Virus record (IMG/VR): IMGVR_UViG_3300023174_000038
Span: 124,001 to 188,000 of that record
DNA length: 64,000 nucleotides
Direction: 5' to 3' (one strand)
Part shown: piece by piece, positions 1-64,000 of the stretch
Numbering within the stretch: the first letter of the stretch is position 1
Layout: each line of letters starts with the position of its first letter
Notes under the pieces: model-generated
The model's input: only the letters and a program-made list of their open reading frames with translations
What the model was told of the DNA's origin: nothing
The model's database searches: none
Position numbers and translations under genes: made by a program

Positions 1-3000
1 CAACCAAACATAACTTCAGTTGGTAGTTTAACTGGCTTAACTGTAAGCAATGCAACTGGCGTAGTTAACTTCACTACAACAGCTAACGTAACACTAGGTG
101 CTGTGGCTAACTTACATATCTCCGGCGGAACAACTGGTCAGTATCTATCAACTGATGGGTCTGGTACATTAACATGGTCTACAGTTAGTTCTGGTTCAAG
201 TAGTAATATCAGTAATGGCAATAGTAATGTTAACATACCGGCTGCAAATGGCAATGTTAATATTAGTGCAGTTGGTAATGCAAATATCGTAGTTGTTACA
301 GGCACTGGTGTTAATGTAGCCGGTACACTAAATGTAACTGGTAATGCGACAGTTGGCAATATTGTCACATCTGGATCAGGTGGTAACGTATCTAATGTCA
401 ACGTTATCTCAGCAAATACGTTTATTGCGTCCGGTAACTTAACTGCAGGCAATATCAATACAACTGGTAGTGGTGGTAATATTGGTAATGCAAACGTTAT
501 CTCAGCTAATACATTCACTGCATCTGGTAACATAACTTCTGGTAATGCAAACTTAGGTAACGGTGTAACAGCTAATTACTTTACGGGTAACTTCTATGGG
601 ACAGCCAATCTAGCAACATATGCAACTACTGCTAATGCGGTTGCCGGGGGTAATGTCTCTGGGCAAGTAGCTAACAGTTTAATAGCCGGTACAGTATACA
701 CTAATGCACAACCAAATATAACAAGTGTTGGTAGTTTAACCGGTTTAACAGTAAGCAATGCAACAGGTGTTGTAAACTTTACAACATCAGCTAACGTAAC
801 ACTGGGTGCAGTAGCTAATCTACATATCTCGGGTGGTACAACTGGTCAATACTTATCTACAGATGGATCAGGAACATTGACATGGTCTACTGTTTCAAGC
901 GGGGCATCAAGTAACATCAGCAATGGTAATAGTAACGTAAACATTCCATCAGCAAACGGGAATGTTAATATCAGTGCAGTAGGTAATGCAAATATACTAG
1001 TTGTTACTGGAACAGGCGTTAATGTAGCCGGTACATTAAATGTTACAGGTAATGCTACCGTTGGCAATATTGTTACGTCGGGTAGTGGTGGTAATGTATC
1101 TAATGTTAATGTTATATCAGCTAATACATTTATTGCTAGTGGCAATCTTACAGCAGGTAATATTAACACAACAGGTAGTGGTGGTAATATTGGTAATGCA
1201 AACGTTATCTCAGCTAATACATTCACTGCATCTGCTAATATAACTAGTGGTAATGCAAACTTAGGTAATAGTGTAACTGCTAATTACTTTACTGGTAACT
1301 TCTATGGAACAGCTAATCTAGCAACATATGCTACAACTGCAAATGCGGTTGCCGGCGGCAATGTCTCTGGCCAAGTAGGTAACAGTTTAATAGCCGGTAC
1401 AGTATACACTAATGCACAACCAAATATAACTTCAGTTGGTAGTTTAACCGGATTAACAGTAAGTAATGCAACAGGTGTTGTAAACTTCACTACTACAGCT
1501 AACGTTACTTTAGGTACGGTTGCTAATTTACACATAGCCGGCGGTACAAATGGTCAATATTTACAGACAGATGGATCAGGAACATTAACTTGGGCTACGG
1601 TCAGTTCTGGTGCCGCAAGTAATATTAGTAACGGAAACAGTAATGTAAATATTCCGGCTGCAAATGGCAACATCAATTTAACTGCAGTTGGTAATACTGT
1701 AATGGTAGTAACCGGAACTGGAGTTAATGTTGCCGGATACACAACTATAACTGGTAATTTAACTGCTGGAAATATCAATGCTGGTTCAGGTACCGGTGGT
1801 AATATTACTGGTGCTAACTTAGTTAGTGCTAATTTCTTTACAGGCACATTAACAACTAATGCTCAACCAAATATAACAAGTGTTGGTACATTAACTAGTT
1901 TAACTGTTACTGGTAATATCACTGCCGGTAACGTCAATGCTGGTAATTTAATAACAGCAAATTACACAACTGCTGTAATTACCACAGCGGCACAACCAAA
2001 TATAACAAGTGTAGGTACACTAACTAGTTTAATTGTTTCAGGTAATGGTACATTTGGAAACATATTAGGACCACTTGCAAATGGCAATAGTAATGTAAAC
2101 ATACCAGCCGCAAATGGCAATGTAAACATTAGTGCTGCCGGCAATGCTAACGTAGTAGTAATTACCGGTACTGGTGCAAACATCACTGGTACAGCAAACA
2201 TAACAGGTAATTTAAGTGCAGGTAATATTAGTGCTGGTTCTGGTTCTGGTGGTAACATCACCGGCGGTAATGTTATTTCAGCTAATACGTTTACTGCATC
2301 CGGCAACATAACTGCAAGTAATTTATCTATAACCGGTCTATCTAATTTAGGAGCTGTGGGTAATGTAACAATCACCGGCGGTACTAATGGTTATGTATTA
2401 AGCACAAATGGTTCAGGTGTACTAAGTTGGATAGCTCAATCAGGTGGTAGCAGTGCAAATATCAGTAATGGCAATAGTAATGTTAACATACCAGCTGCAA
2501 ATGGCAATGTAAACATTAGTGCTGCCGGCAATGCTAATATATTAGTAATTACCGGTACTGGTGCAAATATATCCGGTACAGCAAATATTACTGGTAATTT
2601 AATTGCAGGTAATATTAGTGCTGGTTCTGGTTCAGGTGGTAACATCACCGGCGGTAATGTTATCTCAGCTAATACATTCACGGCTAGTGGTAATATCACT
2701 TCGGGTAATGCAAATTTAGGTAATGCAGTAACTGCTAACTACTTTATCGGTAACTTTTATGGAACAGCTAACTCAGCAACAACTGCAGGTACTGTAACAA
2801 CTGCGGCTCAACCAAACATAACTTCAGTCGGAAGTCTAACTGGTTTAACTGTAAGCAATGCAACTGGAGTAGTCAATTTCACTACTACAGCTAATGTCAC
2901 GTTAGGTGCTGTAGCTAACTTACATATCAGCGGTGGCACAAATGGTCAATATTTACAAACAGATGGTTCAGGAACATTAACCTGGGCTACAGTCAGTAGT

Positions 3001-4284
3001 GGTGCCGCAAGTAACATTGCAAATGGGAACAGTAACGTTAACATACCGGCCGCAAATGGCAATGTAAACATTAGTGCTGCCGGCAATGCTAATATATTAG
3101 TAATTACCGGTACTGGTGCAAATATATCCGGTACAGCAAATATTACTGGTAATCTAATTGCAGGTAATATTAGTGCTGGTTCTGGTTCAGGTGGTAACAT
3201 CACCGGCGGTAATGTTATCTCAGCTAACACATTTACCGCTTCAGGTAACATAACCGCCGGTAATGCTAACTTAGGTAATAGTGTAACTGCTAACTACTTT
3301 ACTGGTAATTTTTACGGCACTGCTAACTTAGCAACATACGCAACTACTGCAAATGCAGTAGCCGGCGGTAATGTATCCGGACAAGTAGCTAATGCATTAG
3401 TTGCTGGCACTGTATACACAAACGCTCAACCTAATATTACGTCAGTTGGTACACTAACAAGTTTAAGTGTTACTGGTAATATCACTGCGGGCAATGTTAA
3501 TGCCGGTAATTTATTAACAGCAAATTACTCAACTGCTGTGATTACAACTGCGGCTCAACCAAACATAACAAGCGTTGGTTCATTGACTGGATTGACAGTA
3601 AGCAATGCAACCGGTGTTGTCAATTTCACAACTACTGCTAACGTTACTTTGGGAGCGGTTGCAAATCTACATATCAGCGGTGGCACAAATGGTCAATATT
3701 TACAGACAGATGGATCTGGTACATTAACTTGGTCTACTGTCAGTAGTGGCGCCGCAAGTAACATTAGTAACGGAAATAGTAATGTAAATATTCCAAGTGC
3801 TAACGGAAATGTAAATATAAGTGCAGTTGGTAATGCAAATATACTAGTTGTAACTGGTACTGGTGCAAATATCACAGGAACATTAAAAGTTACTGGTCAA
3901 AGTAATTTAGGTGCTGTGAGTAATGTAGTTATTACAGGTGGAACAGCAAATTATTTACTTAAGACTGATGGTGCAGGAAACTTAAGTTGGACAGCTCCCC
4001 CGCAAAGTGCAAATATAACAGTAGATAACTTTACGGGCAATGGTGTACAAACAGTATTTACTTTAAGTACTACGCCAACAGGCATAAATCAAACTAGTGT
4101 TAACTATAACGGAGCAACAGTATTGCGTACGGATTATTCATTGACCGGGGCTAATATCACATTTAGCAGTGCGCCTGCAAATGGTAGTTTGATAGAAGTA
4201 ACAACAGTAAATCTAACCTCTGGAAGCGGAGGCGGAACATCAGCGGCAGCCGCAGTAGGCTATTCATTAATATTTGGAGGATAA
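1..4284 (+). CDS. Giant repeat fibre/virion protein, 5'-truncated by window edge
   Basis: Frame 1 is open from base 1 (QPNITSVGSLTG...), so the GTG at 103 is not the true start. About 236-aa (708-nt) N/G/S/T-rich repeats with GQYLxTDGSGxLxW and SNGNSNVNIPAANG motifs; ends ...AVGYSLIFGG. Confidence 0.8.
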   Translation, partial: QPNITSVGSLTGLTVSNATGVVNFTTTANVTLGAVANLHISGGTTGQYLSTDGSGTLTWSTVSSGSSSNISNGNSNVNIPAANGNVNISAVGNANIVVVTGTGVNVAGTLNVTGNATVGNIVTSGSGGNVSNVNVISANTFIASGNLTAGNINTTGSGGNIGNANVISANTFTASGNITSGNANLGNGVTANYFTGNFYGTANLATYATTANAVAGGNVSGQVANSLIAGTVYTNAQPNITSVGSLTGLTVSNATGVVNFTTSANVTLGAVANLHISGGTTGQYLSTDGSGTLTWSTVSSGASSNISNGNSNVNIPSANGNVNISAVGNANILVVTGTGVNVAGTLNVTGNATVGNIVTSGSGGNVSNVNVISANTFIASGNLTAGNINTTGSGGNIGNANVISANTFTASANITSGNANLGNSVTANYFTGNFYGTANLATYATTANAVAGGNVSGQVGNSLIAGTVYTNAQPNITSVGSLTGLTVSNATGVVNFTTTANVTLGTVANLHIAGGTNGQYLQTDGSGTLTWATVSSGAASNISNGNSNVNIPAANGNINLTAVGNTVMVVTGTGVNVAGYTTITGNLTAGNINAGSGTGGNITGANLVSANFFTGTLTTNAQPNITSVGTLTSLTVTGNITAGNVNAGNLITANYTTAVITTAAQPNITSVGTLTSLIVSGNGTFGNILGPLANGNSNVNIPAANGNVNISAAGNANVVVITGTGANITGTANITGNLSAGNISAGSGSGGNITGGNVISANTFTASGNITASNLSITGLSNLGAVGNVTITGGTNGYVLSTNGSGVLSWIAQSGGSSANISNGNSNVNIPAANGNVNISAAGNANILVITGTGANISGTANITGNLIAGNISAGSGSGGNITGGNVISANTFTASGNITSGNANLGNAVTANYFIGNFYGTANSATTAGTVTTAAQPNITSVGSLTGLTVSNATGVVNFTTTANVTLGAVANLHISGGTNGQYLQTDGSGTLTWATVSSGAASNIANGNSNVNIPAANGNVNISAAGNANILVITGTGANISGTANITGNLIAGNISAGSGSGGNITGGNVISANTFTASGNITAGNANLGNSVTANYFTGNFYGTANLATYATTANAVAGGNVSGQVANALVAGTVYTNAQPNITSVGTLTSLSVTGNITAGNVNAGNLLTANYSTAVITTAAQPNITSVGSLTGLTVSNATGVVNFTTTANVTLGAVANLHISGGTNGQYLQTDGSGTLTWSTVSSGAASNISNGNSNVNIPSANGNVNISAVGNANILVVTGTGANITGTLKVTGQSNLGAVSNVVITGGTANYLLKTDGAGNLSWTAPPQSANITVDNFTGNGVQTVFTLSTTPTGINQTSVNYNGATVLRTDYSLTGANITFSSAPANGSLIEVTTVNLTSGSGGGTSAAAAVGYSLIFGG

Positions 4285-4285
4285 C

Positions 4286-4657
4286 ATGGCAGCACCAAAC
4301 ATAATCAGTGCAACAACAATCAATGGTAAAACAACGGGTGCAAACCTAACAACAACCAGCGCAACTACGGTATTAAACAATGCTAGTGGTAGTGGTAAAT
4401 GCTTAAAAGTTAACACACTAAATGTAGCTAACTATGGAAATGCAGCTGTCAGTATAACAATAGGTTATTATAATGCCGCTAACATCGGTGGAACATTATT
4501 TCAACTTGTAGGTAATGTTAGTGTTCCTGGCAATAGTACATTGAATGTTATTGACAAAACAAGTCAGTACTACTTAGAAGAAAACAGTAGTTTAGGAGCA
4601 ACAGCGGGAACAGCAAACACATTATGTGTTACTTGTAGTTATGAGGATATAAGCTAA
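4286..4657 (+). CDS. Small virion structural protein (fibre-associated)
   Basis: GGAGG RBS precedes ATG 4286 (MAAPNIIS...YLEE...SYEDIS); coupled to the end of the fibre gene. Confidence 0.65.
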   Translation: MAAPNIISATTINGKTTGANLTTTSATTVLNNASGSGKCLKVNTLNVANYGNAAVSITIGYYNAANIGGTLFQLVGNVSVPGNSTLNVIDKTSQYYLEENSSLGATAGTANTLCVTCSYEDIS

Positions 4658-4658
4658 A

Positions 4659-5627
4659 ATGGTTAAAAGATATTATGGTGGTGTAATATCTGCTACACAA
4701 GCAGTAGCCAATGCTATATCAGCCTCTGGATTTTTTAATACTAGCCAGCAGATGCAGGCAACCCAAGCTCAAAACTGGCCATCACTCTTACCATCAATAG
4801 AATATCTAGTGATTGCTGGTGGCGGTGGTGGTGGTACGTTTGAGTCTTCAGCTTTTTCAGGTGGAGGTGGTGGAGCCGGTGGCTATAGAACTGCATCCGG
4901 ATTACAAGTTATTGCGGGATCTCCTATTACGGTTACAGTTGGTGCAGGTGGTGGTGGTAGTACTAACAGAACTGCGCCAGGTTCCAATGGATCTAATTCT
5001 GTGTTTGGTTCAATTACCTCTACTGGCGGAGGCGGCGGGGGTTCAGACGCCAGCTCTTCAGGCTTGTCTGGCGGGTCCGGAGGAGGTGGCGCTGCAAGTT
5101 TTAGCGCTAACGCCAATGGTGGCGCAGGAAATACCCCGTCAACTTCCCCTTCACAAGGAAATAACGGAGGTCTGAGTTATGGGGTCGCTGGCGGCTACGG
5201 AAATGGTGGAGGTGGAGGTGGAGCCGGTGCCGCCGGGCAAGCTTCTGGAACTACGCCGAGCTCTGCTAATAAAGGCGGCGATGGTGGTGCAGGTACATCA
5301 TCATCTATATCAGGCTCAACTGTCATCTATGCAGGTGGAGGTGGAGGAGCCGGATATCAAAACTCTGCCGCCGGAACTGGTGGAGGTGGGACTGGCTGGA
5401 GTAGTGTAGGACAAACAGCAACAGCAGGTACAGTTAACACCGGCGGAGGTGGCGGAGGTAATGGATATACAGGTGGAAACGGAATGTCAGGGGGTTCCGG
5501 CATTGTAATCATTCGCTATGGAGACACATATGCAGCCGCAACAAGTACAACAGGTAGTCCAACAATAACTGTAGCCGGTGGATATAGAGTTTACAAATGG
5601 ACCAGCTCAGGATCAATAACATTCTAA
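4659..5627 (+). CDS. Glycine-rich domain virion/tail protein
   Basis: EYLVIAGGGGGG ... GGSGIVIIRY ... YRVYKWTSSGSITF pattern of phage Gly-rich domains. Confidence 0.7.
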   Translation: MVKRYYGGVISATQAVANAISASGFFNTSQQMQATQAQNWPSLLPSIEYLVIAGGGGGGTFESSAFSGGGGGAGGYRTASGLQVIAGSPITVTVGAGGGGSTNRTAPGSNGSNSVFGSITSTGGGGGGSDASSSGLSGGSGGGGAASFSANANGGAGNTPSTSPSQGNNGGLSYGVAGGYGNGGGGGGAGAAGQASGTTPSSANKGGDGGAGTSSSISGSTVIYAGGGGGAGYQNSAAGTGGGGTGWSSVGQTATAGTVNTGGGGGGNGYTGGNGMSGGSGIVIIRYGDTYAAATSTTGSPTITVAGGYRVYKWTSSGSITF

Positions 5628-5646
5628 ATATAGGATAAAACAAATA

Positions 5647-6681
5647 ATGGCAATAACTTTTTCAGGCGTAAATTTTAGTGGTGGATTTCAAATTCAACCA
5701 ACCTTTGCACCCGATGCACCAACAGTTGGTTCAGCTACAGCTACAGGAAGTACAACTGCAACGGTAGCATTCACTGCTCCAAGTTACGGTGGCTCTACAA
5801 CTATAACAACTTATACAGCAACAAGTAGTCCAGGTGGTATCACCGGTACATTAAGTCAAGCTGGTTCTGGAACAATTACTGTTTCTGGATTAACAGCAAG
5901 TACAAGCTATACATTTACGGTAACTGCTACAAATAGTAATGGTACAAGTGTAGCAAGTAGTGCAAGTAATAGTATTACAACTCAATCTGCTCTTATACCA
6001 ATTACATATTTGGTAGTTGGGCCAGGCGGCTCATCTGGAGGAACTGCATCACCATACGGCTCTACTGGCGGCGGCGGCGGTTCTGGTGGTGCAGTATTTG
6101 GTACTTCAAGTCTTACCGGAACACTAACAGCAACTGTAGGTACTTCTACGGGTCCTTATTATGTGCAAGGTACTAATAGTTCATTAGTTAGTACCGGCTT
6201 TACTAGAACTGCATATGCAGGAGGAAATGGTGGTCTGCGACAAGGCAATACTAATTCAGCAGGCTATGATGGGTATGCAGGTTTGGGGGGTGCTCAGGGA
6301 GATGGTAGTACTTCTGTAGGCGGGTCATTAGGAGCTGGTTCGCTATACGGGGCGGCAGGAACCGGCGGAAATGGAACATTTAGTGGCGGCGGAGGCGGAG
6401 GCGCCGGTGGCAATACGACCGGTGGTTACCCGAACGGTGGTGCAGGCGGTGCAGGCGGCCAACGAAATTGGACTGCATCATCTTGGAATAATATTGGTAG
6501 TACTTGGGGAGCAGGAAAAGCCGCAGGAACATCTGATACCGGCGGTACTCAAGGTATTGTTGCAATACAATATCCAGATACATACCCGGCTGCTACTTCA
6601 ACAACCGGTAGCCCATCAATAGTGGTGACGGGCGGATATAGAGTATATACATGGACTAGTAGTGGTTCAATAACGTTTTAA
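5647..6681 (+). CDS. Fibronectin type III plus glycine-rich virion protein
   Basis: APDAPT...VAFTAP...Y...VSGLTASTSYTFTVTATN FN3 signature followed by a Gly-rich domain. Confidence 0.75.
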   Translation: MAITFSGVNFSGGFQIQPTFAPDAPTVGSATATGSTTATVAFTAPSYGGSTTITTYTATSSPGGITGTLSQAGSGTITVSGLTASTSYTFTVTATNSNGTSVASSASNSITTQSALIPITYLVVGPGGSSGGTASPYGSTGGGGGSGGAVFGTSSLTGTLTATVGTSTGPYYVQGTNSSLVSTGFTRTAYAGGNGGLRQGNTNSAGYDGYAGLGGAQGDGSTSVGGSLGAGSLYGAAGTGGNGTFSGGGGGGAGGNTTGGYPNGGAGGAGGQRNWTASSWNNIGSTWGAGKAAGTSDTGGTQGIVAIQYPDTYPAATSTTGSPSIVVTGGYRVYTWTSSGSITF

Positions 6682-6698
6682 GGTAAATTATGGCAATA
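6661..6698 (+). repeat. 38-nt exact gene-junction repeat (second copy 7554..7591)
   Basis: AGTGGTTCAATAACGTTTTAAGGTAAATTATGGCAATA spans stop, RBS and start at both junctions. Confidence 0.85.
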
Positions 6699-7574
6699 AC
6701 TTTTTCAGGTGTAACAATAACAGGAGGATGGACTATCACTGGTACTGATGGTCCAGGAGTCACACCTACAGTTGAATATCTTGTAGTTGCTGGGGGCGGT
6801 GGCGGGGCACAACTGGGTGGTGGCGGCGGCGCCGGTGGTTATAGAACTGCTACAGGATTTGCAGTAACTGCAGGATCTCCTATTACTGTTACAATTGGTG
6901 CTGGTGGCGCCGGCTCAACCTCTCTATCTGTCAGTGGTGTAAATGGTCAAAATTCAGTGTTTTCTTCAATTACATCAGCCGGCGGAGGTGGTGGTGGTAA
7001 CCCCGTTACTTATAATGGTTCAACCGGTGGATCAGGTGGTGGTGGTGGCGGCCGCGACTCAGGTGGTGTAGGGGCACCGGGCTCCGGTACAGTCGGTCAA
7101 GGATATGCAGGTGGAAATTCTTATGCCGGCGGAACAGCTGGTGGAGGTGGCGGTGGCGCTGGCGCAGTAGGTTTAGCGGGTTCTGCGACTAGAGTGCCCG
7201 GCAACGGTGGTGCTGGTCTACAATCTTCTATATCAGGTACTGCTACATATTATGCAGGTGGAGGTGGTGGTGGTGGCAATCAAGCTATCCCAGCGACTGC
7301 ATCGGTTGGAGGAATAGGAGGCGGGGGATACGGTACAATCACGCCCGTGGCGGGAGGTAGCGGTGATACTAATAGTGGTGGTGGTGGTGGTGGCAGTGGA
7401 TCAAATGATGGAATTTCTTTTGCTACCGGTGGAGCCGGTGGTTCCGGTATTGTAATAATTCGCTATGCAGATACATATACAGCCGCAACAAGTACTACTG
7501 GTAGTCCAACAATAACTGTAGCCGGTGGATATAGAGTATATAAATATACGTCAAGTGGTTCAATAACGTTTTAA
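6690..7574 (+). CDS. Glycine-rich domain virion/tail protein
   Basis: Paralogue of 4659..5627 (VEYLVVAGGGGG, GGSGIVIIRY, near-identical C-terminus). Confidence 0.7.
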   Translation: MAITFSGVTITGGWTITGTDGPGVTPTVEYLVVAGGGGGAQLGGGGGAGGYRTATGFAVTAGSPITVTIGAGGAGSTSLSVSGVNGQNSVFSSITSAGGGGGGNPVTYNGSTGGSGGGGGGRDSGGVGAPGSGTVGQGYAGGNSYAGGTAGGGGGGAGAVGLAGSATRVPGNGGAGLQSSISGTATYYAGGGGGGGNQAIPATASVGGIGGGGYGTITPVAGGSGDTNSGGGGGGSGSNDGISFATGGAGGSGIVIIRYADTYTAATSTTGSPTITVAGGYRVYKYTSSGSITF

Positions 7575-7582
7575 GGTAAATT

Positions 7583-10363
7583 ATGGCAATATTAAGTGGG
7601 TTAACAATATCAGGCGGTGGAATAACTATTGTAGGCGGTCCTACGGCTGCCGCAAATGATCCATACTTTATGTACAATACATTATTGTTACCGGGCAATG
7701 GAACTAACGGTGCACAAAATAATACATTTACAGATGGTAGTACAAATAACTTTACTGTCACACGCTATGGTAATACTACTCAAGGTACATTCAGTCCGTA
7801 TGGTGGTAACTGGAGTAACTACTTTGATGGTACTGGCGATTATTTAACAACACCCTCGTCACTTGCAATGGCACTTGGATCAACATTTACAGTTGAATGT
7901 TGGATTTATGTTCTTGCATGGAATGTTAGTAGTCCAACTATTCTTGATGTTCGTGATTCAAATATTGTAGGTGCTATATATCTTGAAAATAACGGAACTG
8001 CAAGGATGCAAACAACAGGTACCGGTACTATAGCATCTCAAACCGGCATTACACTTAATACATGGATACATGTTGCTTTTGTAAGTGATGCAACTTCTTC
8101 TAGAGTTTATGTAAACGGATCAAACACAGGTGCAACAAATCAAGGTCAAGCATTATTCCCTACTACTGCTAAAGTTGGATTTATTGGCGCTGACTTTAGT
8201 GGTGGCTATGGTTTTAATGGGTACATTTCAAATATGCGTGTAGTTAAAGGTACAGCATTATATACTGCAAACTTTACTCCAAGCACAACACCATTAACCG
8301 CAATAGCAAACACAAGTTTATTGACTTGCCAATCTAATAGATTTATTGACAATAGTACTAATGCTTTTTCTATTACCGTAGTCGGTAATACTAACATACA
8401 ACGTTTCAGTCCATTCAGTCCATCATCATTAACCCCAACAAGTTATAGTGGTTATTTTGATGGTAATGGGGATTATTTAACTCCTACTGCTAGTTCTGAA
8501 TATGCATTTGCTACAGGTGATTTTACAGTTGAATGCTGGGTATATCTTCCTTCTGTTCCTGGAGGAGAAGTAGGTTTTGTTAGTACATTTAATACTGGTA
8601 GTGGACAAGGATTTATTCTAGGTACAGGTGGCGGTGGCAATGCTGGTAGATTACATATTGGTTTAGGAAATGGTACCGGTTCGGGTAACTTTGATTTGTA
8701 TGATTCTGTAAGTGTGGTAGCAAATACATGGATTCATGTTGCGGCAGTTCGTAGCTCGGGTACAGTAACTTTATATAAAAACGGTGTCTCAGTTGGTTCG
8801 GGTTCTGGAACAAATAATATTGAAAGAACTTTACTTGGTATTAGTATCTCATATCCTAATAGCCCTCAAGGTTATGTAACCGGTTATATTTCTAACGTGC
8901 GTATAGTTAAAGGTGTTGCTGTTTATACCGGAGCATTTACTGTACCCACAAGTCCATTAACAGCAACTCAAAGTAGTGGTACAAATATTGCCGCAATTAC
9001 AGGTACATCAACAAGTTTATTAACCTGTCAATCAACTACATTTATAGATAACAGTACAAACAACTTTACGATTACTGCTAACGGTGATACTAAACCAACA
9101 CAACAAAACCCATTCGGTTTTACTACTGCAACTACAAATGGTTACACAACAAGTACAATTGGCGGGTCAGGATACTTTGATGGTACAGGGGATTATTTAG
9201 TTACTCCTGCAAGTTCTGCGCTAGCACTAGCAACAAATGCGGCAGACTTTACTATGGAATGCTGGGTATATAATAATGGTGGTGCTGGTAGTCAATATGG
9301 TAGAGGAATTTCTATTTATTATCCTTCGGGAGGATATGGTTCTAATAGATTAATGTTTCGGTTAATAGCTGGAGGAGACAGATTAAATTTGTACCTGCTA
9401 GCTAATGGTAGTGCAGAGTTTGGCGGCCCCGGCGTTGATGGTACTGCTACAATAACTATTGGTGCATGGACGCATGTTGCCTTAGTAAGGAATACAGGCG
9501 TATTTTATGCATATGTAAATGGCGTATTAGACATTACCGTAAATTCGTCATCCGCTGCTTCAAGTATACCTTTCACTACTTTTAATACAATGGAGGTTGG
9601 TAGAACACAAGACGGCGCTAGCCCTGATTGGTTTGGTAATATTTCTAACTATCGTTTTGTTAAAGGTACAGCAGTCTATACTAGTAACTTTGTGCCACCA
9701 TCACAGTCAATAACAGCAGTAACAAATACAGCATTATTACTTGATATGACAAATGCCGGTATCATTGACAATGCAATGATGAACAACTTAGAAACAGTTG
9801 GTAATGCACAGATTTCTACTACACAAAGTAAGTTTGGTGGAAGTAGCATGTATTTTGATGGTACTGGTGACTGGTTAGTATCACCTGTCTCTACTAATTT
9901 AGGAATGGGAACTGGTGACTTTACAATTGAAGGATGGTTCTACGCAACAAGCCCAACTTATGCACAAGGCTTCTTTCATATCAATCAAACCGCTATAGGT
10001 GCAACTGTTGCGGGTTATGCAATTGGTGTAACAGCATCAGGTGCAATTCAATATTACGCTGGTAATACTTTTACAACTTCGTCATCTACTATAACTGCTA
10101 ACACATGGACACACTTAGCATTAGTTAGGTCGGCCGGTACTGTTAAGGTATATGTAAATGGAATCTTACCAGCTTCAGGCGGCTCAATAGCTGATTCACA
10201 AAATGTAACATCTGCGCTTGCATATCTAGGAGTGTTTTATACAGTATCCGGGGGTGTTGCATATACAATGACAGGATATATTGATGATTTCCGCATCACA
10301 AAAGGTTACGCACGTTATACTGCTAACTTTACTCCATCAACAACGGCATTCCCAACATATTAA
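7583..10363 (+). CDS. Concanavalin A-like/LamG multi-domain virion protein (4 domains)
   Basis: Four copies of YFDGxGDYL...FTxECW...WxHxAxV...GYISNxR LamG-type motifs. Confidence 0.8.
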   Translation: MAILSGLTISGGGITIVGGPTAAANDPYFMYNTLLLPGNGTNGAQNNTFTDGSTNNFTVTRYGNTTQGTFSPYGGNWSNYFDGTGDYLTTPSSLAMALGSTFTVECWIYVLAWNVSSPTILDVRDSNIVGAIYLENNGTARMQTTGTGTIASQTGITLNTWIHVAFVSDATSSRVYVNGSNTGATNQGQALFPTTAKVGFIGADFSGGYGFNGYISNMRVVKGTALYTANFTPSTTPLTAIANTSLLTCQSNRFIDNSTNAFSITVVGNTNIQRFSPFSPSSLTPTSYSGYFDGNGDYLTPTASSEYAFATGDFTVECWVYLPSVPGGEVGFVSTFNTGSGQGFILGTGGGGNAGRLHIGLGNGTGSGNFDLYDSVSVVANTWIHVAAVRSSGTVTLYKNGVSVGSGSGTNNIERTLLGISISYPNSPQGYVTGYISNVRIVKGVAVYTGAFTVPTSPLTATQSSGTNIAAITGTSTSLLTCQSTTFIDNSTNNFTITANGDTKPTQQNPFGFTTATTNGYTTSTIGGSGYFDGTGDYLVTPASSALALATNAADFTMECWVYNNGGAGSQYGRGISIYYPSGGYGSNRLMFRLIAGGDRLNLYLLANGSAEFGGPGVDGTATITIGAWTHVALVRNTGVFYAYVNGVLDITVNSSSAASSIPFTTFNTMEVGRTQDGASPDWFGNISNYRFVKGTAVYTSNFVPPSQSITAVTNTALLLDMTNAGIIDNAMMNNLETVGNAQISTTQSKFGGSSMYFDGTGDWLVSPVSTNLGMGTGDFTIEGWFYATSPTYAQGFFHINQTAIGATVAGYAIGVTASGAIQYYAGNTFTTSSSTITANTWTHLALVRSAGTVKVYVNGILPASGGSIADSQNVTSALAYLGVFYTVSGGVAYTMTGYIDDFRITKGYARYTANFTPSTTAFPTY

Positions 10364-10393
10364 ACAAATAAATAACTTAAAGGAAATAAAAAA

Positions 10394-10753
10394 ATGAGTC
10401 ATTTCGCACAAATAGATGAAAATAACATCGTAACACAAGTAATCGTAATAGAACAGGATGTAGTAGATACTGGTCTATTTGGTGATCCAAATAGCTGGAT
10501 TCAAACAAGCTACAACACCTCTGGTGGTGTACATACATTAGGTGGTACACCATTACGTAAAAATTATGCTGGTATAGGCTATACATATGATAGTATCAGA
10601 GATGCATTTATACCACCAAAACCATTCAACAGCTGGACATTAAATGAATCTAGCTGTTTGTGGGAAGCTCCTACACCAATGCCAACTGATGATAAAATGT
10701 ATCGTTGGGATGAGGAAACAACAAGTTGGATTGAAATTGCTATGCCTGAGTAA
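10394..10753 (+). CDS. Conserved phage protein typically adjacent to tail/fibre genes
   Basis: AAGGA RBS; MSHFAQID...RKNYAGIGYTYD...DAFIPPKP..SW...CLWEAP pattern. Confidence 0.6.
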   Translation: MSHFAQIDENNIVTQVIVIEQDVVDTGLFGDPNSWIQTSYNTSGGVHTLGGTPLRKNYAGIGYTYDSIRDAFIPPKPFNSWTLNESSCLWEAPTPMPTDDKMYRWDEETTSWIEIAMPE

Positions 10754-10832
10754 CTGTTAGGAGTTAAATTGGATTAAATACATATATGCGATTTAAAAAA
10801 TAATCCAACTACACAAATAAGAGAATTACTAC

Positions 10833-13800
10833 ATGGCAATTACAAAGTTACAACCGTTCAACCTAGATACAACTGCTAATTACACCTTTGCCAATATTAC
10901 CGCAACTAATGCTAATTTAGGCAATGCGGCTACTGCTAATTATTTCATTGGATCTGGCAATAATCTAAGTAATATTCAAGGTGCAAACGTTACAGGTGCT
11001 GTATCTAGTGCTACCACTTCCGGTACGGTAACAACTGCCGCCCAACCAAATATCACTAGTGTTGGGACATTATCTGGTGTAATAAGCACCGGAAATGTTA
11101 ATTTAACTAGTGCAAGTAACGTAGCATTGGGTCCTGTAGCTAATGTACATATCACCGGTGGTACTACAGGACAATATTTACAAACAGATGGATCAGGAAA
11201 TCTTTCATGGTCTACTGTCAGTAGTGGTGCCGCAAGTAATATCAGCAATGGAAACAGTAATGTAAATATTCCTTCAGCAAATGGCAACATCAATTTAACC
11301 GCTGTTGGTAATACAACTATGGTAATTACTGGTACTGGTGTTAATGTAGCCGGTACATTAAATGTTACAGGTAATACTACTGTAGGTAACTTAGTTACTA
11401 GTGGATCAGGTGGTACATTATCTAATATTAACGTTGTTTCTGCTAATACATTTACTGCATCAGGTAACATAACATCCGGTAATGCTAACTTAGGTAATAG
11501 TGTAACTGCTAACTACTTTACCGGTAACTTCTATGGAACAGCTAATTTAGCTACATATGCAACTACCGCTAATAGTGTTGCTGGCGGAAACGTTTCTGGA
11601 CAAGTAGCTAATGCATTGATATCAGGTACAGTATATACAAATGCACAACCCAATATCACATCAGTTGGTACACTAAGTAGTTTAGCAGTAACAGCTAATA
11701 TAACATCTGGAAACGCTAACTTAGGTAATAATGTAACAGCTAATTATTTTACTGGTAATGGTAGTCTGTTAACCGGTATTACAACGTCCGGCTTATCAAA
11801 TGGTAATAGTAATGTAAATATACCGGCTGCTAATGGTAATGTTAATATTAGTGCAGTTGGAAACGCCAACATATTAGTAGTAACTGGTACTGGTGTTAAT
11901 GTAGCCGGCACACTAAATGTAACTGGAAATGCTACAGTTGGTAATATCGTCACATCAGGTAGTGGCGGTAATGTATCTAATGTTAATGTTATATCAGCTA
12001 ATACATTTATTGCTAGTGGAAATATCACTGCTGGCAATGTTGTAACATCTGGTTCAGGTGGCAATATTAGTAATGCCAATGTTATTTCAGCTAATACATT
12101 TACTGCATCAGGTAATATAACTTCAGCCAATGCTAATTTAGGTAATGCAGTAATTGCTAATTTCTTTATAGGAAGTGGCAACAACTTAAGCAATATACAG
12201 GCTGCTAATGTATCCGGTCAAGTAAGTAATAGTTTGATATCTGGTACAGTATATACAAATGCACAACCAAACATTACATCAGTTGGAAGTCTAACTGGTT
12301 TAACTGTAAGCAATGCAACCGGCGTAGTTAATTTTACTACGACCGCTAACGTCACTTTAGGTGCTGTAGCTAATTTGCACATCAGTGGTGGTACTAGTGG
12401 GCAATACTTATCTACTGATGGATCAGGTACTCTTTCATGGGCTACAGTAAGCTCAGGTGCATCAAGTAATATCAGCAATGGAAATAGTAATGTAAATATT
12501 CCATCAGCTAATGGCAATGTTAATATCAGTGCAGTAGGTAACGCTAACATATTAGTAGTTACTGGTACAGGCGTTAATGTAGCCGGTACACTAAACGCTA
12601 CAGGAAATGCGTCATTAGGTAATTTAGTTACAACTGGTTCAGGTGGTAATATTAGTAATGCCAACGTTGTATCAGCTAATACATTTATTGCTAGTGGAAA
12701 TATCACTGCTGGCAATGTTGTAACATCTGGTTCAGGTGGTAATATTAGTAATGCAAACGTTATTAGTGCAAATACATTTACTGCATCTGGTAATATCACT
12801 AGTGGTAATGCTAACTTAGGTAATAGTGCAGTAGCTAATTATTTCACTGGTAATCTTTACGGGACAGCTAACTTAGCTACATATGCTACAACTGCAAATG
12901 CAGTAGCCGGTGGTAACGTTTCTGGTCAAGTGGCTAATGCATTAATATCGGGTACTGTGTATACAAATGCACAACCAAATATAACAAGTGTTGGTACATT
13001 GAGTAGTCTAGCAGTAACAGCTAATATTACTTCTGGTAATGCTAATTTAGGTAATTTAGTAACTGCAAATTACTTTACAGGAAATGGTAGTCTATTAACT
13101 GGTATTACAGTTAGTGCTGGTAATTCAATTGTAAATGGTAACAGTAATGTAAGTATACCGGCCGCAAATGGCAATGTTAATATATCGGCAGTTGGTAATG
13201 CCAATATTGTTGTAGTCACTGGCACGGGTGCTAACATCTCTGGTACACTAAACATTTCAGGTAACACGACTGTAAGTAACTTAATATCATCTGGATCAGG
13301 CGGTAATATTAGTAATGCAAACGTTGTATCAGCTAATACGTTTACAGCATCAGGTAACATAACTGCAGGTAATATCACAACTGGTGCAGGATCTGGCGGC
13401 AACATTACTGGTGCAAATGTAATATCAGCTAATACTTTTACTGCATCTGGTAATATTACAGGAGCTAATGCTAACTTAGGTAATAGTGTAACAGCCAATT
13501 ACTTCATTGGTAACTTCTATGGAACTGCCAACTCAGCAACCACTGCAGGTACAGTTACAACTGCGGCACAACCAAATATTACAAGTGTTGGTACATTAAC
13601 TGGAATAACAAGTACAGGCACTGTCAATTTAACTAGTGCAAGTAACGTATCATTAGGACCAGTCGGTAATGTAAAAATCACAGGTGGTACTACTGGTCAA
13701 TACTTATCAACAGATGGATCAGGAAATCTATCTTGGTCTACTGTTAGTAGTGGTTCATCAAGCAATATAAGTAATGGCAATAGTAATGTAAATATACCAT

Positions 13801-16800
13801 CAGCAAATGGCAATATCAACTTAACTGCAGTTGGAAATACAACTATGGTTGTTACTGGAACTGGGGTTAACGTAGCAGGTACATTAAATGTAACCGGTAA
13901 TGCTACAATTGGTAATATCACTACAGGTGCAGGATCTGGCGGCAATATCACTGGTGCTAATGTAATATCAGCTAATACTTTTACTGCATCTGGTAATATA
14001 ACTGGTGGTAACGCCAACTTAGGTAATAACGTATCTGCTAACTACTTCACTGGCAATCTCTATGGCACAGCTAATCTAGCTACATATGCAACAACAGCTA
14101 ACAGTGTAGCCGGTGCTAATGTATCTGGTCAAGTAGCTAATAGTTTAATATCTGGTACAGTATATACAAACGCACAACCAAACATAACTAGTGTCGGTAC
14201 ATTGAGTAGTTTAGCAGTAACAGCTAATATTACTTCCGGTAATGCTAATTTAGGAAATAACGTAACAGCTAACTATTTTACAGGAAATGGTAGTTTATTA
14301 ACTGGTATTACAGTTAGTGCTGGTAATACTATAGTTAATGGGAATAGTAATGTATTAGTATCTGCAAACGGAAACGTAACTACTAGTGTTGCAGGTAATG
14401 CTAATATACTAATTGTAACTGGCACTGGTGTTAATGTAGCCGGTACGTTAAATGTTACAGGTAATGCGACTGTTGGCAACATTGTTACGTCTGGATCAGG
14501 GGGTAACGTATCTAATGTTAATGTTATATCAGCTAACACATTCATTGCATCCGGTAATCTTACAGCAGGTAACATCAATACAACTGGTTCAGGAGGTAAT
14601 ATTGGTAATGCCAATGTCATCTCAGCTAATACATTTACTGCATCCGGCAATATAACAGCAGGCAATGCTAACTTGGGTAATAGTGCAGTAGCTAATTATT
14701 TTACTGGTAACTTTTATGGAACAGCTAACTTAGCAACTTATGCAACTACTGCTAATAGTGTTGCCGGCGGTAATGTATCCGGACAAGTAGCTAATGCATT
14801 GATATCAGGCACTGTATATACAAATGCACAACCAAATATCACTAGTGTTGGAAGTTTAACTGGCTTAACTGTAAGTAACGCATCAGGTGTGGTTAATTTT
14901 ATAACTACTTCCAATGTATCATTGGGTGCTGTAGGCAATGTAAAAATTACAGGTGGTACTACTGGTCAATATTTATCTACTGATGGATCTGGTAATCTCT
15001 CATGGTCTACTGTAAGTAGTGGGTCAACCAGTAACATCAGCAATGGAAATAGTAATGTAAATATACCGGCTGCTAATGGCAATGTAAACATAAGCGCAGT
15101 TGGTAATGCAAACATACTAGTAGTAACAGGCACCGGGGTTAATGTAGCAGGTACATTAAATGTAACCGGTAACGCTACTGTGGGTAATATTGTCACGTCT
15201 GGTTCTGGTGGTAATGTATCTAACGTTAACGTCATATCCGCGAATACATTTATTGCTAGTGGCAACTTAACTGCGGGTAATATCAATACAACAGGTAGTG
15301 GTGGTAACATTGGTAATGCTAACGTTATCTCAGCAAACACATTCACAGCAAGTGGCAACATAACTTCTGCCAATGCTAATTTAGGTAATAGCGCAGTAGC
15401 TAATTACTTTACTGGTAACTTCTATGGAACAGCTAACTTGGCAACATATGCAACTACTGCTAATAGTGTTGCAGGTGCTAACGTTTCTGGACAAGTAGCT
15501 AATGCATTGATATCAGGTACTGTATACACAAATGCACAACCCAATATTACAAGTGTTGGCACCTTAACAGGTATAACAAGTACCGGTACTGCTAATTTAA
15601 CCGGTGCAAGTAACGTAGCATTAGGTCCAGTTGCCAATGTACATATTACCGGAGGTACATCAGGTCAATATCTATCAACAGATGGATCTGGTACATTATC
15701 ATGGTCTACTGTAAGTTCTGGCGCCGCAAGTAATATCAGCAACGGAAATAGTAATGTAAACATACCAGCCGCAAATGGAAATGTTAATATTAGTGCAGTG
15801 GGCAACGCCAACATATTAGTTGTAACAGGCACTGGTGTTAACGTAGCCGGCACATTAAATACAACAGGTAATACTACAGTTGGTAATCTATTCAGTAGTG
15901 GTAGTGGTGGTAACATATCCAACGTTAATGTTATATCAGCTAACACCTTTACTGCTAGTGGTAATATAACAGCAGGTAATGTGGTAACATCTGGCTCTGG
16001 TGGTAACATTAGCAACGCAAACGTTATATCAGCTAATACATTTACCGCATCCGGTAACATCACATCTTCTAATGCTAATTTAGGTAATGCAGCCACAGCT
16101 AATTTCTTTATTGGATCTGGTAACAACTTAAGTAACATACAAGCCGCCAATATATCCGGACAAGTAGCTAATAGTTTAATAGCCGGGACAGTCTATACAA
16201 ATGCACAACCTAACATAACAAGTGTTGGTTCATTGACTGGCTTAACAGTAAGTAATGCAACAGGTGTTGTAAATCTTACAACTACTGCAAACGTAACTCT
16301 CGGAGCCGTAGCTAATTTACATATTAGTGGTGGTACCTCAGGTCAATACTTATCAACGGATGGATCTGGTACATTATCTTGGTCTACAGTTTCTAGCGGC
16401 TCAACAAGTAATATCAGCAATGGAAATAGTAATGTAAATATACCAGCTGCAAATGGTAACGTTAATATATCTAGTGCTGGTAATGCAAACATATTAATTG
16501 TAACTGGCACTGGCGTTAATGTAGCAGGAACATTAAACACAACAGGTAATACAACTGTTGGTAATCTATTCAGTAGTGGTAGTGGTGGTAACATTAGCAA
16601 TGTCAATGTTATATCAGCTAACACCTTTACTGCAAGCGGTAACATAACTGCTGGCAATGTTGTAACATCTGGTTCAGGTGGTAATATTAGTAATGCAAAC
16701 GTTATTAGTGCAAATACATTTAGTGCATCTGGTAACATTACTTCGGGTAATGCTAACTTAGGTAATAGCGCAATTGCTAACTACTTCACTGGTAACTTCT

Positions 16801-19800
16801 ATGGAACAGCTAATCTAGCTACCTATGCCACTACTGCAAATGCGGTAGCAGGAGCTAATGTTTCTGGACAAGTGGCTAATGCATTAGTTGCGGGAACAGT
16901 TTATACAAACGCACAACCAAATATAACTTCAGTTGGTAGTTTAACTGGCTTAACAGTAAGCAATGCAACTGGGGTGGTTAATTTAACAACTACAGCAAAC
17001 GTAACTCTTGGTGCTGTAGCTAACTTACACATCAGTGGTGGTACTAGTGGTCAATATCTATCAACTGATGGATCTGGCACATTAACCTGGTCTACAGTAA
17101 GTGCAGGAGCCGCAAGTAACATCAGTAATGGCAATAGTAATGTAAACATACCAGCCGCAAATGGTAACGTTAATATATCTAGTGCCGGTAATGCTAATAT
17201 TGTAGTAGTTACCGGTACTGGAGCAAATATAACCGGCACACTAAATGTAACTGGCAATGCAACAGTTGGTAATATAGTAACTAGTGGTTCAGGTGGTAAT
17301 GTATCTAATGTTAACGTTATATCTGCAAACACTTTTATTGCATCTGGTAATCTTACTGCAGGAAACATCAGTACAACAGGCAGTGGTGGCAACATTGGTA
17401 ATGCTAATGTTATATCAGCTAATACATTCACTGCATCCGGTAATATCACATCTGCTAATGCTAATTTAGGTAATAGTGTTGTAGCTAATTACTTTACTGG
17501 TAACTTCTATGGAACGTCAAACTTAGCTACATATGCTACAACTGCAAATGCAGTAGCCGGAGGCAATGTCTCTGGTCAAGTAGCTAATGCACTAGTAGCC
17601 GGTACAGTGTATACAAATGCACAACCAAACATAACTTCAGTTGGTTCATTAACCGGCTTAACTGTAAGCAACGCAACCGGTGTAGTTAATCTAACTACGA
17701 CAGCTAATGTAACGTTAGGAGCCGTGGCTAACTTGCACATATCAGGCGGTACATCAGGTCAATATCTATCAACTGATGGATCTGGCACATTAACTTGGTC
17801 TACGGTAAGTGCAGGAGCTGCGAGTAACATTGCAAATGGCAATAGTAATGTAAATATACCAGCCGCAAATGGTAATGTTAACATCAGTGCTGTAGGTAAT
17901 GCTAACGTATTAGTTGTAACAGGTACGGGAGTCAACGTAGCGGGTACATTGAATGTGTCAGGTAATACAACGGTAAGTAATTTGATATCATCAGGCGCCG
18001 GAGGTAATATTAGTAATGCTAATGTCATTAGTGCTAACACATTTAGTGCTACTGGTAATATCACGGTAGGTAATTTAGTAACTAGTGGTAGTGGTGGTAA
18101 TATTACAGGTGGTAATGTTATTAGTGCTAATACATTAACTGCTAGCGGTAATATTACAGCCGCTAATGCAAACTTAGGCAACAGTGTTGTAGCTAATTAC
18201 TTTACTGGTAATTTCTATGGAACAGCTAATACTGCAACAACAGCCGGTACTGTAACTACTGCGGCACAACCAAATATCACATCAGTTGGAAGTTTAACTG
18301 GCTTAACAGTAAGCAATGCAACTGGGGTGGTTAATTTAACAACTACAGCTAATGTCACTTTAGGTGCAGTAGGTAACTTACACATCAGTGGTGGTACATC
18401 AGGTCAATATTTACAAACAGATGGCTCTGGTACATTAACTTGGGCTACTGTAAGTTCCGGATCAACTAGTAACATCAGTAATGGAAATAGTAATGTAAAC
18501 ATCCCAACTGCAAATGGTAATGTTAACATTAGTGCTGTTGGTAATGCAAATATATTAGTTGTGACCGGTACGGGAGTTAATGTAACAGGTACATTGAACA
18601 CAACAGGTAACACGACTGTCGGTAATCTATTCAGTAGTGGATCCGGTGGTAACATATCTAATGTCAACGTTATATCAGCTAATACATTTACTGCATCCGG
18701 TAACATCACATCTGCTAATGCTAACTTGGGTAATAGTGCAGTAGCTAATTATTTCACTGGTAACTTTTATGGAACAGCTAACTTAGCAACTTATGCAACT
18801 ACTGCAAATGCGGTAGCAGGTGGTAATGTATCTGGACAAGTAGCTAATGCATTAGTCTCAGGTACTGTATATACAAATGCACAACCTAATATCACTAGCG
18901 TAGGTAGCTTAACTGGTCTAACTGTAAGTAATGCAACAGGTGTAGTTAATTTCACTACTACTGCAAATGTAACATTGGGTGCAGTAGCTAATTTACATAT
19001 AGCAGGTGGTACTAATGGACAATACTTATCAACAGATGGATCTGGAACATTAACATGGTCTACTGTCAGTTCTGGATCTACTAGTAACATCAGTAACGGA
19101 AACAGTAATGTAAATATCCCAGCTGCAAATGGTAATGTTAACATCAGTGCTGTAGGTAATGCTAACATATTAGTTGTAACTGGTACAGGGGTTAACGTAG
19201 CAGGTACACTAAACGTTTCAGGCAATACTACTGTAAGTAATTTAATATCATCGGGCACTGGTGGAAATATTAGTAATGCAAATGTCATTAGTGCTAACAC
19301 ATTTAGTGCTACTGGTAATATAACAGTAGGTAATTTAGTAACTAGTGGTAGCGGTGGCAATATAACTGGTGGTAACGTTGTATCTGCAAACACACTAATC
19401 GCTAGCGGCAACATTACAGCCGCTAATGCTAACTTAGGTAATAGCGTAGTAGCTAATTACTTTACTGGTAACTTCTATGGAACTGCTAATTCAGCAACTA
19501 CTGCTAGCACGGTCACAACTGCGGCACAACCAAATATCACATCAGTTGGTACATTATCTGGCGTAACAAGTACAGGAACAGTTAATTTAACTGGTGCTAG
19601 TAATGTATCATTGGGACCAGTCGGTAATGTAAAAATTACAGGTGGTACCAATGGTCAATATCTACAAACAGATGGCTCTGGTACATTAACATGGGCTACA
19701 GTCAGTAGTGGTTCATCAAGTAACATCAGTAACGGAAACAGTAATGTAAATATTCCATCAGCTAATGGCAATATCAATCTAACTGCAGTTGGTAATACAA

Positions 19801-22800
19801 CTATGGTAATTACTGGTACTGGTGTTAATGTAGCCGGTACATTAAACACTTCAGGTAATACTACAGTTGGTAATCTATTCAGTAGCGGATCTGGTGGTAA
19901 TATTAGTAATGTTAATGTCATATCAGCTAATACATTTACTGCATCCGGTAATATTACATCAGGTAACGCTAATTTAGGTAATAGTGTAGTAGCTAATTAC
20001 TTCACTGGTAACTTCTATGGAACAGCCAATCTAGCAACTTATGCAACTACTGCTAATGCGGTAGCCGGTGGTAATGTTTCAGGACAAGTAGCTAATGCAT
20101 TGATAGCAGGTACAGTATATACAAATGCACAACCAAATATCACAAGTGTTGGTAGCTTAACTGGATTAACAGTTAGTAATGCAACCGGTGTAGTAAACTT
20201 TACAACTACGGCTAATGTAACTCTCGGAGCTGTGGCAAATCTACACATAGCAGGTGGTACTAATGGTCAATACTTGTCAACAGATGGTTCTGGTACATTA
20301 ACATGGTCTACGGTTAGTAGTGGTTCATCAAGTAATGTCAGTAATGGCAATAGTAACGTAAACATACCGGCAGCTAATGGCAACGTTAACATTAGTGCTG
20401 TAGGTAATGCAAATATTGTAGTTGTAACTGGCACTGGAGTTAATGTAGCCGGTACACTAAACGTTTCAGGTAATACAACTGTTGCTAATTTGGCTACAAC
20501 TGGCACTGGTGGCAATATATCTAATGTTAATGTTATATCAGCTAATACATTTACTGCTAGTGGTAATATCACTGCCGGTAATGCTAATTTGGGTAATGCA
20601 GTAATCGCTAATTTCTTCATTGGTTCAGGTGCTAATTTAACAAGTTTAACCGGTGCTAATGTATCTGGACAAGTAGCCAATAGCTTAATAGCTGGCACAG
20701 TTTATACAAACGCACAACCAAATATTACAAGTGTTGGTACACTAACCGGAATAACAAGTACCGGAACAGTCAATTTAACTGGTGCTAGTAATGTATCATT
20801 AGGTCCTGTAGGTAATGTAAAAATCACAGGTGGTACTAATGGTCAATATCTATCTACTGATGGATCAGGAAATCTATCTTGGTCTACCGTTGCAGGTGGT
20901 TCATCAAGCAACATAAGTAATGGAAACAGCAACGTAAACATACCGGCAGCTAATGGTAACGTTAACATTAGTGCTGTGGGTAATGCAAACATATTAGTTG
21001 TAACAGGCACCGGTGTTAATGTAGCCGGCACATTAAATGTTTCAGGCAACACCACTGTTGCTAATTTGGCTACAACTGGCACCGGTGGTAATATCAGTAA
21101 CGTAAATGTAGTTTCAGCTAATACATTCACTGCTAGCGGCAATATAACTGGCGGTAATTTAGTAACCAGTGGTGGTAATATTACAGGTGGTAATGTCGTT
21201 TCAGCTAATACGTTAATTGCTAGTGGTAATATTACATCAGGTAATGCTAACTTAGGTAATTTAGTTACAGCTAACTTCTTTAGTGGTAATGGCAGTTTAT
21301 TAACTGGTATTACCGTTAGTGCAGGCAATTCAATTGTAAATGGCAACAGTAATGTAGTAGTATTTGCAAATGGTAATGTAACGACTAGTGTTGCAGGCAA
21401 CGCAAACATTTTAATTGTAACTGGCACCGGAGTTAACGTCTCTGGTACATTGAATGTTACAGGTAATACTACTGTAGGTAACTTAGTTACTAGTGGATCA
21501 GGTGGTACATTATCTAATATTAACGTTGTATCAGCTAATACTTTTACTGCATCTGGTAATATTACAGGAGCTAATGCTAACTTAGGTAATAGTGTAATTG
21601 CTAATTACTTCACGGGTAATTTTTACGGAACTGCCAACTCAGCAACAACTGCAGGTACAGTTACAACTGCGGCACAACCAAATATTACATCAGTTGGTAC
21701 ATTAACTGGTGTAACAAGTACAGGCACTGTCAATTTAACTGGTGCTAGTAATGTATCATTGGGCCCAGTAGCTAATGTACATATTACAGGTGGTACTAAT
21801 GGTCAATATCTATCTACTGACGGGTCTGGTACATTATCTTGGTCTACCGTCAGTTCAGGCGCCGCAAGTAATATTGCAAATGGCAATAGTAATGTAAACA
21901 TACCATCAGCTAATGGCAATGTTAATATCAGTGCAGTTGGTAATGCCAATGTTGTAGTAGTCACTGGCACAGGAGCTAACATTGCTGGTACACTAAATGC
22001 TACAGGTAATATTATTGCCGGTGGAGGGACCGGTGGTAGTATAACTGGTGCTAACTCAATTAGTGCTAATTACTTTATTGGTACCTTATATGGAACAGCT
22101 AACTTAGCAACTTATGCAACAACAGCTAATAGTGTAGCTGGTGGTAATGTCTCCGGACAAGTAGCTAACGCATTAGTCTCAGGTACTGTCTATACAAATG
22201 CACAGCCAAACATCACATCAGTTGGATCATTAACTGGATTAACAGTAAGCAATGCAACAGGAATTGTTAATTTCACAACTACCGCAAACGTAACTCTTGG
22301 TGCTGTAGCTAACTTACATATAGCAGGTGGTACTAATGGTCAATATCTGTCTACTGATGGATCAGGAAATCTATCTTGGTCTACAGTTAGTAGTGGTTCA
22401 TCAAGTAATGTCAGTAATGGAAATAGTAATGTAAACATCCCGACAGCTAACGGTAATATTAACTTAACTGCAGTTGGTAATACAACTATGGTGGTAACTG
22501 GCACTGGTGTTAATGTAGCCGGTACATTAAATGTTACAGGTAATACTACTGTAGGTAACTTAGTTACTAGTGGATCAGGTGGTACATTATCTAATATTAA
22601 CGTTGTTTCTGCTAATACATTTACTGCATCAGGTAACATAACATCCGGTAATGCTAACTTAGGTAATAGTGTAACTGCTAATTATTTTATTGGATCCGGT
22701 AATAACTTAAGTAACATACAAGCCGCTAATGTATCTGGACAAGTAGCCAACGCATTAGTCTCAGGTACTGTCTATACAAATGCACAACCAAATATAACAA

Positions 22801-25800
22801 GTGTCGGTTCACTAACTGGGTTAACTGTAAGCAATGCAACAGGTGTAGTTGATTTTACAACTACAGCTAATGTCACATTAGGAGCAGTTGCTAACGTACA
22901 TATCAGTGGTGGCACTAATGGATATGTATTAAGTACAAATGGATCAGGCGCATTAAGTTGGGTAGCTCAATCGGGTGGAGGTGGTGGTAGTAATATCAGT
23001 AATGGAAACAGTAATGTTAACATACCGGCTGCTAATGGAAACGTTAACATAAGTGCAGTTGGTAATGCTAATGTAGTAGTAATTACTGGTACTGGAGCAA
23101 ATATCACCGGTACAGCAAATATTACCGGTAATCTAAGTGCAGGTAATATCATTGCTGGTTCAGGTTCAGGTGGTAACATATCTAATGCAAATGTTATTTC
23201 AGCTAATACATTCACCGCTACTGGTAATATAACTAGTGGTAATGCTAATTTGGGTAATAGTGTAACTGCTAATTACTTCACTGGTAACTTCTATGGTACA
23301 GCTAACTTAGCTACATACGCAACTACTGCTAATAGTGTTGCCGGTGCTAATGTATCTGGACAAGTAGCTAATAGTTTAATAGCCGGCACAGTATATACAA
23401 ATGCACAACCAAACATAACATCAGTTGGTACATTAACCGGTATAACAAGTACCGGAACAGTTAATTTAACTGGTGCAAGTAACGTATCATTGGGACCTGT
23501 AGGTAATGTAAAAATTACAGGTGGTACTAATGGGCAATATCTATCTACTGATGGATCAGGAAATCTATCTTGGTCTACTGTAGCAAGCGGTTCATCAAGT
23601 AATATCAGTAATGGAAACAGTAATGTAAATATACCAGCCGCTAATGGCAATATTAATCTAACTGCAGTTGGTAATACAACTATGGTTATTACTGGCACAG
23701 GGGTTAATATAGCAGGGACATTAAACACTTCAGGTAATATTACATCAGGTAATGCTAATTTAGGTAACAGTGTAACTGCTAATTACTTCACTGGTAACTT
23801 CTATGGAACAGCTAACTTAGCAACTTATGCAACAACAGCTAATAGTGTAGCTGGTGGTAATGTCTCCGGACAAGTAGCTAACGCATTAGTCTCAGGTACT
23901 GTCTATACAAATGATCAACCAAATATCACTAGTGTTGGATCATTAACTGGTTTAACTGTAAGCAACGCCTCAGGTGTAGTTAATTTCACTACTACTGCAA
24001 ATGTAACACTAGGTGCAGTTACTAACGTACATATCAGTGGTGGCACTAATGGTTATGTATTAAGTACAGATGGATCAGGAACATTAAGTTGGGTAGCCCA
24101 ATCAGGTGGAGGTGGAGGCGGTAGTAATATCAGTAATGGAAACAGTAATGTAAACATACCAGCCGCTAATGGAAACGTTAACATATCAGCAGTTGGTAAT
24201 GCTAATGTAGTAGTAATTACTGGTACCGGGGCAAACATCACTGGTACAGCAAATATTACCGGTAATCTAAGTGCAGGTAATATCATTGCTGGTTCAGGTT
24301 CAGGTGGTAATATATCTAATGCAAACGTTATCTCAGCTAATACATTTACTGCATCTGGTAATATCACATCCGGTAATGCTAACTTGGGTAATAGTGCAAC
24401 TGCTAATTATTTTACTGGTAACTTTTATGGAACAGCTAACTTAGCAACTTATGCCACTACAGCTAATAGTGTTGCAGGAGCTAATGTATCTGGACAAGTA
24501 GCTAATGCATTGATATCAGGCACCGTATATACAAATGCACAACCCAATATCACATCAGTTGGTACACTAAGTAGTTTAGCAGTAACAGCTAATATCACAT
24601 CCGGTAATGCTAACTTGGGTAATAGTGCAGTAGCTAATTATTTTACTGGTAACTTTTATGGAACAGCTAACTTAGCAACTTATGCCACTACAGCTAATAG
24701 TGTTGCAGGTGCTAATGTATCTGGACAAGTAGCTAATAGTTTAATAGCCGGCACAGTATATACAAATGCACAACCTAATATCACTAGCGTAGGTAGCTTA
24801 ACTGGTCTAACTGTAAGCAACGCAACCGGTGTAGTTAATTTCACTACTACTGCAAATGTAACATTAGGTGCAGTTGGAAATCTACATATTTCTGGTGGTA
24901 CAAGTGCATATGTGTTAAGCACTGATGGTGCTGGTAATTTAAGTTGGGTAGCTCAAACAGGAGGTGGAGGCGGCAGTAATATCAGTAATGGAAACAGTAA
25001 TGTAAACATACCGTCTGCTAATGGAAACATTAATTTAACCGCAGTTGGCAATACAACTATGGTAATTACTGGTACTGGTGCAAACATAGCCGGTACAGCA
25101 AACATAACTGGTAATTTAAGTGCAGGAAATATCATTGCTGGTTCAGGATCAGGTGGTAATATATCTAATGCAAATGTTATCTCAGCTAACACATTTACTG
25201 CATCCGGCAACATAACTGCAGGTAATTTATCTATAACTGGTCTATCTAATTTAGGTGCAGTAGGTAATGTTGTCATTACAGGCGGAACCAATGGTTATGT
25301 GTTAAGTACAAATGGCTCAGGTGGATTAAGTTGGATTGCATCTGGTGGCGGTGGAGCCAATATTAGTAACGGCACAAGTAATATTAATATTGCGGCATCA
25401 GGTGGTAACATCACAATGGGTGTTGGTGGAACAGCAAATGTAGTAGTTGTTAGTACTACTGGCATTTCAGCTGCCATACAACCTAGAGTTGTAACTATTG
25501 CAGACGGAACATCAATTAGTATAAATGCTGATACTACTGATATGGCTATTCAAACAAATACACAAGCGGCCGGTACATTAACTATTAATGCACCATCAGG
25601 GACCTTATATCAAGGTCAAAAAATTATGTTAAGATTGCAATCTACTAATGTACAAACGTTCAGTTGGAATGCAGTGTTTAATAGTTCAACAGATTTAAAT
25701 TTACCTACAACATCATCCGGAAGTAGTAAATATGATTATATAGGATTTATATATAATTCAACTCAATCAAAATGGAATATAATTGCCAAAAACTTTGGCT

Positions 25801-25805
25801 TCTAA
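10833..25805 (+). CDS. Giant (4990 aa) repeat fibre/virion protein
   Basis: Single 15-kb ORF with about 20 copies of the W-containing G(Q)Y(V)LxT(D/N)GxGxLxW junction, built from the same modules as 1..4284; distinct globular C-terminal domain (QPRVVTIADG...KWNIIAKNFGF). Confidence 0.85.
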   Translation: MAITKLQPFNLDTTANYTFANITATNANLGNAATANYFIGSGNNLSNIQGANVTGAVSSATTSGTVTTAAQPNITSVGTLSGVISTGNVNLTSASNVALGPVANVHITGGTTGQYLQTDGSGNLSWSTVSSGAASNISNGNSNVNIPSANGNINLTAVGNTTMVITGTGVNVAGTLNVTGNTTVGNLVTSGSGGTLSNINVVSANTFTASGNITSGNANLGNSVTANYFTGNFYGTANLATYATTANSVAGGNVSGQVANALISGTVYTNAQPNITSVGTLSSLAVTANITSGNANLGNNVTANYFTGNGSLLTGITTSGLSNGNSNVNIPAANGNVNISAVGNANILVVTGTGVNVAGTLNVTGNATVGNIVTSGSGGNVSNVNVISANTFIASGNITAGNVVTSGSGGNISNANVISANTFTASGNITSANANLGNAVIANFFIGSGNNLSNIQAANVSGQVSNSLISGTVYTNAQPNITSVGSLTGLTVSNATGVVNFTTTANVTLGAVANLHISGGTSGQYLSTDGSGTLSWATVSSGASSNISNGNSNVNIPSANGNVNISAVGNANILVVTGTGVNVAGTLNATGNASLGNLVTTGSGGNISNANVVSANTFIASGNITAGNVVTSGSGGNISNANVISANTFTASGNITSGNANLGNSAVANYFTGNLYGTANLATYATTANAVAGGNVSGQVANALISGTVYTNAQPNITSVGTLSSLAVTANITSGNANLGNLVTANYFTGNGSLLTGITVSAGNSIVNGNSNVSIPAANGNVNISAVGNANIVVVTGTGANISGTLNISGNTTVSNLISSGSGGNISNANVVSANTFTASGNITAGNITTGAGSGGNITGANVISANTFTASGNITGANANLGNSVTANYFIGNFYGTANSATTAGTVTTAAQPNITSVGTLTGITSTGTVNLTSASNVSLGPVGNVKITGGTTGQYLSTDGSGNLSWSTVSSGSSSNISNGNSNVNIPSANGNINLTAVGNTTMVVTGTGVNVAGTLNVTGNATIGNITTGAGSGGNITGANVISANTFTASGNITGGNANLGNNVSANYFTGNLYGTANLATYATTANSVAGANVSGQVANSLISGTVYTNAQPNITSVGTLSSLAVTANITSGNANLGNNVTANYFTGNGSLLTGITVSAGNTIVNGNSNVLVSANGNVTTSVAGNANILIVTGTGVNVAGTLNVTGNATVGNIVTSGSGGNVSNVNVISANTFIASGNLTAGNINTTGSGGNIGNANVISANTFTASGNITAGNANLGNSAVANYFTGNFYGTANLATYATTANSVAGGNVSGQVANALISGTVYTNAQPNITSVGSLTGLTVSNASGVVNFITTSNVSLGAVGNVKITGGTTGQYLSTDGSGNLSWSTVSSGSTSNISNGNSNVNIPAANGNVNISAVGNANILVVTGTGVNVAGTLNVTGNATVGNIVTSGSGGNVSNVNVISANTFIASGNLTAGNINTTGSGGNIGNANVISANTFTASGNITSANANLGNSAVANYFTGNFYGTANLATYATTANSVAGANVSGQVANALISGTVYTNAQPNITSVGTLTGITSTGTANLTGASNVALGPVANVHITGGTSGQYLSTDGSGTLSWSTVSSGAASNISNGNSNVNIPAANGNVNISAVGNANILVVTGTGVNVAGTLNTTGNTTVGNLFSSGSGGNISNVNVISANTFTASGNITAGNVVTSGSGGNISNANVISANTFTASGNITSSNANLGNAATANFFIGSGNNLSNIQAANISGQVANSLIAGTVYTNAQPNITSVGSLTGLTVSNATGVVNLTTTANVTLGAVANLHISGGTSGQYLSTDGSGTLSWSTVSSGSTSNISNGNSNVNIPAANGNVNISSAGNANILIVTGTGVNVAGTLNTTGNTTVGNLFSSGSGGNISNVNVISANTFTASGNITAGNVVTSGSGGNISNANVISANTFSASGNITSGNANLGNSAIANYFTGNFYGTANLATYATTANAVAGANVSGQVANALVAGTVYTNAQPNITSVGSLTGLTVSNATGVVNLTTTANVTLGAVANLHISGGTSGQYLSTDGSGTLTWSTVSAGAASNISNGNSNVNIPAANGNVNISSAGNANIVVVTGTGANITGTLNVTGNATVGNIVTSGSGGNVSNVNVISANTFIASGNLTAGNISTTGSGGNIGNANVISANTFTASGNITSANANLGNSVVANYFTGNFYGTSNLATYATTANAVAGGNVSGQVANALVAGTVYTNAQPNITSVGSLTGLTVSNATGVVNLTTTANVTLGAVANLHISGGTSGQYLSTDGSGTLTWSTVSAGAASNIANGNSNVNIPAANGNVNISAVGNANVLVVTGTGVNVAGTLNVSGNTTVSNLISSGAGGNISNANVISANTFSATGNITVGNLVTSGSGGNITGGNVISANTLTASGNITAANANLGNSVVANYFTGNFYGTANTATTAGTVTTAAQPNITSVGSLTGLTVSNATGVVNLTTTANVTLGAVGNLHISGGTSGQYLQTDGSGTLTWATVSSGSTSNISNGNSNVNIPTANGNVNISAVGNANILVVTGTGVNVTGTLNTTGNTTVGNLFSSGSGGNISNVNVISANTFTASGNITSANANLGNSAVANYFTGNFYGTANLATYATTANAVAGGNVSGQVANALVSGTVYTNAQPNITSVGSLTGLTVSNATGVVNFTTTANVTLGAVANLHIAGGTNGQYLSTDGSGTLTWSTVSSGSTSNISNGNSNVNIPAANGNVNISAVGNANILVVTGTGVNVAGTLNVSGNTTVSNLISSGTGGNISNANVISANTFSATGNITVGNLVTSGSGGNITGGNVVSANTLIASGNITAANANLGNSVVANYFTGNFYGTANSATTASTVTTAAQPNITSVGTLSGVTSTGTVNLTGASNVSLGPVGNVKITGGTNGQYLQTDGSGTLTWATVSSGSSSNISNGNSNVNIPSANGNINLTAVGNTTMVITGTGVNVAGTLNTSGNTTVGNLFSSGSGGNISNVNVISANTFTASGNITSGNANLGNSVVANYFTGNFYGTANLATYATTANAVAGGNVSGQVANALIAGTVYTNAQPNITSVGSLTGLTVSNATGVVNFTTTANVTLGAVANLHIAGGTNGQYLSTDGSGTLTWSTVSSGSSSNVSNGNSNVNIPAANGNVNISAVGNANIVVVTGTGVNVAGTLNVSGNTTVANLATTGTGGNISNVNVISANTFTASGNITAGNANLGNAVIANFFIGSGANLTSLTGANVSGQVANSLIAGTVYTNAQPNITSVGTLTGITSTGTVNLTGASNVSLGPVGNVKITGGTNGQYLSTDGSGNLSWSTVAGGSSSNISNGNSNVNIPAANGNVNISAVGNANILVVTGTGVNVAGTLNVSGNTTVANLATTGTGGNISNVNVVSANTFTASGNITGGNLVTSGGNITGGNVVSANTLIASGNITSGNANLGNLVTANFFSGNGSLLTGITVSAGNSIVNGNSNVVVFANGNVTTSVAGNANILIVTGTGVNVSGTLNVTGNTTVGNLVTSGSGGTLSNINVVSANTFTASGNITGANANLGNSVIANYFTGNFYGTANSATTAGTVTTAAQPNITSVGTLTGVTSTGTVNLTGASNVSLGPVANVHITGGTNGQYLSTDGSGTLSWSTVSSGAASNIANGNSNVNIPSANGNVNISAVGNANVVVVTGTGANIAGTLNATGNIIAGGGTGGSITGANSISANYFIGTLYGTANLATYATTANSVAGGNVSGQVANALVSGTVYTNAQPNITSVGSLTGLTVSNATGIVNFTTTANVTLGAVANLHIAGGTNGQYLSTDGSGNLSWSTVSSGSSSNVSNGNSNVNIPTANGNINLTAVGNTTMVVTGTGVNVAGTLNVTGNTTVGNLVTSGSGGTLSNINVVSANTFTASGNITSGNANLGNSVTANYFIGSGNNLSNIQAANVSGQVANALVSGTVYTNAQPNITSVGSLTGLTVSNATGVVDFTTTANVTLGAVANVHISGGTNGYVLSTNGSGALSWVAQSGGGGGSNISNGNSNVNIPAANGNVNISAVGNANVVVITGTGANITGTANITGNLSAGNIIAGSGSGGNISNANVISANTFTATGNITSGNANLGNSVTANYFTGNFYGTANLATYATTANSVAGANVSGQVANSLIAGTVYTNAQPNITSVGTLTGITSTGTVNLTGASNVSLGPVGNVKITGGTNGQYLSTDGSGNLSWSTVASGSSSNISNGNSNVNIPAANGNINLTAVGNTTMVITGTGVNIAGTLNTSGNITSGNANLGNSVTANYFTGNFYGTANLATYATTANSVAGGNVSGQVANALVSGTVYTNDQPNITSVGSLTGLTVSNASGVVNFTTTANVTLGAVTNVHISGGTNGYVLSTDGSGTLSWVAQSGGGGGGSNISNGNSNVNIPAANGNVNISAVGNANVVVITGTGANITGTANITGNLSAGNIIAGSGSGGNISNANVISANTFTASGNITSGNANLGNSATANYFTGNFYGTANLATYATTANSVAGANVSGQVANALISGTVYTNAQPNITSVGTLSSLAVTANITSGNANLGNSAVANYFTGNFYGTANLATYATTANSVAGANVSGQVANSLIAGTVYTNAQPNITSVGSLTGLTVSNATGVVNFTTTANVTLGAVGNLHISGGTSAYVLSTDGAGNLSWVAQTGGGGGSNISNGNSNVNIPSANGNINLTAVGNTTMVITGTGANIAGTANITGNLSAGNIIAGSGSGGNISNANVISANTFTASGNITAGNLSITGLSNLGAVGNVVITGGTNGYVLSTNGSGGLSWIASGGGGANISNGTSNINIAASGGNITMGVGGTANVVVVSTTGISAAIQPRVVTIADGTSISINADTTDMAIQTNTQAAGTLTINAPSGTLYQGQKIMLRLQSTNVQTFSWNAVFNSSTDLNLPTTSSGSSKYDYIGFIYNSTQSKWNIIAKNFGF
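11334..11512 (+). repeat. 179-nt exact direct repeat (second copy 22503..22681)
   Basis: Base-by-base comparison by eye within the giant gene. Confidence 0.75.
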
Positions 25806-25824
25806 TTAACAAGGAAAATTTAAA

Positions 25825-26040
25825 ATGGATGATATTATTAATCAAATAGATGGACAGGTGCAAATCATATTTGAAAAAACTGACAGCACTATTAATCAAA
25901 CGTTTCGTGATGCTTTATGGATGACACAAGAGGAGTATGATGCTTCATCTATTGACAGAATTAATGAATTAAAGCAAGAAAGATTTGCTAATTGGTTAGC
26001 CATTGTAACTGAAACTTATACTACAGTAACACCTGAGTAA
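25825..26040 (+). CDS. Small acidic protein, possible fibre chaperone/adaptor
   Basis: AAGGA RBS; 71 aa between the giant fibre and a beta-helix protein. Confidence 0.5.
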   Translation: MDDIINQIDGQVQIIFEKTDSTINQTFRDALWMTQEEYDASSIDRINELKQERFANWLAIVTETYTTVTPE

Positions 26041-26046
26041 TAAAAT

Positions 26047-29000
26047 ATGGCAAACAGATATTGGGTCGGCGGAACAGCACAGTGGACTTCATCCAATACA
26101 GCATTATGGAGTGCCAGTTCTGGCGGATCTAGTGGTGCAAGTGTCCCTACTGCATCAGATTCTGTATTCTTTGACCAAGCAGGCCCTTATACAGTAACAA
26201 TGGGTAACTTTACCCTCAACTGTTTAGATTTTACTATATCAGGGGCAAGTGTAACTATAGCGGGTGTTGCTGGACCCCCTCAACTTAATATATATGGTAG
26301 TTTTTCTATAGTTTCAACAACTGTTTGGAGTGCTACTCAGATAACTGTTAACTTTGTTGCAACTACAACTGGTAAAACAATTAATACTAATGGCGTAACT
26401 GTTAATTTTAATGGTCTTACTTTTAACGGCGCAGGCGGTGGCTGGACATTAAGTGGTGCACTTACTACTGGTACTAGTTGCACTACAACTTTAACTGCAG
26501 GCAGTTTAGATATAGCAGGATTTACACTTAGTACAGGTTTATTTAGTTCAAATAATTCAAATACTCGTTCAATTGCATTTGGAGCAGGTTTTATAGCATT
26601 AACAACTACTTCCACTGCACAAACTGTGTTACAAATGTCAACTCTTACTGGTTATTCACAAACAGGAACTGGTGGATTTTCTACGGCAACAAACGTGACA
26701 AAAACGTTTTCATCAGGTATTACTGCGGGCGGTTCTGCAACTACCGGCCCAAGTATGTTTGTTACAGCTGGGGCAGGAGTAATTACATTGAACGGATCCA
26801 GTTACTGGAATACTCTTAATTTTGTGGGTTCAACTTCTACTGTTAATTCTAGTGGTGCTCAAACTTTAGTATATGCTAATAATTTAATTTTTGGAAGCGG
26901 TAGTTATTATATAAACGCAACACCGACTTTTAATATGACTGTTACAGGCAATACTAAAAGTTTAATTGGTACATTAACTGTTAACAATGCTGCCGTTACC
27001 TTTACTTGGGATACTTCTGGAGGTCTTTGTTTTGCAACTACTACTATTTTAAGTGCGGGGAAAATAGCATGTACTGGTGCCGGGACAATAGGTTCTACTA
27101 CTGGGGGTACTATGGCTCACAGTGGTGGGGAATTAGCCATTAATGGATGTACATGGAGAAATCTTACATATACTTATACCGGTGGTACAATTACTGATAC
27201 CGGTGGTGGCACTATTAGGGTCAGTGATAACGTTGGAAATAATGGAACATTTACATTAAACGGACCAACTCTAAGTCTACCTATCACTCCCACTACTAGT
27301 TTTATAATAGATCGCCGATTTGTCTTAACTTCTGGAGCTATCACATTAACTGCAAACGCTAGTATGACAACAACTGGTGTAAGTTGTTTTGTTGAATTTG
27401 CTGCCGGTACAATTACACTTAATAATTACAATTTAACCCTTGGTACTTTGACTGGCGCTACTATTTTGAGCGTTTATAGTACTGCTGCTAGGACAATAGC
27501 TTTTGGTACGGGTTATATATATTGTACCACTGTAGATATGGCTGTAGCAAATAATATTACTTTGACGGGAGACGGGGGGTTTGGACCGCCCGGTGGTGTA
27601 GCTAGTGTAACAACTGGCTTTACTTGGGGAACAACATCAGGGGCCTCAATATCTATGGCACCTAATATTTATTATGCTAGTGGAGCAACTGCATCAACTT
27701 TAACTACAGGTAGTTGGTTTAATAAAGTTGATTACGGTGCCTCTTCATTTACAATGGCTGTTACATCAGTAAATTTAAATACATTAATTTTAGGTTCCGG
27801 TACATATACTAGTTTAACCGCAAATATGCGAGGTACAGGTACAATCAATACTAACAGCAGACCGTGTATTTTAGTAATAAACAACGATGTAAATACTACT
27901 ACTTTAACTGCTGCCGCAAATGCCGCAACATTTACAATGACAGCAGGAACTATTAATTTTGCTACATTTAATTTAACTTGCACTACTACAGCAACATATA
28001 CTAGTGGCACACTAAGTAATATTGGTACTATTAGTTGTACTACTTTTACAGTTAGTACCGGTACATTTACATTAACTAGTGGTAATATTACACCTAGTAC
28101 TAGTGTTGTAATTTCTTCAAATGGCACATTTAACTATAACGGTGGAACATTAGGCTCGGTTGCAACATTTACTCAAACTTTAGGAACAATGAATTTTAAT
28201 AAAGCATATTCATTGACCGCAACCGGAGCATATACATTAACCGCAGGTTCATTAACATTAAATGGATTTGATTTGACTACAGGTAGATTTTCCTCAACTA
28301 ATCTAAACACTCGGTCAATAAGTTTTGGATCAGGTAACATCATACTATCAACTTCTAGCTCCGGTCAGACATGTTTGGATATGGCAGATACTCGTAATTT
28401 TACTTATACTGGAGTAGGTGGATTCACTTCCCCAATGAGTGTAACTAGGACCTTTCAATTTGGTACCGGTGGTACAGGTAGTGCATCTATTAGTTGTAAT
28501 TTAACATTAACATCAGGTTCAGCAGTTCCAACTTTTACAACTGGTAGTTATTTTAATAAACTTGATTTTAGTGGTACTAGTGCCGGTGTAGTACCATTAA
28601 CAACAGTAAATCTTAATAGTTTGACACTAAGTAGCGGTGGAACATTTACTAGCTTCACTGCAAATTTTGTAGGTTCTGGTACTATTATAAGCAGTACAAA
28701 TACTACACTATTTGCATTAACACTAGCTACTGCAGGTGTAACAACTACCTTAGGATCTGATGTTTCGCTGACTGCAACCGGTACAACAACAGTAACAGCC
28801 GGTACATTAAACTTAAATGGATATACACTAACCACCGGTATCTTTAGTTCAACTGGTACCGGCGTTCGTTCTATTACATTTGGTACTAATAATATTGTAT
28901 TAGCACATACAACGGCTGCTACAACTGTATTATCAATGGCAGATGTTACTAACTTTACATATACGGGTACTGGTGGGTTTACTGCAGCCGCAAATATAAC

Positions 29001-29913
29001 AAGAACATACACCTTTGGAACTACGGGCGGTAGCGCAACGAATGCACCTAATTTAACCTTAACTGGTAGTGGTATCGCAATACAAACATTAACTACTGGT
29101 AGTTATTTTAATAAATTAGATTTTGGAACTACCGCATTCACGCTAGCTATCACTACACAAAATGTTAATAGTCTAACACTAGCGTCAGGAGGAACTTATA
29201 CTAATTTGACAGTTACTGCAGTGGGAACTGGTAATATTATATCTAATGGTAGAACATTTGGTTCTATTACAATTAATCATTCCGGCACTACTACTTTAGG
29301 TGATGCACTAACCACTAGTGGTACTACAACAATAACTGCAGGAACATTAAATCTAGCCACATTTACAATGACTACTACAACTGTATCTTCTAGCTCTTCC
29401 TCTGCAAGATCAATTACCGGAGCAGGTACTCTTGCAGTAACCGGCAGTTGGTCAATCAGTGATGGAACTAATTTTACAGGAAATAACTATACAATTAATA
29501 TGACTAGTGCTTCTGGAAAAACATTTGGTGGCGGTGGTGGTAGCTATGGAAATTTAGTTCAAGCAGGAGCCGGAGCATTAACTATATCCGGATCAAATCA
29601 ACTTAATAACATATCTGCAAACACACGACCATCTACTATTAGTTTTACCGCTGGCACAACTCAAACATTAACAAACTTCACTGCATCCGGTACTTTGGGT
29701 AGTCTAGTAACTATTAATAGTGTGACTGTAGGTACAAAATTTAATTTACTTAAAACTTCGGGTACAGTTAATGTAAGTTACTTAAATATTACTGATAGTA
29801 ATGTTAGCGCGGCATTTTTTGCTAATATTAATTCAACTAATTCAGGCAATAATATTGGTTGGAATTTTGCCGCACCGGCTACAGTACAAAGCGGATTCAA
29901 CGCATTCTTCTAA
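26047..29913 (+). CDS. Large Thr/Gly-rich beta-helix-like virion/receptor-binding protein
   Basis: MANRYWVGG...GASVPT..DSVFFD N-terminus; internal repeats (TLxAGxLxLNGxxLTTG.FSS...RSIxFG; TTGSYFNKLDF). Confidence 0.65.
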   Translation: MANRYWVGGTAQWTSSNTALWSASSGGSSGASVPTASDSVFFDQAGPYTVTMGNFTLNCLDFTISGASVTIAGVAGPPQLNIYGSFSIVSTTVWSATQITVNFVATTTGKTINTNGVTVNFNGLTFNGAGGGWTLSGALTTGTSCTTTLTAGSLDIAGFTLSTGLFSSNNSNTRSIAFGAGFIALTTTSTAQTVLQMSTLTGYSQTGTGGFSTATNVTKTFSSGITAGGSATTGPSMFVTAGAGVITLNGSSYWNTLNFVGSTSTVNSSGAQTLVYANNLIFGSGSYYINATPTFNMTVTGNTKSLIGTLTVNNAAVTFTWDTSGGLCFATTTILSAGKIACTGAGTIGSTTGGTMAHSGGELAINGCTWRNLTYTYTGGTITDTGGGTIRVSDNVGNNGTFTLNGPTLSLPITPTTSFIIDRRFVLTSGAITLTANASMTTTGVSCFVEFAAGTITLNNYNLTLGTLTGATILSVYSTAARTIAFGTGYIYCTTVDMAVANNITLTGDGGFGPPGGVASVTTGFTWGTTSGASISMAPNIYYASGATASTLTTGSWFNKVDYGASSFTMAVTSVNLNTLILGSGTYTSLTANMRGTGTINTNSRPCILVINNDVNTTTLTAAANAATFTMTAGTINFATFNLTCTTTATYTSGTLSNIGTISCTTFTVSTGTFTLTSGNITPSTSVVISSNGTFNYNGGTLGSVATFTQTLGTMNFNKAYSLTATGAYTLTAGSLTLNGFDLTTGRFSSTNLNTRSISFGSGNIILSTSSSGQTCLDMADTRNFTYTGVGGFTSPMSVTRTFQFGTGGTGSASISCNLTLTSGSAVPTFTTGSYFNKLDFSGTSAGVVPLTTVNLNSLTLSSGGTFTSFTANFVGSGTIISSTNTTLFALTLATAGVTTTLGSDVSLTATGTTTVTAGTLNLNGYTLTTGIFSSTGTGVRSITFGTNNIVLAHTTAATTVLSMADVTNFTYTGTGGFTAAANITRTYTFGTTGGSATNAPNLTLTGSGIAIQTLTTGSYFNKLDFGTTAFTLAITTQNVNSLTLASGGTYTNLTVTAVGTGNIISNGRTFGSITINHSGTTTLGDALTTSGTTTITAGTLNLATFTMTTTTVSSSSSSARSITGAGTLAVTGSWSISDGTNFTGNNYTINMTSASGKTFGGGGGSYGNLVQAGAGALTISGSNQLNNISANTRPSTISFTAGTTQTLTNFTASGTLGSLVTINSVTVGTKFNLLKTSGTVNVSYLNITDSNVSAAFFANINSTNSGNNIGWNFAAPATVQSGFNAFF

Positions 29914-29952
29914 CTAATTTTTTCAGCATCAACTCTCCTACTAAATATCTAC

Positions 29953-30609
29953 ATGTCAATATTAATAGGATTACCCTGCTACGGTGGAGTAGTATCAGAT
30001 AAAACAACTAACGCCCTCTTTAAATTGGGTAAACAATTCGTTAGAAATAACATAGACCACGGCATTCTCACACTAGCAAACGAAAGTTTAATAAGTCGTG
30101 GTCGTAGCCGTATCGCTAACTTCTTCATCAACAATACCGATTTTGAATATCTATTCTTCTTGGATAGCGATGTTGGATTTGAAGCTGATGATGTACTAAA
30201 ACTTCTTAATCACAATAAAGAAATGGTATGTGGTGCTTACCCAATGAAAACAGTACCACTAAAATGGAACTTTACTCTCACTCAACCACAACAACGTGAA
30301 GGTGATCTAGTTGCTATAGATAAAATAGGTATTGGGTTCAGTCTAATTCATCGTGATGTATTAATTCGTATAGCAAAACAATACCCAGAACTTAAATATA
30401 TACCAACAAACGAAAGTACTACACATAACCCAACTGAAGCTGAATACGATAATAGCTATCACTACTTCCATGAAATGCGTCAAGGTGATATCTATCTACC
30501 AGAAGATTTAAGCTTCTTCACACGGGCACGTAGTATTGGTATGCAGGCTTGGATGGATACTAGTATCAATCTATGTCACGTTGGTAGTCATGTTTTTCAG
30601 GAACAATAA
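29953..30609 (+). CDS. Glycosyltransferase (GT-A fold, GT2-like)
   Basis: YLFFLDSD DxD motif, GIGFSLIHR and EDLSF motifs. Confidence 0.75.
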   Translation: MSILIGLPCYGGVVSDKTTNALFKLGKQFVRNNIDHGILTLANESLISRGRSRIANFFINNTDFEYLFFLDSDVGFEADDVLKLLNHNKEMVCGAYPMKTVPLKWNFTLTQPQQREGDLVAIDKIGIGFSLIHRDVLIRIAKQYPELKYIPTNESTTHNPTEAEYDNSYHYFHEMRQGDIYLPEDLSFFTRARSIGMQAWMDTSINLCHVGSHVFQEQ

Positions 30610-31223
30610 TGAAAACTAATATTGTAATCATTGATGATTTCTTAGATGATCCATATACAATGCGATTAAACGCATTAAATGCTAATTATCCAACACCAGA
30701 AAGCCATACTTATCCAGGTAGAAACTCTGACAAATCTTACTTCACAGAAGAAATGTTAGAGAAGGTACAAAATCGTTGGGGTGATTACTTAATACCAGCA
30801 GAGGGTAGCAGTTGTGGTTACTTTAGAATTAGTTTAGCAACTGATACCTTTGAACAAAACATACATATTGATCCAGGTTGGGATGTGGGTGGTGTACTAT
30901 ACCTTAATACACCAAATCAATGTCGTCCAGAATCTGGCACACACTTCTACTATCATAACAGATTAGGTATAGAACGTGCTCCAGCTACACCAGAAGAAGG
31001 TAAATATTTAGGCTTCACTAACTATGAAGAAATACGTAAAAATATAATCTATGGTGATGGGCTTGATAAAACATTATGGACAAGATATGCATCTAGTCCA
31101 ATGAAATATAATCGTTTAGTATTGTTTGATCCGTTATTATGGCACAGTCATGGTGATAACTTTGGTGATTGTATGGATAACGGCAGGTTGGTTATGCTAT
31201 TCTTCTTCACAAAACAAAAATGA
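30609..31223 (+). CDS. 2OG-Fe(II) oxygenase-like protein (DUF6445-like)
   Basis: IIDDFLDDP start, HID, VLYL, GTHFY, YNRLVLF..LWHS, R: HxD...H triad. Confidence 0.7.
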   Translation: MKTNIVIIDDFLDDPYTMRLNALNANYPTPESHTYPGRNSDKSYFTEEMLEKVQNRWGDYLIPAEGSSCGYFRISLATDTFEQNIHIDPGWDVGGVLYLNTPNQCRPESGTHFYYHNRLGIERAPATPEEGKYLGFTNYEEIRKNIIYGDGLDKTLWTRYASSPMKYNRLVLFDPLLWHSHGDNFGDCMDNGRLVMLFFFTKQK

Positions 31224-31717
31224 AACAGGCATACTTTGTACCAAACTTCCCCATAAATCGTATCACACAAACCGGAGAAGATGGTTGGTGTCACATGCCA
31301 AATCATCCAAGAAATCTATATAATTATCTAGGTGCAATACTAGAACATATGGATAACAGTAAACGTATAGATCCAATACAAATAACTATACATGATGAAC
31401 AACAGGTACATGCTGGACCAAGTGGTGTATCCAGATTGTTTGCATTAACCCATCAAAGACAGTATACTCATATACCATGTATTGTTAGTAGTCCAATACA
31501 CTATGAATGGTTTGGGGAAAATGTAGTTAAAATCAATACAACTGAAGAATTACTAAGTTACTTTGATCCACAATATTTACCTAAAAGCTATGAAGTAGAT
31601 GAAAATGGTGTAGCTTGGCATAATGGTGCTTGGAGTTATGAGGAACTAGAACGTACTATGAATGTGTCCGAAGCTACTAAACTACGTATGAAACAAATGA
31701 TGACAGAGACAAATTAA
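31220..31717 (+). CDS. Hypothetical protein, possible ParB/sulfiredoxin-like fold
   Basis: DPIQI...SGVSRLFAL...IPCIV loosely matches the ParB/Srx core; ATGA-coupled to the upstream gene. Confidence 0.4.
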   Translation: MKQAYFVPNFPINRITQTGEDGWCHMPNHPRNLYNYLGAILEHMDNSKRIDPIQITIHDEQQVHAGPSGVSRLFALTHQRQYTHIPCIVSSPIHYEWFGENVVKINTTEELLSYFDPQYLPKSYEVDENGVAWHNGAWSYEELERTMNVSEATKLRMKQMMTETN

Positions 31718-31718
31718 T

Positions 31719-32564
31719 ATGAAACAAGAATTCTTTTTCTATAGTGGATTGCCAAGAGCCGGTGGAACAATGTTAGCTTCAGTAATGAATCAACATCCAG
31801 ACATGTATGTAAGCCCATTAAGTCCAACTGTAGAGTTACTATATTACACAGAGAAATACTTTGATGAAGGTAGTGAAGCATATAACGCTAATCCACAACC
31901 AGTAGCTAAACAAAGTGTTTTAGAATCACTGCCCAGAGAGTATTACAAGAATATACCTAAGAAGTATATTATGGATAATAATCGTGCATGGCCTAACAAT
32001 ACTGATAGAATTTGTAAATTTATTACTAAAACTCCAAAGATTGTATGTATTGTTAGAGATGTACCATCTATCTTAGCTAGTTTTATTGATTTAGTTAATC
32101 GTAGCAATAATCCAGGAAATAACTTTATTGATCGTTGGTTAGTAGACAATCGTATGGAATTGAACACTAAGAACAGATGTTATTATTTGATGCAACCAAC
32201 TGGTATTGTGAACCAGAGTTTATGGAGTATGTATCAGGGTTATAGTAATCCAAATGTAAAATCCTGTATGCATATGGTAGAGTATGATGATTTGATTAGT
32301 AATCCGGAAGAAACATTGAGTGATATTATTGATTTTTTAGATATTCCATCGTATAAGTTTGTTTTTAACAATATTAAGAATGTAACACCCGTAGATGATG
32401 TAACTTACAATTTAGAAGGTATGCATAGTGTACGTCCTAAGTTAGCTAGTAGAAACTTAGATCCTATGGAAATATTAGGTCCTGAATTAGTTAGAGAGTA
32501 TTCTGGATTAGAATATTGGAGAGAAGTTGTAAAACCGAGCAAAGTCAAGCTGTTTAGTATATAA
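31719..32564 (+). CDS. Sulfotransferase family protein
   Basis: SGLPRAGGTML 5'-phosphosulfate loop, IVRD..SILAS 3'-phosphate motif, VEYDDLISNP. Confidence 0.8.
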   Translation: MKQEFFFYSGLPRAGGTMLASVMNQHPDMYVSPLSPTVELLYYTEKYFDEGSEAYNANPQPVAKQSVLESLPREYYKNIPKKYIMDNNRAWPNNTDRICKFITKTPKIVCIVRDVPSILASFIDLVNRSNNPGNNFIDRWLVDNRMELNTKNRCYYLMQPTGIVNQSLWSMYQGYSNPNVKSCMHMVEYDDLISNPEETLSDIIDFLDIPSYKFVFNNIKNVTPVDDVTYNLEGMHSVRPKLASRNLDPMEILGPELVREYSGLEYWREVVKPSKVKLFSI

Positions 32565-32597
32565 TATTGATAAATATACTAAAGAGAGAGAGATATT

Positions 32598-33569
32598 ATG
32601 CCAGTAACGATAACAGCGGGAATTACATTTAGTGGGGGTGGATTGACTATGGCCTTTGCACCACCCTCAGGACCAACAGCAGGTTGGTTTGGTAGCGGGA
32701 TAACTTCGGGGGTAACGGTATCATTAGTAAATAGAATAACATATGCAATTGATACGGCGACAGCTAGTGTGCGCGGTCCGCTAAGTTTAGGGAGAAAAGG
32801 ATTAGTTGCTACCGGTAATCTTGATTATGGTTGGTTTGGTGGAGGTACTATAGCAGCTGGTAGTGGCGTTCTTGTAACTCTAGTTGATCGCATTATATAT
32901 GCGACAGATACCGCTACTGCAGGCGTTCGCGGCCCATTAAGTACAGCTAGAGGATATTTAGGCGCAACAGGTAATACAACTGATGGTTGGTTTGGGGGAG
33001 GTGCTGCCACCTCCCCCTTCGTATATTATTCAACTGTAGACCGCATCACTTATGCAACTGATACTGCAACAGCAACTACACGTGGACCGTTGAGTTCAGC
33101 AAGAGTCAATGTGATTGCAACGGGCAATACAACTAATGGATGGTGGGCAGGCGGCTACGCAGGTAGCCCAACTCCCGCAGGATTCCGGTCTACTATAGAT
33201 CGTGTAACATTTTCAACTGACACTGCAACCGCTAGTGTTCGTGGTCCATTAAATAATACAAATGGGAGAATGGCTGCAACCGGTACTCCAACTGACGGAT
33301 GGTTTGGCGGCGGCTATAGAGGCTCTATCGTAGAACGAGTAACATTTTCAACAGATACGGCGACAGCTAGTGTTCGCGGTCCGTTAAGTTCAGGAAGAAG
33401 CTATTTGGCGGCATCAACCGATAGTACAACATATGGTTGGTTTGGTGGCGGTGGATCAATTTCTACAGTAGACCGAATAACATATGCTACAGACACTGCA
33501 ACTGCAACTGCACGTGGACCGTTGAGTTCAGCAAGAAGCTACTTGGCAGCAACCTCAGGTGTCCAATAA
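32598..33569 (+). CDS. Kelch-like six-repeat beta-propeller virion protein, paralogue 1
   Basis: Six ~50-aa repeats GWFGGG...VDRITYATDTATASVRGPLS.AR. Confidence 0.65.
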   Translation: MPVTITAGITFSGGGLTMAFAPPSGPTAGWFGSGITSGVTVSLVNRITYAIDTATASVRGPLSLGRKGLVATGNLDYGWFGGGTIAAGSGVLVTLVDRIIYATDTATAGVRGPLSTARGYLGATGNTTDGWFGGGAATSPFVYYSTVDRITYATDTATATTRGPLSSARVNVIATGNTTNGWWAGGYAGSPTPAGFRSTIDRVTFSTDTATASVRGPLNNTNGRMAATGTPTDGWFGGGYRGSIVERVTFSTDTATASVRGPLSSGRSYLAASTDSTTYGWFGGGGSISTVDRITYATDTATATARGPLSSARSYLAATSGVQ

Positions 33570-33584
33570 TAGAAAGAATATCTA

Positions 33585-34598
33585 ATGCCAGTAACAATAA
33601 CAGGTGGAGTAACAATTACAGGGACCGGTGTCACAATGTTTGGTCCAGCCCCGGGCCCGGCTCCAGTATCTACAGCAGGATGGTTTGGTGGTGGATATGC
33701 TCCTGGAGCAGGTCCTGGAGCAGGAAACTATTCTACAGTAACTAGACTTACTTTTGCAACAGATACCGCAACAGCTACAGTTCGTGGACCATTAAGTTTG
33801 GCTAGATATGGATTCGCTGGATCAGGTACTTCAACTAATGGCTGGTTTAGTGGTGGACAAACATCTACATTAGAATCAACTATTGACCGTATAACTTATT
33901 CAAATGATACAGCTACTGCAAGTGTACGTGGACCATTAAGTTCAGCTAGAAGATATGCTTCTTCGGTAAGTGATAACTCAACTTATAGTTGGGTTAGCGG
34001 AGGAATAGATATATCTTTACCGAGCGTATATTCATCACAGGTAGCTCGCATAATTTATGCCACAGATACTGCTACTACAACTAACCGAGGACCATTAAGT
34101 ATAGCTAGATATGCAATTACTAGTATTGGTACTACTCAATATGGATGGAATATGGCAGGATATGAGGTGAATGGGTTTGTATCTACAGTTGACCGTATAA
34201 CTTATTCAAATGACACAGCTACAGCAAGTGTACGTGGTCCATTAACCGGTGGCAAATATAAAGCATCAACATTAACTGATAGTACTACATATGGTTGGTA
34301 TGCAGGTGGAACTAGCGGCTTCCCACTTTCAATAGTTAACCGTATCACATATGCAACAGATACAACTACCGCAAGTACACGAGGTTTTTTATCTGTGCCA
34401 AGAAGTAACTCAGCTGGCGTATATGACAATACAGCTGGGTGGGTTGGAGCTGGCCTAGCCAATGGCGGACCTCTTCCTACAGTATTATCATCAAGTATTG
34501 ATAGAATAATTTATGCTACTGATACCGCTACTGCAACCTCTAGAGGTTCAGTAGGCACAGCTAGAGCATATCCCGGCAGTTCATCTGGCGTACAATAA
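33585..34598 (+). CDS. Kelch-like six-repeat beta-propeller virion protein, paralogue 2
   Basis: Same repeat; ends SSGVQ. Confidence 0.65.
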   Translation: MPVTITGGVTITGTGVTMFGPAPGPAPVSTAGWFGGGYAPGAGPGAGNYSTVTRLTFATDTATATVRGPLSLARYGFAGSGTSTNGWFSGGQTSTLESTIDRITYSNDTATASVRGPLSSARRYASSVSDNSTYSWVSGGIDISLPSVYSSQVARIIYATDTATTTNRGPLSIARYAITSIGTTQYGWNMAGYEVNGFVSTVDRITYSNDTATASVRGPLTGGKYKASTLTDSTTYGWYAGGTSGFPLSIVNRITYATDTTTASTRGFLSVPRSNSAGVYDNTAGWVGAGLANGGPLPTVLSSSIDRIIYATDTATATSRGSVGTARAYPGSSSGVQ

Positions 34599-34601
34599 AA
34601 C

Positions 34602-36419
34602 ATGATCTCAGGCGCTACCCAATCAGGGTTTCACTTTCTACAACAACATATCAATTTCTCGTCTGATACTTCAGTAGATTTTGACCCGCATAAACTAATC
34701 AATAGCAATAAACAAATAAAGATATTATGGGCACACTATGCTCACGATCAACCAATCTTTTTAAACGTAGATTGGACTAAAATAACACATATAGTATGTG
34801 TAAGTAATTGGCAAAAAACTCAATTCATTAAGTATTTTAAGATACCACAACATAAAATATCTGTAATACGTAACGGTGGTGCAGACTATTTTACATATAA
34901 ACAAAAAACAAACAAAACTCTTATATACGCTAGTACACCATTTCGTGGACTAAAATATCTACCCTATATCTTTAAACAAGTACTAAAATGTCATCCAGAC
35001 GCCATTCTTAAAGTATTCTCGGGTATGAAACTGTACGGAGATAATGATACACAAGAGTTCAAACAAATATACAATGAACTAAAAAACACACCAAATACAA
35101 TCTACAGTGAACCAATTAGTCATCAACAACTAGCTAATGAGTTTAAAGAAGCATCAGTATTAGTTTATCCAAATATATGGGAAGAAACAAGCTGTGTAAC
35201 ATTGATTGAAGCAATGCGTTCAGGATGTTACCCAATATTAAGTGATATAGGTGCATTGCCCGAAACAAGTAATGGTTATGGGACTATTGTTCCATTAGAT
35301 GCAACATATCATGCAAGTGGATGGATACCAAGTGTACAGTTTTTAGATGATTTTGTAGATAATATTTGCCAAGTACTATCACAAACTAAATATACTCATA
35401 CTAAAGAGCAGGCTGAGTGGGCTTGTGAATACTATAACTGGAACACTATTGCTATTGAATGGCATACATTACTAAACAAACTATCAACAAAAGGATCAAC
35501 AATGAAAAAGAAAATGGAAATCTCTAGTCTAACATCACATACAGGTGATAAAATTGTACATGATGAAAAAGTACTATCACAAGTATTTGATGAAATCTTC
35601 CGCTGGGAAGAAGCAGATAAAGAACATGCTCAAGGACGTAGCAACTTCCAAATTGAAAAGTTTATCACATTAGATAACTATACAATTCCAAGTGCTTTCA
35701 ATGCTATGTTGAAGAATCGTAGAATTATGGCAGAAGGATTATTCAGCAAGATTACTGAGATGAAAGAACATCAACGTGAGTTTGATTATAAGTGGAATAA
35801 GAAAAACAAAGAAGAACCAATTCAATGGCCAACTAAAGATGGTGGCACTAAGTTGTGCTGGTATGATTTAGATTACTTAAATCTACAAAATTTCTTAAAG
35901 AGTAGTGAGTTAGAGATCCGTGATCGGGTACAACAGATTGCTACGTTTGATAAGATACTAGATAGATTAGTAGAACAGAATGGTGGTCCAATCACACGTG
36001 AACAGTTTGAGAATGAAGATCATGTATATTGGGAACGTAGATTAGCTAACCAAGCTATGGATGAGATGATTAGTCGTAACACTGGTATTGGTGTTGGTAA
36101 CATTCACAGTATGCGTAGAGCCAGTGCTCCTACATTAATTTCTGGTGATGTAAATCGTGTTAAGAATGATTTCCCTGATTTAGGTAAAGCATTGACTGGT
36201 GGCGAACATAGTGTAGAGTTCTTATTAGAGTTGCAAAAGAAAGTTGTTGCTGGTATTGAAGAAGTAACTAGTAGTGATATACTAGCATTAGCTAATGAAA
36301 AGGTTACAGAGCGTATTGGCATTACTGAACGGTTAGACAGAATGCATGAGAAACCGGCACAAGGTAAATCAGAAGTATCACCAAAGAGTTTGTTTAATGA
36401 CAAATGGAATAGTAAATGA
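34602..36419 (+). CDS. GT-B (GT4-like) glycosyltransferase fused to a helical domain
   Basis: VCVSNWQ, YASTPFRGL and EETSCVTLIEAM (EX7E) in aa 1-300; aa 301-605 is an unrelated helical region with its own RBS and ATG. Confidence 0.75.
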   Translation: MISGATQSGFHFLQQHINFSSDTSVDFDPHKLINSNKQIKILWAHYAHDQPIFLNVDWTKITHIVCVSNWQKTQFIKYFKIPQHKISVIRNGGADYFTYKQKTNKTLIYASTPFRGLKYLPYIFKQVLKCHPDAILKVFSGMKLYGDNDTQEFKQIYNELKNTPNTIYSEPISHQQLANEFKEASVLVYPNIWEETSCVTLIEAMRSGCYPILSDIGALPETSNGYGTIVPLDATYHASGWIPSVQFLDDFVDNICQVLSQTKYTHTKEQAEWACEYYNWNTIAIEWHTLLNKLSTKGSTMKKKMEISSLTSHTGDKIVHDEKVLSQVFDEIFRWEEADKEHAQGRSNFQIEKFITLDNYTIPSAFNAMLKNRRIMAEGLFSKITEMKEHQREFDYKWNKKNKEEPIQWPTKDGGTKLCWYDLDYLNLQNFLKSSELEIRDRVQQIATFDKILDRLVEQNGGPITREQFENEDHVYWERRLANQAMDEMISRNTGIGVGNIHSMRRASAPTLISGDVNRVKNDFPDLGKALTGGEHSVEFLLELQKKVVAGIEEVTSSDILALANEKVTERIGITERLDRMHEKPAQGKSEVSPKSLFNDKWNSK

Positions 36420-37123
36420 AAAACAATTTATTAACTAACATATTAATTGCACCCAATGTAATATCAAAAGAGGGTGTAGCTTTTATTATGGAGCATGCCA
36501 AGAGTCAACGAAAAGAAGATTTATCTGTATTTGATCCAGAACAAAGTAACAAAAGTGGCAACACCAAATTTAGTGTAGACAAGAAGGTTAGAGATACACA
36601 GATGATTGACCTAGAAGATATTGCTAGTGAGATTATTGATTTGTTTCGTAATGTTGTAACCAATGTTATTAATCCATTTTATGAGTTTGAGGTTAAAGAT
36701 TCTGAGTTGCCACAACTATTACATTATGGTGTAGATGGGCATTATATGCCGCATTGTGATGGTGAGTCACTATGGAAGCCACCTGGTAATGAGCCATTGA
36801 TTTGGCGTAAGAGTACTGATAGAGATTTAAGTACAGTATTGTTTTTGAATGATGATTTTGAAGGTGGGGATTTTGTATTCCCTGAATTAAAAGTAAGAGT
36901 TCGCCCAGAGCCGGGTATGTTAGTTTGTTTCCCTTCTACACATGAGTATTTGCATGGAGTTGAGCCAGTTACTAAAGGAACTAGATATAGTATTGTAAAT
37001 TGGATGACAGTTAAGGGTTTTCCAAGTATGGCAGACGAAACTAATATGATTAATCATAAATACAATATAGGTATTGATAAGCCTATATCTAATAAAAAGG
37101 AAAAAACATGGCTAAGTACATAA
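36416..37123 (+). CDS. Prolyl 4-hydroxylase-like 2OG-Fe(II) oxygenase
   Basis: HYMPHCD, LFLNDDFEGG, FPS...HGVEPVTKGTRYS. Confidence 0.85.
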   Translation: MKNNLLTNILIAPNVISKEGVAFIMEHAKSQRKEDLSVFDPEQSNKSGNTKFSVDKKVRDTQMIDLEDIASEIIDLFRNVVTNVINPFYEFEVKDSELPQLLHYGVDGHYMPHCDGESLWKPPGNEPLIWRKSTDRDLSTVLFLNDDFEGGDFVFPELKVRVRPEPGMLVCFPSTHEYLHGVEPVTKGTRYSIVNWMTVKGFPSMADETNMINHKYNIGIDKPISNKKEKTWLST

Positions 37124-37521
37124 AGCATTATTACGTAGATGGTGAGAATTTAGTAGAGTTCTTTGTTGATAAGAACATGGGACCAAACGGTAAGACACAT
37201 CCAAGAATTGACGGATTAGATGTTAAGTTTTGGTTTGTAGACACTAATGGTATTGATTACTGTATGAGTGTAGTACCAGATGAGACTGTTATTACTCCAG
37301 AAAATGGCTTGGGTGAGGGTACATATGAGCAGTGGTCCAATGAAATTGCTGGTCAATTTGAGTCACAGAGAGCAAGTGTAGCTAGCAATAGTGATATGTT
37401 GACACGATTGAGTAAGACTGAAGCTGAAGTATTAGCTATGGCTTTTGACAATAGTAGTGTTGAGTCAATGTTAGCTAGTTTTGCACAATTAGCACCCACT
37501 CCAGAAGTATTAGGCAGTTGA
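37108..37521 (+). CDS. Hypothetical protein
   Basis: AAGGA RBS; 137-aa ORF overlapping the upstream stop. Confidence 0.6.
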   Translation: MAKYIKHYYVDGENLVEFFVDKNMGPNGKTHPRIDGLDVKFWFVDTNGIDYCMSVVPDETVITPENGLGEGTYEQWSNEIAGQFESQRASVASNSDMLTRLSKTEAEVLAMAFDNSSVESMLASFAQLAPTPEVLGS

Positions 37522-37542
37522 TCCTTAAGCCATATTAGAAGT

Positions 37543-37550
37543 TATAAATA
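37543..37550 (+). promoter_or_regulatory. T4-type late promoter
   Basis: Intergenic TATAAATA upstream of Kelch-like paralogues 3-6. Confidence 0.65.
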
Positions 37551-37583
37551 GTGTGATAAATACACTATGATAAAGGTAAATAT

Positions 37584-38537
37584 ATGGCGATTGAGATAGG
37601 ACCAGGTTGGACGATAGGTGGTGGAATAACAGTTTCCAGTCCACCTTCTGCTCCTACAGTAGCAACAGCAGGCTGGTTTGTAGGTGGTACAGGTGGTGGC
37701 GCCGGCATTACCACTGTAAATAGAGTAACATTTGCAAATGACACAGCAACAGCAAGTGTTCGAGGTCCACTAAGTGTAGCCTTAAATGGGGGAGCAGGCA
37801 CCGGTAATACGACTTATGGTTGGTTTGGTGGCAGTTCCCTTAGTTCAGTGTATCAATCAACGGTCCAACGAATCACATATGCAACTGATTCAGCAACTGC
37901 AAGTGTGCGTGGTCCATTAAGTACAGCTAGAGGATATTTAGCCGCAACCGGTAACACAACTGATGGTTGGTTTGCTGATGGATTTGGTAGCATATCAATA
38001 GTAGACCGTATTACATATGCATCTGATACAGCAACTGCAAGTGTGCGCGGCCCCTTAAACTTGGGGGTATATGCCTTAGCCGCTACCGGCGATAGCACTA
38101 ATGGTTGGTTTGGCGGCGGAAGTGGAACTAGTGCAATACAACGTATCACCTATGCAACAGATACAGCCACTGGAACTATACGAGGGGCATTAAGCGGTAC
38201 AATAAGAGGTTTGGCGGCATCAACTGATAGCACTACATATGGCTGGTTTGGCGGAGGATACCAAACTATTGCACCTGTTTGGGCATCATTAGTTCAACGT
38301 ATTACTTATGCAACTGATACAGCCGCAGTAAGTGTTCGTGGTCCATTAAGTGCAGGAAGATTTTATTTAGCGGCATGCGGTAATACAACTGATGGTTGGT
38401 TTGGTTCAGGATACACACCTGCAGCAGTGTCATTAATAGATAGAATTACCTATGCAACAGATACAGCAACAGCCAGTGTGCGTGGTCCGTTAAGTTTAAG
38501 CACCTACTATCTCTCAGCGGCAGCAGGGACACAATAA
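37584..38537 (+). CDS. Kelch-like beta-propeller virion protein, paralogue 3
   Basis: Six GWFGG/ATDTATASVRGPL repeats. Confidence 0.65.
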   Translation: MAIEIGPGWTIGGGITVSSPPSAPTVATAGWFVGGTGGGAGITTVNRVTFANDTATASVRGPLSVALNGGAGTGNTTYGWFGGSSLSSVYQSTVQRITYATDSATASVRGPLSTARGYLAATGNTTDGWFADGFGSISIVDRITYASDTATASVRGPLNLGVYALAATGDSTNGWFGGGSGTSAIQRITYATDTATGTIRGALSGTIRGLAASTDSTTYGWFGGGYQTIAPVWASLVQRITYATDTAAVSVRGPLSAGRFYLAACGNTTDGWFGSGYTPAAVSLIDRITYATDTATASVRGPLSLSTYYLSAAAGTQ

Positions 38538-38558
38538 TAGAAAGAATAATATATGTCA
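38531..38558 (+). repeat. 28-nt exact gene-junction repeat (second copy 40451..40478; partial copy 33564..33580)
   Basis: ACAATAATAGAAAGAATAATATATGTCA spans the stop and start of Kelch-like genes. Confidence 0.85.
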
Positions 38559-39494
38559 GTAACATTTAGTGGTGGAATAACATTTACAGGTGGAGGGTTT
38601 AGTTTCACTGCCGCACCTCCGGTTGGTGCTACAGCTGGTTGGTTTGGTGGTGGTATACCAACGTATAGCACAGTACAACGTATGACATTTGCAACAGATA
38701 CTAGTGCTACTAGTATACGAGGCCCACTTAGTTCCGGCAGATACGGTCTATCGGGTGCCGGTACTCTCACAAATGGTTGGTTTGGCGGCGGCGCCACACC
38801 CGCATTATTATCAACAGTAGACCGAGTAACATATGCAACTGACACAGCAACTGCTAGTGTACGTGGTCCATTAACTGTTGCAAGAATGCAACTAGGAGCA
38901 TCAACTGATAGTACTACTTACGGTTGGTTTGGTGCGGGATATCTTGGATATCCGACTACTCTATCTACAGTAGACCGAATAACATATGCCACTGATACAG
39001 CAACAGCAATTAGTCGAGGGCCGGTACATCAGGCACTTGGGGTAGCGGCTACGGGTACAACTGCATATGGTTGGTTTGGTGGAGGTTATAAATACCCTAC
39101 TGGAAGCATGTCAACCATAAGCCGTATTGATTATTCAAGTGATGCATCAACTGCTAGTGTGCGCGGCCCATTAAGTGTGGCAAGGTTCCTGACCGGGGCT
39201 ACAGGTAATGATACTAATGGCTGGTTTGCTGGTGGGCAAGGTACCGTTGTAGATAGAATTACATATGCAACAGATACTGCAACAGCTAGTGTGCGTGGAC
39301 CATTAAATAGTCCGACACGTGAAGGTATAGCTGGTGTTGGTAATACTACAAACGGTTGGTTTGCCGGTGGCTTTAATACTAGTACTATAAACCGTATTAC
39401 ATATGCAACTGATACTGCGACGGCAAGCCTAACCGGTACTTTAAGTGAATACTTTCAAATTACAAAAGTCGGCGGCACCTCCGGTCAACAATAA
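38553..39494 (+). CDS. Kelch-like beta-propeller virion protein, paralogue 4
   Basis: Six GWFGG/ATDTATASVRGPL repeats. Confidence 0.65.
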   Translation: MSVTFSGGITFTGGGFSFTAAPPVGATAGWFGGGIPTYSTVQRMTFATDTSATSIRGPLSSGRYGLSGAGTLTNGWFGGGATPALLSTVDRVTYATDTATASVRGPLTVARMQLGASTDSTTYGWFGAGYLGYPTTLSTVDRITYATDTATAISRGPVHQALGVAATGTTAYGWFGGGYKYPTGSMSTISRIDYSSDASTASVRGPLSVARFLTGATGNDTNGWFAGGQGTVVDRITYATDTATASVRGPLNSPTREGIAGVGNTTNGWFAGGFNTSTINRITYATDTATASLTGTLSEYFQITKVGGTSGQQ

Positions 39495-39512
39495 CATAAA
39501 GGTTTAAAAAGA

Positions 39513-40457
39513 ATGAGTATAACAATAACTGGCGGATTTACAATGGCAGGCGGTGGATTTACACTGGTAGCTGCACCTCCATCTGATCCTACTGCTAGTT
39601 GGGTTGCCGGCGGAGTAGCTAGTGGAGTTGATATATCTACTGTGCAACGTATCACCTATGCAACAGATACAGCTACTGCAACTATACGTGGTTCATTAAA
39701 TTTAGCAAGAGATAGATTTGCGGCAACAGGTAATACAACTGATGGTTGGTTTGGCGGCGGAGCTTACCCTGCAAATTCTACAATACAACGAATAACATAC
39801 GCAACAGATACCGCAACAGCATCAGTGCGTGGCCCCTTAAGTTCAGCTAGATATAATTTGGGAGCAAGCGGTAATACAACTAATGGTTGGTTTGGCGGCG
39901 GTACTGATTACCCCGGAGTTTCTACAGTAGACCGTGTCACTTACTCAACAGATACAATAACCGCAAGTATACGTGGTCCATTAAGTTTGGCCCGCATTAC
40001 CCCGGCTGCAGCCGGTAATACAACTGATGGTTGGTTTGGTGGAGGAGCAACTGGAGCAACAGTGGTGTCAACAGTAGATCGCATTACATACGCTACAGAT
40101 ACAGCAACAGCAAGTGTACGTGGTCCACTAAGTTTAGCCCGCAAACAGGCTGCAGCCGCAGGTAATACAACGTACGGATGGTATGCTGGTGGCTATGCCG
40201 GCGGCTCGGTTGGTGGACTAGTGGATCGTATAACATATGCAACAGATACCGCAACCGCATCGGTACGTGGGCCGGTATATGATTCTTATCAAATAGCAGC
40301 ATCTGGAAATTCAACGTACGGATGGTTTGCTGGCGGTAGTGGTGACCTATCAACAGTACAACGTATCACTTATTCAAATGATACTGTTGCGGCAACTCCG
40401 CGTGGTCCATTAAGTGTAGGCGCCACAGGACAAGCGGCTGCATCAGGCGTACAATAA
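39513..40457 (+). CDS. Kelch-like beta-propeller virion protein, paralogue 5
   Basis: Six GWFGG/ATDTATASVRGPL repeats. Confidence 0.65.
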   Translation: MSITITGGFTMAGGGFTLVAAPPSDPTASWVAGGVASGVDISTVQRITYATDTATATIRGSLNLARDRFAATGNTTDGWFGGGAYPANSTIQRITYATDTATASVRGPLSSARYNLGASGNTTNGWFGGGTDYPGVSTVDRVTYSTDTITASIRGPLSLARITPAAAGNTTDGWFGGGATGATVVSTVDRITYATDTATASVRGPLSLARKQAAAAGNTTYGWYAGGYAGGSVGGLVDRITYATDTATASVRGPVYDSYQIAASGNSTYGWFAGGSGDLSTVQRITYSNDTVAATPRGPLSVGATGQAAASGVQ

Positions 40458-40472
40458 TAGAAAGAATAATAT

Positions 40473-41414
40473 ATGTCAATAACAATAACAACGGGTGGAA
40501 TAACAATGACTGGTGGAGGTGTAAGCTTTAGTGCCGCACCACCCTCCACACCAACAGCCAGTTGGGTAGCCGGCGGAGGAAATATATTATCAACGGTAGA
40601 TCGTATTACATATGCTACTGATACTGCTACTGCAAGTGTGCGTGGCCCTCTTAGTTGGGCAACTAACAAACAGGCAGCTACTGGTAATTTGACTTATGGT
40701 TGGTGGGCCGGCGGATTTGATGGTGTTGCTCCTACTGATTTTGCAAGTACAGTACAACGAATTACATATGCCACAGATACTGCTGCCTCAAGTATTCGCG
40801 GTCCAATAAATTCAGAAAAAACTATGTTGGCTGCTGCAGGAACCACAGATTATGGATGGTTTGCCGGTGGAGCTTTGTATGTACAAACAGAACAATCAAC
40901 AGTAGATCGTATAACATATGCAACTGATACAGCAACTGCATCATTACGTGGTACAATAAGTTTAGCTAGATACTATTTGGGCGGAACATCAGATGGTAGT
41001 ACGTATGGATGGTTTGGTGGTGGTTATGCACCTTATAGAAGTAGGGTGGATCGTATAACATATGCAACAGATACAGCAACTGCTAGTGTACGTGGTCCAT
41101 TAAATATATCTATAATAATACCGGCAGCAACAGGTAATACAACTAATGGTTGGTGGGGAGGCGGATATGCTTCCGGTGCTTCAACAGCAGTATATCGTGT
41201 AACTTATGCAACCGATACAAATACAGCAAGTGTTCGTGGACCATTAAGTCAATCTGTGGGTACTGCATCAGGAAACTTGTCTTATGGTTGGTTTATGGGT
41301 GCTATTAACGTAGATAGAATTGATTATTCAAATGATACTGCTACTGCAAGTTTGCGTGGACAACTAGCAACAAATAGATCTACTTATGGTGCATCAGCTT
41401 CGGGTGTACAATAA
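40473..41414 (+). CDS. Kelch-like beta-propeller virion protein, paralogue 6
   Basis: Six GWFGG/ATDTATASVRGPL repeats. Confidence 0.65.
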   Translation: MSITITTGGITMTGGGVSFSAAPPSTPTASWVAGGGNILSTVDRITYATDTATASVRGPLSWATNKQAATGNLTYGWWAGGFDGVAPTDFASTVQRITYATDTAASSIRGPINSEKTMLAAAGTTDYGWFAGGALYVQTEQSTVDRITYATDTATASLRGTISLARYYLGGTSDGSTYGWFGGGYAPYRSRVDRITYATDTATASVRGPLNISIIIPAATGNTTNGWWGGGYASGASTAVYRVTYATDTNTASVRGPLSQSVGTASGNLSYGWFMGAINVDRIDYSNDTATASLRGQLATNRSTYGASASGVQ

Positions 41415-41438
41415 AATATACGGGTAAGCTATCTCTAC

Positions 41439-41446
41439 TATAAATA
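41439..41446 (+). promoter_or_regulatory. T4-type late promoter
   Basis: Intergenic TATAAATA upstream of the kinase/nucleotidyltransferase gene. Confidence 0.65.
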
Positions 41447-41468
41447 TTTTTATATCAGGAGATAAAAC

Positions 41469-42260
41469 ATGACACAACGTATTCTTATTATGGGCTTGCC
41501 CGGCGCAGGCAAAACTTATTTGGCACAACACTTACTTGGGCATCTACAAACGGCTAATAAACGAGTAGCTTGGCTTAACGCAGACGATGTCCGTAAAAAA
41601 TATAACGACTGGGACTTCAGTAAAGAAGGTCGCATTCGTCAAAGTCTACGTATGCGTGAACTAGCAGATAACATGACTGACACTGACTACGTTATATGCG
41701 ATTTTGTTGCACCATTGGTTGAAATGCGTAATAACTTTAAAGCTGATTGGACTATCTGGGTTGATACTATCAGTGAAGGTAGATACGAAGATACTAATAA
41801 AGCATTCGTCCCACCAGAAGTATATGACTTCCGTATCACAGAACAAAATAGTGAAAAATGGAGTGAGTTCATCTTTGCACATATATACGATAATAGACGT
41901 AGACCAACATTCAATTGGCAAAAAGAAACGGTACAGATGCTAGGAAGGTGGCAACCATGGCATGATGGTCATCGTGCATTGTTTGAACGTGCTATTGCTA
42001 AAACAGGACAAGTAATTATTCAAATACGTGACTGTCAAGGCTGGCAAGGTAGTAACCCATTTGAAATAGAAAAGGTCAAATCATTCATTAAACGTGATTT
42101 GGACATGTTATATCAAGGTCAATATGAAATTCAAGTTGTACCAAATATCACTAACATTACTTATGGGCGTGATGTTGGTTATAAAATTGAACAAGAAACA
42201 TTTGACGAAAAAATTCATGCTATAAGTGCCACAAGTATACGTAAAATGTTAGGATTATAA
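41469..42260 (+). CDS. Adenylylsulfate kinase (CysC)-like domain fused to an HxGH nucleotidyltransferase domain
   Basis: GLPGAGKT P-loop, LNADDVR, DFSKEGR; C-terminal GRWQPWHDGH and ISATSIR motifs. Confidence 0.75.
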   Translation: MTQRILIMGLPGAGKTYLAQHLLGHLQTANKRVAWLNADDVRKKYNDWDFSKEGRIRQSLRMRELADNMTDTDYVICDFVAPLVEMRNNFKADWTIWVDTISEGRYEDTNKAFVPPEVYDFRITEQNSEKWSEFIFAHIYDNRRRPTFNWQKETVQMLGRWQPWHDGHRALFERAIAKTGQVIIQIRDCQGWQGSNPFEIEKVKSFIKRDLDMLYQGQYEIQVVPNITNITYGRDVGYKIEQETFDEKIHAISATSIRKMLGL

Positions 42261-42294
42261 ACCAGTCTTTTTAAATTAGATAAGTAGTTATCTA

Positions 42295-42732
42295 ATGAAT
42301 ACATTTCAATCGTCTTACGACAATAGATTACAATCTTGGTATAATTTACGCAATCAAATCAAATCACTTGATTTAGCTCAACAATGTGTGGAAATTGACA
42401 AGTGGTGGCAACAAGCCCCACTTGTCAACCACTATCTACACCCAATTGATTTACCCACATGGCCCGGGCCTTGGGAGCTTTTGGTAGAAAACACCTACTG
42501 TACGCTTGCAAGAGGACTAGGAATGTGCTATACTCTACTATTAATGAATATTACTGATATAGAGTTTGTGTTAGCTACTGATAGTCAAGGAAATGACACA
42601 TCATTAGTCTTGGTAGACAACGCAAAATATCTGCTTAATTACTGGCCAAACACCGTGATAAGTAATAATCTACAAGATTTTAAAATAGTAAGCAAATTAG
42701 ATATAACAACAATTAATAATAAGATAGGGTAA
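42295..42732 (+). CDS. Hypothetical protein, weak transglutaminase-like (BTLCP) resemblance
   Basis: WPGPWELL...YC...YTL pattern; no clear catalytic His. Confidence 0.4.
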   Translation: MNTFQSSYDNRLQSWYNLRNQIKSLDLAQQCVEIDKWWQQAPLVNHYLHPIDLPTWPGPWELLVENTYCTLARGLGMCYTLLLMNITDIEFVLATDSQGNDTSLVLVDNAKYLLNYWPNTVISNNLQDFKIVSKLDITTINNKIG

Positions 42733-42734
42733 AA

Positions 42735-44207
42735 ATGAAAATATACGTCACCAAAAGAGATGGGACAAAAGAGCCATTAATGTTAGAAAAATGGCAAGCG
42801 CAAGTAGCAAAAATATGTGTGGGGATACCTGATGTTAGCCCTTCAATGGTAGAGATAAAATCACAACTACACTTCTATGATGGAATTTCAACACAAGAAA
42901 TTGATGGAATTACATTACGTGCAGTTGTTGATTTGATTGACGTAGAAAACAATCCAGATGTAGGACATACAAACTATCAATATGTAGCAGGTAAACAACG
43001 TCTATCAATGTTACGTAAAGATGTATATGGTAACTACGAGCCTCCCCGTCTGTATGATATCGTAGTAACTAATGTAGCTACAGGATTATATACACCAGAA
43101 TTACTAGAATGGTATAGTGAAGAAGATTGGAACAAGATGGATGACATGCTTGACCATTCTAAGGACGAGCAATATAGTTATGCCGCCATTGAACAATTGA
43201 TTGAAAAATATCTAGTAAAGAATAGATCAACAAAACAAACATATGAAACACCTCAAGTTAGATACATGGTTGCAGCCGCTACAGTTTTTCATAAAGAAGA
43301 ACCTAATAGTGCCCGTATGCGTTATATTAAAGAATATTATAATGCAGCCAGTGATGGGTTGTTTACTCTTGCTACTCCTGTGCTTGCAGGCTTGGGTACT
43401 CCAACAAAGCAATTTTCATCCTGTGTTCTTATTCGCTCCGACGACGATTTGGATAGTATTTTTGCTAGCGGAGAAATGATGGCAAAATATGCTAGTAAAC
43501 GTGCTGGCATTGGTTTAGAAATAGGAAGACTACGACCATTAGGCAGTCCTATTCGTGGTGGTGAGATTATGCATACAGGCATGATCCCATTCTTAAAGAA
43601 ATGGTTTGGTGACTTAAGAAGTTGCAGTCAAGGAGGTATTCGTAATGCAAGTGCTACAGTATTTTATCCCATTTGGCATCATCAGTTTGATGACCTTATC
43701 GTACTTAAAAACAATCAAGGAACAGACGAAACTAGAGTCAGGTTCATGGACTATGGGGTTGTTCTTAGTGCATTCTTCTGGAGACGATTTAAAAACAAAG
43801 AACAAATAACATTCTTTGATCCCAATGAAGTGCCTGACTTATATGAAGCATTTTACAAAAACACAGAACTATTTGAAGAACTATATGTAAAATACGAAAA
43901 ACGTAAAGACTTACGAAAGAAAACAATGTCGGCCGAAGAAGTATTCAAGTCGGGCATTCTTAAAGAACGAACAGATACAGGACGTATCTACCTAGTGTTC
44001 GTTGATAATGTTATGAATCAAGGACCATTTGATCCTGAATATCATACAATTTACCAGTCAAATTTATGTTGCGAGATCCTTTTGCCCACCAAGAGTTTCA
44101 AGAGAATGAATCCGGAACGCAAGTTAATTCGTGTCAAGAAATCTAATGTTGACGAGTTTATGAAAACGAAATCAAACGACATTGTTAACATTAGGAAGAT
44201 AAAATAG
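42735..44207 (+). CDS. nrdA: Ribonucleotide reductase class Ia alpha subunit, N-terminal fragment
   Basis: ATP-cone start (VTKRDG), QFSSCVL, CSQGGIR, ER..TGRIY and QSNLCCEI active-site loop; ends 33 aa after PTKSFKR. Confidence 0.95.
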   Translation: MKIYVTKRDGTKEPLMLEKWQAQVAKICVGIPDVSPSMVEIKSQLHFYDGISTQEIDGITLRAVVDLIDVENNPDVGHTNYQYVAGKQRLSMLRKDVYGNYEPPRLYDIVVTNVATGLYTPELLEWYSEEDWNKMDDMLDHSKDEQYSYAAIEQLIEKYLVKNRSTKQTYETPQVRYMVAAATVFHKEEPNSARMRYIKEYYNAASDGLFTLATPVLAGLGTPTKQFSSCVLIRSDDDLDSIFASGEMMAKYASKRAGIGLEIGRLRPLGSPIRGGEIMHTGMIPFLKKWFGDLRSCSQGGIRNASATVFYPIWHHQFDDLIVLKNNQGTDETRVRFMDYGVVLSAFFWRRFKNKEQITFFDPNEVPDLYEAFYKNTELFEELYVKYEKRKDLRKKTMSAEEVFKSGILKERTDTGRIYLVFVDNVMNQGPFDPEYHTIYQSNLCCEILLPTKSFKRMNPERKLIRVKKSNVDEFMKTKSNDIVNIRKIK

Positions 44208-44215
44208 TAGGTAAT

Positions 44216-44251
44216 AGTATTTCAAGTATAAATAAGAGTATAGGAAATACT
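44216..44251 (+). promoter_or_regulatory. Late promoter within an RBS-sequestering hairpin upstream of the GIY-YIG gene
   Basis: AGTATTTC (44216-44223) is complementary to GAAATACT (44244-44251), which overlaps the AGGA RBS; TATAAATA (44227-44234) lies between the arms. Confidence 0.7.
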
Positions 44252-44254
44252 TTT

Positions 44255-45079
44255 ATGAAGAAATACATTATCTATTGTCATACACTAAATGGTAAGAAAT
44301 ACATAGGTTATACAAGTAAAACGATGGAAGAACGATTGCAGGATCATATTGGAGAAGCATTAGAAGGAAGTGATAGACATTTCCATCGTGCTATCAAAAA
44401 GTATGGGTCTGAAAATATTGTCTCAGAAATCTTAGCAGAAGTATACAATAAAGACGAAGCCAAAAAGTTAGAAGAAACTTTCGTTGAAAAGTTAGATACT
44501 TTCAAAAATGGCTATAATATGACTCGCGGCGGTGATGGTGGCAACACTCTTGAAAAATATACAGACGAAAAGATGAAAGAGCATCGTAAATTGAAATCTT
44601 ATAACGCTGTTGGAATGAACAATGGCAACGCAAAGCCTAATATTACCAAAGAAATGATAGTAGATGCTGTAGTTCAATTTTGTATTGAGAACAATAAACA
44701 AGGCGATTATTTGTTAAGAAAAGAGATTGAATCGATCCTCAAAGAGCAATTGGGCGTTAGTCAAATGATATTAAAGAATAGAATTGATAATGGGCTAAAA
44801 CAGTTAATTGATGAAGTAAACAAGAAGTTATCTACCCCTGTAAAATATGATCCATACTATAGAGGTGAGGATCATAAGAAGCGGTTAGCATCGGCAACAT
44901 CAAAGTTGCGCTGGGCGACAAATGGTATTGATAATGTAAAACTACCGGCAGATGAATTGGATAAATTTCTCAAAGAAAACCCAACATATAAACAAGGTAG
45001 AAAATTGAAGAATAGTGAAGATAGAAAAGAAATTAAATCAAAGTTGGGTTATAGTAGAATAGGATTAGGGAATGTATGA
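44255..45079 (+). CDS. GIY-YIG homing endonuclease (free-standing, inside split nrdA)
   Basis: YIIY...KKYIGYT...R...H...E...GYNMTRGG GIY-YIG motifs. Confidence 0.85.
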   Translation: MKKYIIYCHTLNGKKYIGYTSKTMEERLQDHIGEALEGSDRHFHRAIKKYGSENIVSEILAEVYNKDEAKKLEETFVEKLDTFKNGYNMTRGGDGGNTLEKYTDEKMKEHRKLKSYNAVGMNNGNAKPNITKEMIVDAVVQFCIENNKQGDYLLRKEIESILKEQLGVSQMILKNRIDNGLKQLIDEVNKKLSTPVKYDPYYRGEDHKKRLASATSKLRWATNGIDNVKLPADELDKFLKENPTYKQGRKLKNSEDRKEIKSKLGYSRIGLGNV

Positions 45080-45372
45080 ACAAACGAATCAAACAGTTAG
45101 CAACAGAAGTTGGTATCAGTGTTGAATACTTAAACAATACCAAACAGTGGCCATTGATAGAGGCATTAGCCGAAAGAATTGTAGAAGAATGTATCGGATG
45201 TTGTGAACAAGTTATTAGTGATCCTGTTCCTGAATCAGTTGATACTTTTGAACAAGGTGGAATTCATTGTATAGATGAGATTCGACAACACTTTGGTATT
45301 GGTATGAGCACAGAAGATAAAAAGATCCTAATCAAAGAACTGTTAGGAGTAAAAAATGAACGATCGGATTAA
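45076..45372 (+). CDS. Hypothetical phage protein (MNxRIKQLA family)
   Basis: ATGA-coupled; similar to the next ORF (RIKQLA...AExIxxEC). Confidence 0.6.
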   Translation: MNKRIKQLATEVGISVEYLNNTKQWPLIEALAERIVEECIGCCEQVISDPVPESVDTFEQGGIHCIDEIRQHFGIGMSTEDKKILIKELLGVKNERSD

Positions 45373-45574
45373 ACAACTCGCTGAACAGGCTAGACAAGAA
45401 TTTTTACAATTGCCAACAGGATACACAGCAGAACAAGTTGGAATGTATCCCCAGTTGATGGAACGGTTCGCCGAACTAATCATCACAGAATGTTTGGATA
45501 TTGCCAACGACACACGATATGATGGCAAGGTAGTTGCCAACCGTATCAAGTTTGTTTTTGAAGTTGAAGAATGA
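45356..45574 (+). CDS. Hypothetical phage protein (MNxRIKQLA family)
   Basis: AGGAG RBS; MNDRIKQLAEQA...ERFAELIITEC. Confidence 0.6.
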   Translation: MNDRIKQLAEQARQEFLQLPTGYTAEQVGMYPQLMERFAELIITECLDIANDTRYDGKVVANRIKFVFEVEE

Positions 45575-45843
45575 TTGATTATTACCAAGCACTAAGAGAA
45601 ATGCACCAGGGCAATGTAGTTAAATATGTTGGCACGGTAAATGGAAATGTAATGAGCGACAAGGGTGCTAGTTTCTGTATGTGCCGTGGTTGTATCTTTT
45701 TATTCGACAACGGTGTAATCAAATGGAACAAGTTGGGATATATGGTTTACGACCCAGACTATCGTTATGAGCTAACTGGAGAGACAGTTGATCCAAGGGC
45801 ATGGAAACCAGAAGAGACAAAAAAGCAAAAGGATAAAGAATGA
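45571..45843 (+). CDS. Hypothetical protein
   Basis: ATGA-coupled at both ends; CxCxxC motif. Confidence 0.55.
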   Translation: MIDYYQALREMHQGNVVKYVGTVNGNVMSDKGASFCMCRGCIFLFDNGVIKWNKLGYMVYDPDYRYELTGETVDPRAWKPEETKKQKDKE

Positions 45844-46856
45844 ACAAGTTATACGAAGAAATAGAATATCTACCCGAAGAGTTAGATGACGAATATGAAT
45901 ACTATGAAATTGACGAAGCGGAGGGACGAATCGCTTTATGTACGCTGGGATCTATTAACTGGGGTGCGTTCCGTAATCCTGAAGACATGCGCCGTGCTTG
46001 TCGCATATTGCATCGTAGCCTCAATAACATTCTTGACTATCAAGATTTTCTATCCATTCAATCTAAACTATCAAACGATGAAATCAGACCTCTTGGAATT
46101 GGAATCACTAATCTTGCCTACTGGCACGCCAAGCGAAGTCTTAAGTACGGAGAGAAAGACTCCTTGGCTGAAGTCAAGACGTGGATGGAACACTTATCCT
46201 TCTACTTAACTGAAGCAAGTGTAGAACTAGCACAAGAACGCGGTCGTTGTGAACATAGCGATAAAACACGTTATGGTCAAGGCATCTTCCCCTGGGAACT
46301 ACGTGCTAAAGGTGTAAACGAATTAACTAACTTTGATCCAGAACTTAATTGGGAAGGACTACGTGCTATGATGCGTAGTCATGGTGTCCGTAATGCTACG
46401 CAAATGGCTGTTGCTCCTGTAGAATCAAGTAGTGTAGTTATTAATAGCACTAATGGTATTGAAATGCCAATGAGTTTGATAAGTGTTAAAGAAAGTAAAG
46501 CAGGAAGTTTTGTACAAGTTGTTCCAGAATATCATAAGTTGAAAAACAAATATCAATTGATGTGGGATCAAAAAGATTGTGATGGTTATCTAAAAACAGC
46601 GGCAGTGATTGCAGCCTATGTTGACCAAAGCATAAGTACTAATACGTTTTATAATCCAGCACATTTCCCTGAGCGTAAAGTCCCAACAACATTGATTGCT
46701 AAGAACTTAATGCAGGCACACTATTATGGTATCAAGACCTTCTATTATAGCTTGATTAACAAAGCAGGTAGTAAGAGCCAAGATGAAACTGTATTAGATT
46801 TACCAAGTGGCTTTAATGATATGGATGAAGAAGATTGCGAGGCTTGTAAATTATAA
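45840..46856 (+). CDS. nrdA: Ribonucleotide reductase class Ia alpha subunit, C-terminal fragment
   Basis: AAGGA RBS; EGRIALCTL resolving Cys, RPLGIG, APVESSS, NGIE, DQSIS, KTFYY tyrosine pair, C-terminal CEACKL. Confidence 0.95.
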   Translation: MNKLYEEIEYLPEELDDEYEYYEIDEAEGRIALCTLGSINWGAFRNPEDMRRACRILHRSLNNILDYQDFLSIQSKLSNDEIRPLGIGITNLAYWHAKRSLKYGEKDSLAEVKTWMEHLSFYLTEASVELAQERGRCEHSDKTRYGQGIFPWELRAKGVNELTNFDPELNWEGLRAMMRSHGVRNATQMAVAPVESSSVVINSTNGIEMPMSLISVKESKAGSFVQVVPEYHKLKNKYQLMWDQKDCDGYLKTAAVIAAYVDQSISTNTFYNPAHFPERKVPTTLIAKNLMQAHYYGIKTFYYSLINKAGSKSQDETVLDLPSGFNDMDEEDCEACKL

Positions 46857-47563
46857 TGAACTATCAAAAAATATATAATAATTTAATAGAGCGTTCAAAA
46901 AACCGATTAGTTGAAGGATATAGTGAAAAACATCACATTATCCCTCGCTGCCTAGGTGGAACAAATGAAAAAGAAAATATTACTCGGTTAACTGCGGAAG
47001 AACACTATTTGGCTCATCAACTTCTTGTTAAGATGTATCCTAACAATTTTAAACTAATTCGTGCAATGCATATGATGACAGTTAATAGTAATTATACTAT
47101 AAGAAACAATAAATCATTTGGTTGGATTCGCAGACAAAACGCCATTGCAATGTCGGTAAGTATGAAGGTATATCAAAAAGAAAACGGTCACCCAAGAGGT
47201 ATGGCAGGTAAAACTAATACAATAGCGTCTAACATTAAACGCTCGGGTAGTATGAAGGGTATACCGTGCCCAAGTCGCGGTGTAAGAGGGCCGAGAGGAT
47301 CACGGGCATCCCCGCTAAAAGTAGTATGTCGGTTAGATAATAGAAAAGAGTTAGATATGGCAAATTTTATGGCATACTGCAAGAGATTAGATAATCCTGC
47401 AAAAGCAATAGAACAAGATGCTAATCGTTCAAAAGCAACAAAAGGTATTCCAAAACCGCAAGAAAAAGTTAAATGTCCGCATTGTCTATTAATCGGCGGA
47501 GCAAATATTATGAAGCATCATCATTTTGATAATTGTAAAGAAAAGAAAGAAGAACATGTCTAA
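46856..47563 (+). CDS. HNH homing endonuclease (MobE-like) between nrdA and nrdB
   Basis: EKHHIIPRCLGG...N...LTAEEHYLAH; C-terminal CPHC...H...C finger; same position as T4 mobE. Confidence 0.85.
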   Translation: MNYQKIYNNLIERSKNRLVEGYSEKHHIIPRCLGGTNEKENITRLTAEEHYLAHQLLVKMYPNNFKLIRAMHMMTVNSNYTIRNNKSFGWIRRQNAIAMSVSMKVYQKENGHPRGMAGKTNTIASNIKRSGSMKGIPCPSRGVRGPRGSRASPLKVVCRLDNRKELDMANFMAYCKRLDNPAKAIEQDANRSKATKGIPKPQEKVKCPHCLLIGGANIMKHHHFDNCKEKKEEHV

Positions 47564-48656
47564 AGCACAGTATAATTTATCTAAACCAACTGATTACCTA
47601 AATCGTAAAATGTTTTTAGATCCTGCAGGTCCGGTCACCGTACAGAGATTTGAAGAATTTAAATATCCCAAAATTGCTAATTTTGAAGCAACGGCACGTG
47701 GTTTCTTTTGGGTTCCAGAAGAAATTTCACTAACTAAAGATGCCAATGATTTCAAAGATGCAAGCGATGCGGTTAAGCATATCTTTACTAGTAATCTATT
47801 ACGACAAACCGCATTAGATAGTTTACAGGGTAGAGGTCCAACTCAAGTTTTTACTCCGGTAGTATCTTTACCTGAATTAGAAGCATTGATGTTTAATTGG
47901 GGATTTTTTGAATCAAATATTCATAGTAGGTCATACAGTCATATTATTCGTAACATTTATGCTGTGCCAAAATCTGTATTCAATACTATCCATGATACAA
48001 AAGAAATTGTAGACATGGCAAGTAGTGTTGGACTTTATTATGATGAATTACATAAAGTTAATTGCCGTAAAGAGTTAGGTCAAGATGTTAACGAAAAAGA
48101 ACACATCAAAGCAATCTATATGGCATTACATGCTAGTTACGCATTAGAAGCATTTAGATTTATGGTATCATTTGCTACAAGTTTAGCAATGGTTGAGAAC
48201 AAAATCTTTATTGGTAATGGTAACATTATTAGTTTAATTCTCCAAGACGAATTGTTACATAAAGGTTGGACTGCTTACCTTATCAATCAAGTAGTAAAAG
48301 AAGATAGCAGATTTGCACAAGTAAAATCAGAGTGTGAAGCTGAAGTATATCAACTTTATCTAGATGTGATTCGTGAAGAAAAAGATTGGGCCGATTACCT
48401 GTTTAAGATGGGTCCAGTTATTGGTTTAAATGCAACTGTATTAAAAGACTTTGTAGATTATACTGCTGTTAGCGCATTGAAAGAGATAGGTATACGATAT
48501 AATAGTCCCGCACCAAAGAGTACACCTATTCCCTGGTTCAATAAACACAGTGATACAAGTAAAAAACAATCTGCATTGCAAGAAACAGAATCAACAAATT
48601 ATGTTATAGGAATAATGAGTGAATCATTAGACTATGATGACTTACCAAATATTTAA
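47556..48656 (+). CDS. nrdB: Ribonucleotide reductase class Ia beta subunit
   Basis: FFWVPEEI, LDSLQGRGP, ESNIHSRSY (radical Tyr), LEAFRF, DELLH; likely start ATG 47556 (MSKAQY). Confidence 0.95.
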   Translation: MSKAQYNLSKPTDYLNRKMFLDPAGPVTVQRFEEFKYPKIANFEATARGFFWVPEEISLTKDANDFKDASDAVKHIFTSNLLRQTALDSLQGRGPTQVFTPVVSLPELEALMFNWGFFESNIHSRSYSHIIRNIYAVPKSVFNTIHDTKEIVDMASSVGLYYDELHKVNCRKELGQDVNEKEHIKAIYMALHASYALEAFRFMVSFATSLAMVENKIFIGNGNIISLILQDELLHKGWTAYLINQVVKEDSRFAQVKSECEAEVYQLYLDVIREEKDWADYLFKMGPVIGLNATVLKDFVDYTAVSALKEIGIRYNSPAPKSTPIPWFNKHSDTSKKQSALQETESTNYVIGIMSESLDYDDLPNI

Positions 48657-48667
48657 GGAGAACAAAA

Positions 48668-48898
48668 ATGAAAGCAGTTATTTGGTCAAAGTACCATTGT
48701 CCCTATTGTGACCAAGCAAAGGCATTATTGGGACAACTAGATATACCGTTTGAAGAAAAGAAAATCGGAGACGGGTATACAAAAGAAGAACTATTAGAAG
48801 CAATTCCATCAGCAAGAACAGTACCACAGATTATTATCAATGGTGAATTAATCGGTGGATTTAACGAACTTAAACAATTTTTAACAAAGGCAGCGTAG
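48668..48898 (+). CDS. Glutaredoxin
   Basis: CPYC, RTVPQI and IGGF motifs; AAGGAG RBS. Confidence 0.92.
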   Translation: MKAVIWSKYHCPYCDQAKALLGQLDIPFEEKKIGDGYTKEELLEAIPSARTVPQIIINGELIGGFNELKQFLTKAA

Positions 48899-49483
48899 TT
48901 ATTTAAACTTGCACTTATTACCATGTGATCTGGCAAAGTTCCTTATGTCCACCTCTTTATTGCAGTGTGGACATAATTTTTTAGGTACTGGTTTTCCGTA
49001 CATAGGATTCTTTTCACCCTTATTAGCACACTGTGGTAGTTTATATCCTGATTTACCTTTATTCCATACCGTCTTACCTAGCATTTTTAATCTTCTTTTT
49101 TCAACTGACTCAGAAGATTGTTTCCTCCCGATAGCTTTATTTCTAATCAATTCCTTTGAATCATTAGACATAGTTGAACCTAATTTCCTTCCAGCTCCTG
49201 AACCTGATTCAGGTATTTTGTTAGCCCAAATTTTATTACCGTAATCATCTTGTGCTGATACTATATTCCAAAGTGTGCTATAAAAAATACCCCAATGGAT
49301 TAATACTGCTTTATCATCAGTTTGTAACAATACTTCTGTATCTATCATGTATCCATACTTACTAAGGTGCTTTTTCCAATCGGTACCTGAACCATAATAC
49401 GTATATGGATTTTGTTTTGTGTAACCAAAGTATCTAAGACCTGTCTTTTTATGGGTCTTTATATATAGTGAATAAATAGTCAT
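48899..49483 (-). CDS. Seg-like GIY-YIG homing endonuclease with NUMOD3-like repeats and Zn finger
   Basis: YSLYIKTH..TGLRYFGYT...YYGSG; WNKG, KNPMYGK, CPHC; likely start MTIYS at 49483 after AAGGA. Confidence 0.75.
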   Translation of the reverse strand: MTIYSLYIKTHKKTGLRYFGYTKQNPYTYYGSGTDWKKHLSKYGYMIDTEVLLQTDDKAVLIHWGIFYSTLWNIVSAQDDYGNKIWANKIPESGSGAGRKLGSTMSNDSKELIRNKAIGRKQSSESVEKRRLKMLGKTVWNKGKSGYKLPQCANKGEKNPMYGKPVPKKLCPHCNKEVDIRNFARSHGNKCKFK

Positions 49484-49543
49484 GCTGTGATTCCTTTTCA
49501 ATCATAGAGTAGTTGGGAACTCCAATTCCGCGAACTACACTCT

Positions 49544-49551
49544 TATTTATA
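49544..49551 (-). promoter_or_regulatory. T4-type late promoter for the minus-strand endonuclease
   Basis: TATTTATA on + is TATAAATA on -, about 60 nt upstream of ATG 49483. Confidence 0.65.
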
Positions 49552-49565
49552 CAAAAAGGATAAAA

Positions 49566-49871
49566 ATGAAATTTATAACAGGGTCGGTCATGACGATAAA
49601 AATGAATAGCGGAGAAGAGTTAATAGCCAAAGTGACTAGCACACCTGATGAAGGTGGGTTTATCACCATTGAAGAACCAGTATCTATTGCACCAAGTCAA
49701 CAGGGTATGCAAATGATTCCAAGTATCTTTACCGCAGATCCGAAGGGTGAATTTAAGCTAAATACTACTAGTGTTGCAATGTATGCAGAGACAGATGATA
49801 ACATCAAAGACAAGTACCTAGAAGCAACAACTGGCATTAAGGTACCTAGTAAAAAAATCGTATTGGGATAA
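49566..49871 (+). CDS. Conserved T4-like phage protein, probable Sm-like beta fold
   Basis: TIKMNSGEELIAKV...EP pattern; AAGGA RBS. Confidence 0.5.
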   Translation: MKFITGSVMTIKMNSGEELIAKVTSTPDEGGFITIEEPVSIAPSQQGMQMIPSIFTADPKGEFKLNTTSVAMYAETDDNIKDKYLEATTGIKVPSKKIVLG

Positions 49872-49872
49872 A

Positions 49873-50160
49873 ATGGCACAATTAAGTCGTGTGGGTGATA
49901 CAAATCAGGAAGGTGGCGCAATAATGCGTGGTGCTGATACTGTATTTGCTAATGGAATTAAAGTTGGATTACATGTTAGTCAGCTTACCCCACATGCGCC
50001 TTGGAAGTCAGCAAAAACTCATGCACCACATAAAGTAGCAACAACTACTAGTGGTAGTCCTACTGTATTTTGTGAAGGTGTACCAGTACTCAGAGTGGGG
50101 TCAGGAAACAGTTGCGGTCATAGTATCGTACAAGGTAGTCCTGATATTAATGTTCCATGA
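49873..50160 (+). CDS. PAAR-repeat baseplate spike tip protein (gp5.4-like)
   Basis: SRVGD, GSPTVFCEGVPVLRVG, CGH..VQGSPDI. Confidence 0.85.
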   Translation: MAQLSRVGDTNQEGGAIMRGADTVFANGIKVGLHVSQLTPHAPWKSAKTHAPHKVATTTSGSPTVFCEGVPVLRVGSGNSCGHSIVQGSPDINVP

Positions 50161-51425
50161 GTGATACAGGAAAACAAAGTCCCTTAGGTGTTAACACATT
50201 AAGTTCATTATTACAAAATATTGGATTTAATATTAATCCTATAATGGTAACCTTTACTGGTTCTAGCACCACTGCATCATCCGCTACACAATTAGGTAAA
50301 ATTGTTAATGAAACTTGTTTACGATTACTTACATATGCTATTAATGATGCTTATACTAGAGGTGCACCTAATAGCGGAACAACAGTATCTAATGCTGTAT
50401 ATGATAATTTGATTACTATTGGAGCCAACTCTATTCCTGCATTAGGTAATACTCCACCTACAACATATGATTGGACCGGCTATCCTAATTGGGTATATGA
50501 TACTAGTACAACTCCGCAACCTAATTATAACCATACTAATTCAGTAACTCAATGGGGTTATACTAGATTATTTGCATTGCAAGGTTATAATGAATTTAAT
50601 TACAACAGTGGACTATCAGCCGATAGCGGGGCATATAAAGATTTCTTATCTGGCTTTATGTCATCTTATAGTTTTATTGAATATAGTAATGAGTCTATCT
50701 TAGCAGTACACAATTCACAAGAATTTTTAGATGGTACATATAGTAATATGAACGATTTAATAACGGCTGATATTACCGGTGTTAGTATTGCAACTACCGT
50801 ATTTGGACAAGATTTAATTGCTAGTGGTAAAGCAATAAATTTACAATCAATTGCTACATTTGGTTTGCCTAGTAATTTATTATCTACCCTACAGAAAAAC
50901 AACGCTATTACTAAATCAGTAAGCCTTGCATTGATTGCAAGCAATATAACTGCAACAGAGTTAGAACAGATATTAGGTAATATTTCATCTGTAACTAAAG
51001 ACCAAGAACGTAAAATATACGGAGCATTTGGTATTATATTAGGACAAGATTTAAAAGATGTATTAGTATCATTAAATTGTAAGACCGTAGGGTTAGAATC
51101 ACTAGCAGATTTATTGAATCCGCAAAAGTTATTCCCTAATAGTTATCAAACATTAACCGTACCGGTATATAATACAGTAGGTGGTAATGCAAATAGTAAA
51201 ATATATTATCCTATCTATGTAAATGAAGGATTGAACAGCCAATTAAATTCACCTACAATTGGGTCACAATTAGTAAATGCATCAGCTGGTAAGAGTGTAA
51301 CTGAAGTATCTACCGATACTATCGCCGCACCCGTTTGGGATAACCAAGGTGGAGGCGATGGCGGTGGTGGAGGAGGAGCCGGAGGCGGTGGAGCCGGCGG
51401 TGGCGGCGGTGGAGGTGCAATGTAA
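50157..51425 (+). CDS. Putative virion structural protein
   Basis: ATGA-coupled to the PAAR gene; S/T/N-rich; poly-Gly C-terminus. Confidence 0.5.
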   Translation: MSDTGKQSPLGVNTLSSLLQNIGFNINPIMVTFTGSSTTASSATQLGKIVNETCLRLLTYAINDAYTRGAPNSGTTVSNAVYDNLITIGANSIPALGNTPPTTYDWTGYPNWVYDTSTTPQPNYNHTNSVTQWGYTRLFALQGYNEFNYNSGLSADSGAYKDFLSGFMSSYSFIEYSNESILAVHNSQEFLDGTYSNMNDLITADITGVSIATTVFGQDLIASGKAINLQSIATFGLPSNLLSTLQKNNAITKSVSLALIASNITATELEQILGNISSVTKDQERKIYGAFGIILGQDLKDVLVSLNCKTVGLESLADLLNPQKLFPNSYQTLTVPVYNTVGGNANSKIYYPIYVNEGLNSQLNSPTIGSQLVNASAGKSVTEVSTDTIAAPVWDNQGGGDGGGGGGAGGGGAGGGGGGGAM

Positions 51426-52933
51426 TGGCAGGCTTTTTTCAAAATATAATAAATTTACAAGAGGATAGAAGTGCTCCTCCTAGTAGTGAAGCCTATGCAA
51501 CTACTGGTCCTACGTCTACAGACCAAACAGTAGCAATACCTTCACAAAATAATACATTAACAGTACAAGCTATTCCACAAGGATTTGGTGCATATTTAAG
51601 TGGTATATTGCCACCTGATATTGCTAAAGCAGCCGGCTCATTTAGTGTTTCAATGCAACAGATTAAAAACATTTCTAGTGTGCCTATTGAAAAGTTTGCA
51701 CAAGTAGTTAATAGTTTAGAAACAATTAAAAATTTAAATGTTAATGGTACTAATGTCCCGACTGATACTACATTAGCACAACAGGGATTAGCATTAATTG
51801 CACTAGGTAACGGTCCATTTGGTACTTATACAATGAGTAATTTCTTAGGATGTATGAGTGGATTACCTTATCTTGGTATAGATATTGACGGATTAACAAA
51901 GAATTTACAAACTACTACCCTATCTGATATATATAAAAATCTATATCTAGCAGTTACATGGGAACAAGCAACTGCTACATGGAATGGAACATCTTTTACT
52001 TACACCGATACAGGTGGAGGATATGCAACTGCTCCGGTAGTAACAATAGGTGGTAATCCTGCAACTGCTACAATAGGTACTGATTCTACAGATATAGCTA
52101 CATATGGTAGACTTATATCTATCAGTTATTCTGGTGCAGCCGATACTGTAGTCATAGCTCCTCCTCCCGGTGGCGGCTGGCCAACAATGAATACAGTAGT
52201 TCAAGGTTACATTGATGCGGCTAATGCAGAAATACTAGCAATTAAAAATTCTAAGCCTGCAACTGCACAACAATTAATTACTAATTGGGAATTGACTGGT
52301 ACAATTCTCTCAACTGAACAACGTGCAATTGCTACAGGAATGTCAATTGGTGTACCAAACAGTTCACCCGATCATTTAAGAGAACCAACAATAGCTTCAT
52401 ATCCTACAACACAATATTCGTTTGTAGATAGTATACCACGTTATGCAATGTTCACACAACCACATATGTATTCACAAACATTAGAAGCTATTGCTGATTT
52501 AAATACAGTCGGTGGAAGAAGTCTTGTAGCAATGTTGCGTGAATCTCGCAATCAAGCTAGATTGCAAGAAGCAGGTATACCAGTAGATAATAACATAGAA
52601 AACAAATTAACTAAACAACAAGAAGCAGAGTTAATTGCTAATGGAACATTGGGTGGTAGTGTTCCCGCAACCTTAAAAACTTCATTAGGATCACCTGATC
52701 CGTTTGGATACTATGATCCAATTGATGACCGTTATTATAGTGACGGTGTAGCAATAGATATAGGTGAAGCAGTTGAGCCGGGTAGTTTTGCAGGCTCAAG
52801 ATATAGTAATTTAATACCACCTCAGCTTTCGGTAATATATGCATCTGATGTACTATTACCTGCAACTTATTCCGTACCAGAAGCAATTGATGAAGTAATT
52901 CGTTGTAATTGTGACTGCTGGGATAACATTTAA
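51425..52933 (+). CDS. Putative virion structural protein
   Basis: TAATG-coupled; contains GGGYATAPVVTI sheath/baseplate-type motif; ends CNCDCW. Confidence 0.5.
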   Translation: MAGFFQNIINLQEDRSAPPSSEAYATTGPTSTDQTVAIPSQNNTLTVQAIPQGFGAYLSGILPPDIAKAAGSFSVSMQQIKNISSVPIEKFAQVVNSLETIKNLNVNGTNVPTDTTLAQQGLALIALGNGPFGTYTMSNFLGCMSGLPYLGIDIDGLTKNLQTTTLSDIYKNLYLAVTWEQATATWNGTSFTYTDTGGGYATAPVVTIGGNPATATIGTDSTDIATYGRLISISYSGAADTVVIAPPPGGGWPTMNTVVQGYIDAANAEILAIKNSKPATAQQLITNWELTGTILSTEQRAIATGMSIGVPNSSPDHLREPTIASYPTTQYSFVDSIPRYAMFTQPHMYSQTLEAIADLNTVGGRSLVAMLRESRNQARLQEAGIPVDNNIENKLTKQQEAELIANGTLGGSVPATLKTSLGSPDPFGYYDPIDDRYYSDGVAIDIGEAVEPGSFAGSRYSNLIPPQLSVIYASDVLLPATYSVPEAIDEVIRCNCDCWDNI

Positions 52934-52961
52934 ATTCTCTATAGTTTGGAAAGGAAAACTT

Positions 52962-53549
52962 ATGAATTTGAGCCAACCTATTAAAATTTTAGTAGTACTA
53001 CTACTGTTAACCGTATTACTTACATTTGACCAATTAATAGTAGAAAATACTATTGTAGAAGAAACTAAGGTAGCAAAAATAGTAGATCCAAAACAATTAA
53101 ACTGTTTAGCAAAAAACATATTTTATGAAGCTGGTAGCGAACCATTGAATGGTCAAGCGGCAGTAGCACGGGTAGTGATGAATAGAATAGCACATGGTTT
53201 TGGTAAAAACCCCTGTGCAGTGGTATATCAAACTACACATGTGGATAAACTTGTAGATGATGAAGTACAAAAAGTTAAACTATGTCAGTTTAGTTGGGTA
53301 TGTGAGGGTAAGGGCGACCCAAATAAAAACAGTACAAAATACAAACAAGCTGAACAAGTGGCATATGATGTACTAGCATATGACGCATACAAAGATGTAA
53401 TACCTAAATCAGCACTATTTTTTCATAATTTAAGTGTAGACCCATTATGGCCCTATAAACAAGTAGCTAAAATTGGTAATCATATATTCTATAGTAAGGC
53501 TAAAAAGCCTACCCAAAATACTGTTACTAAATCAGAAAATAATATATAA
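52962..53549 (+). CDS. Cell wall hydrolase, SleB/Hydrolase_2 family, with N-terminal hydrophobic anchor
   Basis: CLAKNIFYEA..E...GQ.AVA.VVMNR, CQFSW, IGNHIFY; AAGGA RBS before ATG 52962. Confidence 0.88.
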   Translation: MNLSQPIKILVVLLLLTVLLTFDQLIVENTIVEETKVAKIVDPKQLNCLAKNIFYEAGSEPLNGQAAVARVVMNRIAHGFGKNPCAVVYQTTHVDKLVDDEVQKVKLCQFSWVCEGKGDPNKNSTKYKQAEQVAYDVLAYDAYKDVIPKSALFFHNLSVDPLWPYKQVAKIGNHIFYSKAKKPTQNTVTKSENNI

Positions 53550-53555
53550 TAGCTA

Positions 53556-54032
53556 ATGAGTGACAAACCAAATTCAGCTAACGGTGTCAGTAGTTATGAT
53601 TCTACTGGTACCGGATCACTAATTCATTTTTTTAATCGTAATGTTACACCCTACGCTACGGAATCTAGTGGGCCTAAATTTGATTTAGTACCCGTTGAGA
53701 AGCATAAAGATATTATGCTTAATGTTGCAAGATTACATGCCAAGCAAGAATATGATAGAATTATGGAGCTTGTTGCTGTATTACAGAAACAAGCTGAACA
53801 GATTAAACATAGATTAGACTTAACTGATATGGTTCACGCAGCCAAATATGACTTTCAATTATTCAATGGACAAATATATTGGTTGTTATACGACCATAGA
53901 AAACAATTTACTAGATTAAGTATTAATGGTCCCAATGATTGGTCAACTGGTAAACCTGTTGATTATGAATATATATGTAAAGTTAAATGGTTAGGTGACC
54001 ACACTTGGATAGAGGTAGAAGATGATAAGTAG
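53556..54032 (+). CDS. DUF2452-like protein
   Basis: PY....GPKF, coiled coil, A.Y.F...GQIYWL...LS..P..W...D.TW pattern. Confidence 0.6.
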   Translation: MSDKPNSANGVSSYDSTGTGSLIHFFNRNVTPYATESSGPKFDLVPVEKHKDIMLNVARLHAKQEYDRIMELVAVLQKQAEQIKHRLDLTDMVHAAKYDFQLFNGQIYWLLYDHRKQFTRLSINGPNDWSTGKPVDYEYICKVKWLGDHTWIEVEDDK

Positions 54033-54585
54033 TAGTCCAGAAAAACATACCTTTCAGAAAGAAGGTTATGTTAAACGTTGTGAAGAAGAAGGAAAGTTGC
54101 CTAATCCTGACTATATTGAAATGTATAAGTCTTGGAAACAGCAAACATTAGAACTTGAAGAATCTGATGAGTGGAAAGTAGATAACATGGAGTATGACCT
54201 ACGTTCTACTCAATGGATCATTGACAAAGTAAAGGCTGATGATGTATATGCACAACATCTTTATGCTTCTATGTGTAACAATGATTTCACTAAGAATGAT
54301 GTATGGCCTATATTAACTGAGAAAAAATGGAGTTGTAGTTGGAGACATGCCGGCGGTATAATTGCTGATATGCAAGAGAAGGGCGACTATATTGATTGGT
54401 ATTGTTCTGGTATTAAAGATAGTAAGATACTAGATGATGATGAATTTCGTGCCCTTACTAAAGAACAACAAGAATCGTACATTCAAGGTAAAAAGTTTGT
54501 TCCAGAAAGTTGTGTAACTGATGAGATACGAGAAGATTTGTTAAAGTTGGGTTGGATTGTAATTGATGATAAAGAAGAATACTAA
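54022..54585 (+). CDS. Conserved hypothetical phage protein
   Basis: YAQHLYASMCNN, WSCSWR..GGIIA and YIDWYCSG motifs. Confidence 0.6.
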   Translation: MISSSPEKHTFQKEGYVKRCEEEGKLPNPDYIEMYKSWKQQTLELEESDEWKVDNMEYDLRSTQWIIDKVKADDVYAQHLYASMCNNDFTKNDVWPILTEKKWSCSWRHAGGIIADMQEKGDYIDWYCSGIKDSKILDDDEFRALTKEQQESYIQGKKFVPESCVTDEIREDLLKLGWIVIDDKEEY

Positions 54586-54610
54586 ATACAATACATACAA
54601 GGAGTATATT

Positions 54611-54727
54611 ATGTTAGAAACATTATTTTGGTTAGCACTAGGTGCTTTTATTGGTTGGAATTTCCCTCAACCTCAGTTTGCAAAGAACATTCAAACAAAA
54701 ATTTTAACTATGTTCAAAAAGGATTAA
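54611..54727 (+). CDS. Small membrane protein (38 aa), absent from the ORF track
   Basis: AAGGAG RBS; MLETLFWLALGAFIGWNFPQPQFAKNIQTKILTMFKKD; TAAATA upstream. Confidence 0.7.
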   Translation: MLETLFWLALGAFIGWNFPQPQFAKNIQTKILTMFKKD

Positions 54728-54765
54728 TAACCCTCACAAACGGGAGCACCTAGATAAATAGTTAT

Positions 54766-55371
54766 ATGAAAAATAAATATGGCTTATTAGTGTATTGCTC
54801 GCATTGTGGAACTGAGTTTGTAACTAAACCTAGATTTTTAGAGTTTTGTTCAACTCCTTGTAAAAACCCGATCAATCGTGTAGGTAATATACCTTGGAAC
54901 AAGGGTATAAAAATGACACCTGATCAGGTGTCCAAATTAAACACAAAAGGTCTTAAAAAGGGTCACGGATGGAACAAGGGGAAAGATAATCCAAGACAAA
55001 AAGAAAAATGGACTGGCTCATCAAATCCAAATTGGGAAGGAAAATTAAACAATCAAAGGCCTAAAAAACAAATAAATGATGAATTAGTTAAATACAAGAG
55101 GGAATGTAGGAAAGCAACTCGCCGGTCTCTATACAGACTTAGAAAGCAAAATTTAATGCCAGTCACTGGCAAAAAGAAAACAGATATTCAAGTAGATCAT
55201 ATCATACCCTTTAGACAGGGATATGAACTTAAAATTGACCCTATAATTATAGGACATCTATGCAATTTAAGATTTATAACAGGTGAAGAAAACAGAAAGA
55301 AATGGGATACGTTTCAATCTGAGGAAATAATTAATAATATATTGGAGAACTATAATGGCATATTCAGATAA
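54766..55371 (+). CDS. HNH homing endonuclease with Zn-finger and NUMOD3-like N-terminus
   Basis: CSHC...FCS..C, PWNKG repeats, QVDHIIP...NLRFI...EN..K; overlaps the iscU start by 17 nt. Confidence 0.85.
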   Translation: MKNKYGLLVYCSHCGTEFVTKPRFLEFCSTPCKNPINRVGNIPWNKGIKMTPDQVSKLNTKGLKKGHGWNKGKDNPRQKEKWTGSSNPNWEGKLNNQRPKKQINDELVKYKRECRKATRRSLYRLRKQNLMPVTGKKKTDIQVDHIIPFRQGYELKIDPIIIGHLCNLRFITGEENRKKWDTFQSEEIINNILENYNGIFR

Positions 55372-55753
55372 AGTGGTTGACCACTACGAAAACCCACGAA
55401 ATGTGGGAACTTTTAATAAGGAGGACACGCACGTTGGGACTGGTATGGTAGGAGCCCCGGCGTGTGGTTAGTTAGGTGATGTAATGAAACTCCAAATAAA
55501 AGTAAATAAAGAAACAGGAATTATAACAGATGCCAAATTTAAAACATATGGGTGTGGGTCGGCAATTGCTTCTTCAAGTCTTGTCACAGACTGGGTCAAG
55601 GGTAAAACATTGGATGAAGCAACATCCATTAAAAACTCCCATATTGCCGACGAACTCAGCCTCCCCCCAGTCAAAATCCACTGCAGTATCCTCGCCGAAG
55701 ACGCCATCAAAGCCGCAGTAGAAGATTATAGAAAGAAGTATAATGGCCAATAA
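55355..55753 (+). CDS. iscU: Fe-S cluster scaffold IscU, interrupted by a 9-nt in-frame insertion containing TAG
   Basis: GGAGA RBS, ATG 55355: MAYSDKVVDHYENPRNVG...GMVGAPACG*LGDVMKLQIKV...GCGSAIASSS...LPPVKIHCS. The ORF track shows only the part from 55484. Confidence 0.92.
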
Positions 55754-56045
55754 ATTAGCAAAATTTTTAAACTCACAACGCCGTCATCGGGACGAACTAG
55801 CAGTTAAGAAACAAGTTAAGATAGCAAAAGCACACGGATTAACAAATAAAGATAAAGCAATAAAAGAACCACATAGATTAGCAAAACATCATGCTATGGA
55901 TTGTGGTATCCCAGGATGTCCTTTATGTAGTAACCCACGTAGGTCACATAAAGACAAACTTACAGCACAAGAGAAACGTTTGTTTCAGGACGTTGAGAAA
56001 ACGACAGATAAACACAGTAACGGATTACCACCTAGTAACGAATAA
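55743..56045 (+). CDS. Small basic hypothetical protein with CxxxxCxxC motif
   Basis: HAMDCGIPGCPLCSNPR. Confidence 0.6.
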   Translation: MANKLAKFLNSQRRHRDELAVKKQVKIAKAHGLTNKDKAIKEPHRLAKHHAMDCGIPGCPLCSNPRRSHKDKLTAQEKRLFQDVEKTTDKHSNGLPPSNE

Positions 56046-56061
56046 GTTACCCGTTTCAATG

Positions 56062-56069
56062 TATAAATA
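56062..56069 (+). promoter_or_regulatory. T4-type late promoter upstream of ahpC
   Basis: Intergenic TATAAATA followed by an 8-bp hairpin. Confidence 0.65.
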
Positions 56070-56118
56070 ATATTGAGTATGTTATACTCAAACAGACTAT
56101 TACACACAAGGAGAAAAT

Positions 56119-56694
56119 ATGAAAACAGTCGGAGATAAATTAACAGCATTTGCAATTACAGGTGTCAAACCAGGACAACCAGAAGATGCATACTTCACAA
56201 TTACAGAGAAATCATTTGAAGGTAAGTGGAAAGTAATCGTTTACTATCCAAAAGACTTTACATTTGTATGTCCTACAGAAATTGTAGCCTATGACAAGTT
56301 GACTACGGACTTTGCTGACCGTGATGCAGTATTGCTCACAGGATCAACAGACAATGAGTTCTGTAAGACTGCTTGGCAAAAAGCACATCCTGACTTAGCA
56401 AAGATTAGTCATACTCAGTTTGCTGACACACAACGCCGTAGCAGTGAGTATAATGAAGACACCGGACGCTATGAAAACTTCAGTCTGATTGAACAATTAG
56501 GTGTATTCTATGCCCCCGCTGGTGCGGCACTACGTGCAACATTTATTGTTGATCCACAAAATGTTATTCAACATATTACAGTTAACAACTTAGATGTTGG
56601 TCGTAACCCAGAAGAAACATTGCGTGTATTAGATGCATTACAAACTGGCGAACTATGTCCATGTAATCGTGCTATCGGTGGAGAAACACTATAA
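56119..56694 (+). CDS. ahpC: Peroxiredoxin (alkyl hydroperoxide reductase C)
   Basis: YPKDFTFVCPTE, RATFIVDP, VGRNPEETLR, LCPC. Confidence 0.93.
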   Translation: MKTVGDKLTAFAITGVKPGQPEDAYFTITEKSFEGKWKVIVYYPKDFTFVCPTEIVAYDKLTTDFADRDAVLLTGSTDNEFCKTAWQKAHPDLAKISHTQFADTQRRSSEYNEDTGRYENFSLIEQLGVFYAPAGAALRATFIVDPQNVIQHITVNNLDVGRNPEETLRVLDALQTGELCPCNRAIGGETL

Positions 56695-57233
56695 TGAATC
56701 CAATCACCTTAAATGGTGATTGGGTACAATCTGTAAAAGATAGTATTCCAGATCACTCTAAAGACATTAAACTAAACATTGATGCAGTTATTAATCGTTC
56801 AGGATTAGATCCAGTTGATACACATGCTATTGCTTATGTATCAGCATTAGCCGCAGGCAATGGTGGTTTAGCATTTGAGATTGAGCATAACAGTCCATTG
56901 TTTAGTAACGAAGCAGAGCGTGAAGCCGCAAAGACAGCCGCAAGTTTGATGGGTCAAAACAATATTTGGTATCCATTTACTGAGATGGCTAATGACGAAT
57001 CAATGAAGGGTTTACCAGCTAGTTTGCGTATGAATGCTTATGCAACTCACGGTGGTGTATCTAAGAAGAAATTTGAAATGTATTCATTAGCCGCAAGTAT
57101 TATTGGTAAATGTCATTTCTGTGTGAAAGCACATTATGATACATTAAAGAAAGAAGGCATGACTACACAAGAGTTGATGGCTATTGGCCGTATTGCTGCC
57201 GTAGTTAATGCTATAGGTAAAGTATCTATTTAA
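56694..57233 (+). CDS. ahpD: Alkyl hydroperoxide reductase D (carboxymuconolactone decarboxylase fold)
   Basis: KDIKLN, AASLMGQNNIWY, LRMN, FEMYSLAAS..GKCHFCVKAH; TAATG-coupled to ahpC. Confidence 0.9.
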   Translation: MNPITLNGDWVQSVKDSIPDHSKDIKLNIDAVINRSGLDPVDTHAIAYVSALAAGNGGLAFEIEHNSPLFSNEAEREAAKTAASLMGQNNIWYPFTEMANDESMKGLPASLRMNAYATHGGVSKKKFEMYSLAASIIGKCHFCVKAHYDTLKKEGMTTQELMAIGRIAAVVNAIGKVSI

Positions 57234-57825
57234 TTAAATTCCAATCAAAATCAAACGATGAATCAAGTTTTTCATACATGATCCATTGTTTTGTGTATTG
57301 AATAGTAACAGGGAACTCCAGTTCATTCACTCCATTATAAAATATGTGATGTGACTGTCTAGGAGTTCTTTTTTCGCCAAAACGAATACGTTGCCATATT
57401 TTAGGCATGTTCTTATTATAATCATTAAAGCAAATAGCAATAGCTTTAAATTTGTTCTCAATAGCCCATGCTTTTTCTGTAGGTAATAACATCTCTCTTG
57501 CTACTGAGTTATTCCTATAATCTTTATGAATCCAAGTTCTTGTTCCACCAATTGCTAGTTCAGGACAAAATGTACTTGTGTATACACCGCTACAACCTAC
57601 TATAGTATCATTATCAAACACAATATGATATTTTCCATCTATCTTAAATCTGTCAGTCTTTTCTAATAGATATGGTAATGTACTGTTTTTATTAATCCAA
57701 TCATCATCCCACATATTAACATGTGCGGGTTGTGTTGTTTCTTTACTTGCATCTTTAAGAAAGTCAAAGAAAGCGTTATGTTGGTGATGAGTTAAATCAG
57801 AATAGGATACTATTTTGTATTGCAT
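57226..57825 (-). CDS. GNAT-fold acyltransferase-like protein
   Basis: IVGCSGV...RTWIHKDYRNNSVA resembles the acyl-CoA binding motif; likely start MQYKIV at 57825. Confidence 0.5.
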   Translation of the reverse strand: MQYKIVSYSDLTHHQHNAFFDFLKDASKETTQPAHVNMWDDDWINKNSTLPYLLEKTDRFKIDGKYHIVFDNDTIVGCSGVYTSTFCPELAIGGTRTWIHKDYRNNSVAREMLLPTEKAWAIENKFKAIAICFNDYNKNMPKIWQRIRFGEKRTPRQSHHIFYNGVNELEFPVTIQYTKQWIMYEKLDSSFDFDWNLIK

Positions 57826-57829
57826 AAGA

Positions 57830-57841
57830 TATTTATAAATA
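57830..57841. promoter_or_regulatory. Bidirectional T4-type late promoter (palindromic TATTTATAAATA)
   Basis: TATAAATA on both strands between divergent ATGs at 57825 (-) and 57847 (+). Confidence 0.7.
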
Positions 57842-57846
57842 CTTGT

Positions 57847-58395
57847 ATGCAATACTATAAAAAGATAGATATAGATTACTATGATGACATAGTAAATGAT
57901 ACCTTAAAATATCTCAAAGAACAAAAGCCAAATATTTATAATAAAACGCTTGAGGCTACATACTATGTACTTGATTTAAATGAGTTTAAAAAACATTGTC
58001 CTAAACTAGATTTAGGATTTGCAAAATACAATTTAGTATGTAATTTTGCAGTAGCATTTGTTATGCACAACTCTATGGATGTAAAAATACATATTGATAA
58101 TTATTCAATGGGTGTCGCTAGAATAAACATACCTATATTAAACACAAAAAATACGTTTACTAGATTTTTTACAGGCGGTGAATTTACTAAGATTACAAAC
58201 CCTTTAACTAATATAACCGCATTACGTTTAACAGGGCCAAAAGACCTACAGTTTGTAGATAAAGTAGAGATTGACCAACCTACTGTTATTCGTGTAAATG
58301 AACCACACGATATAGTCAAATTAAATAAAGAAATTCCTAGAATTACACTTACATTGGGATTTGATAAAGATCCTGTATTCTTACTAGAAGATTAA
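57847..58395 (+). CDS. DSBH/2OG-Fe(II) oxygenase-like protein
   Basis: IHID...RINIPI...EPHDI...RITLT (HxD...H...R); likely start MQYYKK at 57847. Confidence 0.55.
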   Translation: MQYYKKIDIDYYDDIVNDTLKYLKEQKPNIYNKTLEATYYVLDLNEFKKHCPKLDLGFAKYNLVCNFAVAFVMHNSMDVKIHIDNYSMGVARINIPILNTKNTFTRFFTGGEFTKITNPLTNITALRLTGPKDLQFVDKVEIDQPTVIRVNEPHDIVKLNKEIPRITLTLGFDKDPVFLLED

Positions 58396-59861
58396 ATCAT
58401 CATTAACTGTTCTCTATAGTTATTCTTTAATACATTACTTTCGGTAAGTAATCTGTTATTGATTATAGTATGATTTAAAGTAGGGTCTTGCATTATCTTA
58501 AAGATATCTTCTACTGAGTATCCTAAATTAATTACTCTGCCAATCCAAGTAGCGGCGTGAAATTTACTTTTTTGATTTACTCTAGGGTCGGTCATAATAC
58601 GATGAACTAACATAGAAGCATCTTTGAACGACATAGAAGTATTTTGCCATTGATTACCATCTTCTATTATATAGCCAAATTTATTAGGATCCTGATCAAT
58701 TTTGCTTGTTCCCCTACCATCATGGTCAGAGCGAATATATAAAGGTAAAAATCCAAACACATCTAATGGGCAATCATTGCTAGTTAAGTAATTTACTGTA
58801 CTGTTTATACTAGCCTCGTCCTCACCTGGCAATCCTACAATAAAATTGCTACTGGTAATGATATTACCTTTCCAAGTTTCGGCACAGTAATTTAATGTAT
58901 CTTTAACTCGTTTCTCTCCAAGACCTTTACCGATCTTTTTACCGGCAACTTCATTAAGTGTTTCTATACCAAATGCTAAACTTTTAGCACCGGATTCAAG
59001 CAATAGTTCTCGCATTTCAGGGAATTTCCAAATCAAATCTAATCTAGCATAACTTGTATATGAAATCTTAAATGGTAGTTTAGTAAACACCCTATGTAGC
59101 ATTTCCATCTTAGGTAGACTTTCATTAATTAGTTCATCTGTAAACATAAAATGAGTAGTACCATACAATTCATAATTACGTATTAATTCATTACGTAAGC
59201 TATCTTCTGCTTTTTGCCAATCCCCAACTTTTTTACCAATCAAATCAAAATGACAAAAAGCGCATTGAAATACACATCCTCTAGCCACTTCTACTGGTAA
59301 TGCCTCATTATGAAATATAATATCATTTGGAATATATTCTATAATGCTTCTAGCAAATTGTTCTTGTGTATAAAAATAATCATTACCATCTAATACTTTA
59401 CACTTATGTTCTTTTGCAACTTTTAAATCAGCACCATTGGCTAAATGGTCTAGTAGTTTAAGAATTACAGTATCACCTTTATTTACAACAACATAGTCAA
59501 CTCCTTCCCAATATGAGAAGTATGTCATTCTTGCACCACCTAATACAATTTTAGTAGTACTGTTTTTTGTTTTAATATGGTCTACAATAGAAACAAATTC
59601 TTCTGTAGGTCTTCCAAAGTTAAAGACTTGTCCGCCTTTTCTTTTTTCCATAAGGGTACAGCTAAAACCTACAAGTAGTGTGTCACTAGTTACAAACTTG
59701 TCAACAATCTTTTCTAATTGGTCATATGTGTAATAGCTGAATAAATCAACAACCTGACATGAATAGCCGGCGTTACGTATTTCAGTAGCTATCTTATAAG
59801 ATCCAGCATACTTCCCATAACCCAAAGTATCAGCTACGTCGGTAAATAAAATAACTTGCAT
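58392..59861 (-). CDS. Radical SAM enzyme with N-terminal B12-binding-like domain
   Basis: RGCVFQCAFC (CxxxCxxC), FTDE, GIET, FIVGLPGE; N-terminal VGFS and IVLGG. Confidence 0.85.
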   Translation of the reverse strand: MQVILFTDVADTLGYGKYAGSYKIATEIRNAGYSCQVVDLFSYYTYDQLEKIVDKFVTSDTLLVGFSCTLMEKRKGGQVFNFGRPTEEFVSIVDHIKTKNSTTKIVLGGARMTYFSYWEGVDYVVVNKGDTVILKLLDHLANGADLKVAKEHKCKVLDGNDYFYTQEQFARSIIEYIPNDIIFHNEALPVEVARGCVFQCAFCHFDLIGKKVGDWQKAEDSLRNELIRNYELYGTTHFMFTDELINESLPKMEMLHRVFTKLPFKISYTSYARLDLIWKFPEMRELLLESGAKSLAFGIETLNEVAGKKIGKGLGEKRVKDTLNYCAETWKGNIITSSNFIVGLPGEDEASINSTVNYLTSNDCPLDVFGFLPLYIRSDHDGRGTSKIDQDPNKFGYIIEDGNQWQNTSMSFKDASMLVHRIMTDPRVNQKSKFHAATWIGRVINLGYSVEDIFKIMQDPTLNHTIINNRLLTESNVLKNNYREQLMMI

Positions 59862-59892
59862 TGTTGATTATTTAGTTCAATAAGACATACTG

Positions 59893-59900
59893 TATAAATA
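59893..59900 (+). promoter_or_regulatory. T4-type late promoter upstream of desaturase 1
   Basis: Intergenic TATAAATA, then GAGGA RBS. Confidence 0.65.
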
Positions 59901-59915
59901 CTCTGAGGAACATAT

Positions 59916-60674
59916 ATGAAATTCGGATCCACTGCAACAAATATTAATATATTAACTATATGTACATCTACTGTAACTGTATTAGGTCTATATAATACTA
60001 GTATGTTTACTTGGACTAACGTTATTATAATGCTAATTAGTTTTTATGTTCTTAATATATTAGGCATATGGATGACCCTCCACAGATATTATTCACATAA
60101 ATCATTTGAATTTAAAAATGTTTTTTTAAAATGGATTTTTACTTTATTAGCTGTAATTGCAGGTAGAGGCAGTCCTTTAGGGTGGGTATATTTACATCGT
60201 AAACATCATGCATATTCTGATACTGAACAAGATCCGCACAGCCCTAAATATTTAGGATATAAGCTATTTGGGTTTAGTCATTATAAAAAACAAGAAGAAA
60301 AAATGCAACTGTTTTTGATTAAAGACATGATGATTAAAGAACACCTATTCATACATAAATGGTATATGTTAATTATATTATCTTTTATTACAATATTTGT
60401 TTTAGTAGATGTTGAATTATTTTATTTTATTTGGATAGTTCCGTCGTTTTTAATACAGCTTAGTCAGTACAATTTTAATTATTTTGGTCATATGCATGGT
60501 TATCGTAACTTTGAAACAAAAGATGATAGCAGAAATAATAAATGGTTATTTCCTATTCTATTAGGAGAAGCTTGGCACAACAATCATCATTATGATGCTA
60601 AAAATTATTCTATGAAAAAGAATGAATACGAATATGATCCAATGGCAACATTTATCCAGTACATTAAAAAATGA
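59916..60674 (+). CDS. Membrane fatty acid desaturase (delta-9-like) 1
   Basis: His boxes HRYYSH, HRKHH, HNNHH; DPHSP; GEAW. Confidence 0.88.
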   Translation: MKFGSTATNINILTICTSTVTVLGLYNTSMFTWTNVIIMLISFYVLNILGIWMTLHRYYSHKSFEFKNVFLKWIFTLLAVIAGRGSPLGWVYLHRKHHAYSDTEQDPHSPKYLGYKLFGFSHYKKQEEKMQLFLIKDMMIKEHLFIHKWYMLIILSFITIFVLVDVELFYFIWIVPSFLIQLSQYNFNYFGHMHGYRNFETKDDSRNNKWLFPILLGEAWHNNHHYDAKNYSMKKNEYEYDPMATFIQYIKK

Positions 60675-61264
60675 TATTATACACACCTATTAATATTCCT
60701 AAACTACAGATAAATGATTGGACCGAATGGTGGGATGTGTGGAACGCTAATATAGATTTTATTAATAAAGTATCAGTTAATCATAATCAAACTAATAGAG
60801 ATATGTTAAAGGGATTTGATATATATCAGGATGGGGATACGATCAAGTATTCATTATACAAAGCTGTAATGGCACCAAAATGTAATGTCATAGATAATTT
60901 AATAGAGCAAATATTTGAGCATGTTCCGTTGATTCCTAAATTAATTAGAGTTATGGAAAACACTAGTAAAGTAGGAGCACATTCAGATTATTCATCACCG
61001 CGTGATGAGTTTAGAGCATTATTATGGAATACATATAATGAACCCATATGGGAATTCTCCTACATGAATGAAAAAAGAAAGTTACATCTACCCGAAGATA
61101 CAAATTCATTTTATTATAAAGACTATCCATTAACACATTCTGCAATACACAATAGTGATAAAACAAAAGGTTTACTTCTTGTATACGGTCCTTTAAAGGA
61201 TAACCACAGTGAGCTAATACAAGAAAGTGCAAGAAAATACAAAGAACATGCATGGGTAATATAG
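60671..61264 (+). CDS. Hypothetical protein, possible DSBH oxygenase
   Basis: AHSD ... THSA ... K pattern. Confidence 0.45.
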   Translation: MILYTPINIPKLQINDWTEWWDVWNANIDFINKVSVNHNQTNRDMLKGFDIYQDGDTIKYSLYKAVMAPKCNVIDNLIEQIFEHVPLIPKLIRVMENTSKVGAHSDYSSPRDEFRALLWNTYNEPIWEFSYMNEKRKLHLPEDTNSFYYKDYPLTHSAIHNSDKTKGLLLVYGPLKDNHSELIQESARKYKEHAWVI

Positions 61265-61292
61265 ATTTTTATCATTTAGTTGCATAATAATT

Positions 61293-61300
61293 TATAAATA
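61293..61300 (+). promoter_or_regulatory. T4-type late promoter upstream of desaturase 2
   Basis: TATAAATA 5 nt before ATG 61306. Confidence 0.65.
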
Positions 61301-61305
61301 GAGAT

Positions 61306-62079
61306 ATGACACACTTTCTAGCATCAAGCACTCGCGGAGCACAAACATTTATGATTCTATCATTGATAGGAACTATATCAGCCATTGGCTTATATGGTAT
61401 ATCAACTGAGGAATTATTATTAGTATTATTAGGATATTTCTTGTATGGTTGTTTGGGTATTGTAGTAACCTACCATAGACGATTAACACATGATAGCTAT
61501 CAAACATATCCTTTACTAACTAAAACTATGTCAGTATTGGGATGTTTTGCCGGTACAGGTAGTCCATTAGCATGGGTAGCAATACATATTAACCATCATT
61601 TAAAAAGTGATAAGATAGATGATCCGCATAGCCCGTTGTACAAAGGTATCAAAATATTCACACTTGACTATGTAAACGAAGTAAATGATGATACTAAATG
61701 GCGTATGCGTAGTTTAGTAACTAACAAGTTCCAACAGTTCTTACACCGTTACTACTTTGCTATCTTAGCTGTATATAGTATAACATTGTTTATTATAGGT
61801 GGTTTTTGGTTAATGATATTTCTACATTGGGCACCTGCATTAATTACAGGTCTTATGAGTAATGTAGTTAATTATGTAGGACATAAACCAAGTTGGTGGG
61901 GAGGTTATCGTTCATATAATCTTAATGACCAAAGTGCTAATAATTGGTTATGGTCTATCCCTAGTTGGGGTGAAGCATGGCATAACAATCATCATAGATT
62001 CCCAAAAGATTATACGTTTAAAAAGCAATGGTGGGAATTTGACATATCTGGACTTATCATAAAACTGATAAAAATTTAA
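61306..62079 (+). CDS. Membrane fatty acid desaturase (delta-9-like) 2
   Basis: His boxes HRRLTH, HINHH, HNNHH; DPHSP; WWEFD. Confidence 0.88.
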   Translation: MTHFLASSTRGAQTFMILSLIGTISAIGLYGISTEELLLVLLGYFLYGCLGIVVTYHRRLTHDSYQTYPLLTKTMSVLGCFAGTGSPLAWVAIHINHHLKSDKIDDPHSPLYKGIKIFTLDYVNEVNDDTKWRMRSLVTNKFQQFLHRYYFAILAVYSITLFIIGGFWLMIFLHWAPALITGLMSNVVNYVGHKPSWWGGYRSYNLNDQSANNWLWSIPSWGEAWHNNHHRFPKDYTFKKQWWEFDISGLIIKLIKI

Positions 62080-62511
62080 ATGTTTGTTTTGTATTTTTTG
62101 TTATGGACTCTAATGTTATATTGGATCCATAGAATAGGTCATTATCTACCTGTGATGCGTAATATACATATGCATCATCATAGATTTGTACTACAACATA
62201 AGACCACGTGGCATTGGTCTAATCTATTCTTGTTTAATGATGACTGGACTAGTACTATAGATTTATGGCTTACTGAAGTTATACCTACATTACTTTTTAG
62301 TCTAGTAACAGGACAATGGTGGATAAGTATATTTTATTATATATGGGCAGCGTTTATACAAGAAACAATAGAACACAATAAAAATTTTAACACCCCTATA
62401 TTAACTAGTGGCAAATGGCATTTAATACATCACCGCTCTACTTTTAATTACGGGTTGTTTATACCCATATGGGATATAATATTTAGGACATACATACGTG
62501 TACACAAGTGA
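62080..62511 (+). CDS. Fatty acid hydroxylase/sterol desaturase family protein
   Basis: YWIHRIGH, HMHHH, EHN, HLIHH, NYG...WD..F.T. Confidence 0.8.
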   Translation: MFVLYFLLWTLMLYWIHRIGHYLPVMRNIHMHHHRFVLQHKTTWHWSNLFLFNDDWTSTIDLWLTEVIPTLLFSLVTGQWWISIFYYIWAAFIQETIEHNKNFNTPILTSGKWHLIHHRSTFNYGLFIPIWDIIFRTYIRVHK

Positions 62512-63424
62512 AAACAATTGGTATCAATGGCAATATGGTGATGAACCACTATTTGGTCGTCAAACAAGTAATTTGCCGTTTAACACATTCTACAGTAAAT
62601 CAGATGTGCTGATTGGTTCCTTTAAGGAAGAATTACAGAAGGCAGCAAAAAGTACATTGGATCATTACCCCGGATTAAAACCTTGCATATTCTTTAGTGG
62701 TGGGGTAGATAGTGAATTGATTCTACGTGCTTATTTAGATATAGGTGCTAATCCTGAAGTATATATTGTACGATATAAAAACGATTTAAACATTTATGAT
62801 GTAAGCTATGCTATAACCATTTGTACGATATTAAAAGTTGAATATAATTTAATAGATTTTAATTTACAACAATTTTATGAAAATGATGCTGAAAAAATAG
62901 CAGAGGATGCTCAGATAGATCGTCCTAGAATGTTGCCTCACATTAAATTTACTGAATGTGCAGATGGATTAATTATTGTAGGTCATAGCGATATCCGATG
63001 GTATAGACCACACGATGATTATACTAAAAAAGCTACGTGGTTAGCACAAGACTTTGAGCATGATATTGGTTGTGACAAATATAATATATTGCACAATCGT
63101 CCTGCAATCTATCAATGGTGGAAATGGACACCCGGTTTAGTAATATCTTATACTCAACTTAAATGGTTTAAACAATTAGTCAATGATGAAATAATAGGAA
63201 AATTGGGACTTAATTCTTCAAAACTATTAGGATTCAGAGAAGCATATCCCGACTTAATAACTAGAGAAAAACAAACTGGTTTTGAAAAGACTGATGAATT
63301 AATAAATGAATTTGAATCTTTCCTCAAACAAAAATATAAAGGTTTGCCTTATAGACAACTAGTAAATAGAACGTTAGATGACCTATTGACAGAGATAATT
63401 GGAATCCCGCATGATATTAAGTAA
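62498..63424 (+). CDS. PP-loop (adenine nucleotide alpha hydrolase/asparagine synthetase-like) protein
   Basis: FFSGGVDSE PP-loop; late REK.TGFE motif; GTG start after AGGA. Confidence 0.65.
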   Translation: MYTSENNWYQWQYGDEPLFGRQTSNLPFNTFYSKSDVLIGSFKEELQKAAKSTLDHYPGLKPCIFFSGGVDSELILRAYLDIGANPEVYIVRYKNDLNIYDVSYAITICTILKVEYNLIDFNLQQFYENDAEKIAEDAQIDRPRMLPHIKFTECADGLIIVGHSDIRWYRPHDDYTKKATWLAQDFEHDIGCDKYNILHNRPAIYQWWKWTPGLVISYTQLKWFKQLVNDEIIGKLGLNSSKLLGFREAYPDLITREKQTGFEKTDELINEFESFLKQKYKGLPYRQLVNRTLDDLLTEIIGIPHDIK

Positions 63425-64000
63425 TAAAACTAATGGCTATTACATTGTCAATGGTGTCTCTACTGGTAACAAATTACAAGCAATACTTGAGGCTAGTAAA
63501 ACAAAATCAGAATTACGTTGGAATTTCTATGATGATATATTTTCTGCAGCCAGTAGTAAATTCAACAACAATCACATATTGCTTAAAGAATTATATAGAG
63601 CAAGAGCCCAGCAATTAAGAGATAGTAATGAATATCTAATTCTAAATTATAGTGGCGGTAGCGATAGTCATAATATACTAATGACTTTTTTAGAGTATAA
63701 TATAAAACTAGATCATATTTTTGTTCAATGGCCTGAACAATTAATGGACAAAGGTATATATACTCCTAATAGATTAGACAGAACTAACGCAAATTTTCAC
63801 AGTGAATGGGATTTAGTATTAAAGAAAGACTTAGTTTGGTTGAGTAGTAAGTATCCTGAAATTACTATTGAGATAGCAGATTGGACTACTACAGTAAAAG
63901 AGCAATTTTACAAAGATGATATATTTGCCAATGATGTTAGTAACCTGCCTAGCATTGCTAGGGCCCAAAAACAAAATACATTTAGTATAACAGAAGGTAC
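63411..64000 (+). CDS. Second PP-loop protein, 3'-truncated, absent from the ORF track
   Basis: ATG 63411 open to the window end: MILSNKTNGYY...LYRARAQQLRD..EYLILNYSGGSDSHNIL. Confidence 0.75.
   Translation, partial: MILSNKTNGYYIVNGVSTGNKLQAILEASKTKSELRWNFYDDIFSAASSKFNNNHILLKELYRARAQQLRDSNEYLILNYSGGSDSHNILMTFLEYNIKLDHIFVQWPEQLMDKGIYTPNRLDRTNANFHSEWDLVLKKDLVWLSSKYPEITIEIADWTTTVKEQFYKDDIFANDVSNLPSIARAQKQNTFSITEG

What the first reader, a model, noticed from the sequence alone, without database searches (positions are those of the whole stretch)
55355..55753. Candidate miniature ribosomal-bypass (hop) element in phage iscU: GGT-TAG-TTA-GGT
Seen: iscU reads TGT(C37) GGT(G38, 55466-68) TAG TTA GGT(55475-77) GAT(D39) GTA ATG. 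Removing exactly 9 nt restores the invariant IscU motif PACGDVM. Both flanks are intact: RBS, start, C37, the GCG Cys, LPPVK, H-C, with no other stop or frameshift, which argues against a decayed pseudogene. Known: T4 gene 60 bypassing uses a Gly take-off codon immediately followed by UAG and a matching Gly landing codon (50-nt gap). Inference: peptidyl-tRNA-Gly stalls at UAG and re-pairs 9 nt downstream, giving full-length IscU; this could act as an expression attenuator. Alternatives: (a) split IscU, because AGGTGAT at 55474-80 is a well-spaced Shine-Dalgarno for ATG 55484, giving a 38-aa and an 89-aa piece lacking D39/V40; (b) amber readthrough with a 3-aa insertion; (c) recent inactivation or assembly error.
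Basis: partly seen in the sequence, partly recalled or inferred. Interest (0 to 1): 0.93.

Follow-up and report, generated by a model that had tools for sequence, protein, structure and literature searches.

The report
Mini ribosome-hop cassette in phage iscU
A phage iron-sulfur scaffold gene is interrupted by a 9-base stop-containing insert that travels with a homing-endonuclease gene and a conserved RNA hairpin, and comparative evidence indicates ribosomes hop over it, which would make it only the second family of this kind after phage T4 gene 60.

Summary
The window's iscU reads TGT GGT TAG TTA GGT GAT GTA ATG, and removing 9 nt restores PACGDVM.

It is not an artefact or a one-off. 85 distinct relatives from many metagenomes carry an insert at exactly this codon junction. 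There are 34 insert types of 4, 6, 7, 8, 9 or 10 nt.
- 31 of the 34 types put a stop codon right after the Gly codon.
- 33 of 34 end in a GGN Gly codon directly before intact Asp39-Val40 codons.
- Both iscU pieces stay under purifying selection.
- Some carriers have Leu instead of Met41 and no usable start codon, so a split gene cannot explain them.
- Lengths that are not multiples of three exclude readthrough.

- The insert belongs to a mobile cassette with an HNH-like endonuclease gene directly upstream (54766-55371). The cassette has a sharp co-conversion boundary about 20 nt after the insert.
- Every carrier, and no non-carrier, encodes a 10-bp hairpin ending on the take-off codon (55428-55437 / 55457-55466). 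It is kept by compensatory changes at synonymous sites.

Best reading: a programmed Gly-to-Gly hop assisted by a refolding 5' hairpin. The insert probably protects the cassette from its own nuclease. No protein evidence exists yet.

The parts
54766..55371 (+). Free-standing HNH-like endonuclease ORF (201 aa plus stop). It has a Cys4 zinc-finger-like N-terminus, WNKG repeats and a C-terminal QxDHIIP...N...NRxKW motif. It overlaps the iscU start by 17 nt.
   Evidence: ORF. The family alignment A1 has invariant D144-H145, N167 and N176. Pfam HNH hits are sub-threshold only: E 0.036 for the window protein, and 11 of 20 members hit with best E 0.009. The AF2 model shows beta-beta-alpha at residues 141-179. 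Foldseek against PDB found nothing significant. All 80 viral loci with a homolog lie directly 5' of iscU. None of the 75 uninterrupted iscU loci nearest the window has it.
55355..55468 (+). iscU ORF1: codons 1-38 (Met1 to Gly38), including the cluster ligand Cys37.
   Evidence: Pfam NifU_N profile positions 1-35, E 4.7e-11. Carriers form almost one clade on the N-piece tree: 2 state changes, against 20 on the C-piece tree. pN/pS is 0.164 among 55 carriers.
55418..55425 (+). Purine-rich Shine-Dalgarno-like AAGGAGGA just 5' of the hairpin. Its role is unexplained.
   Evidence: GGAG, GAGG or AGGA occurs at -54..-42 in 61/61 distinct carriers, against 9/75 non-carriers.
55428..55437 (+). 5' arm of the carrier-specific RNA hairpin (CGCACGTTGG), positions -41..-32 relative to the end of the take-off codon.
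   Evidence: On alignment A2 of 36 distinct carriers, 360/360 cells are paired, 34 cells changed on both sides, and the covariation score is 0.276 against 0.085 for shuffles (0/500 reach it). Slid registers give 29-51% paired. The window's own MFE fold recovers the helix.
55457..55466 (+). 3' arm of the hairpin (CCGGCGTGTG). It covers the Pro-Ala-Cys codons plus the first G of the take-off codon. The loop is 55438-55456.
   Evidence: Pairs -37:-7 (AU, CG, UA, GC), -34:-10 (UA, CG, GC, GU, UG, AU) and -40:-4 (GC, GU, AU) covary at synonymous third positions. In 76 non-carriers the same pairs form in 18%, 41% and 9%. Mean hairpin energy is -14.3 kcal/mol in carriers against +0.7 in non-carriers.
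55466..55468 (+). Take-off codon GGT (Gly38).
   Evidence: It is GGN in all carriers and is directly followed by a stop codon in 31 of 34 insert types.
55469..55477 (+). Non-coding gap TAGTTAGGT. TAG (55469-71) sits in the A site at take-off, and the landing codon GGT is at 55475-77.
   Evidence: The identical insert occurs in diverged relatives (about 83% aa identity in the C piece). Across the family there are 34 types of 4-10 nt, and 33 of 34 end in GGN directly before GAY GTN.
55478..55753 (+). iscU ORF2: Asp39 to Gln128 plus the TAA stop. It contains Cys63, LPPVK and His105-Cys106.
   Evidence: Pfam NifU_N profile positions 38-124, E 1.1e-35. The Asp39-Val40 codons show 7 synonymous variants and no non-synonymous change in 85 distinct carriers. 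From about 55499 onward the sequence is about 98.5% identical to the insert-less, HNH-less relative L002.
54730..55498 (.). Approximate extent of the mobile cassette relative to the related phage L002: HNH-like gene, diverged iscU 5' part with hairpin, gap, and about 20 nt of co-converted 3' flank.
   Evidence: Homology with L002 stops at window 54729. The HNH ORF has no counterpart in L002. The N piece is only about 70% identical, there are 4 differences in the first 21 nt after the gap, and then 4 differences in about 250 nt.

Best explanation
The 9 nt at 55469-55477 are a conserved non-coding gap inside a functional iscU gene, and they are part of a mobile cassette. The cassette consists of a free-standing HNH-like endonuclease gene, the first 38 codons of iscU, a 10-bp RNA hairpin encoded within those codons, and the gap itself.

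Proposed mechanism:
1. The ribosome decodes Gly38 (GGT in the P site) and meets TAG in the A site.
2. Peptidyl-tRNA-Gly releases the take-off codon and the mRNA slides 9 nt. Refolding of the hairpin, whose 3' arm lies in the ribosome's mRNA exit path at take-off, would favour this forward movement and block backward movement.
3. The tRNA re-pairs with the landing GGT (55475-77). Decoding resumes at GAT (Asp39), giving full-length IscU with the native PACGDVM motif.

The gap probably exists because it splits the DNA site that the cassette's own endonuclease cuts in insert-less iscU. That site lies in a motif that cannot change at the protein level.

Shown here: the gap's conservation and rules, its linkage to the endonuclease gene, the co-conversion boundary, purifying selection on both pieces, the lack of a start codon in some carriers, and the covarying hairpin that tracks the gap.

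Inferred: that the hop actually happens and how efficient it is, the hairpin's mechanical role, and the self-immunity role of the gap.
For: (1) Rules of the gap. There are 85 distinct carrier sequences and 34 types of 4, 6, 7, 8, 9 or 10 nt, covering all three frames. 31 of 34 types have a stop directly after the Gly codon, and one more has the rare codon AGG. 33 of 34 end in GGN immediately before Asp39. A Gly-to-Gly hop is the one mechanism that restores the frame for all of them.

(2) Asp39-Val40 codons behave as translated codons. An upstream-anchored scan with no downstream constraint found GGN GAY GTN ATG retained in 52/52 hits. Only synonymous variants occur in the 85 carriers.

(3) Purifying selection among carriers. 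pN/pS is 0.164 for the N piece and 0.186 for the C piece, with pS 0.66-0.78. Non-carriers give 0.159 and 0.152. Because the N piece is nearly monophyletic in carriers, this divergence accumulated while linked to the gap.

(4) No start codon for a separate C piece in L183-185, L195, L209, L215 and L216.

(5) The hairpin. Ten base pairs are 100% paired in 36 distinct carriers, with 3 pairs showing compensatory changes; 0/500 shuffles reach the covariation score. It was confirmed in 68/68 readable metagenome carriers. An unbiased all-against-all column scan finds only these pairs. The hairpin is absent from non-carriers. It tracks the insert, not the HNH gene: HNH-minus/insert-plus loci have 10/10 pairs, while HNH-plus/insert-minus loci have 4-7/10.

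(6) Cassette. 0/75 uninterrupted loci have the HNH-like ORF, while all 5 carriers in the same sample do. 56 of 74 readable HNH-plus loci carry an insert. A mosaic boundary lies about 20 nt 3' of the gap.

(7) Precedents. T4 MobA plus the gene 60 gap form a mobile cassette in which the gap blocks self-cleavage (bioRxiv 10.1101/2022.08.31.505936; PMC7026636). Synthetic stop-hops exist (PMC5009743). Refolding upstream hairpins next to a shift site promote forward (+1) shifts, including on 70S ribosomes (PMC6321510).

(8) The same architecture recurs at a second iscU site in relatives. There is a hairpin abutting a Pro codon, then a stop, then a 5-6 nt gap in LPP|VKIHC, next to a different (Vsr-like) endonuclease gene.
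Against: There is no protein, ribosome-profiling or reporter evidence; the hop is inferred.

The third base of take-off and landing codons is identical in only 10 of 34 types. It falls in the same wobble box in 14 and is mismatched in 9, which is not better than expected from the codon marginals. Only GG pairing is supported.

Three types lack a stop after take-off (AGGC, TGTTGGA, TGTTGAC), and TGTTGAC lacks a Gly landing codon.

Synthetic stop-hops without extra signals are known as low-efficiency events, according to the Atkins 2016 review and my own recollection.

In the window itself, ATG 55484 preceded by AGGTGAT could also allow re-initiation, so some split product cannot be excluded.

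The HNH assignment is sub-threshold in Pfam, and Foldseek and PDB searches gave nothing significant.

Eighteen HNH-plus loci have no insert. They carry PSCGDVL-type alleles instead, so the insert is not the only way to coexist with the nuclease.

The geometry of 'hairpin zipping equals hop length' is only approximate.
Confidence: 0.72

Rival explanations
1. Split IscU. Translation terminates at TAG, giving a 38-aa N fragment. It re-initiates at ATG 55484 (SD-like AGGTGAT), giving an 89-aa C fragment without Asp39-Val40. The two fragments then assemble into a working scaffold.
For: In the window an SD-like AGGTGAT lies 3 nt before ATG 55484. 80 of 85 distinct carriers keep ATG at codon 41. Homing endonucleases are known to split genes whose halves still work, such as T4 genes 39/60 and Aeh1 nrdA (bioRxiv 10.1101/2022.08.31.505936).
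Against: Met41 and the GGTGAT are native to uninterrupted iscU (Gly-Asp-Val-Met), so they are not evidence of a new start. Five distinct carrier lineages have CTT or TTA at codon 41 and no start codon before residue 71, yet keep an intact ORF. The Asp39-Val40 codons change only synonymously. This model does not explain the constant GGN before Asp39 or the covarying hairpin.
Confidence: 0.08
2. Dead gene. The selfish endonuclease cassette inactivated iscU. The flanks look conserved only because each homing event brings the cassette into a fresh intact gene, and the hairpin serves the cassette in some other way.
For: C pieces of carriers are scattered among non-carriers: 20 state changes on the C-piece tree. 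The window's C piece is about 98.5% identical to an uninterrupted relative. C-piece conservation alone therefore cannot prove ongoing selection. iscU is an accessory gene for a phage.
Against: The N piece travels with the cassette (2 state changes). Its synonymous sites have diverged to near saturation (pS 0.66) while pN/pS stays at 0.16, the same as in intact genes. Among the 61 carrier loci from the two viral-contig scans examined, none has a decayed piece. The two that first looked broken turned out to be a TTG start (L107) and a second structured mini-insert (L098). The stop, GGN and Asp-Val rules persist across HNH proteins that have diverged to about 50% identity. Insert-only loci that lack the nuclease gene keep the hairpin and both ORFs.
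Confidence: 0.08
3. Ordinary recoding that adds residues. Stop-codon readthrough handles 6- and 9-nt inserts, and +1 or -1 frameshifting handles the others. The result is IscU with one to three extra residues (G-X-G-D and similar) rather than a hop.
For: Many 7-nt inserts start with TGAC, the weak-termination context used in the prfB +1 frameshift (prfB knowledge is from memory). A +1 shift on the 7-nt types would read X-Gly-Asp. Refolding 5' hairpins stimulate +1 frameshifting (PMC6321510).
Against: Each insert length would need a different mechanism, including a +2/-1 event for 8 nt. The residue X would be D, E, N, V, R, S or K without constraint. The insertion would fall between the cluster ligand Cys37-Gly38 and Asp39 in an otherwise invariant motif. 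GGN tRNA slippage onto GNN overlapping codons is poorly supported by pairing.
Confidence: 0.08
4. Sequencing or assembly artefact, or a private mutation of this one contig.
For: None beyond the prior probability. Two unrelated iscU contigs in the metagenome scan do carry simple 1-nt indels (L237, L279).
Against: The identical 9-nt insert occurs in several independent assemblies with diverged flanks. 34 related insert types obey the same rules. The 1-nt indel contigs lack the hairpin (4/10 pairs), whereas all real carriers have it.
Confidence: 0.01

Closest known systems
Phage T4 gene 60 translational bypass with the MobA homing-endonuclease cassette
   Same: Both have a Gly take-off codon followed directly by a stop, a Gly landing codon, and resumption that restores a conserved protein. 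In both, the gap sits in a highly conserved coding stretch next to a free-standing HNH-family endonuclease gene and is inherited with it. In both, some loci have lost the nuclease gene but keep the gap. A 5' stem-loop is part of the T4 model (PMC7026636; bioRxiv 10.1101/2022.08.31.505936).
   Different: The gap here is 4-10 nt rather than about 50 nt, so there is no room for the take-off (A-site) stem-loop or an internal SD. The target is iscU, not the topoisomerase gene. The nuclease lies upstream of an unsplit gene instead of splitting it. There is no detectable homology to T4 gp60.1 or the MobA fragments beyond the HNH motif. The 5' hairpin is strictly conserved with covariation here, whereas in the gene 60 family the 5' SL is reported as not conserved. 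The third base of the landing codon is often unmatched.
Synthetic 'stop-hops' in E. coli (Weiss et al. 1987, as reviewed in PMC5009743)
   Same: [quoted passage not shown] The relatives L125 (GGT TAG GGC) and L216 (GGT TGA GGA) have exactly that 9-nt layout.
   Different: The synthetic hops are engineered, low-level events. The review states that no natural in-frame stop-hop was known. Here the element is natural, conserved, comes in all three frames, and has its own structured stimulator.
Mitochondrial 'byps' of Magnusiomyces capitatus (Lang et al. 2014, cited in PMC7026636)
   Same: Both are short mobile inserts in coding sequence that are bypassed with matched take-off and landing codons.
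   Different: Byps are 27-55 nt, mitochondrial, present in many genes, have a take-off stem-loop inside the gap, and are not linked to an endonuclease gene.
Refolding upstream hairpins that shift ribosomes forward (PMC3639245, PMC6321510)
   Same: An RNA hairpin lies directly 5' of the recoding site. Its re-formation behind the ribosome disfavors backward movement and favors forward movement.
   Different: Those cases modulate -1/+1 frameshifting, mostly in engineered or eukaryotic viral contexts. They are not hops over a stop codon, and they are not part of a DNA mobile element.

Membership tests
IscU / NifU_N Fe-S scaffold (PF01592) | Profile match above the curated threshold | tested here: met
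   N piece 43.4 bits and C piece 122.9 bits, against a cut-off of 22. Together they cover profile positions 1-35 and 38-124.
IscU / NifU_N Fe-S scaffold (PF01592) | Cluster-ligand residues Cys37, Asp39, Cys63, His105-Cys106 and the LPPVK motif (roles from established knowledge of IscU) | tested here: met
   All are present in the two pieces. Asp39 is the first codon after the gap.
IscU / NifU_N Fe-S scaffold (PF01592) | One uninterrupted reading frame | tested here: not met
   TAG at 55469-71.
Programmed translational bypassing (gene 60 type) | [quoted passage not shown] | tested here: met
   Removing the gap restores the invariant PACGDVM seen in 75 of 80 relatives.
Programmed translational bypassing (gene 60 type) | Matched take-off and landing codons | tested here: inconclusive
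   The window has GGT/GGT. Across the family GGN/GGN holds in 33 of 34 types, but the third base is identical in only 10, in the same wobble box in 14, and mismatched in 9. This is not better than the codon marginals predict.
Programmed translational bypassing (gene 60 type) | Stop or slow-to-decode codon in the A site at take-off | tested here: met
   31 of 34 types have TAG, TGA or TAA, and one has AGG. Two types have TGT.
Programmed translational bypassing (gene 60 type) | Take-off stem-loop formed by the start of the gap | tested here: not met
   The gap is only 4-10 nt, so no such structure is possible.
Programmed translational bypassing (gene 60 type) | [quoted passage not shown] | tested here: met
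   A 10-bp hairpin ends on the take-off codon. 360/360 cells are paired and 3 pairs show compensatory changes.
Programmed translational bypassing (gene 60 type) | Nascent-peptide signal | not testable with these tools
   Carriers share NCG-CAN codons (T/P/A/S, then H/Q) 10-11 residues before take-off. The RNA pairing explains these codons.
Programmed translational bypassing (gene 60 type) | A single polypeptide spanning the gap is actually made | not testable with these tools
   This needs a reporter assay and mass spectrometry.
Programmed translational bypassing (gene 60 type) | Homology to the gene 60 / MobA element | tested here: not met
   hhalign of A1 against T4 gp60.1 gave probability 0.2%. 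Against the MobA fragment it gave probability 1%, with only the HHI(L)P motif aligned.
Free-standing HNH homing endonuclease | HNH (beta-beta-alpha-metal) catalytic motif | tested here: inconclusive
   D144-H145, N167 and N176 are invariant, and a beta-beta-alpha element is predicted. Pfam HNH is below threshold (E 0.036; 11 of 20 members, best E 0.009). Profile search against PDB and Foldseek were not significant. Some homologs are named McrA by JGI.
Free-standing HNH homing endonuclease | Sporadic presence at one fixed locus among related genomes | tested here: met
   It is always directly 5' of iscU (80/80 loci). It is absent from the 75 nearest uninterrupted loci and cleanly absent in L002.
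Free-standing HNH homing endonuclease | Co-conversion of flanking sequence | tested here: met
   A sharp identity switch (about 70% to 98.5%) lies about 20 nt 3' of the gap. The N-piece and C-piece trees disagree: 2 against 20 state changes.
Free-standing HNH homing endonuclease | Cuts the nuclease-less allele while its own allele is immune | not testable with these tools
   This needs an in vitro cleavage assay.

The most novel reading that the evidence does not exclude
A self-contained module of about 50 nt makes ribosomes hop 4-10 nt. It consists of a hairpin whose 3' arm ends on the take-off codon, a stop codon, a very short gap, and resumption of decoding. Hairpin refolding behind the ribosome would be the main driver, and only minimal tRNA re-pairing would be needed. 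Homing endonucleases have recruited this design at least twice in iscU to break their own DNA targets inside invariant protein motifs. One case is Gly38|Asp39 with an HNH-like enzyme. The other is LPP|VK with a Vsr-like enzyme, and that site has no cognate landing codon at all.
Probability: 0.5. Interest if true: 0.95.

Novelty: new variant of a known kind. Interest (0 to 1): 0.9.

Why it matters
Programmed translational bypassing has essentially one well-studied natural example in bacteria and phages: T4 gene 60. A 2022 survey called that cassette 'unique'. A 2016 review stated that no natural stop-hop was known, although short hops had long been expected.

If ribosomes do hop here, several things follow.
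- This would be a second, independent, endonuclease-linked bypass family, and a much smaller one.
- It has dozens of natural variants in gap length, stop codon and landing codon, plus a hairpin with natural compensatory mutants. That is a ready-made series for dissecting what makes a ribosome slide.
- It would generalise the idea that homing endonucleases protect their own genome by inserting DNA that the ribosome ignores.
- Gene callers will systematically annotate such genes as broken.
- The element is short enough to test directly in standard reporters.

Tried and rejected
**Rejected explanations**
- Amber-codon reassignment or a suppressor tRNA. The window has no tRNA genes and is densely coding under the standard code.
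- Known RNA family or terminator. Rfam gave no hit on 54700-55800 at E up to 1. The consensus terminator scan does not flag the hairpin, and most insert types lack a U-run after it.
- The hairpin serves the HNH gene. Rejected because the hairpin tracks the insert, not the HNH gene.

**Searches that led nowhere**
- Identity of the 201-aa ORF. phmmer and a profile search against PDB gave nothing. Foldseek against PDB was not significant; Cas9 was the top hit at E 0.39. NCBIfam gave nothing.
- Homology to T4 MobA or gp60.1: none (one search failed on frame).
- Cultured phages carrying the cassette: none found. The best hits are 35% partial matches in T4-like Acinetobacter phages. GenBank phage iscU genes appear uninterrupted.
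- Other hop-like sites in the window. A loose scan gave 82 junctions, and only the iscU site has a stable hairpin abutting the take-off codon.
- Literature. Searches for iscU with bypassing or homing endonuclease found no prior report.

**Inconclusive or corrected**
- Take-off/landing third-base covariation as a test of tRNA re-pairing was inconclusive.
- Two apparent 'decayed' carriers were re-examined. L107 simply starts with TTG. The premature stop in L098 is a second structured mini-insert.
Full report
**1. The observation**

The window reads ATG (55355) ... TGT GGT TAG TTA GGT GAT GTA ATG (55463-55486), and then an open frame runs to TAA at 55751-53. ORF listing gives a 38-aa piece (55355-55471) and an 89-aa piece (55484-55753).

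Pfam NifU_N matches both pieces above threshold. The N piece covers profile positions 1-35 and the C piece covers positions 38-124. The only IscU residues missing from the two ORFs are therefore Asp39-Val40, whose codons sit intact between the insert and ATG 55484.

The window carries no tRNA gene and is densely coding under the standard code, including a 4990-aa ORF. Stop-codon reassignment is not the explanation.

**2. The insert is a family, not an accident**

The window comes from IMG/VR contig 3300023174_000038 (348.7 kb). I searched viral contigs with the C piece and read the upstream codons of the 80 best loci. Seventy-five have an uninterrupted GAPACGDVMKLQ. Five are interrupted at exactly the same junction:
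- three have the identical TAGTTAGGT;
- one has TAGCCTGGC;
- one has the 7-nt TGAGGGC.

Further scans:
- A gapped DNA pattern found 57 interrupted loci in viral contigs.
- A scan anchored only on the upstream codons plus a stop found 52 hits, and all 52 retain GGN GAY GTN ATG downstream.
- A search with the neighbouring protein added more types.
- A metagenome scan added 69 carriers.

After removing duplicates there are 85 distinct carrier sequences and 34 (take-off, insert) types, with lengths of 4, 6, 7, 8, 9 and 10 nt. The rules are:
- 31 of 34 types begin with TAG, TGA or TAA directly after the Gly38 codon. One begins with AGG and two with TGT.
- 33 of 34 end with GGN directly before Asp39.
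- The Asp39-Val40 codons occur as seven synonymous variants and never change the amino acid.

IMG/VR and the JGI metagenome contigs overlap, so all counts are of distinct sequences.

**3.

Apart from the gap, the 61 carrier loci from the two viral-contig scans examined have intact N and C pieces. The two apparent exceptions dissolve on inspection. L107 starts with TTG. The premature stop in L098 is a second structured insert, described in section 8.

Pairwise Nei-Gojobori estimates:

| Group | N piece pN/pS | C piece pN/pS |
|---|---|---|
| Carriers | 0.164 | 0.186 |
| Non-carriers | 0.159 | 0.152 |

Synonymous differences are near saturation.

On trees, carrier status changes only twice on the N-piece tree but 20 times on the C-piece tree. 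The N piece has therefore diverged while linked to the insert, and it stayed constrained throughout.

How the alternatives fare:
- Readthrough cannot serve inserts of 4, 7, 8 or 10 nt.
- A split gene cannot serve L183-185, L195, L209, L215 and L216. Their codon 41 is CTT or TTA, and the first possible start codon in that frame is at residue 71 or later, beyond Cys63.
- A mix of frameshifts and readthrough would need a different event for each length. It would also place unconstrained extra residues next to the cluster ligand Cys37.
- A Gly-to-Gly hop is the one event that fits every type.

**4. A mobile endonuclease cassette**

Directly upstream, overlapping the iscU start, lies a 201-aa ORF (54766-55371). 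Its features:
- a Cys4 N-terminus;
- WNKG repeats;
- a C-terminal QxDHIIP...N...NRxKW motif.

Pfam HNH hits are consistent but sub-threshold. The AlphaFold model has a beta-beta-alpha element at residues 141-179. PDB sequence and fold searches were not significant. I therefore call it HNH-like.

The association is strong:
- None of the 75 uninterrupted loci has a homolog, while all five interrupted loci in the same sample do.
- All 80 viral loci holding a homolog have it directly 5' of iscU. Of the 74 that are readable, 56 carry an insert.
- Twelve insert carriers lack the gene cleanly and a few keep remnants. This matches what is described for the T4 MobA element.

I compared the window with L002, a related phage that has neither the ORF nor the insert:
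- flanking homology stops at window 54729;
- the N piece is only about 70% identical;
- four differences fall in the first 21 nt after the insert;
- from about 55499 onward the two are about 98.5% identical.

This is a classic co-conversion boundary.

Eighteen HNH-plus loci have no insert. They carry a different allele (GLVGAP[S/A]CGD[V/L]L) and are scattered over the HNH tree. The insert is therefore one of at least two ways to coexist with this gene.

That the insert blocks self-cleavage is an inference from the T4 MobA/gene 60 precedent.

**5. A carrier-specific RNA hairpin**

I compared per-position conservation upstream of the take-off codon in carriers and non-carriers. This revealed a nucleotide motif, CGCA at -41..-38, that is fixed in carriers even though the amino acids it encodes vary (T/P/A/S, then H/Q).

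The motif extends a latent complementarity between the Val-Gly codons and the Pro-Ala codons into a 10-bp helix. Positions -41..-32 pair with -12..-3, and the last pair uses the first G of the take-off codon. In the window the arms are 55428-55437 and 55457-55466, with a 19-nt loop.

Evidence for the helix:
- On an alignment of 36 distinct carriers, all 360 cells are paired.
- Three pairs show compensatory changes at synonymous third positions: AU 17, CG 15, UA 3, GC 1; UA 21, CG 8, GC 3, GU 2, UG 2; and GC 31, GU 3, AU 2.
- The covariation score is 0.276, against 0.085 for shuffles (0 of 500 reach it). Slid registers pair in only 29-51% of cells.
- In 76 non-carriers, the three covarying pairs and -39:-5 form in only 9-41%.
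- Mean energy of the helix is -14.3 kcal/mol in carriers and +0.7 in non-carriers.
- An all-against-all column scan over 80 distinct carriers recovers only these pairs.
- 68 of 68 readable metagenome carriers have 10/10 pairs. Two contigs with simple 1-nt indels have 4/10.
- Many carriers add an inner stem, but the window does not.

The decisive comparison is. Loci with the insert but without the HNH gene have 10/10 pairs. Loci with the HNH gene but without the insert have 4-7/10. The hairpin therefore belongs to the insert, not to the nuclease gene.

The hairpin matches no Rfam family and does not look like a terminator. The window's own MFE fold recovers it.

**6. Mechanism**

What is shown is the anatomy:
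- a hairpin abutting a Gly codon;
- a stop in the next codon;
- a 1-7 nt spacer;
- a Gly codon;
- translated Asp-Val codons.

What I infer is the following sequence of events.
1. With GGT in the P site and TAG in the A site, the 3' arm of the hairpin lies inside the ribosome's exit path, and the 5' arm is already outside.
2. Once the peptidyl-tRNA lets go, each nucleotide of forward sliding lets roughly one more base pair form. This favours forward movement and blocks backward movement.
3. The tRNA re-pairs with the GG of the landing codon, and decoding resumes.

Precedents:
- the gene 60 model, with its 5' SL, take-off GGA and UAG;
- experiments showing that refolding hairpins just upstream of a shift site promote forward shifts, including on bacterial ribosomes (PMC6321510).

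The match between helix length (10 bp) and maximal gap (10 nt) is suggestive but only approximate.

The third base of the landing codon is not reliably matched, so I do not claim strict codon matching.

A purine-rich SD-like element just 5' of the hairpin is present in 61/61 carriers and 9/75 non-carriers. It remains unexplained.

**7. Comparison with what is known, and novelty**

The closest system is the T4 MobA/gene 60 cassette. The logic is the same: an endonuclease gene plus a bypassed gap in an invariant coding stretch, a Gly-stop take-off, and a Gly landing. The differences are:
- the gap is 5- to 12-fold shorter;
- there is no take-off stem-loop;
- the target gene is different;
- the nuclease shows no detectable homology to MobA fragments beyond the HNH motif;
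- the 5' hairpin is strictly conserved here, whereas in the gene 60 family the 5' SL is reported as not conserved.

The literature held in the library describes the gene 60 cassette as unique and states that no natural stop-hop was known. My searches found no report of an iscU bypass. No cultured phage in GenBank carries the cassette.

I rate this as a new variant of a known kind. It is supported by comparative evidence only.

**8. A second site in relatives**

The apparent premature stop in L098 is a 6-nt insert (TAACTA) between the second Pro and the Val of LPPVKIHC. A scan found the same site interrupted in about a dozen viral contigs: TAA CTN, and once the 5-nt TGACG.

These carriers also have a strong hairpin ending at the take-off Pro codon. 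The MFE of the 72 nt upstream is -22 to -27 kcal/mol, against a mean of -10.5 in 166 non-carriers. The helix is nearly invariant, so covariation is weak.

Nine of the twelve with enough sequence have a 252-aa ORF about 120 nt downstream, against 7 of 258 non-carriers. That ORF gives sub-threshold Vsr, DUF559 and NUMOD3 hits.

There is no cognate Pro landing codon at this site. Four loci carry both inserts.

This repeats the design with a different nuclease and supports the general model. It also suggests the hairpin may matter more than re-pairing. The window itself has a normal LPPVK.

**9. Verdict**

It gains two new pillars: a mobile endonuclease cassette, and a covarying 5' hairpin that tracks the insert. 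Proof needs a reporter and mass-spectrometry experiment and a nuclease assay, both straightforward in laboratory E. coli.

Noticed in passing
L098:3419-3481 and L290-L295, L298-L303 (relatives; not in the window, which reads a normal CTC CCC CCA GTC AAA at about 55663-55677): There is a second stop-containing mini-insert inside the LPP|VKIHC motif of iscU: CCG TAA CTN GTN, and once CCG TGACG GTT. It is preceded by a strong hairpin abutting the Pro codon. It is linked to a 252-aa Vsr-like/NUMOD3-like ORF about 120 nt downstream (9/12 carriers against 7/258 non-carriers). There is no cognate landing codon. L098, L293, L299 and L300 carry both inserts.
   Followed up: partly
L187:2590-3996 (also L188-L191): iscU in these phages contains an intein-like insertion of about 340 aa at the active-site Cys63 (YGC|LTSN...SHN|CGSAI), in addition to the upstream HNH-like gene. 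Phage iscU appears to be a hot spot for selfish elements.
   Followed up: no
window 55418-55425: A purine-rich SD-like AAGGAGGA lies directly 5' of the hairpin. A GGAG, GAGG or AGGA motif is present there in 61/61 distinct carriers and only 9/75 non-carriers. Its function is unknown. It is too far from the take-off codon to pair with the same ribosome's anti-SD unless the hairpin brings it close.
   Followed up: partly
L083, L096, L102, L106, L137, L226, L232 (close relatives of the window); L126: The insert variant TGTTGGA has no stop after the take-off GGT (the A-site codon is TGT), yet it keeps the hairpin and both ORFs. L126 (TGTTGAC) also lacks a Gly landing codon. These do not fit the stall-at-stop rule. 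They may be decaying copies or may hop without a stall.
   Followed up: partly
L154, L169-L173, L187-L191, L194, L197, L198, L204-L206, L210: These loci have the HNH-like gene upstream but no insert and no hairpin. All carry a different iscU allele (GLVGAP[S/A]CGD[V/L]L). They are scattered on the HNH tree (at least 4 origins), which suggests that substitutions at Ala36 and Met41 are an alternative route to coexistence with the nuclease.
   Followed up: partly
window 10833-25805: A single 4990-aa ORF on the + strand, consistent with a jumbo-phage giant structural or injected protein.
   Followed up: no
window 46856-47563: A second, unrelated ORF carries a classical HNH motif (HHIIPRCLGG...N...). 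It is not a member of the iscU-associated family.
   Followed up: no
window 56119-57233: Just downstream of iscU lie an AhpC/TSA peroxiredoxin-like gene (56119-56694) and a CMD/AhpD-like gene (56694-57233). Together with iscU they form a small cluster of redox and Fe-S auxiliary genes.
   Followed up: no

Follow-up and report, generated by a model that had tools for sequence, protein, structure and literature searches.

Organization of the iscU locus

The window analysed here is a stretch of 64,000 nucleotides of a freshwater giant phage (IMG/VR virus record IMGVR_UViG_3300023174_000038, positions 124,001 to 188,000). It contains a free-standing HNH-like ORF directly upstream of iscU, the gene for an iron-sulfur scaffold protein, and the reading frame of iscU is interrupted by nine additional nucleotides. 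The features are as follows:

54766 to 55371, + strand: free-standing HNH-like ORF of 201 aa, a putative homing endonuclease gene
55355 to 55468, + strand: iscU codons 1-38, ending in the proposed take-off Gly codon
55418 to 55424, + strand: internal Shine-Dalgarno-like motif AAGGAGG, 3 nt upstream of the hairpin
55428 to 55466, + strand: hairpin with an 11-bp stem (55428-55438 with 55456-55466) and a 4-bp inner helix (55440-55443 with 55449-55452); the 3' arm ends on the first base of the take-off codon
55466 to 55468, + strand: proposed take-off codon GGT (Gly38)
55469 to 55477, + strand: the nine additional nucleotides, inferred not to be decoded, i.e. the stop codon TAG (55469-55471), the spacer TTA (55472-55474) and the proposed landing codon GGT (55475-55477)
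55478 to 55753, + strand: iscU from codon 39 (Asp39) to the end, including the GCGSA (Cys63) and HCS (Cys106) motifs, followed by TAA (55751-55753)

The iscU start codon at 55355 overlaps the upstream ORF by 17 nt. The first 38 iscU codons end with ...GAPACG, and the Pfam profile NifU_N matched the first piece at profile positions 1-35 and the second piece at positions 35-124 (E-value 3.6e-38), both above the cut-off. The nine nucleotides are therefore extra, and they are located between the Cys37-Gly38 and the Asp39 codons of the cluster-binding loop, 114 nt from the iscU start. The insert is not an assembly artefact, because identical sequence was present in several IMG/VR contigs from other samples, and a contig from an independent DNA run matched positions 55115-55489 without any difference.

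The assignment of the upstream ORF to the HNH endonucleases rests on sub-threshold evidence. The best E-value with Pfam HNH was 0.001 in 9 of 17 family members, below the gathering score, and NCBIfam gave no match. A profile search of solved structures with the family yielded only a chance hit to Alba. A Foldseek search with the whole protein was weak, and when the C-terminal domain was refolded alone, the top hits were again the Cas9 HNH domain and the colicin E7/E9 DNases, but still at E-values of about 1. However, the look-alikes in a protein atlas were viral HNH clusters, some JGI records name family members McrA, and the residues D144-H145, N167 and N176 are invariant. These residues are situated on a predicted beta-beta-alpha unit, with strands at 141-145 and 168-172 and a helix at 173-178, and pLDDT was about 90 or more over most of this domain. 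In addition, the protein contains an N-terminal 4-Cys zinc ribbon and PWNKG/GWNKG repeats.

Natural variants of the insert

Next, we aimed to clarify whether related genes contain similar inserts. We identified 43 distinct take-off/insert variants of 4-10 nt in over 200 related sequences (97 distinct genes in one collection), covering all three frames and always at this junction. Forty variants start with TAA, TAG or TGA directly after a GGN codon, and 42 end in a second GGN codon (naive binomial p about 1e-49, although the variants are not independent). Three alleles break the rule: tgttgga and aggc have no stop codon, and tgttgac has no landing Gly. The take-off and landing codons often differ at the third base, for example GGT versus GGA or GGC. 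A scan that allowed any 1-15 nt at the site found nothing else in IscU apart from three odd alleles, and an independent metagenome scan repeated this result. A scan that allowed TGG in addition to the three stop codons returned 118 loci and no TGG. Two loci (L125/L126) carry the 8-nt insert plus an intein at Cys63; an apparent insert of 1022 nt at these loci was a BLAST artefact. In a scan of the genomes of 185,579 species for cellular iscU genes with an insert, for which the denominator is unknown, the seven hits were not IscU.

All insert lengths from 4 to 10 nt occur, and sister lineages of the HNH-like gene differ in frame, for example tgactgga versus tgagga. Only codon-matched hopping would restore IscU in all of them. 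Both gene halves are under purifying selection in insert-bearing alleles, with pN of 0.14-0.15 and pS of 0.58-0.78 (0.15 and 0.78, respectively, for the downstream part). In the sample seeded with the HNH-like gene, which was not preselected for them, the Asp39 and Val40 codons between the landing codon and Met41 vary only synonymously. In the pattern-scan samples, part of this conservation is imposed by the search patterns.

A hairpin and an AGGAG motif accompany the insert

Folding of the window alone did not yield a significant hairpin (z = -0.64), and Rfam returned nothing at gathering score. The support comes from the comparison of insert-bearing with insert-free alleles and from covariation. 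Of the 11 stem pairs, 10-11 are formed in all 97 viral and all scored metagenome insert-bearing alleles, in contrast to 4-9 in 86 insert-free alleles, irrespective of the presence of the HNH-like gene. On the alignment, 97.8% of the cells are paired, compared with 33-44% when partners were slid, and 0 of 500 shuffles reached the observed covariation score. Compensatory changes occur at three pairs, pair types switch repeatedly within single insert variants, and synonymous variation is reduced in the stem arms. AGGAG or AAGGAGG is present in 94 of 97 insert-bearing alleles, but only in 2 of 85 insert-free alleles, and it appears under different amino-acid contexts (KE, KG, EE). No revertant alleles with a hairpin but without an insert were found; the best insert-free alleles have 8-9 of 11 chance pairs and no AGGAG.

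Association of the insert with the HNH-like gene

The initial annotation had proposed that the HNH gene and the 9-nt insert may form a mobile cassette analogous to T4 mobA/gene 60, in which the insert disrupts the target of the nuclease and translational hopping repairs iscU. To test this proposal, the co-occurrence of both elements was quantified. Among 183 distinct iscU alleles, 69 of 95 insert-bearing loci have the HNH-like gene or a fragment of it directly upstream, compared with 12 of 84 insert-free loci (Fisher p about 1e-15; the samples are pooled and related, so this is not a clean probability). All insert-bearing N parts may descend from one ancestor, and thus the counts overstate independence. 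In the sample drawn by iscU similarity alone, 0 of 78 loci without the HNH-like gene carry an insert.

None of the 77 loci with an intact HNH-like gene keeps an uninterrupted canonical site: 66 carry an insert and 11 carry amino-acid changes at the site, whereas 66 of 73 loci lacking both the gene and the insert are canonical. That this site is the target of the nuclease is an inference. The family is always found directly upstream of iscU, and 72 insert-free alleles lack the gene. The otherwise syntenic locus L002 represents an empty site, which lacks the roughly 640-nt HNH segment and has 17 nt in its place.

The alleles are mosaics that break exactly at the insert. The identity between the window and L002 jumps from 58-72% to 93-100% exactly at position 55475, and the N part of iscU is only 71% identical to L002, while the C part is 97% identical. 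Among insert-bearing alleles, N parts are more conserved (0.935) than C parts (0.863), which is the reverse of the insert-free control, and the same insert is joined to different C-part backgrounds. The HNH-like gene plus the N part is more conserved than the flanks. The insert type tracks the tree of the HNH-like gene, with 33 changes compared with 52.8 when shuffled. Twenty-six insert-bearing loci lack the HNH-like gene, and 19 of these show no remnant of it. In some insert-bearing loci, remnants of the gene or a NUMOD3 gene in its place occur.

Together, these comparative results support the proposal of the initial annotation. The hairpin and AGGAG elements, and the persistence of the insert after loss of the HNH-like gene, go beyond it.

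A proposed mobile cassette with a stop-hop

The most likely explanation, in which we have reasonable though not full confidence and which rests on comparative evidence without protein or cleavage data, is a mobile cassette with two linked parts. The first is a free-standing HNH-type homing endonuclease gene inserted directly upstream of phage iscU. The second is a recoded iscU 5' region that ends in a 4-10 nt insert exactly between the Gly38 and Asp39 codons. The insert would interrupt the DNA stretch that the nuclease most likely recognises or cuts in insert-free alleles, so that a genome carrying the nuclease is immune to it. The gene would be rescued during translation: when the Gly38 codon is in the ribosomal P site, the A site holds a stop codon, which is slow to decode, peptidyl-tRNA-Gly unpairs, the mRNA slides 4-10 nt, the tRNA re-pairs with the second GGN, and decoding resumes at Asp39. 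The inferred product is a full-length IscU with the normal sequence. The 5' arm of the hairpin would be outside the ribosome, while its 3' arm occupies the 10 nt just upstream of the take-off codon, and zipping of the hairpin probably pulls the mRNA forward. Unstimulated stop-hops in E. coli are reported as low-level, and thus the yield could be small.

Alternative explanations

The main alternative, although unlikely, is a split IscU, in which translation ends at the stop codon and a second polypeptide is started just downstream, by termination-reinitiation or from an internal ribosome-binding site. The 38-aa N fragment and the C fragment would then assemble without a covalent link, as in the T4 gp39/gp60 and Aeh1 NrdA proteins split by homing endonucleases (bioRxiv 10.1101/2022.08.31.505936). 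Re-initiation is possible for some alleles. In the window, the in-frame ATG of Met41 is located 6 nt after the landing codon and is preceded by AGGTGAT (GGNGAT), and AAGGAGG would be a few nt from that ATG when the hairpin is folded. The 8-nt variants with GGA TGA create an in-frame ATGA overlap encoding M-T-G-D-V-M. However, candidate start codons differ between variants, lie inside the stem, or are absent. The alleles L112 and L261/L262 have no in-frame start before residues +33 to +35, and a start there would lose Cys63. Several variants have Leu instead of Met41, and the landing GGN is kept even in these cases. The hairpin and AGGAG are the same in all variants although the putative restart sites are not, and a restart at Met41 would lose the conserved Asp39, which together with Val40 changes only synonymously in the unbiased sample.

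It also seems improbable that the hop is real but the insert is not an immunity device, and is instead an attenuator or regulator of IscU expression that merely sits beside a selfish nuclease gene. The insert-bearing alleles without the HNH-like gene are compatible with this view, a low hop yield would limit IscU dosage, and the cut site is not known. In contrast, no locus with an intact HNH-like gene has an intact canonical site, those without an insert all carry amino-acid changes at exactly this spot, a recombination breakpoint coincides with the insert, and the insert occurs only at this one junction in viral, metagenome and genome scans.

Similarly doubtful are several different recoding events, i.e. 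stop-codon readthrough for the 6- and 9-nt inserts, +1 frameshifting for the 4-, 7- and 10-nt inserts, and -1 or +2 shifting for the 5- and 8-nt inserts, which would add 1-3 residues to the loop. A stop codon in the A site may stimulate +1 frameshifting, as in prfB, GGT AGG C resembles shift sites with a hungry codon, and many stop codons are followed by C, a weak termination context. However, three mechanisms would be needed in closely related alleles, GGN does not re-pair in the +1 or -1 frame at these sites, and the extra residues would sit between the ligand residues Cys37 and Asp39. In addition, it would remain unexplained why 42 of 43 inserts end in a Gly codon. Reassignment of a stop codon or a suppressor tRNA was rejected, because all three stop codons are used in the inserts, most inserts are out of frame, the window uses TAA, TGA and TAG (34, 7 and 4 times) as ordinary stops, and it has no tRNA gene.

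A decaying pseudogene, an assembly error or removal of the insert at the RNA level is very unlikely: although the frame is formally broken and gene callers split the gene, both halves are under purifying selection with synonymous sites near saturation, the insert recurs in independent samples and in an independent run, no known process splices out 4-10 nt, and the only contig spanning the site in RNA runs, which hold mostly iscU of relatives, still carries the 7-nt allele (DNA carry-over is not excluded).

Comparison with known systems

A 2016 review stated that no natural occurrences of in-frame stop hopping were known (PMC5009743), a 2022 preprint described the T4 gene 60 bypass cassette as unique (bioRxiv 10.1101/2022.08.31.505936), and in the literature searched no paper linked iscU with hopping or homing endonucleases. 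We regard it as somewhat more likely than not that the variants represent the first natural family of stop-hops, with a minimal bypass element of about 60 nt that evolved independently of T4 gene 60 as the immunity half of a homing-endonuclease cassette. That would mean that selfish nucleases repeatedly drive the invention of ribosomal recoding in conserved phage genes, and that the gene 60 arrangement is a general evolutionary solution for breaking a nuclease target inside untouchable codons without changing the protein. The 43 natural variants amount to a ready-made mutational series, and the element is small enough to be a portable recoding tool. Because genome annotators will call these genes broken or split, phage auxiliary Fe-S genes are being under-counted.

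The T4 mobA/gene 60 cassette consists of an HNH homing endonuclease gene and a 50-nt translational bypass (Bonocora et al. 2011, as cited in PMC5009743; Manning & Atkins, bioRxiv 10.1101/2022.08.31.505936). As in the iscU locus, the nuclease gene sits next to a conserved gene, a non-coding insert lies in conserved codons near the presumed target, take-off and landing codons are both Gly, a stop codon directly follows the take-off codon, and the endonuclease is lost or replaced in some lineages while the bypass is kept. However, the gap in iscU is 4-10 nt and leaves no room for a stem-loop inside it, the hairpin abuts the take-off codon instead of lying 9 nt upstream, and the SD-like motif is upstream of the hairpin rather than inside the gap. 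The host gene is iscU rather than topoisomerase, it is not split into two ORFs with added tails, and no special nascent peptide is evident. No similarity of the nuclease to the MobA remnant gp60.1 was detected (hhalign probability 0.1%), although this was only a partial test because T4 MobA is a pseudogene.

In synthetic stop-hops in E. coli (Weiss et al. 1987, as cited in PMC5009743 and bioRxiv 10.1101/2024.12.09.627546), matched codons also flank a stop codon, 9 nt specify one amino acid, and peptidyl-tRNA re-pairs a few nt downstream. Those were artificial, low-level events without stimulators, whereas the iscU alleles form a natural, conserved family with dedicated RNA elements. The 81 bypassed byp elements in mitochondria of Magnusiomyces capitatus (cited in PMC5009743) are likewise short non-coding inserts in conserved genes, and they are corrected during translation, as is inferred for iscU, but they are mobile GC-rich elements without a linked endonuclease.

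Free-standing phage homing endonucleases such as the T4 Seg and Mob proteins, with self-immunity through target-site polymorphism, share the intergenic nuclease gene, a sporadic distribution among relatives, and degeneration and loss over time, as well as, by inference in iscU, a target in the neighbouring conserved gene and co-conversion of flanking sequence. In iscU, however, the inferred immunity comes mostly from an insertion that would be lethal to the gene without recoding, and only a minority of loci use substitutions. Lastly, in the programmed +1 frameshift of prfB (RF2), a stop codon in the A site and an upstream SD-like motif, which are also present in iscU, act as stimulators. In that case the slip is 1 nt onto an overlapping codon and serves autoregulation, whereas in iscU the landing codon does not overlap the take-off codon, apart from the 4- and 5-nt alleles, and the proposed event works in any frame.

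The interrupted iscU gene

The window contains an ORF of 201 aa directly upstream of iscU, and the two genes overlap by 17 nt. The reading frame of iscU comprises 38 codons ending in ...GAPACG, which are followed by nine bases and then by GAT GTA ATG and the remainder of the gene. The arrangement is as follows:

54766-55371, + strand: ORF of 201 aa encoding the HNH-like protein
55355: start of iscU
55466-55468: GGT, the codon of Gly38
55469-55477: the nine additional bases, TAG TTA GGT
55751-55753: TAA, the end of iscU

A comparison with the Pfam NifU_N profile showed that the first piece of the gene aligns to profile positions 1-35 and the second piece to positions 35-124. The nine bases are therefore extra, and they lie in the cluster-binding loop. 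The same insert occurs in several contigs from other samples, and a contig from an independent DNA run covers 55115-55489 without a difference. The window, which matches a 348.7-kb IMG/VR contig from lake water, has a G+C content of 37.7%, contains no tRNA gene, gave no Rfam hit, and uses all three stop codons normally. Downstream of iscU (55743-57233) lie an unknown gene (phrog_4499), an AhpC/TSA peroxiredoxin gene (56119-56694), and a CMD/AhpD-like gene (56694-57233), which together form an Fe-S and oxidative-stress auxiliary gene cluster in a giant freshwater phage.

Co-occurrence of the insert and the HNH-like gene

Next, we aimed to clarify whether the insert and the HNH-like gene occur together in related loci. 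To this end, loci were retrieved in four ways: by similarity to the C part of iscU, by similarity to the HNH-like protein, by DNA patterns for an interrupted site, including one that allowed any 1-15 nt, and by the same open pattern applied to metagenomes and to one genome per species. The viral collection yielded 183 distinct iscU alleles, and the state of the upstream gene is given below.

State of the HNH-like gene upstream of insert-bearing and insert-free iscU alleles
iscU allele; total; full gene upstream; fragment; none; contig too short to tell
Insert-bearing; 97; 66; 3; 26; 2
Insert-free; 86; 11; 1; 72; 2

In the sample drawn by iscU similarity alone, none of the 78 loci without the HNH-like gene has an insert. 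Of the 26 insert-bearing loci that lack the gene, seven still hold a 3' remnant of it. In another locus, L236, an ORF of 194 aa with a NUMOD3 motif (L236:4209-4790, - strand; E 2.9e-8, above the cut-off) occupies the position of the HNH-like gene and overlaps the iscU start, while the insert taacgga, the hairpin and the AGGAG motif described below are kept. This looks like an endonuclease swap, as reported for MobA. The HNH-like family is always found directly upstream of iscU. In one contig, a gene call of 231 aa (P0109) carries a NifU_N hit and appears to be a homologue fused in frame to the N piece of iscU, which could be a real fusion or a gene-caller artefact. The locus L002 represents a syntenic empty site, in which about 640 nt of the window are replaced by 17 nt. 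No IscU gene in 185,579 species' genomes matched the interrupted pattern, although the denominator of this search could not be determined.

Anatomy of the insert

In total, 43 distinct variants of the take-off codon and insert were found. The inserts are 4-10 nt long, and all of them are located at the Gly38/Asp39 junction. Forty variants begin with TAA, TAG or TGA immediately after the Gly38 codon, and 42 end in a second Gly codon that is followed by the Asp39 codon. The sequence GGT TAG TTA GGT GAT of the window is one example, and others include GGA TGA C GGA, GGT TAA C GGA, GGC TGA CG GGC, GGT TGA GGA, GGC TGA ATTT GGT, and GGT TA-GGA. A scan that accepted TGG in addition to the stop codons found 118 loci, none of which contained TGG.

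Three alleles depart from the rule. The 4-nt insert GGT AGG C GAT (loci L263 and L264 and four metagenome loci) has a rare Arg codon in place of a stop codon but keeps the hairpin, and it resembles hungry-codon shift sites. The allele tgttgga has lost two A bases and carries a T to A change relative to the window (positions 55470, 55474 and 55477), and it has no stop after the take-off codon. It was found in two IMG/VR contigs (L088, L089) and also in a metatranscriptome contig (run X17), and thus it is a real allele, although its decoding is unexplained. The allele tgttgac has no landing Gly, and its contig ends nearby. In addition, an IscU-like gene from a metagenome (L284) has the sequence GAPECG and a single extra base at the same junction, which may be a sequencing error or a different kind of interruption.

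Apart from these cases, the anatomy is the signature of codon-matched hopping over a slowly decoded A-site codon, as described for synthetic constructs in which 9 nt specify one amino acid (PMC5009743; 10.1101/2024.12.09.627546).

Selection on iscU and the mode of its translation

Substitution patterns were analyzed to determine whether the interrupted gene is functional. Among 23 distinct insert-bearing genes from the sample seeded with the HNH-like protein, pN was 0.14-0.15 in both halves, whereas pS was 0.58 upstream and 0.78 downstream of the insert, which is near saturation. The gene is therefore not a pseudogene. In the same sample, which did not preselect for them, the codons of Asp39 and Val40 vary only at synonymous positions (GAT/GAC and GTA/GTC/GTG/GTT). 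This argues that translation is already in the IscU frame before Met41.

Re-initiation downstream of the stop codon was considered as an alternative, and restart codons were searched for systematically. The in-frame 9-nt alleles, including the window, have only Met41, and the 8-nt GGA TGA alleles have an in-frame ATGA overlap. In contrast, the alleles L112 (tgagga) and L261/L262 (tgaatttggt) have no in-frame start before residues +33 to +35, and several variants have Leu at position 41. Furthermore, sister lineages on the tree of the HNH-like protein differ in insert length and frame, yet keep the stop codon and the landing Gly. Hopping explains all variants with one mechanism, whereas re-initiation, frameshifting or readthrough each explain only some of them.

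Some genes that carry the hop insert contain a further element. An intein of about 340 aa, starting with Cys and ending ...SHN before Cys, with a weak PT-HINT hit, is inserted at the Cys63 codon of iscU (L125:3624-4643, also L126, L202, and L265 after TYGC). This small gene has therefore been invaded by two kinds of selfish element.

RNA elements associated with the insert

A consensus fold of 33 variants revealed a hairpin directly upstream of the take-off codon. In the window, the RNA elements are located as follows:

55418-55424: AGGAG/AAGGAGG motif
55428-55438 paired with 55456-55466: stem, the last pair of which uses the first base of the take-off GGT
55440-55443 paired with 55449-55452: inner helix

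Stem pairing and folding energy in the different classes of iscU alleles
Class of allele; stem pairs (of 11); mean folding energy (kcal/mol)
Insert-bearing, viral (97); 10-11; about -25
Insert-bearing, metagenome (all that could be scored); 10-11; not computed
Insert-free, with or without the HNH-like gene (86); 4-9; about -11

On the alignment, 97.8% of the cells pair, compared to 33-44% when the partners were slid by 1-3 columns. Twenty-eight cells carry changes on both sides, compared to 9 in shuffled alignments, and none of 500 shuffles reached the observed covariation score, although it should be noted that related sequences inflate such numbers. Pair types switch among AU, CG, UA and GC, repeatedly within single insert variants, and third-position variability is depressed in the stem arms only in insert-bearing genes. 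Folding of the window sequence alone did not give a significant result, and the evidence for the hairpin is comparative. The AGGAG or AAGGAGG motif lies 2-4 nt upstream of the stem. It occurs in 94 of 97 insert-bearing alleles, but in only 2 of 85 insert-free alleles, and it appears under different amino-acid contexts.

We infer that at take-off the 5' arm and the inner helix are outside the ribosome, while the 3' arm lies in the mRNA channel. Zipping of 11 pairs would pull the mRNA forward by up to about 11 nt, which matches the presumed hops of 4-10 nt. This parallels the idea that pairing of the exiting mRNA acts as a driver in gene 60 (10.1101/2024.12.09.627546).

State of the presumed target site and mosaic structure of the alleles

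None of the 77 loci with an intact HNH-like gene has an uninterrupted canonical site (MVGAPACG-DVMKLQIK, with the junction at the hyphen). Sixty-six of them carry the insert, and the other 11 carry amino-acid changes right there (LTGSPACG, GAPSCG, DLMKL, DVLQLS). By contrast, 66 of 73 alleles lacking both the HNH-like gene and the insert are canonical.

The alleles were also found to be mosaics. The identity between the window and L002 is 58-72% across iscU codons 1-38, and it jumps to 93-100% exactly after the insert, from 55475 onward. In the most discordant alleles, no insert-bearing N part exceeds about 0.81 identity to an insert-free allele (mean best 0.76), whereas C parts reach 0.87-0.98 in at least 11 alleles. 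The same tagttaggt insert is joined to C parts resembling those of three different loci, i.e., L002, L076, and L058. Among insert-bearing alleles the N part is more conserved than the C part (0.935 against 0.863), which is the reverse of the insert-free control. The HNH-like gene plus the N part form the best-conserved block between genomes whose flanks are diverged or not syntenic, and the insert type is clustered on the tree of the HNH-like protein, with 33 changes compared to 52.8 when shuffled. Together, these results fit a cassette made of the HNH-like gene, the recoded 5' part of iscU and the insert, with recombination ending at or next to the insert. The cut site itself is only inferred.

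The HNH-like protein

The family has 226 relatives, none of which has a precomputed Pfam domain, and some JGI records name members McrA or YacG-like. Its conserved features are an invariant 4-Cys zinc ribbon, PWNKG/GWNKG repeats, and the invariant residues D144-H145, N167 and N176. In the window, the zinc ribbon forms the N-terminus (54766-54870; C11, C14, C28, C32) and is weakly similar in fold to the gyrase inhibitor YacG (4tma, E 1.2). The AlphaFold2 model of the C-terminal domain has a pLDDT of 88 and shows a beta-beta-alpha unit. A Foldseek search placed the Cas9 HNH domain and the colicin E7/E9 DNases on top, but at E about 1, and Pfam HNH hits stayed below the gathering score. Look-alikes in a protein atlas are viral HNH clusters, and no similarity to T4 gp60.1 was found. 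We call the protein HNH-like; membership by curated thresholds is not established.

Comparison with known systems

The initial annotation had proposed that the nuclease gene and the 9-nt insert form a mobile cassette, in which the insert disrupts the nuclease target and translational hopping repairs the gene. This interpretation is supported by the co-occurrence test that it suggested and by the further evidence. The hop, the role of the hairpin, the nuclease activity and the cut site are inferred from comparative data, and we regard the cassette-plus-hop account as a whole as likely rather than established.

The gene 60 cassette was called unique in 2022 (10.1101/2022.08.31.505936), natural in-frame stop-hops were stated to be unknown in 2016 (PMC5009743), and our literature searches found nothing on iscU. 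The closest system is T4 mobA/gene 60. Both systems have a Gly take-off and a Gly landing codon, a stop codon directly after the take-off codon, a 5' stem-loop and an SD-like element, and an endonuclease that can be lost or swapped while the bypass stays (10.1101/2022.08.31.505936). However, the iscU element has a gap of 4-10 nt rather than 50 nt and no structure inside the gap, its hairpin abuts the take-off codon, its SD-like motif lies upstream of the hairpin, and the host gene is not split into two ORFs with added tails. In addition, both the target gene and, as far as the comparison with gp60.1 shows, the nuclease are unrelated to those in T4. The element would work like gene 60 bypassing, but it is not a homologous member.
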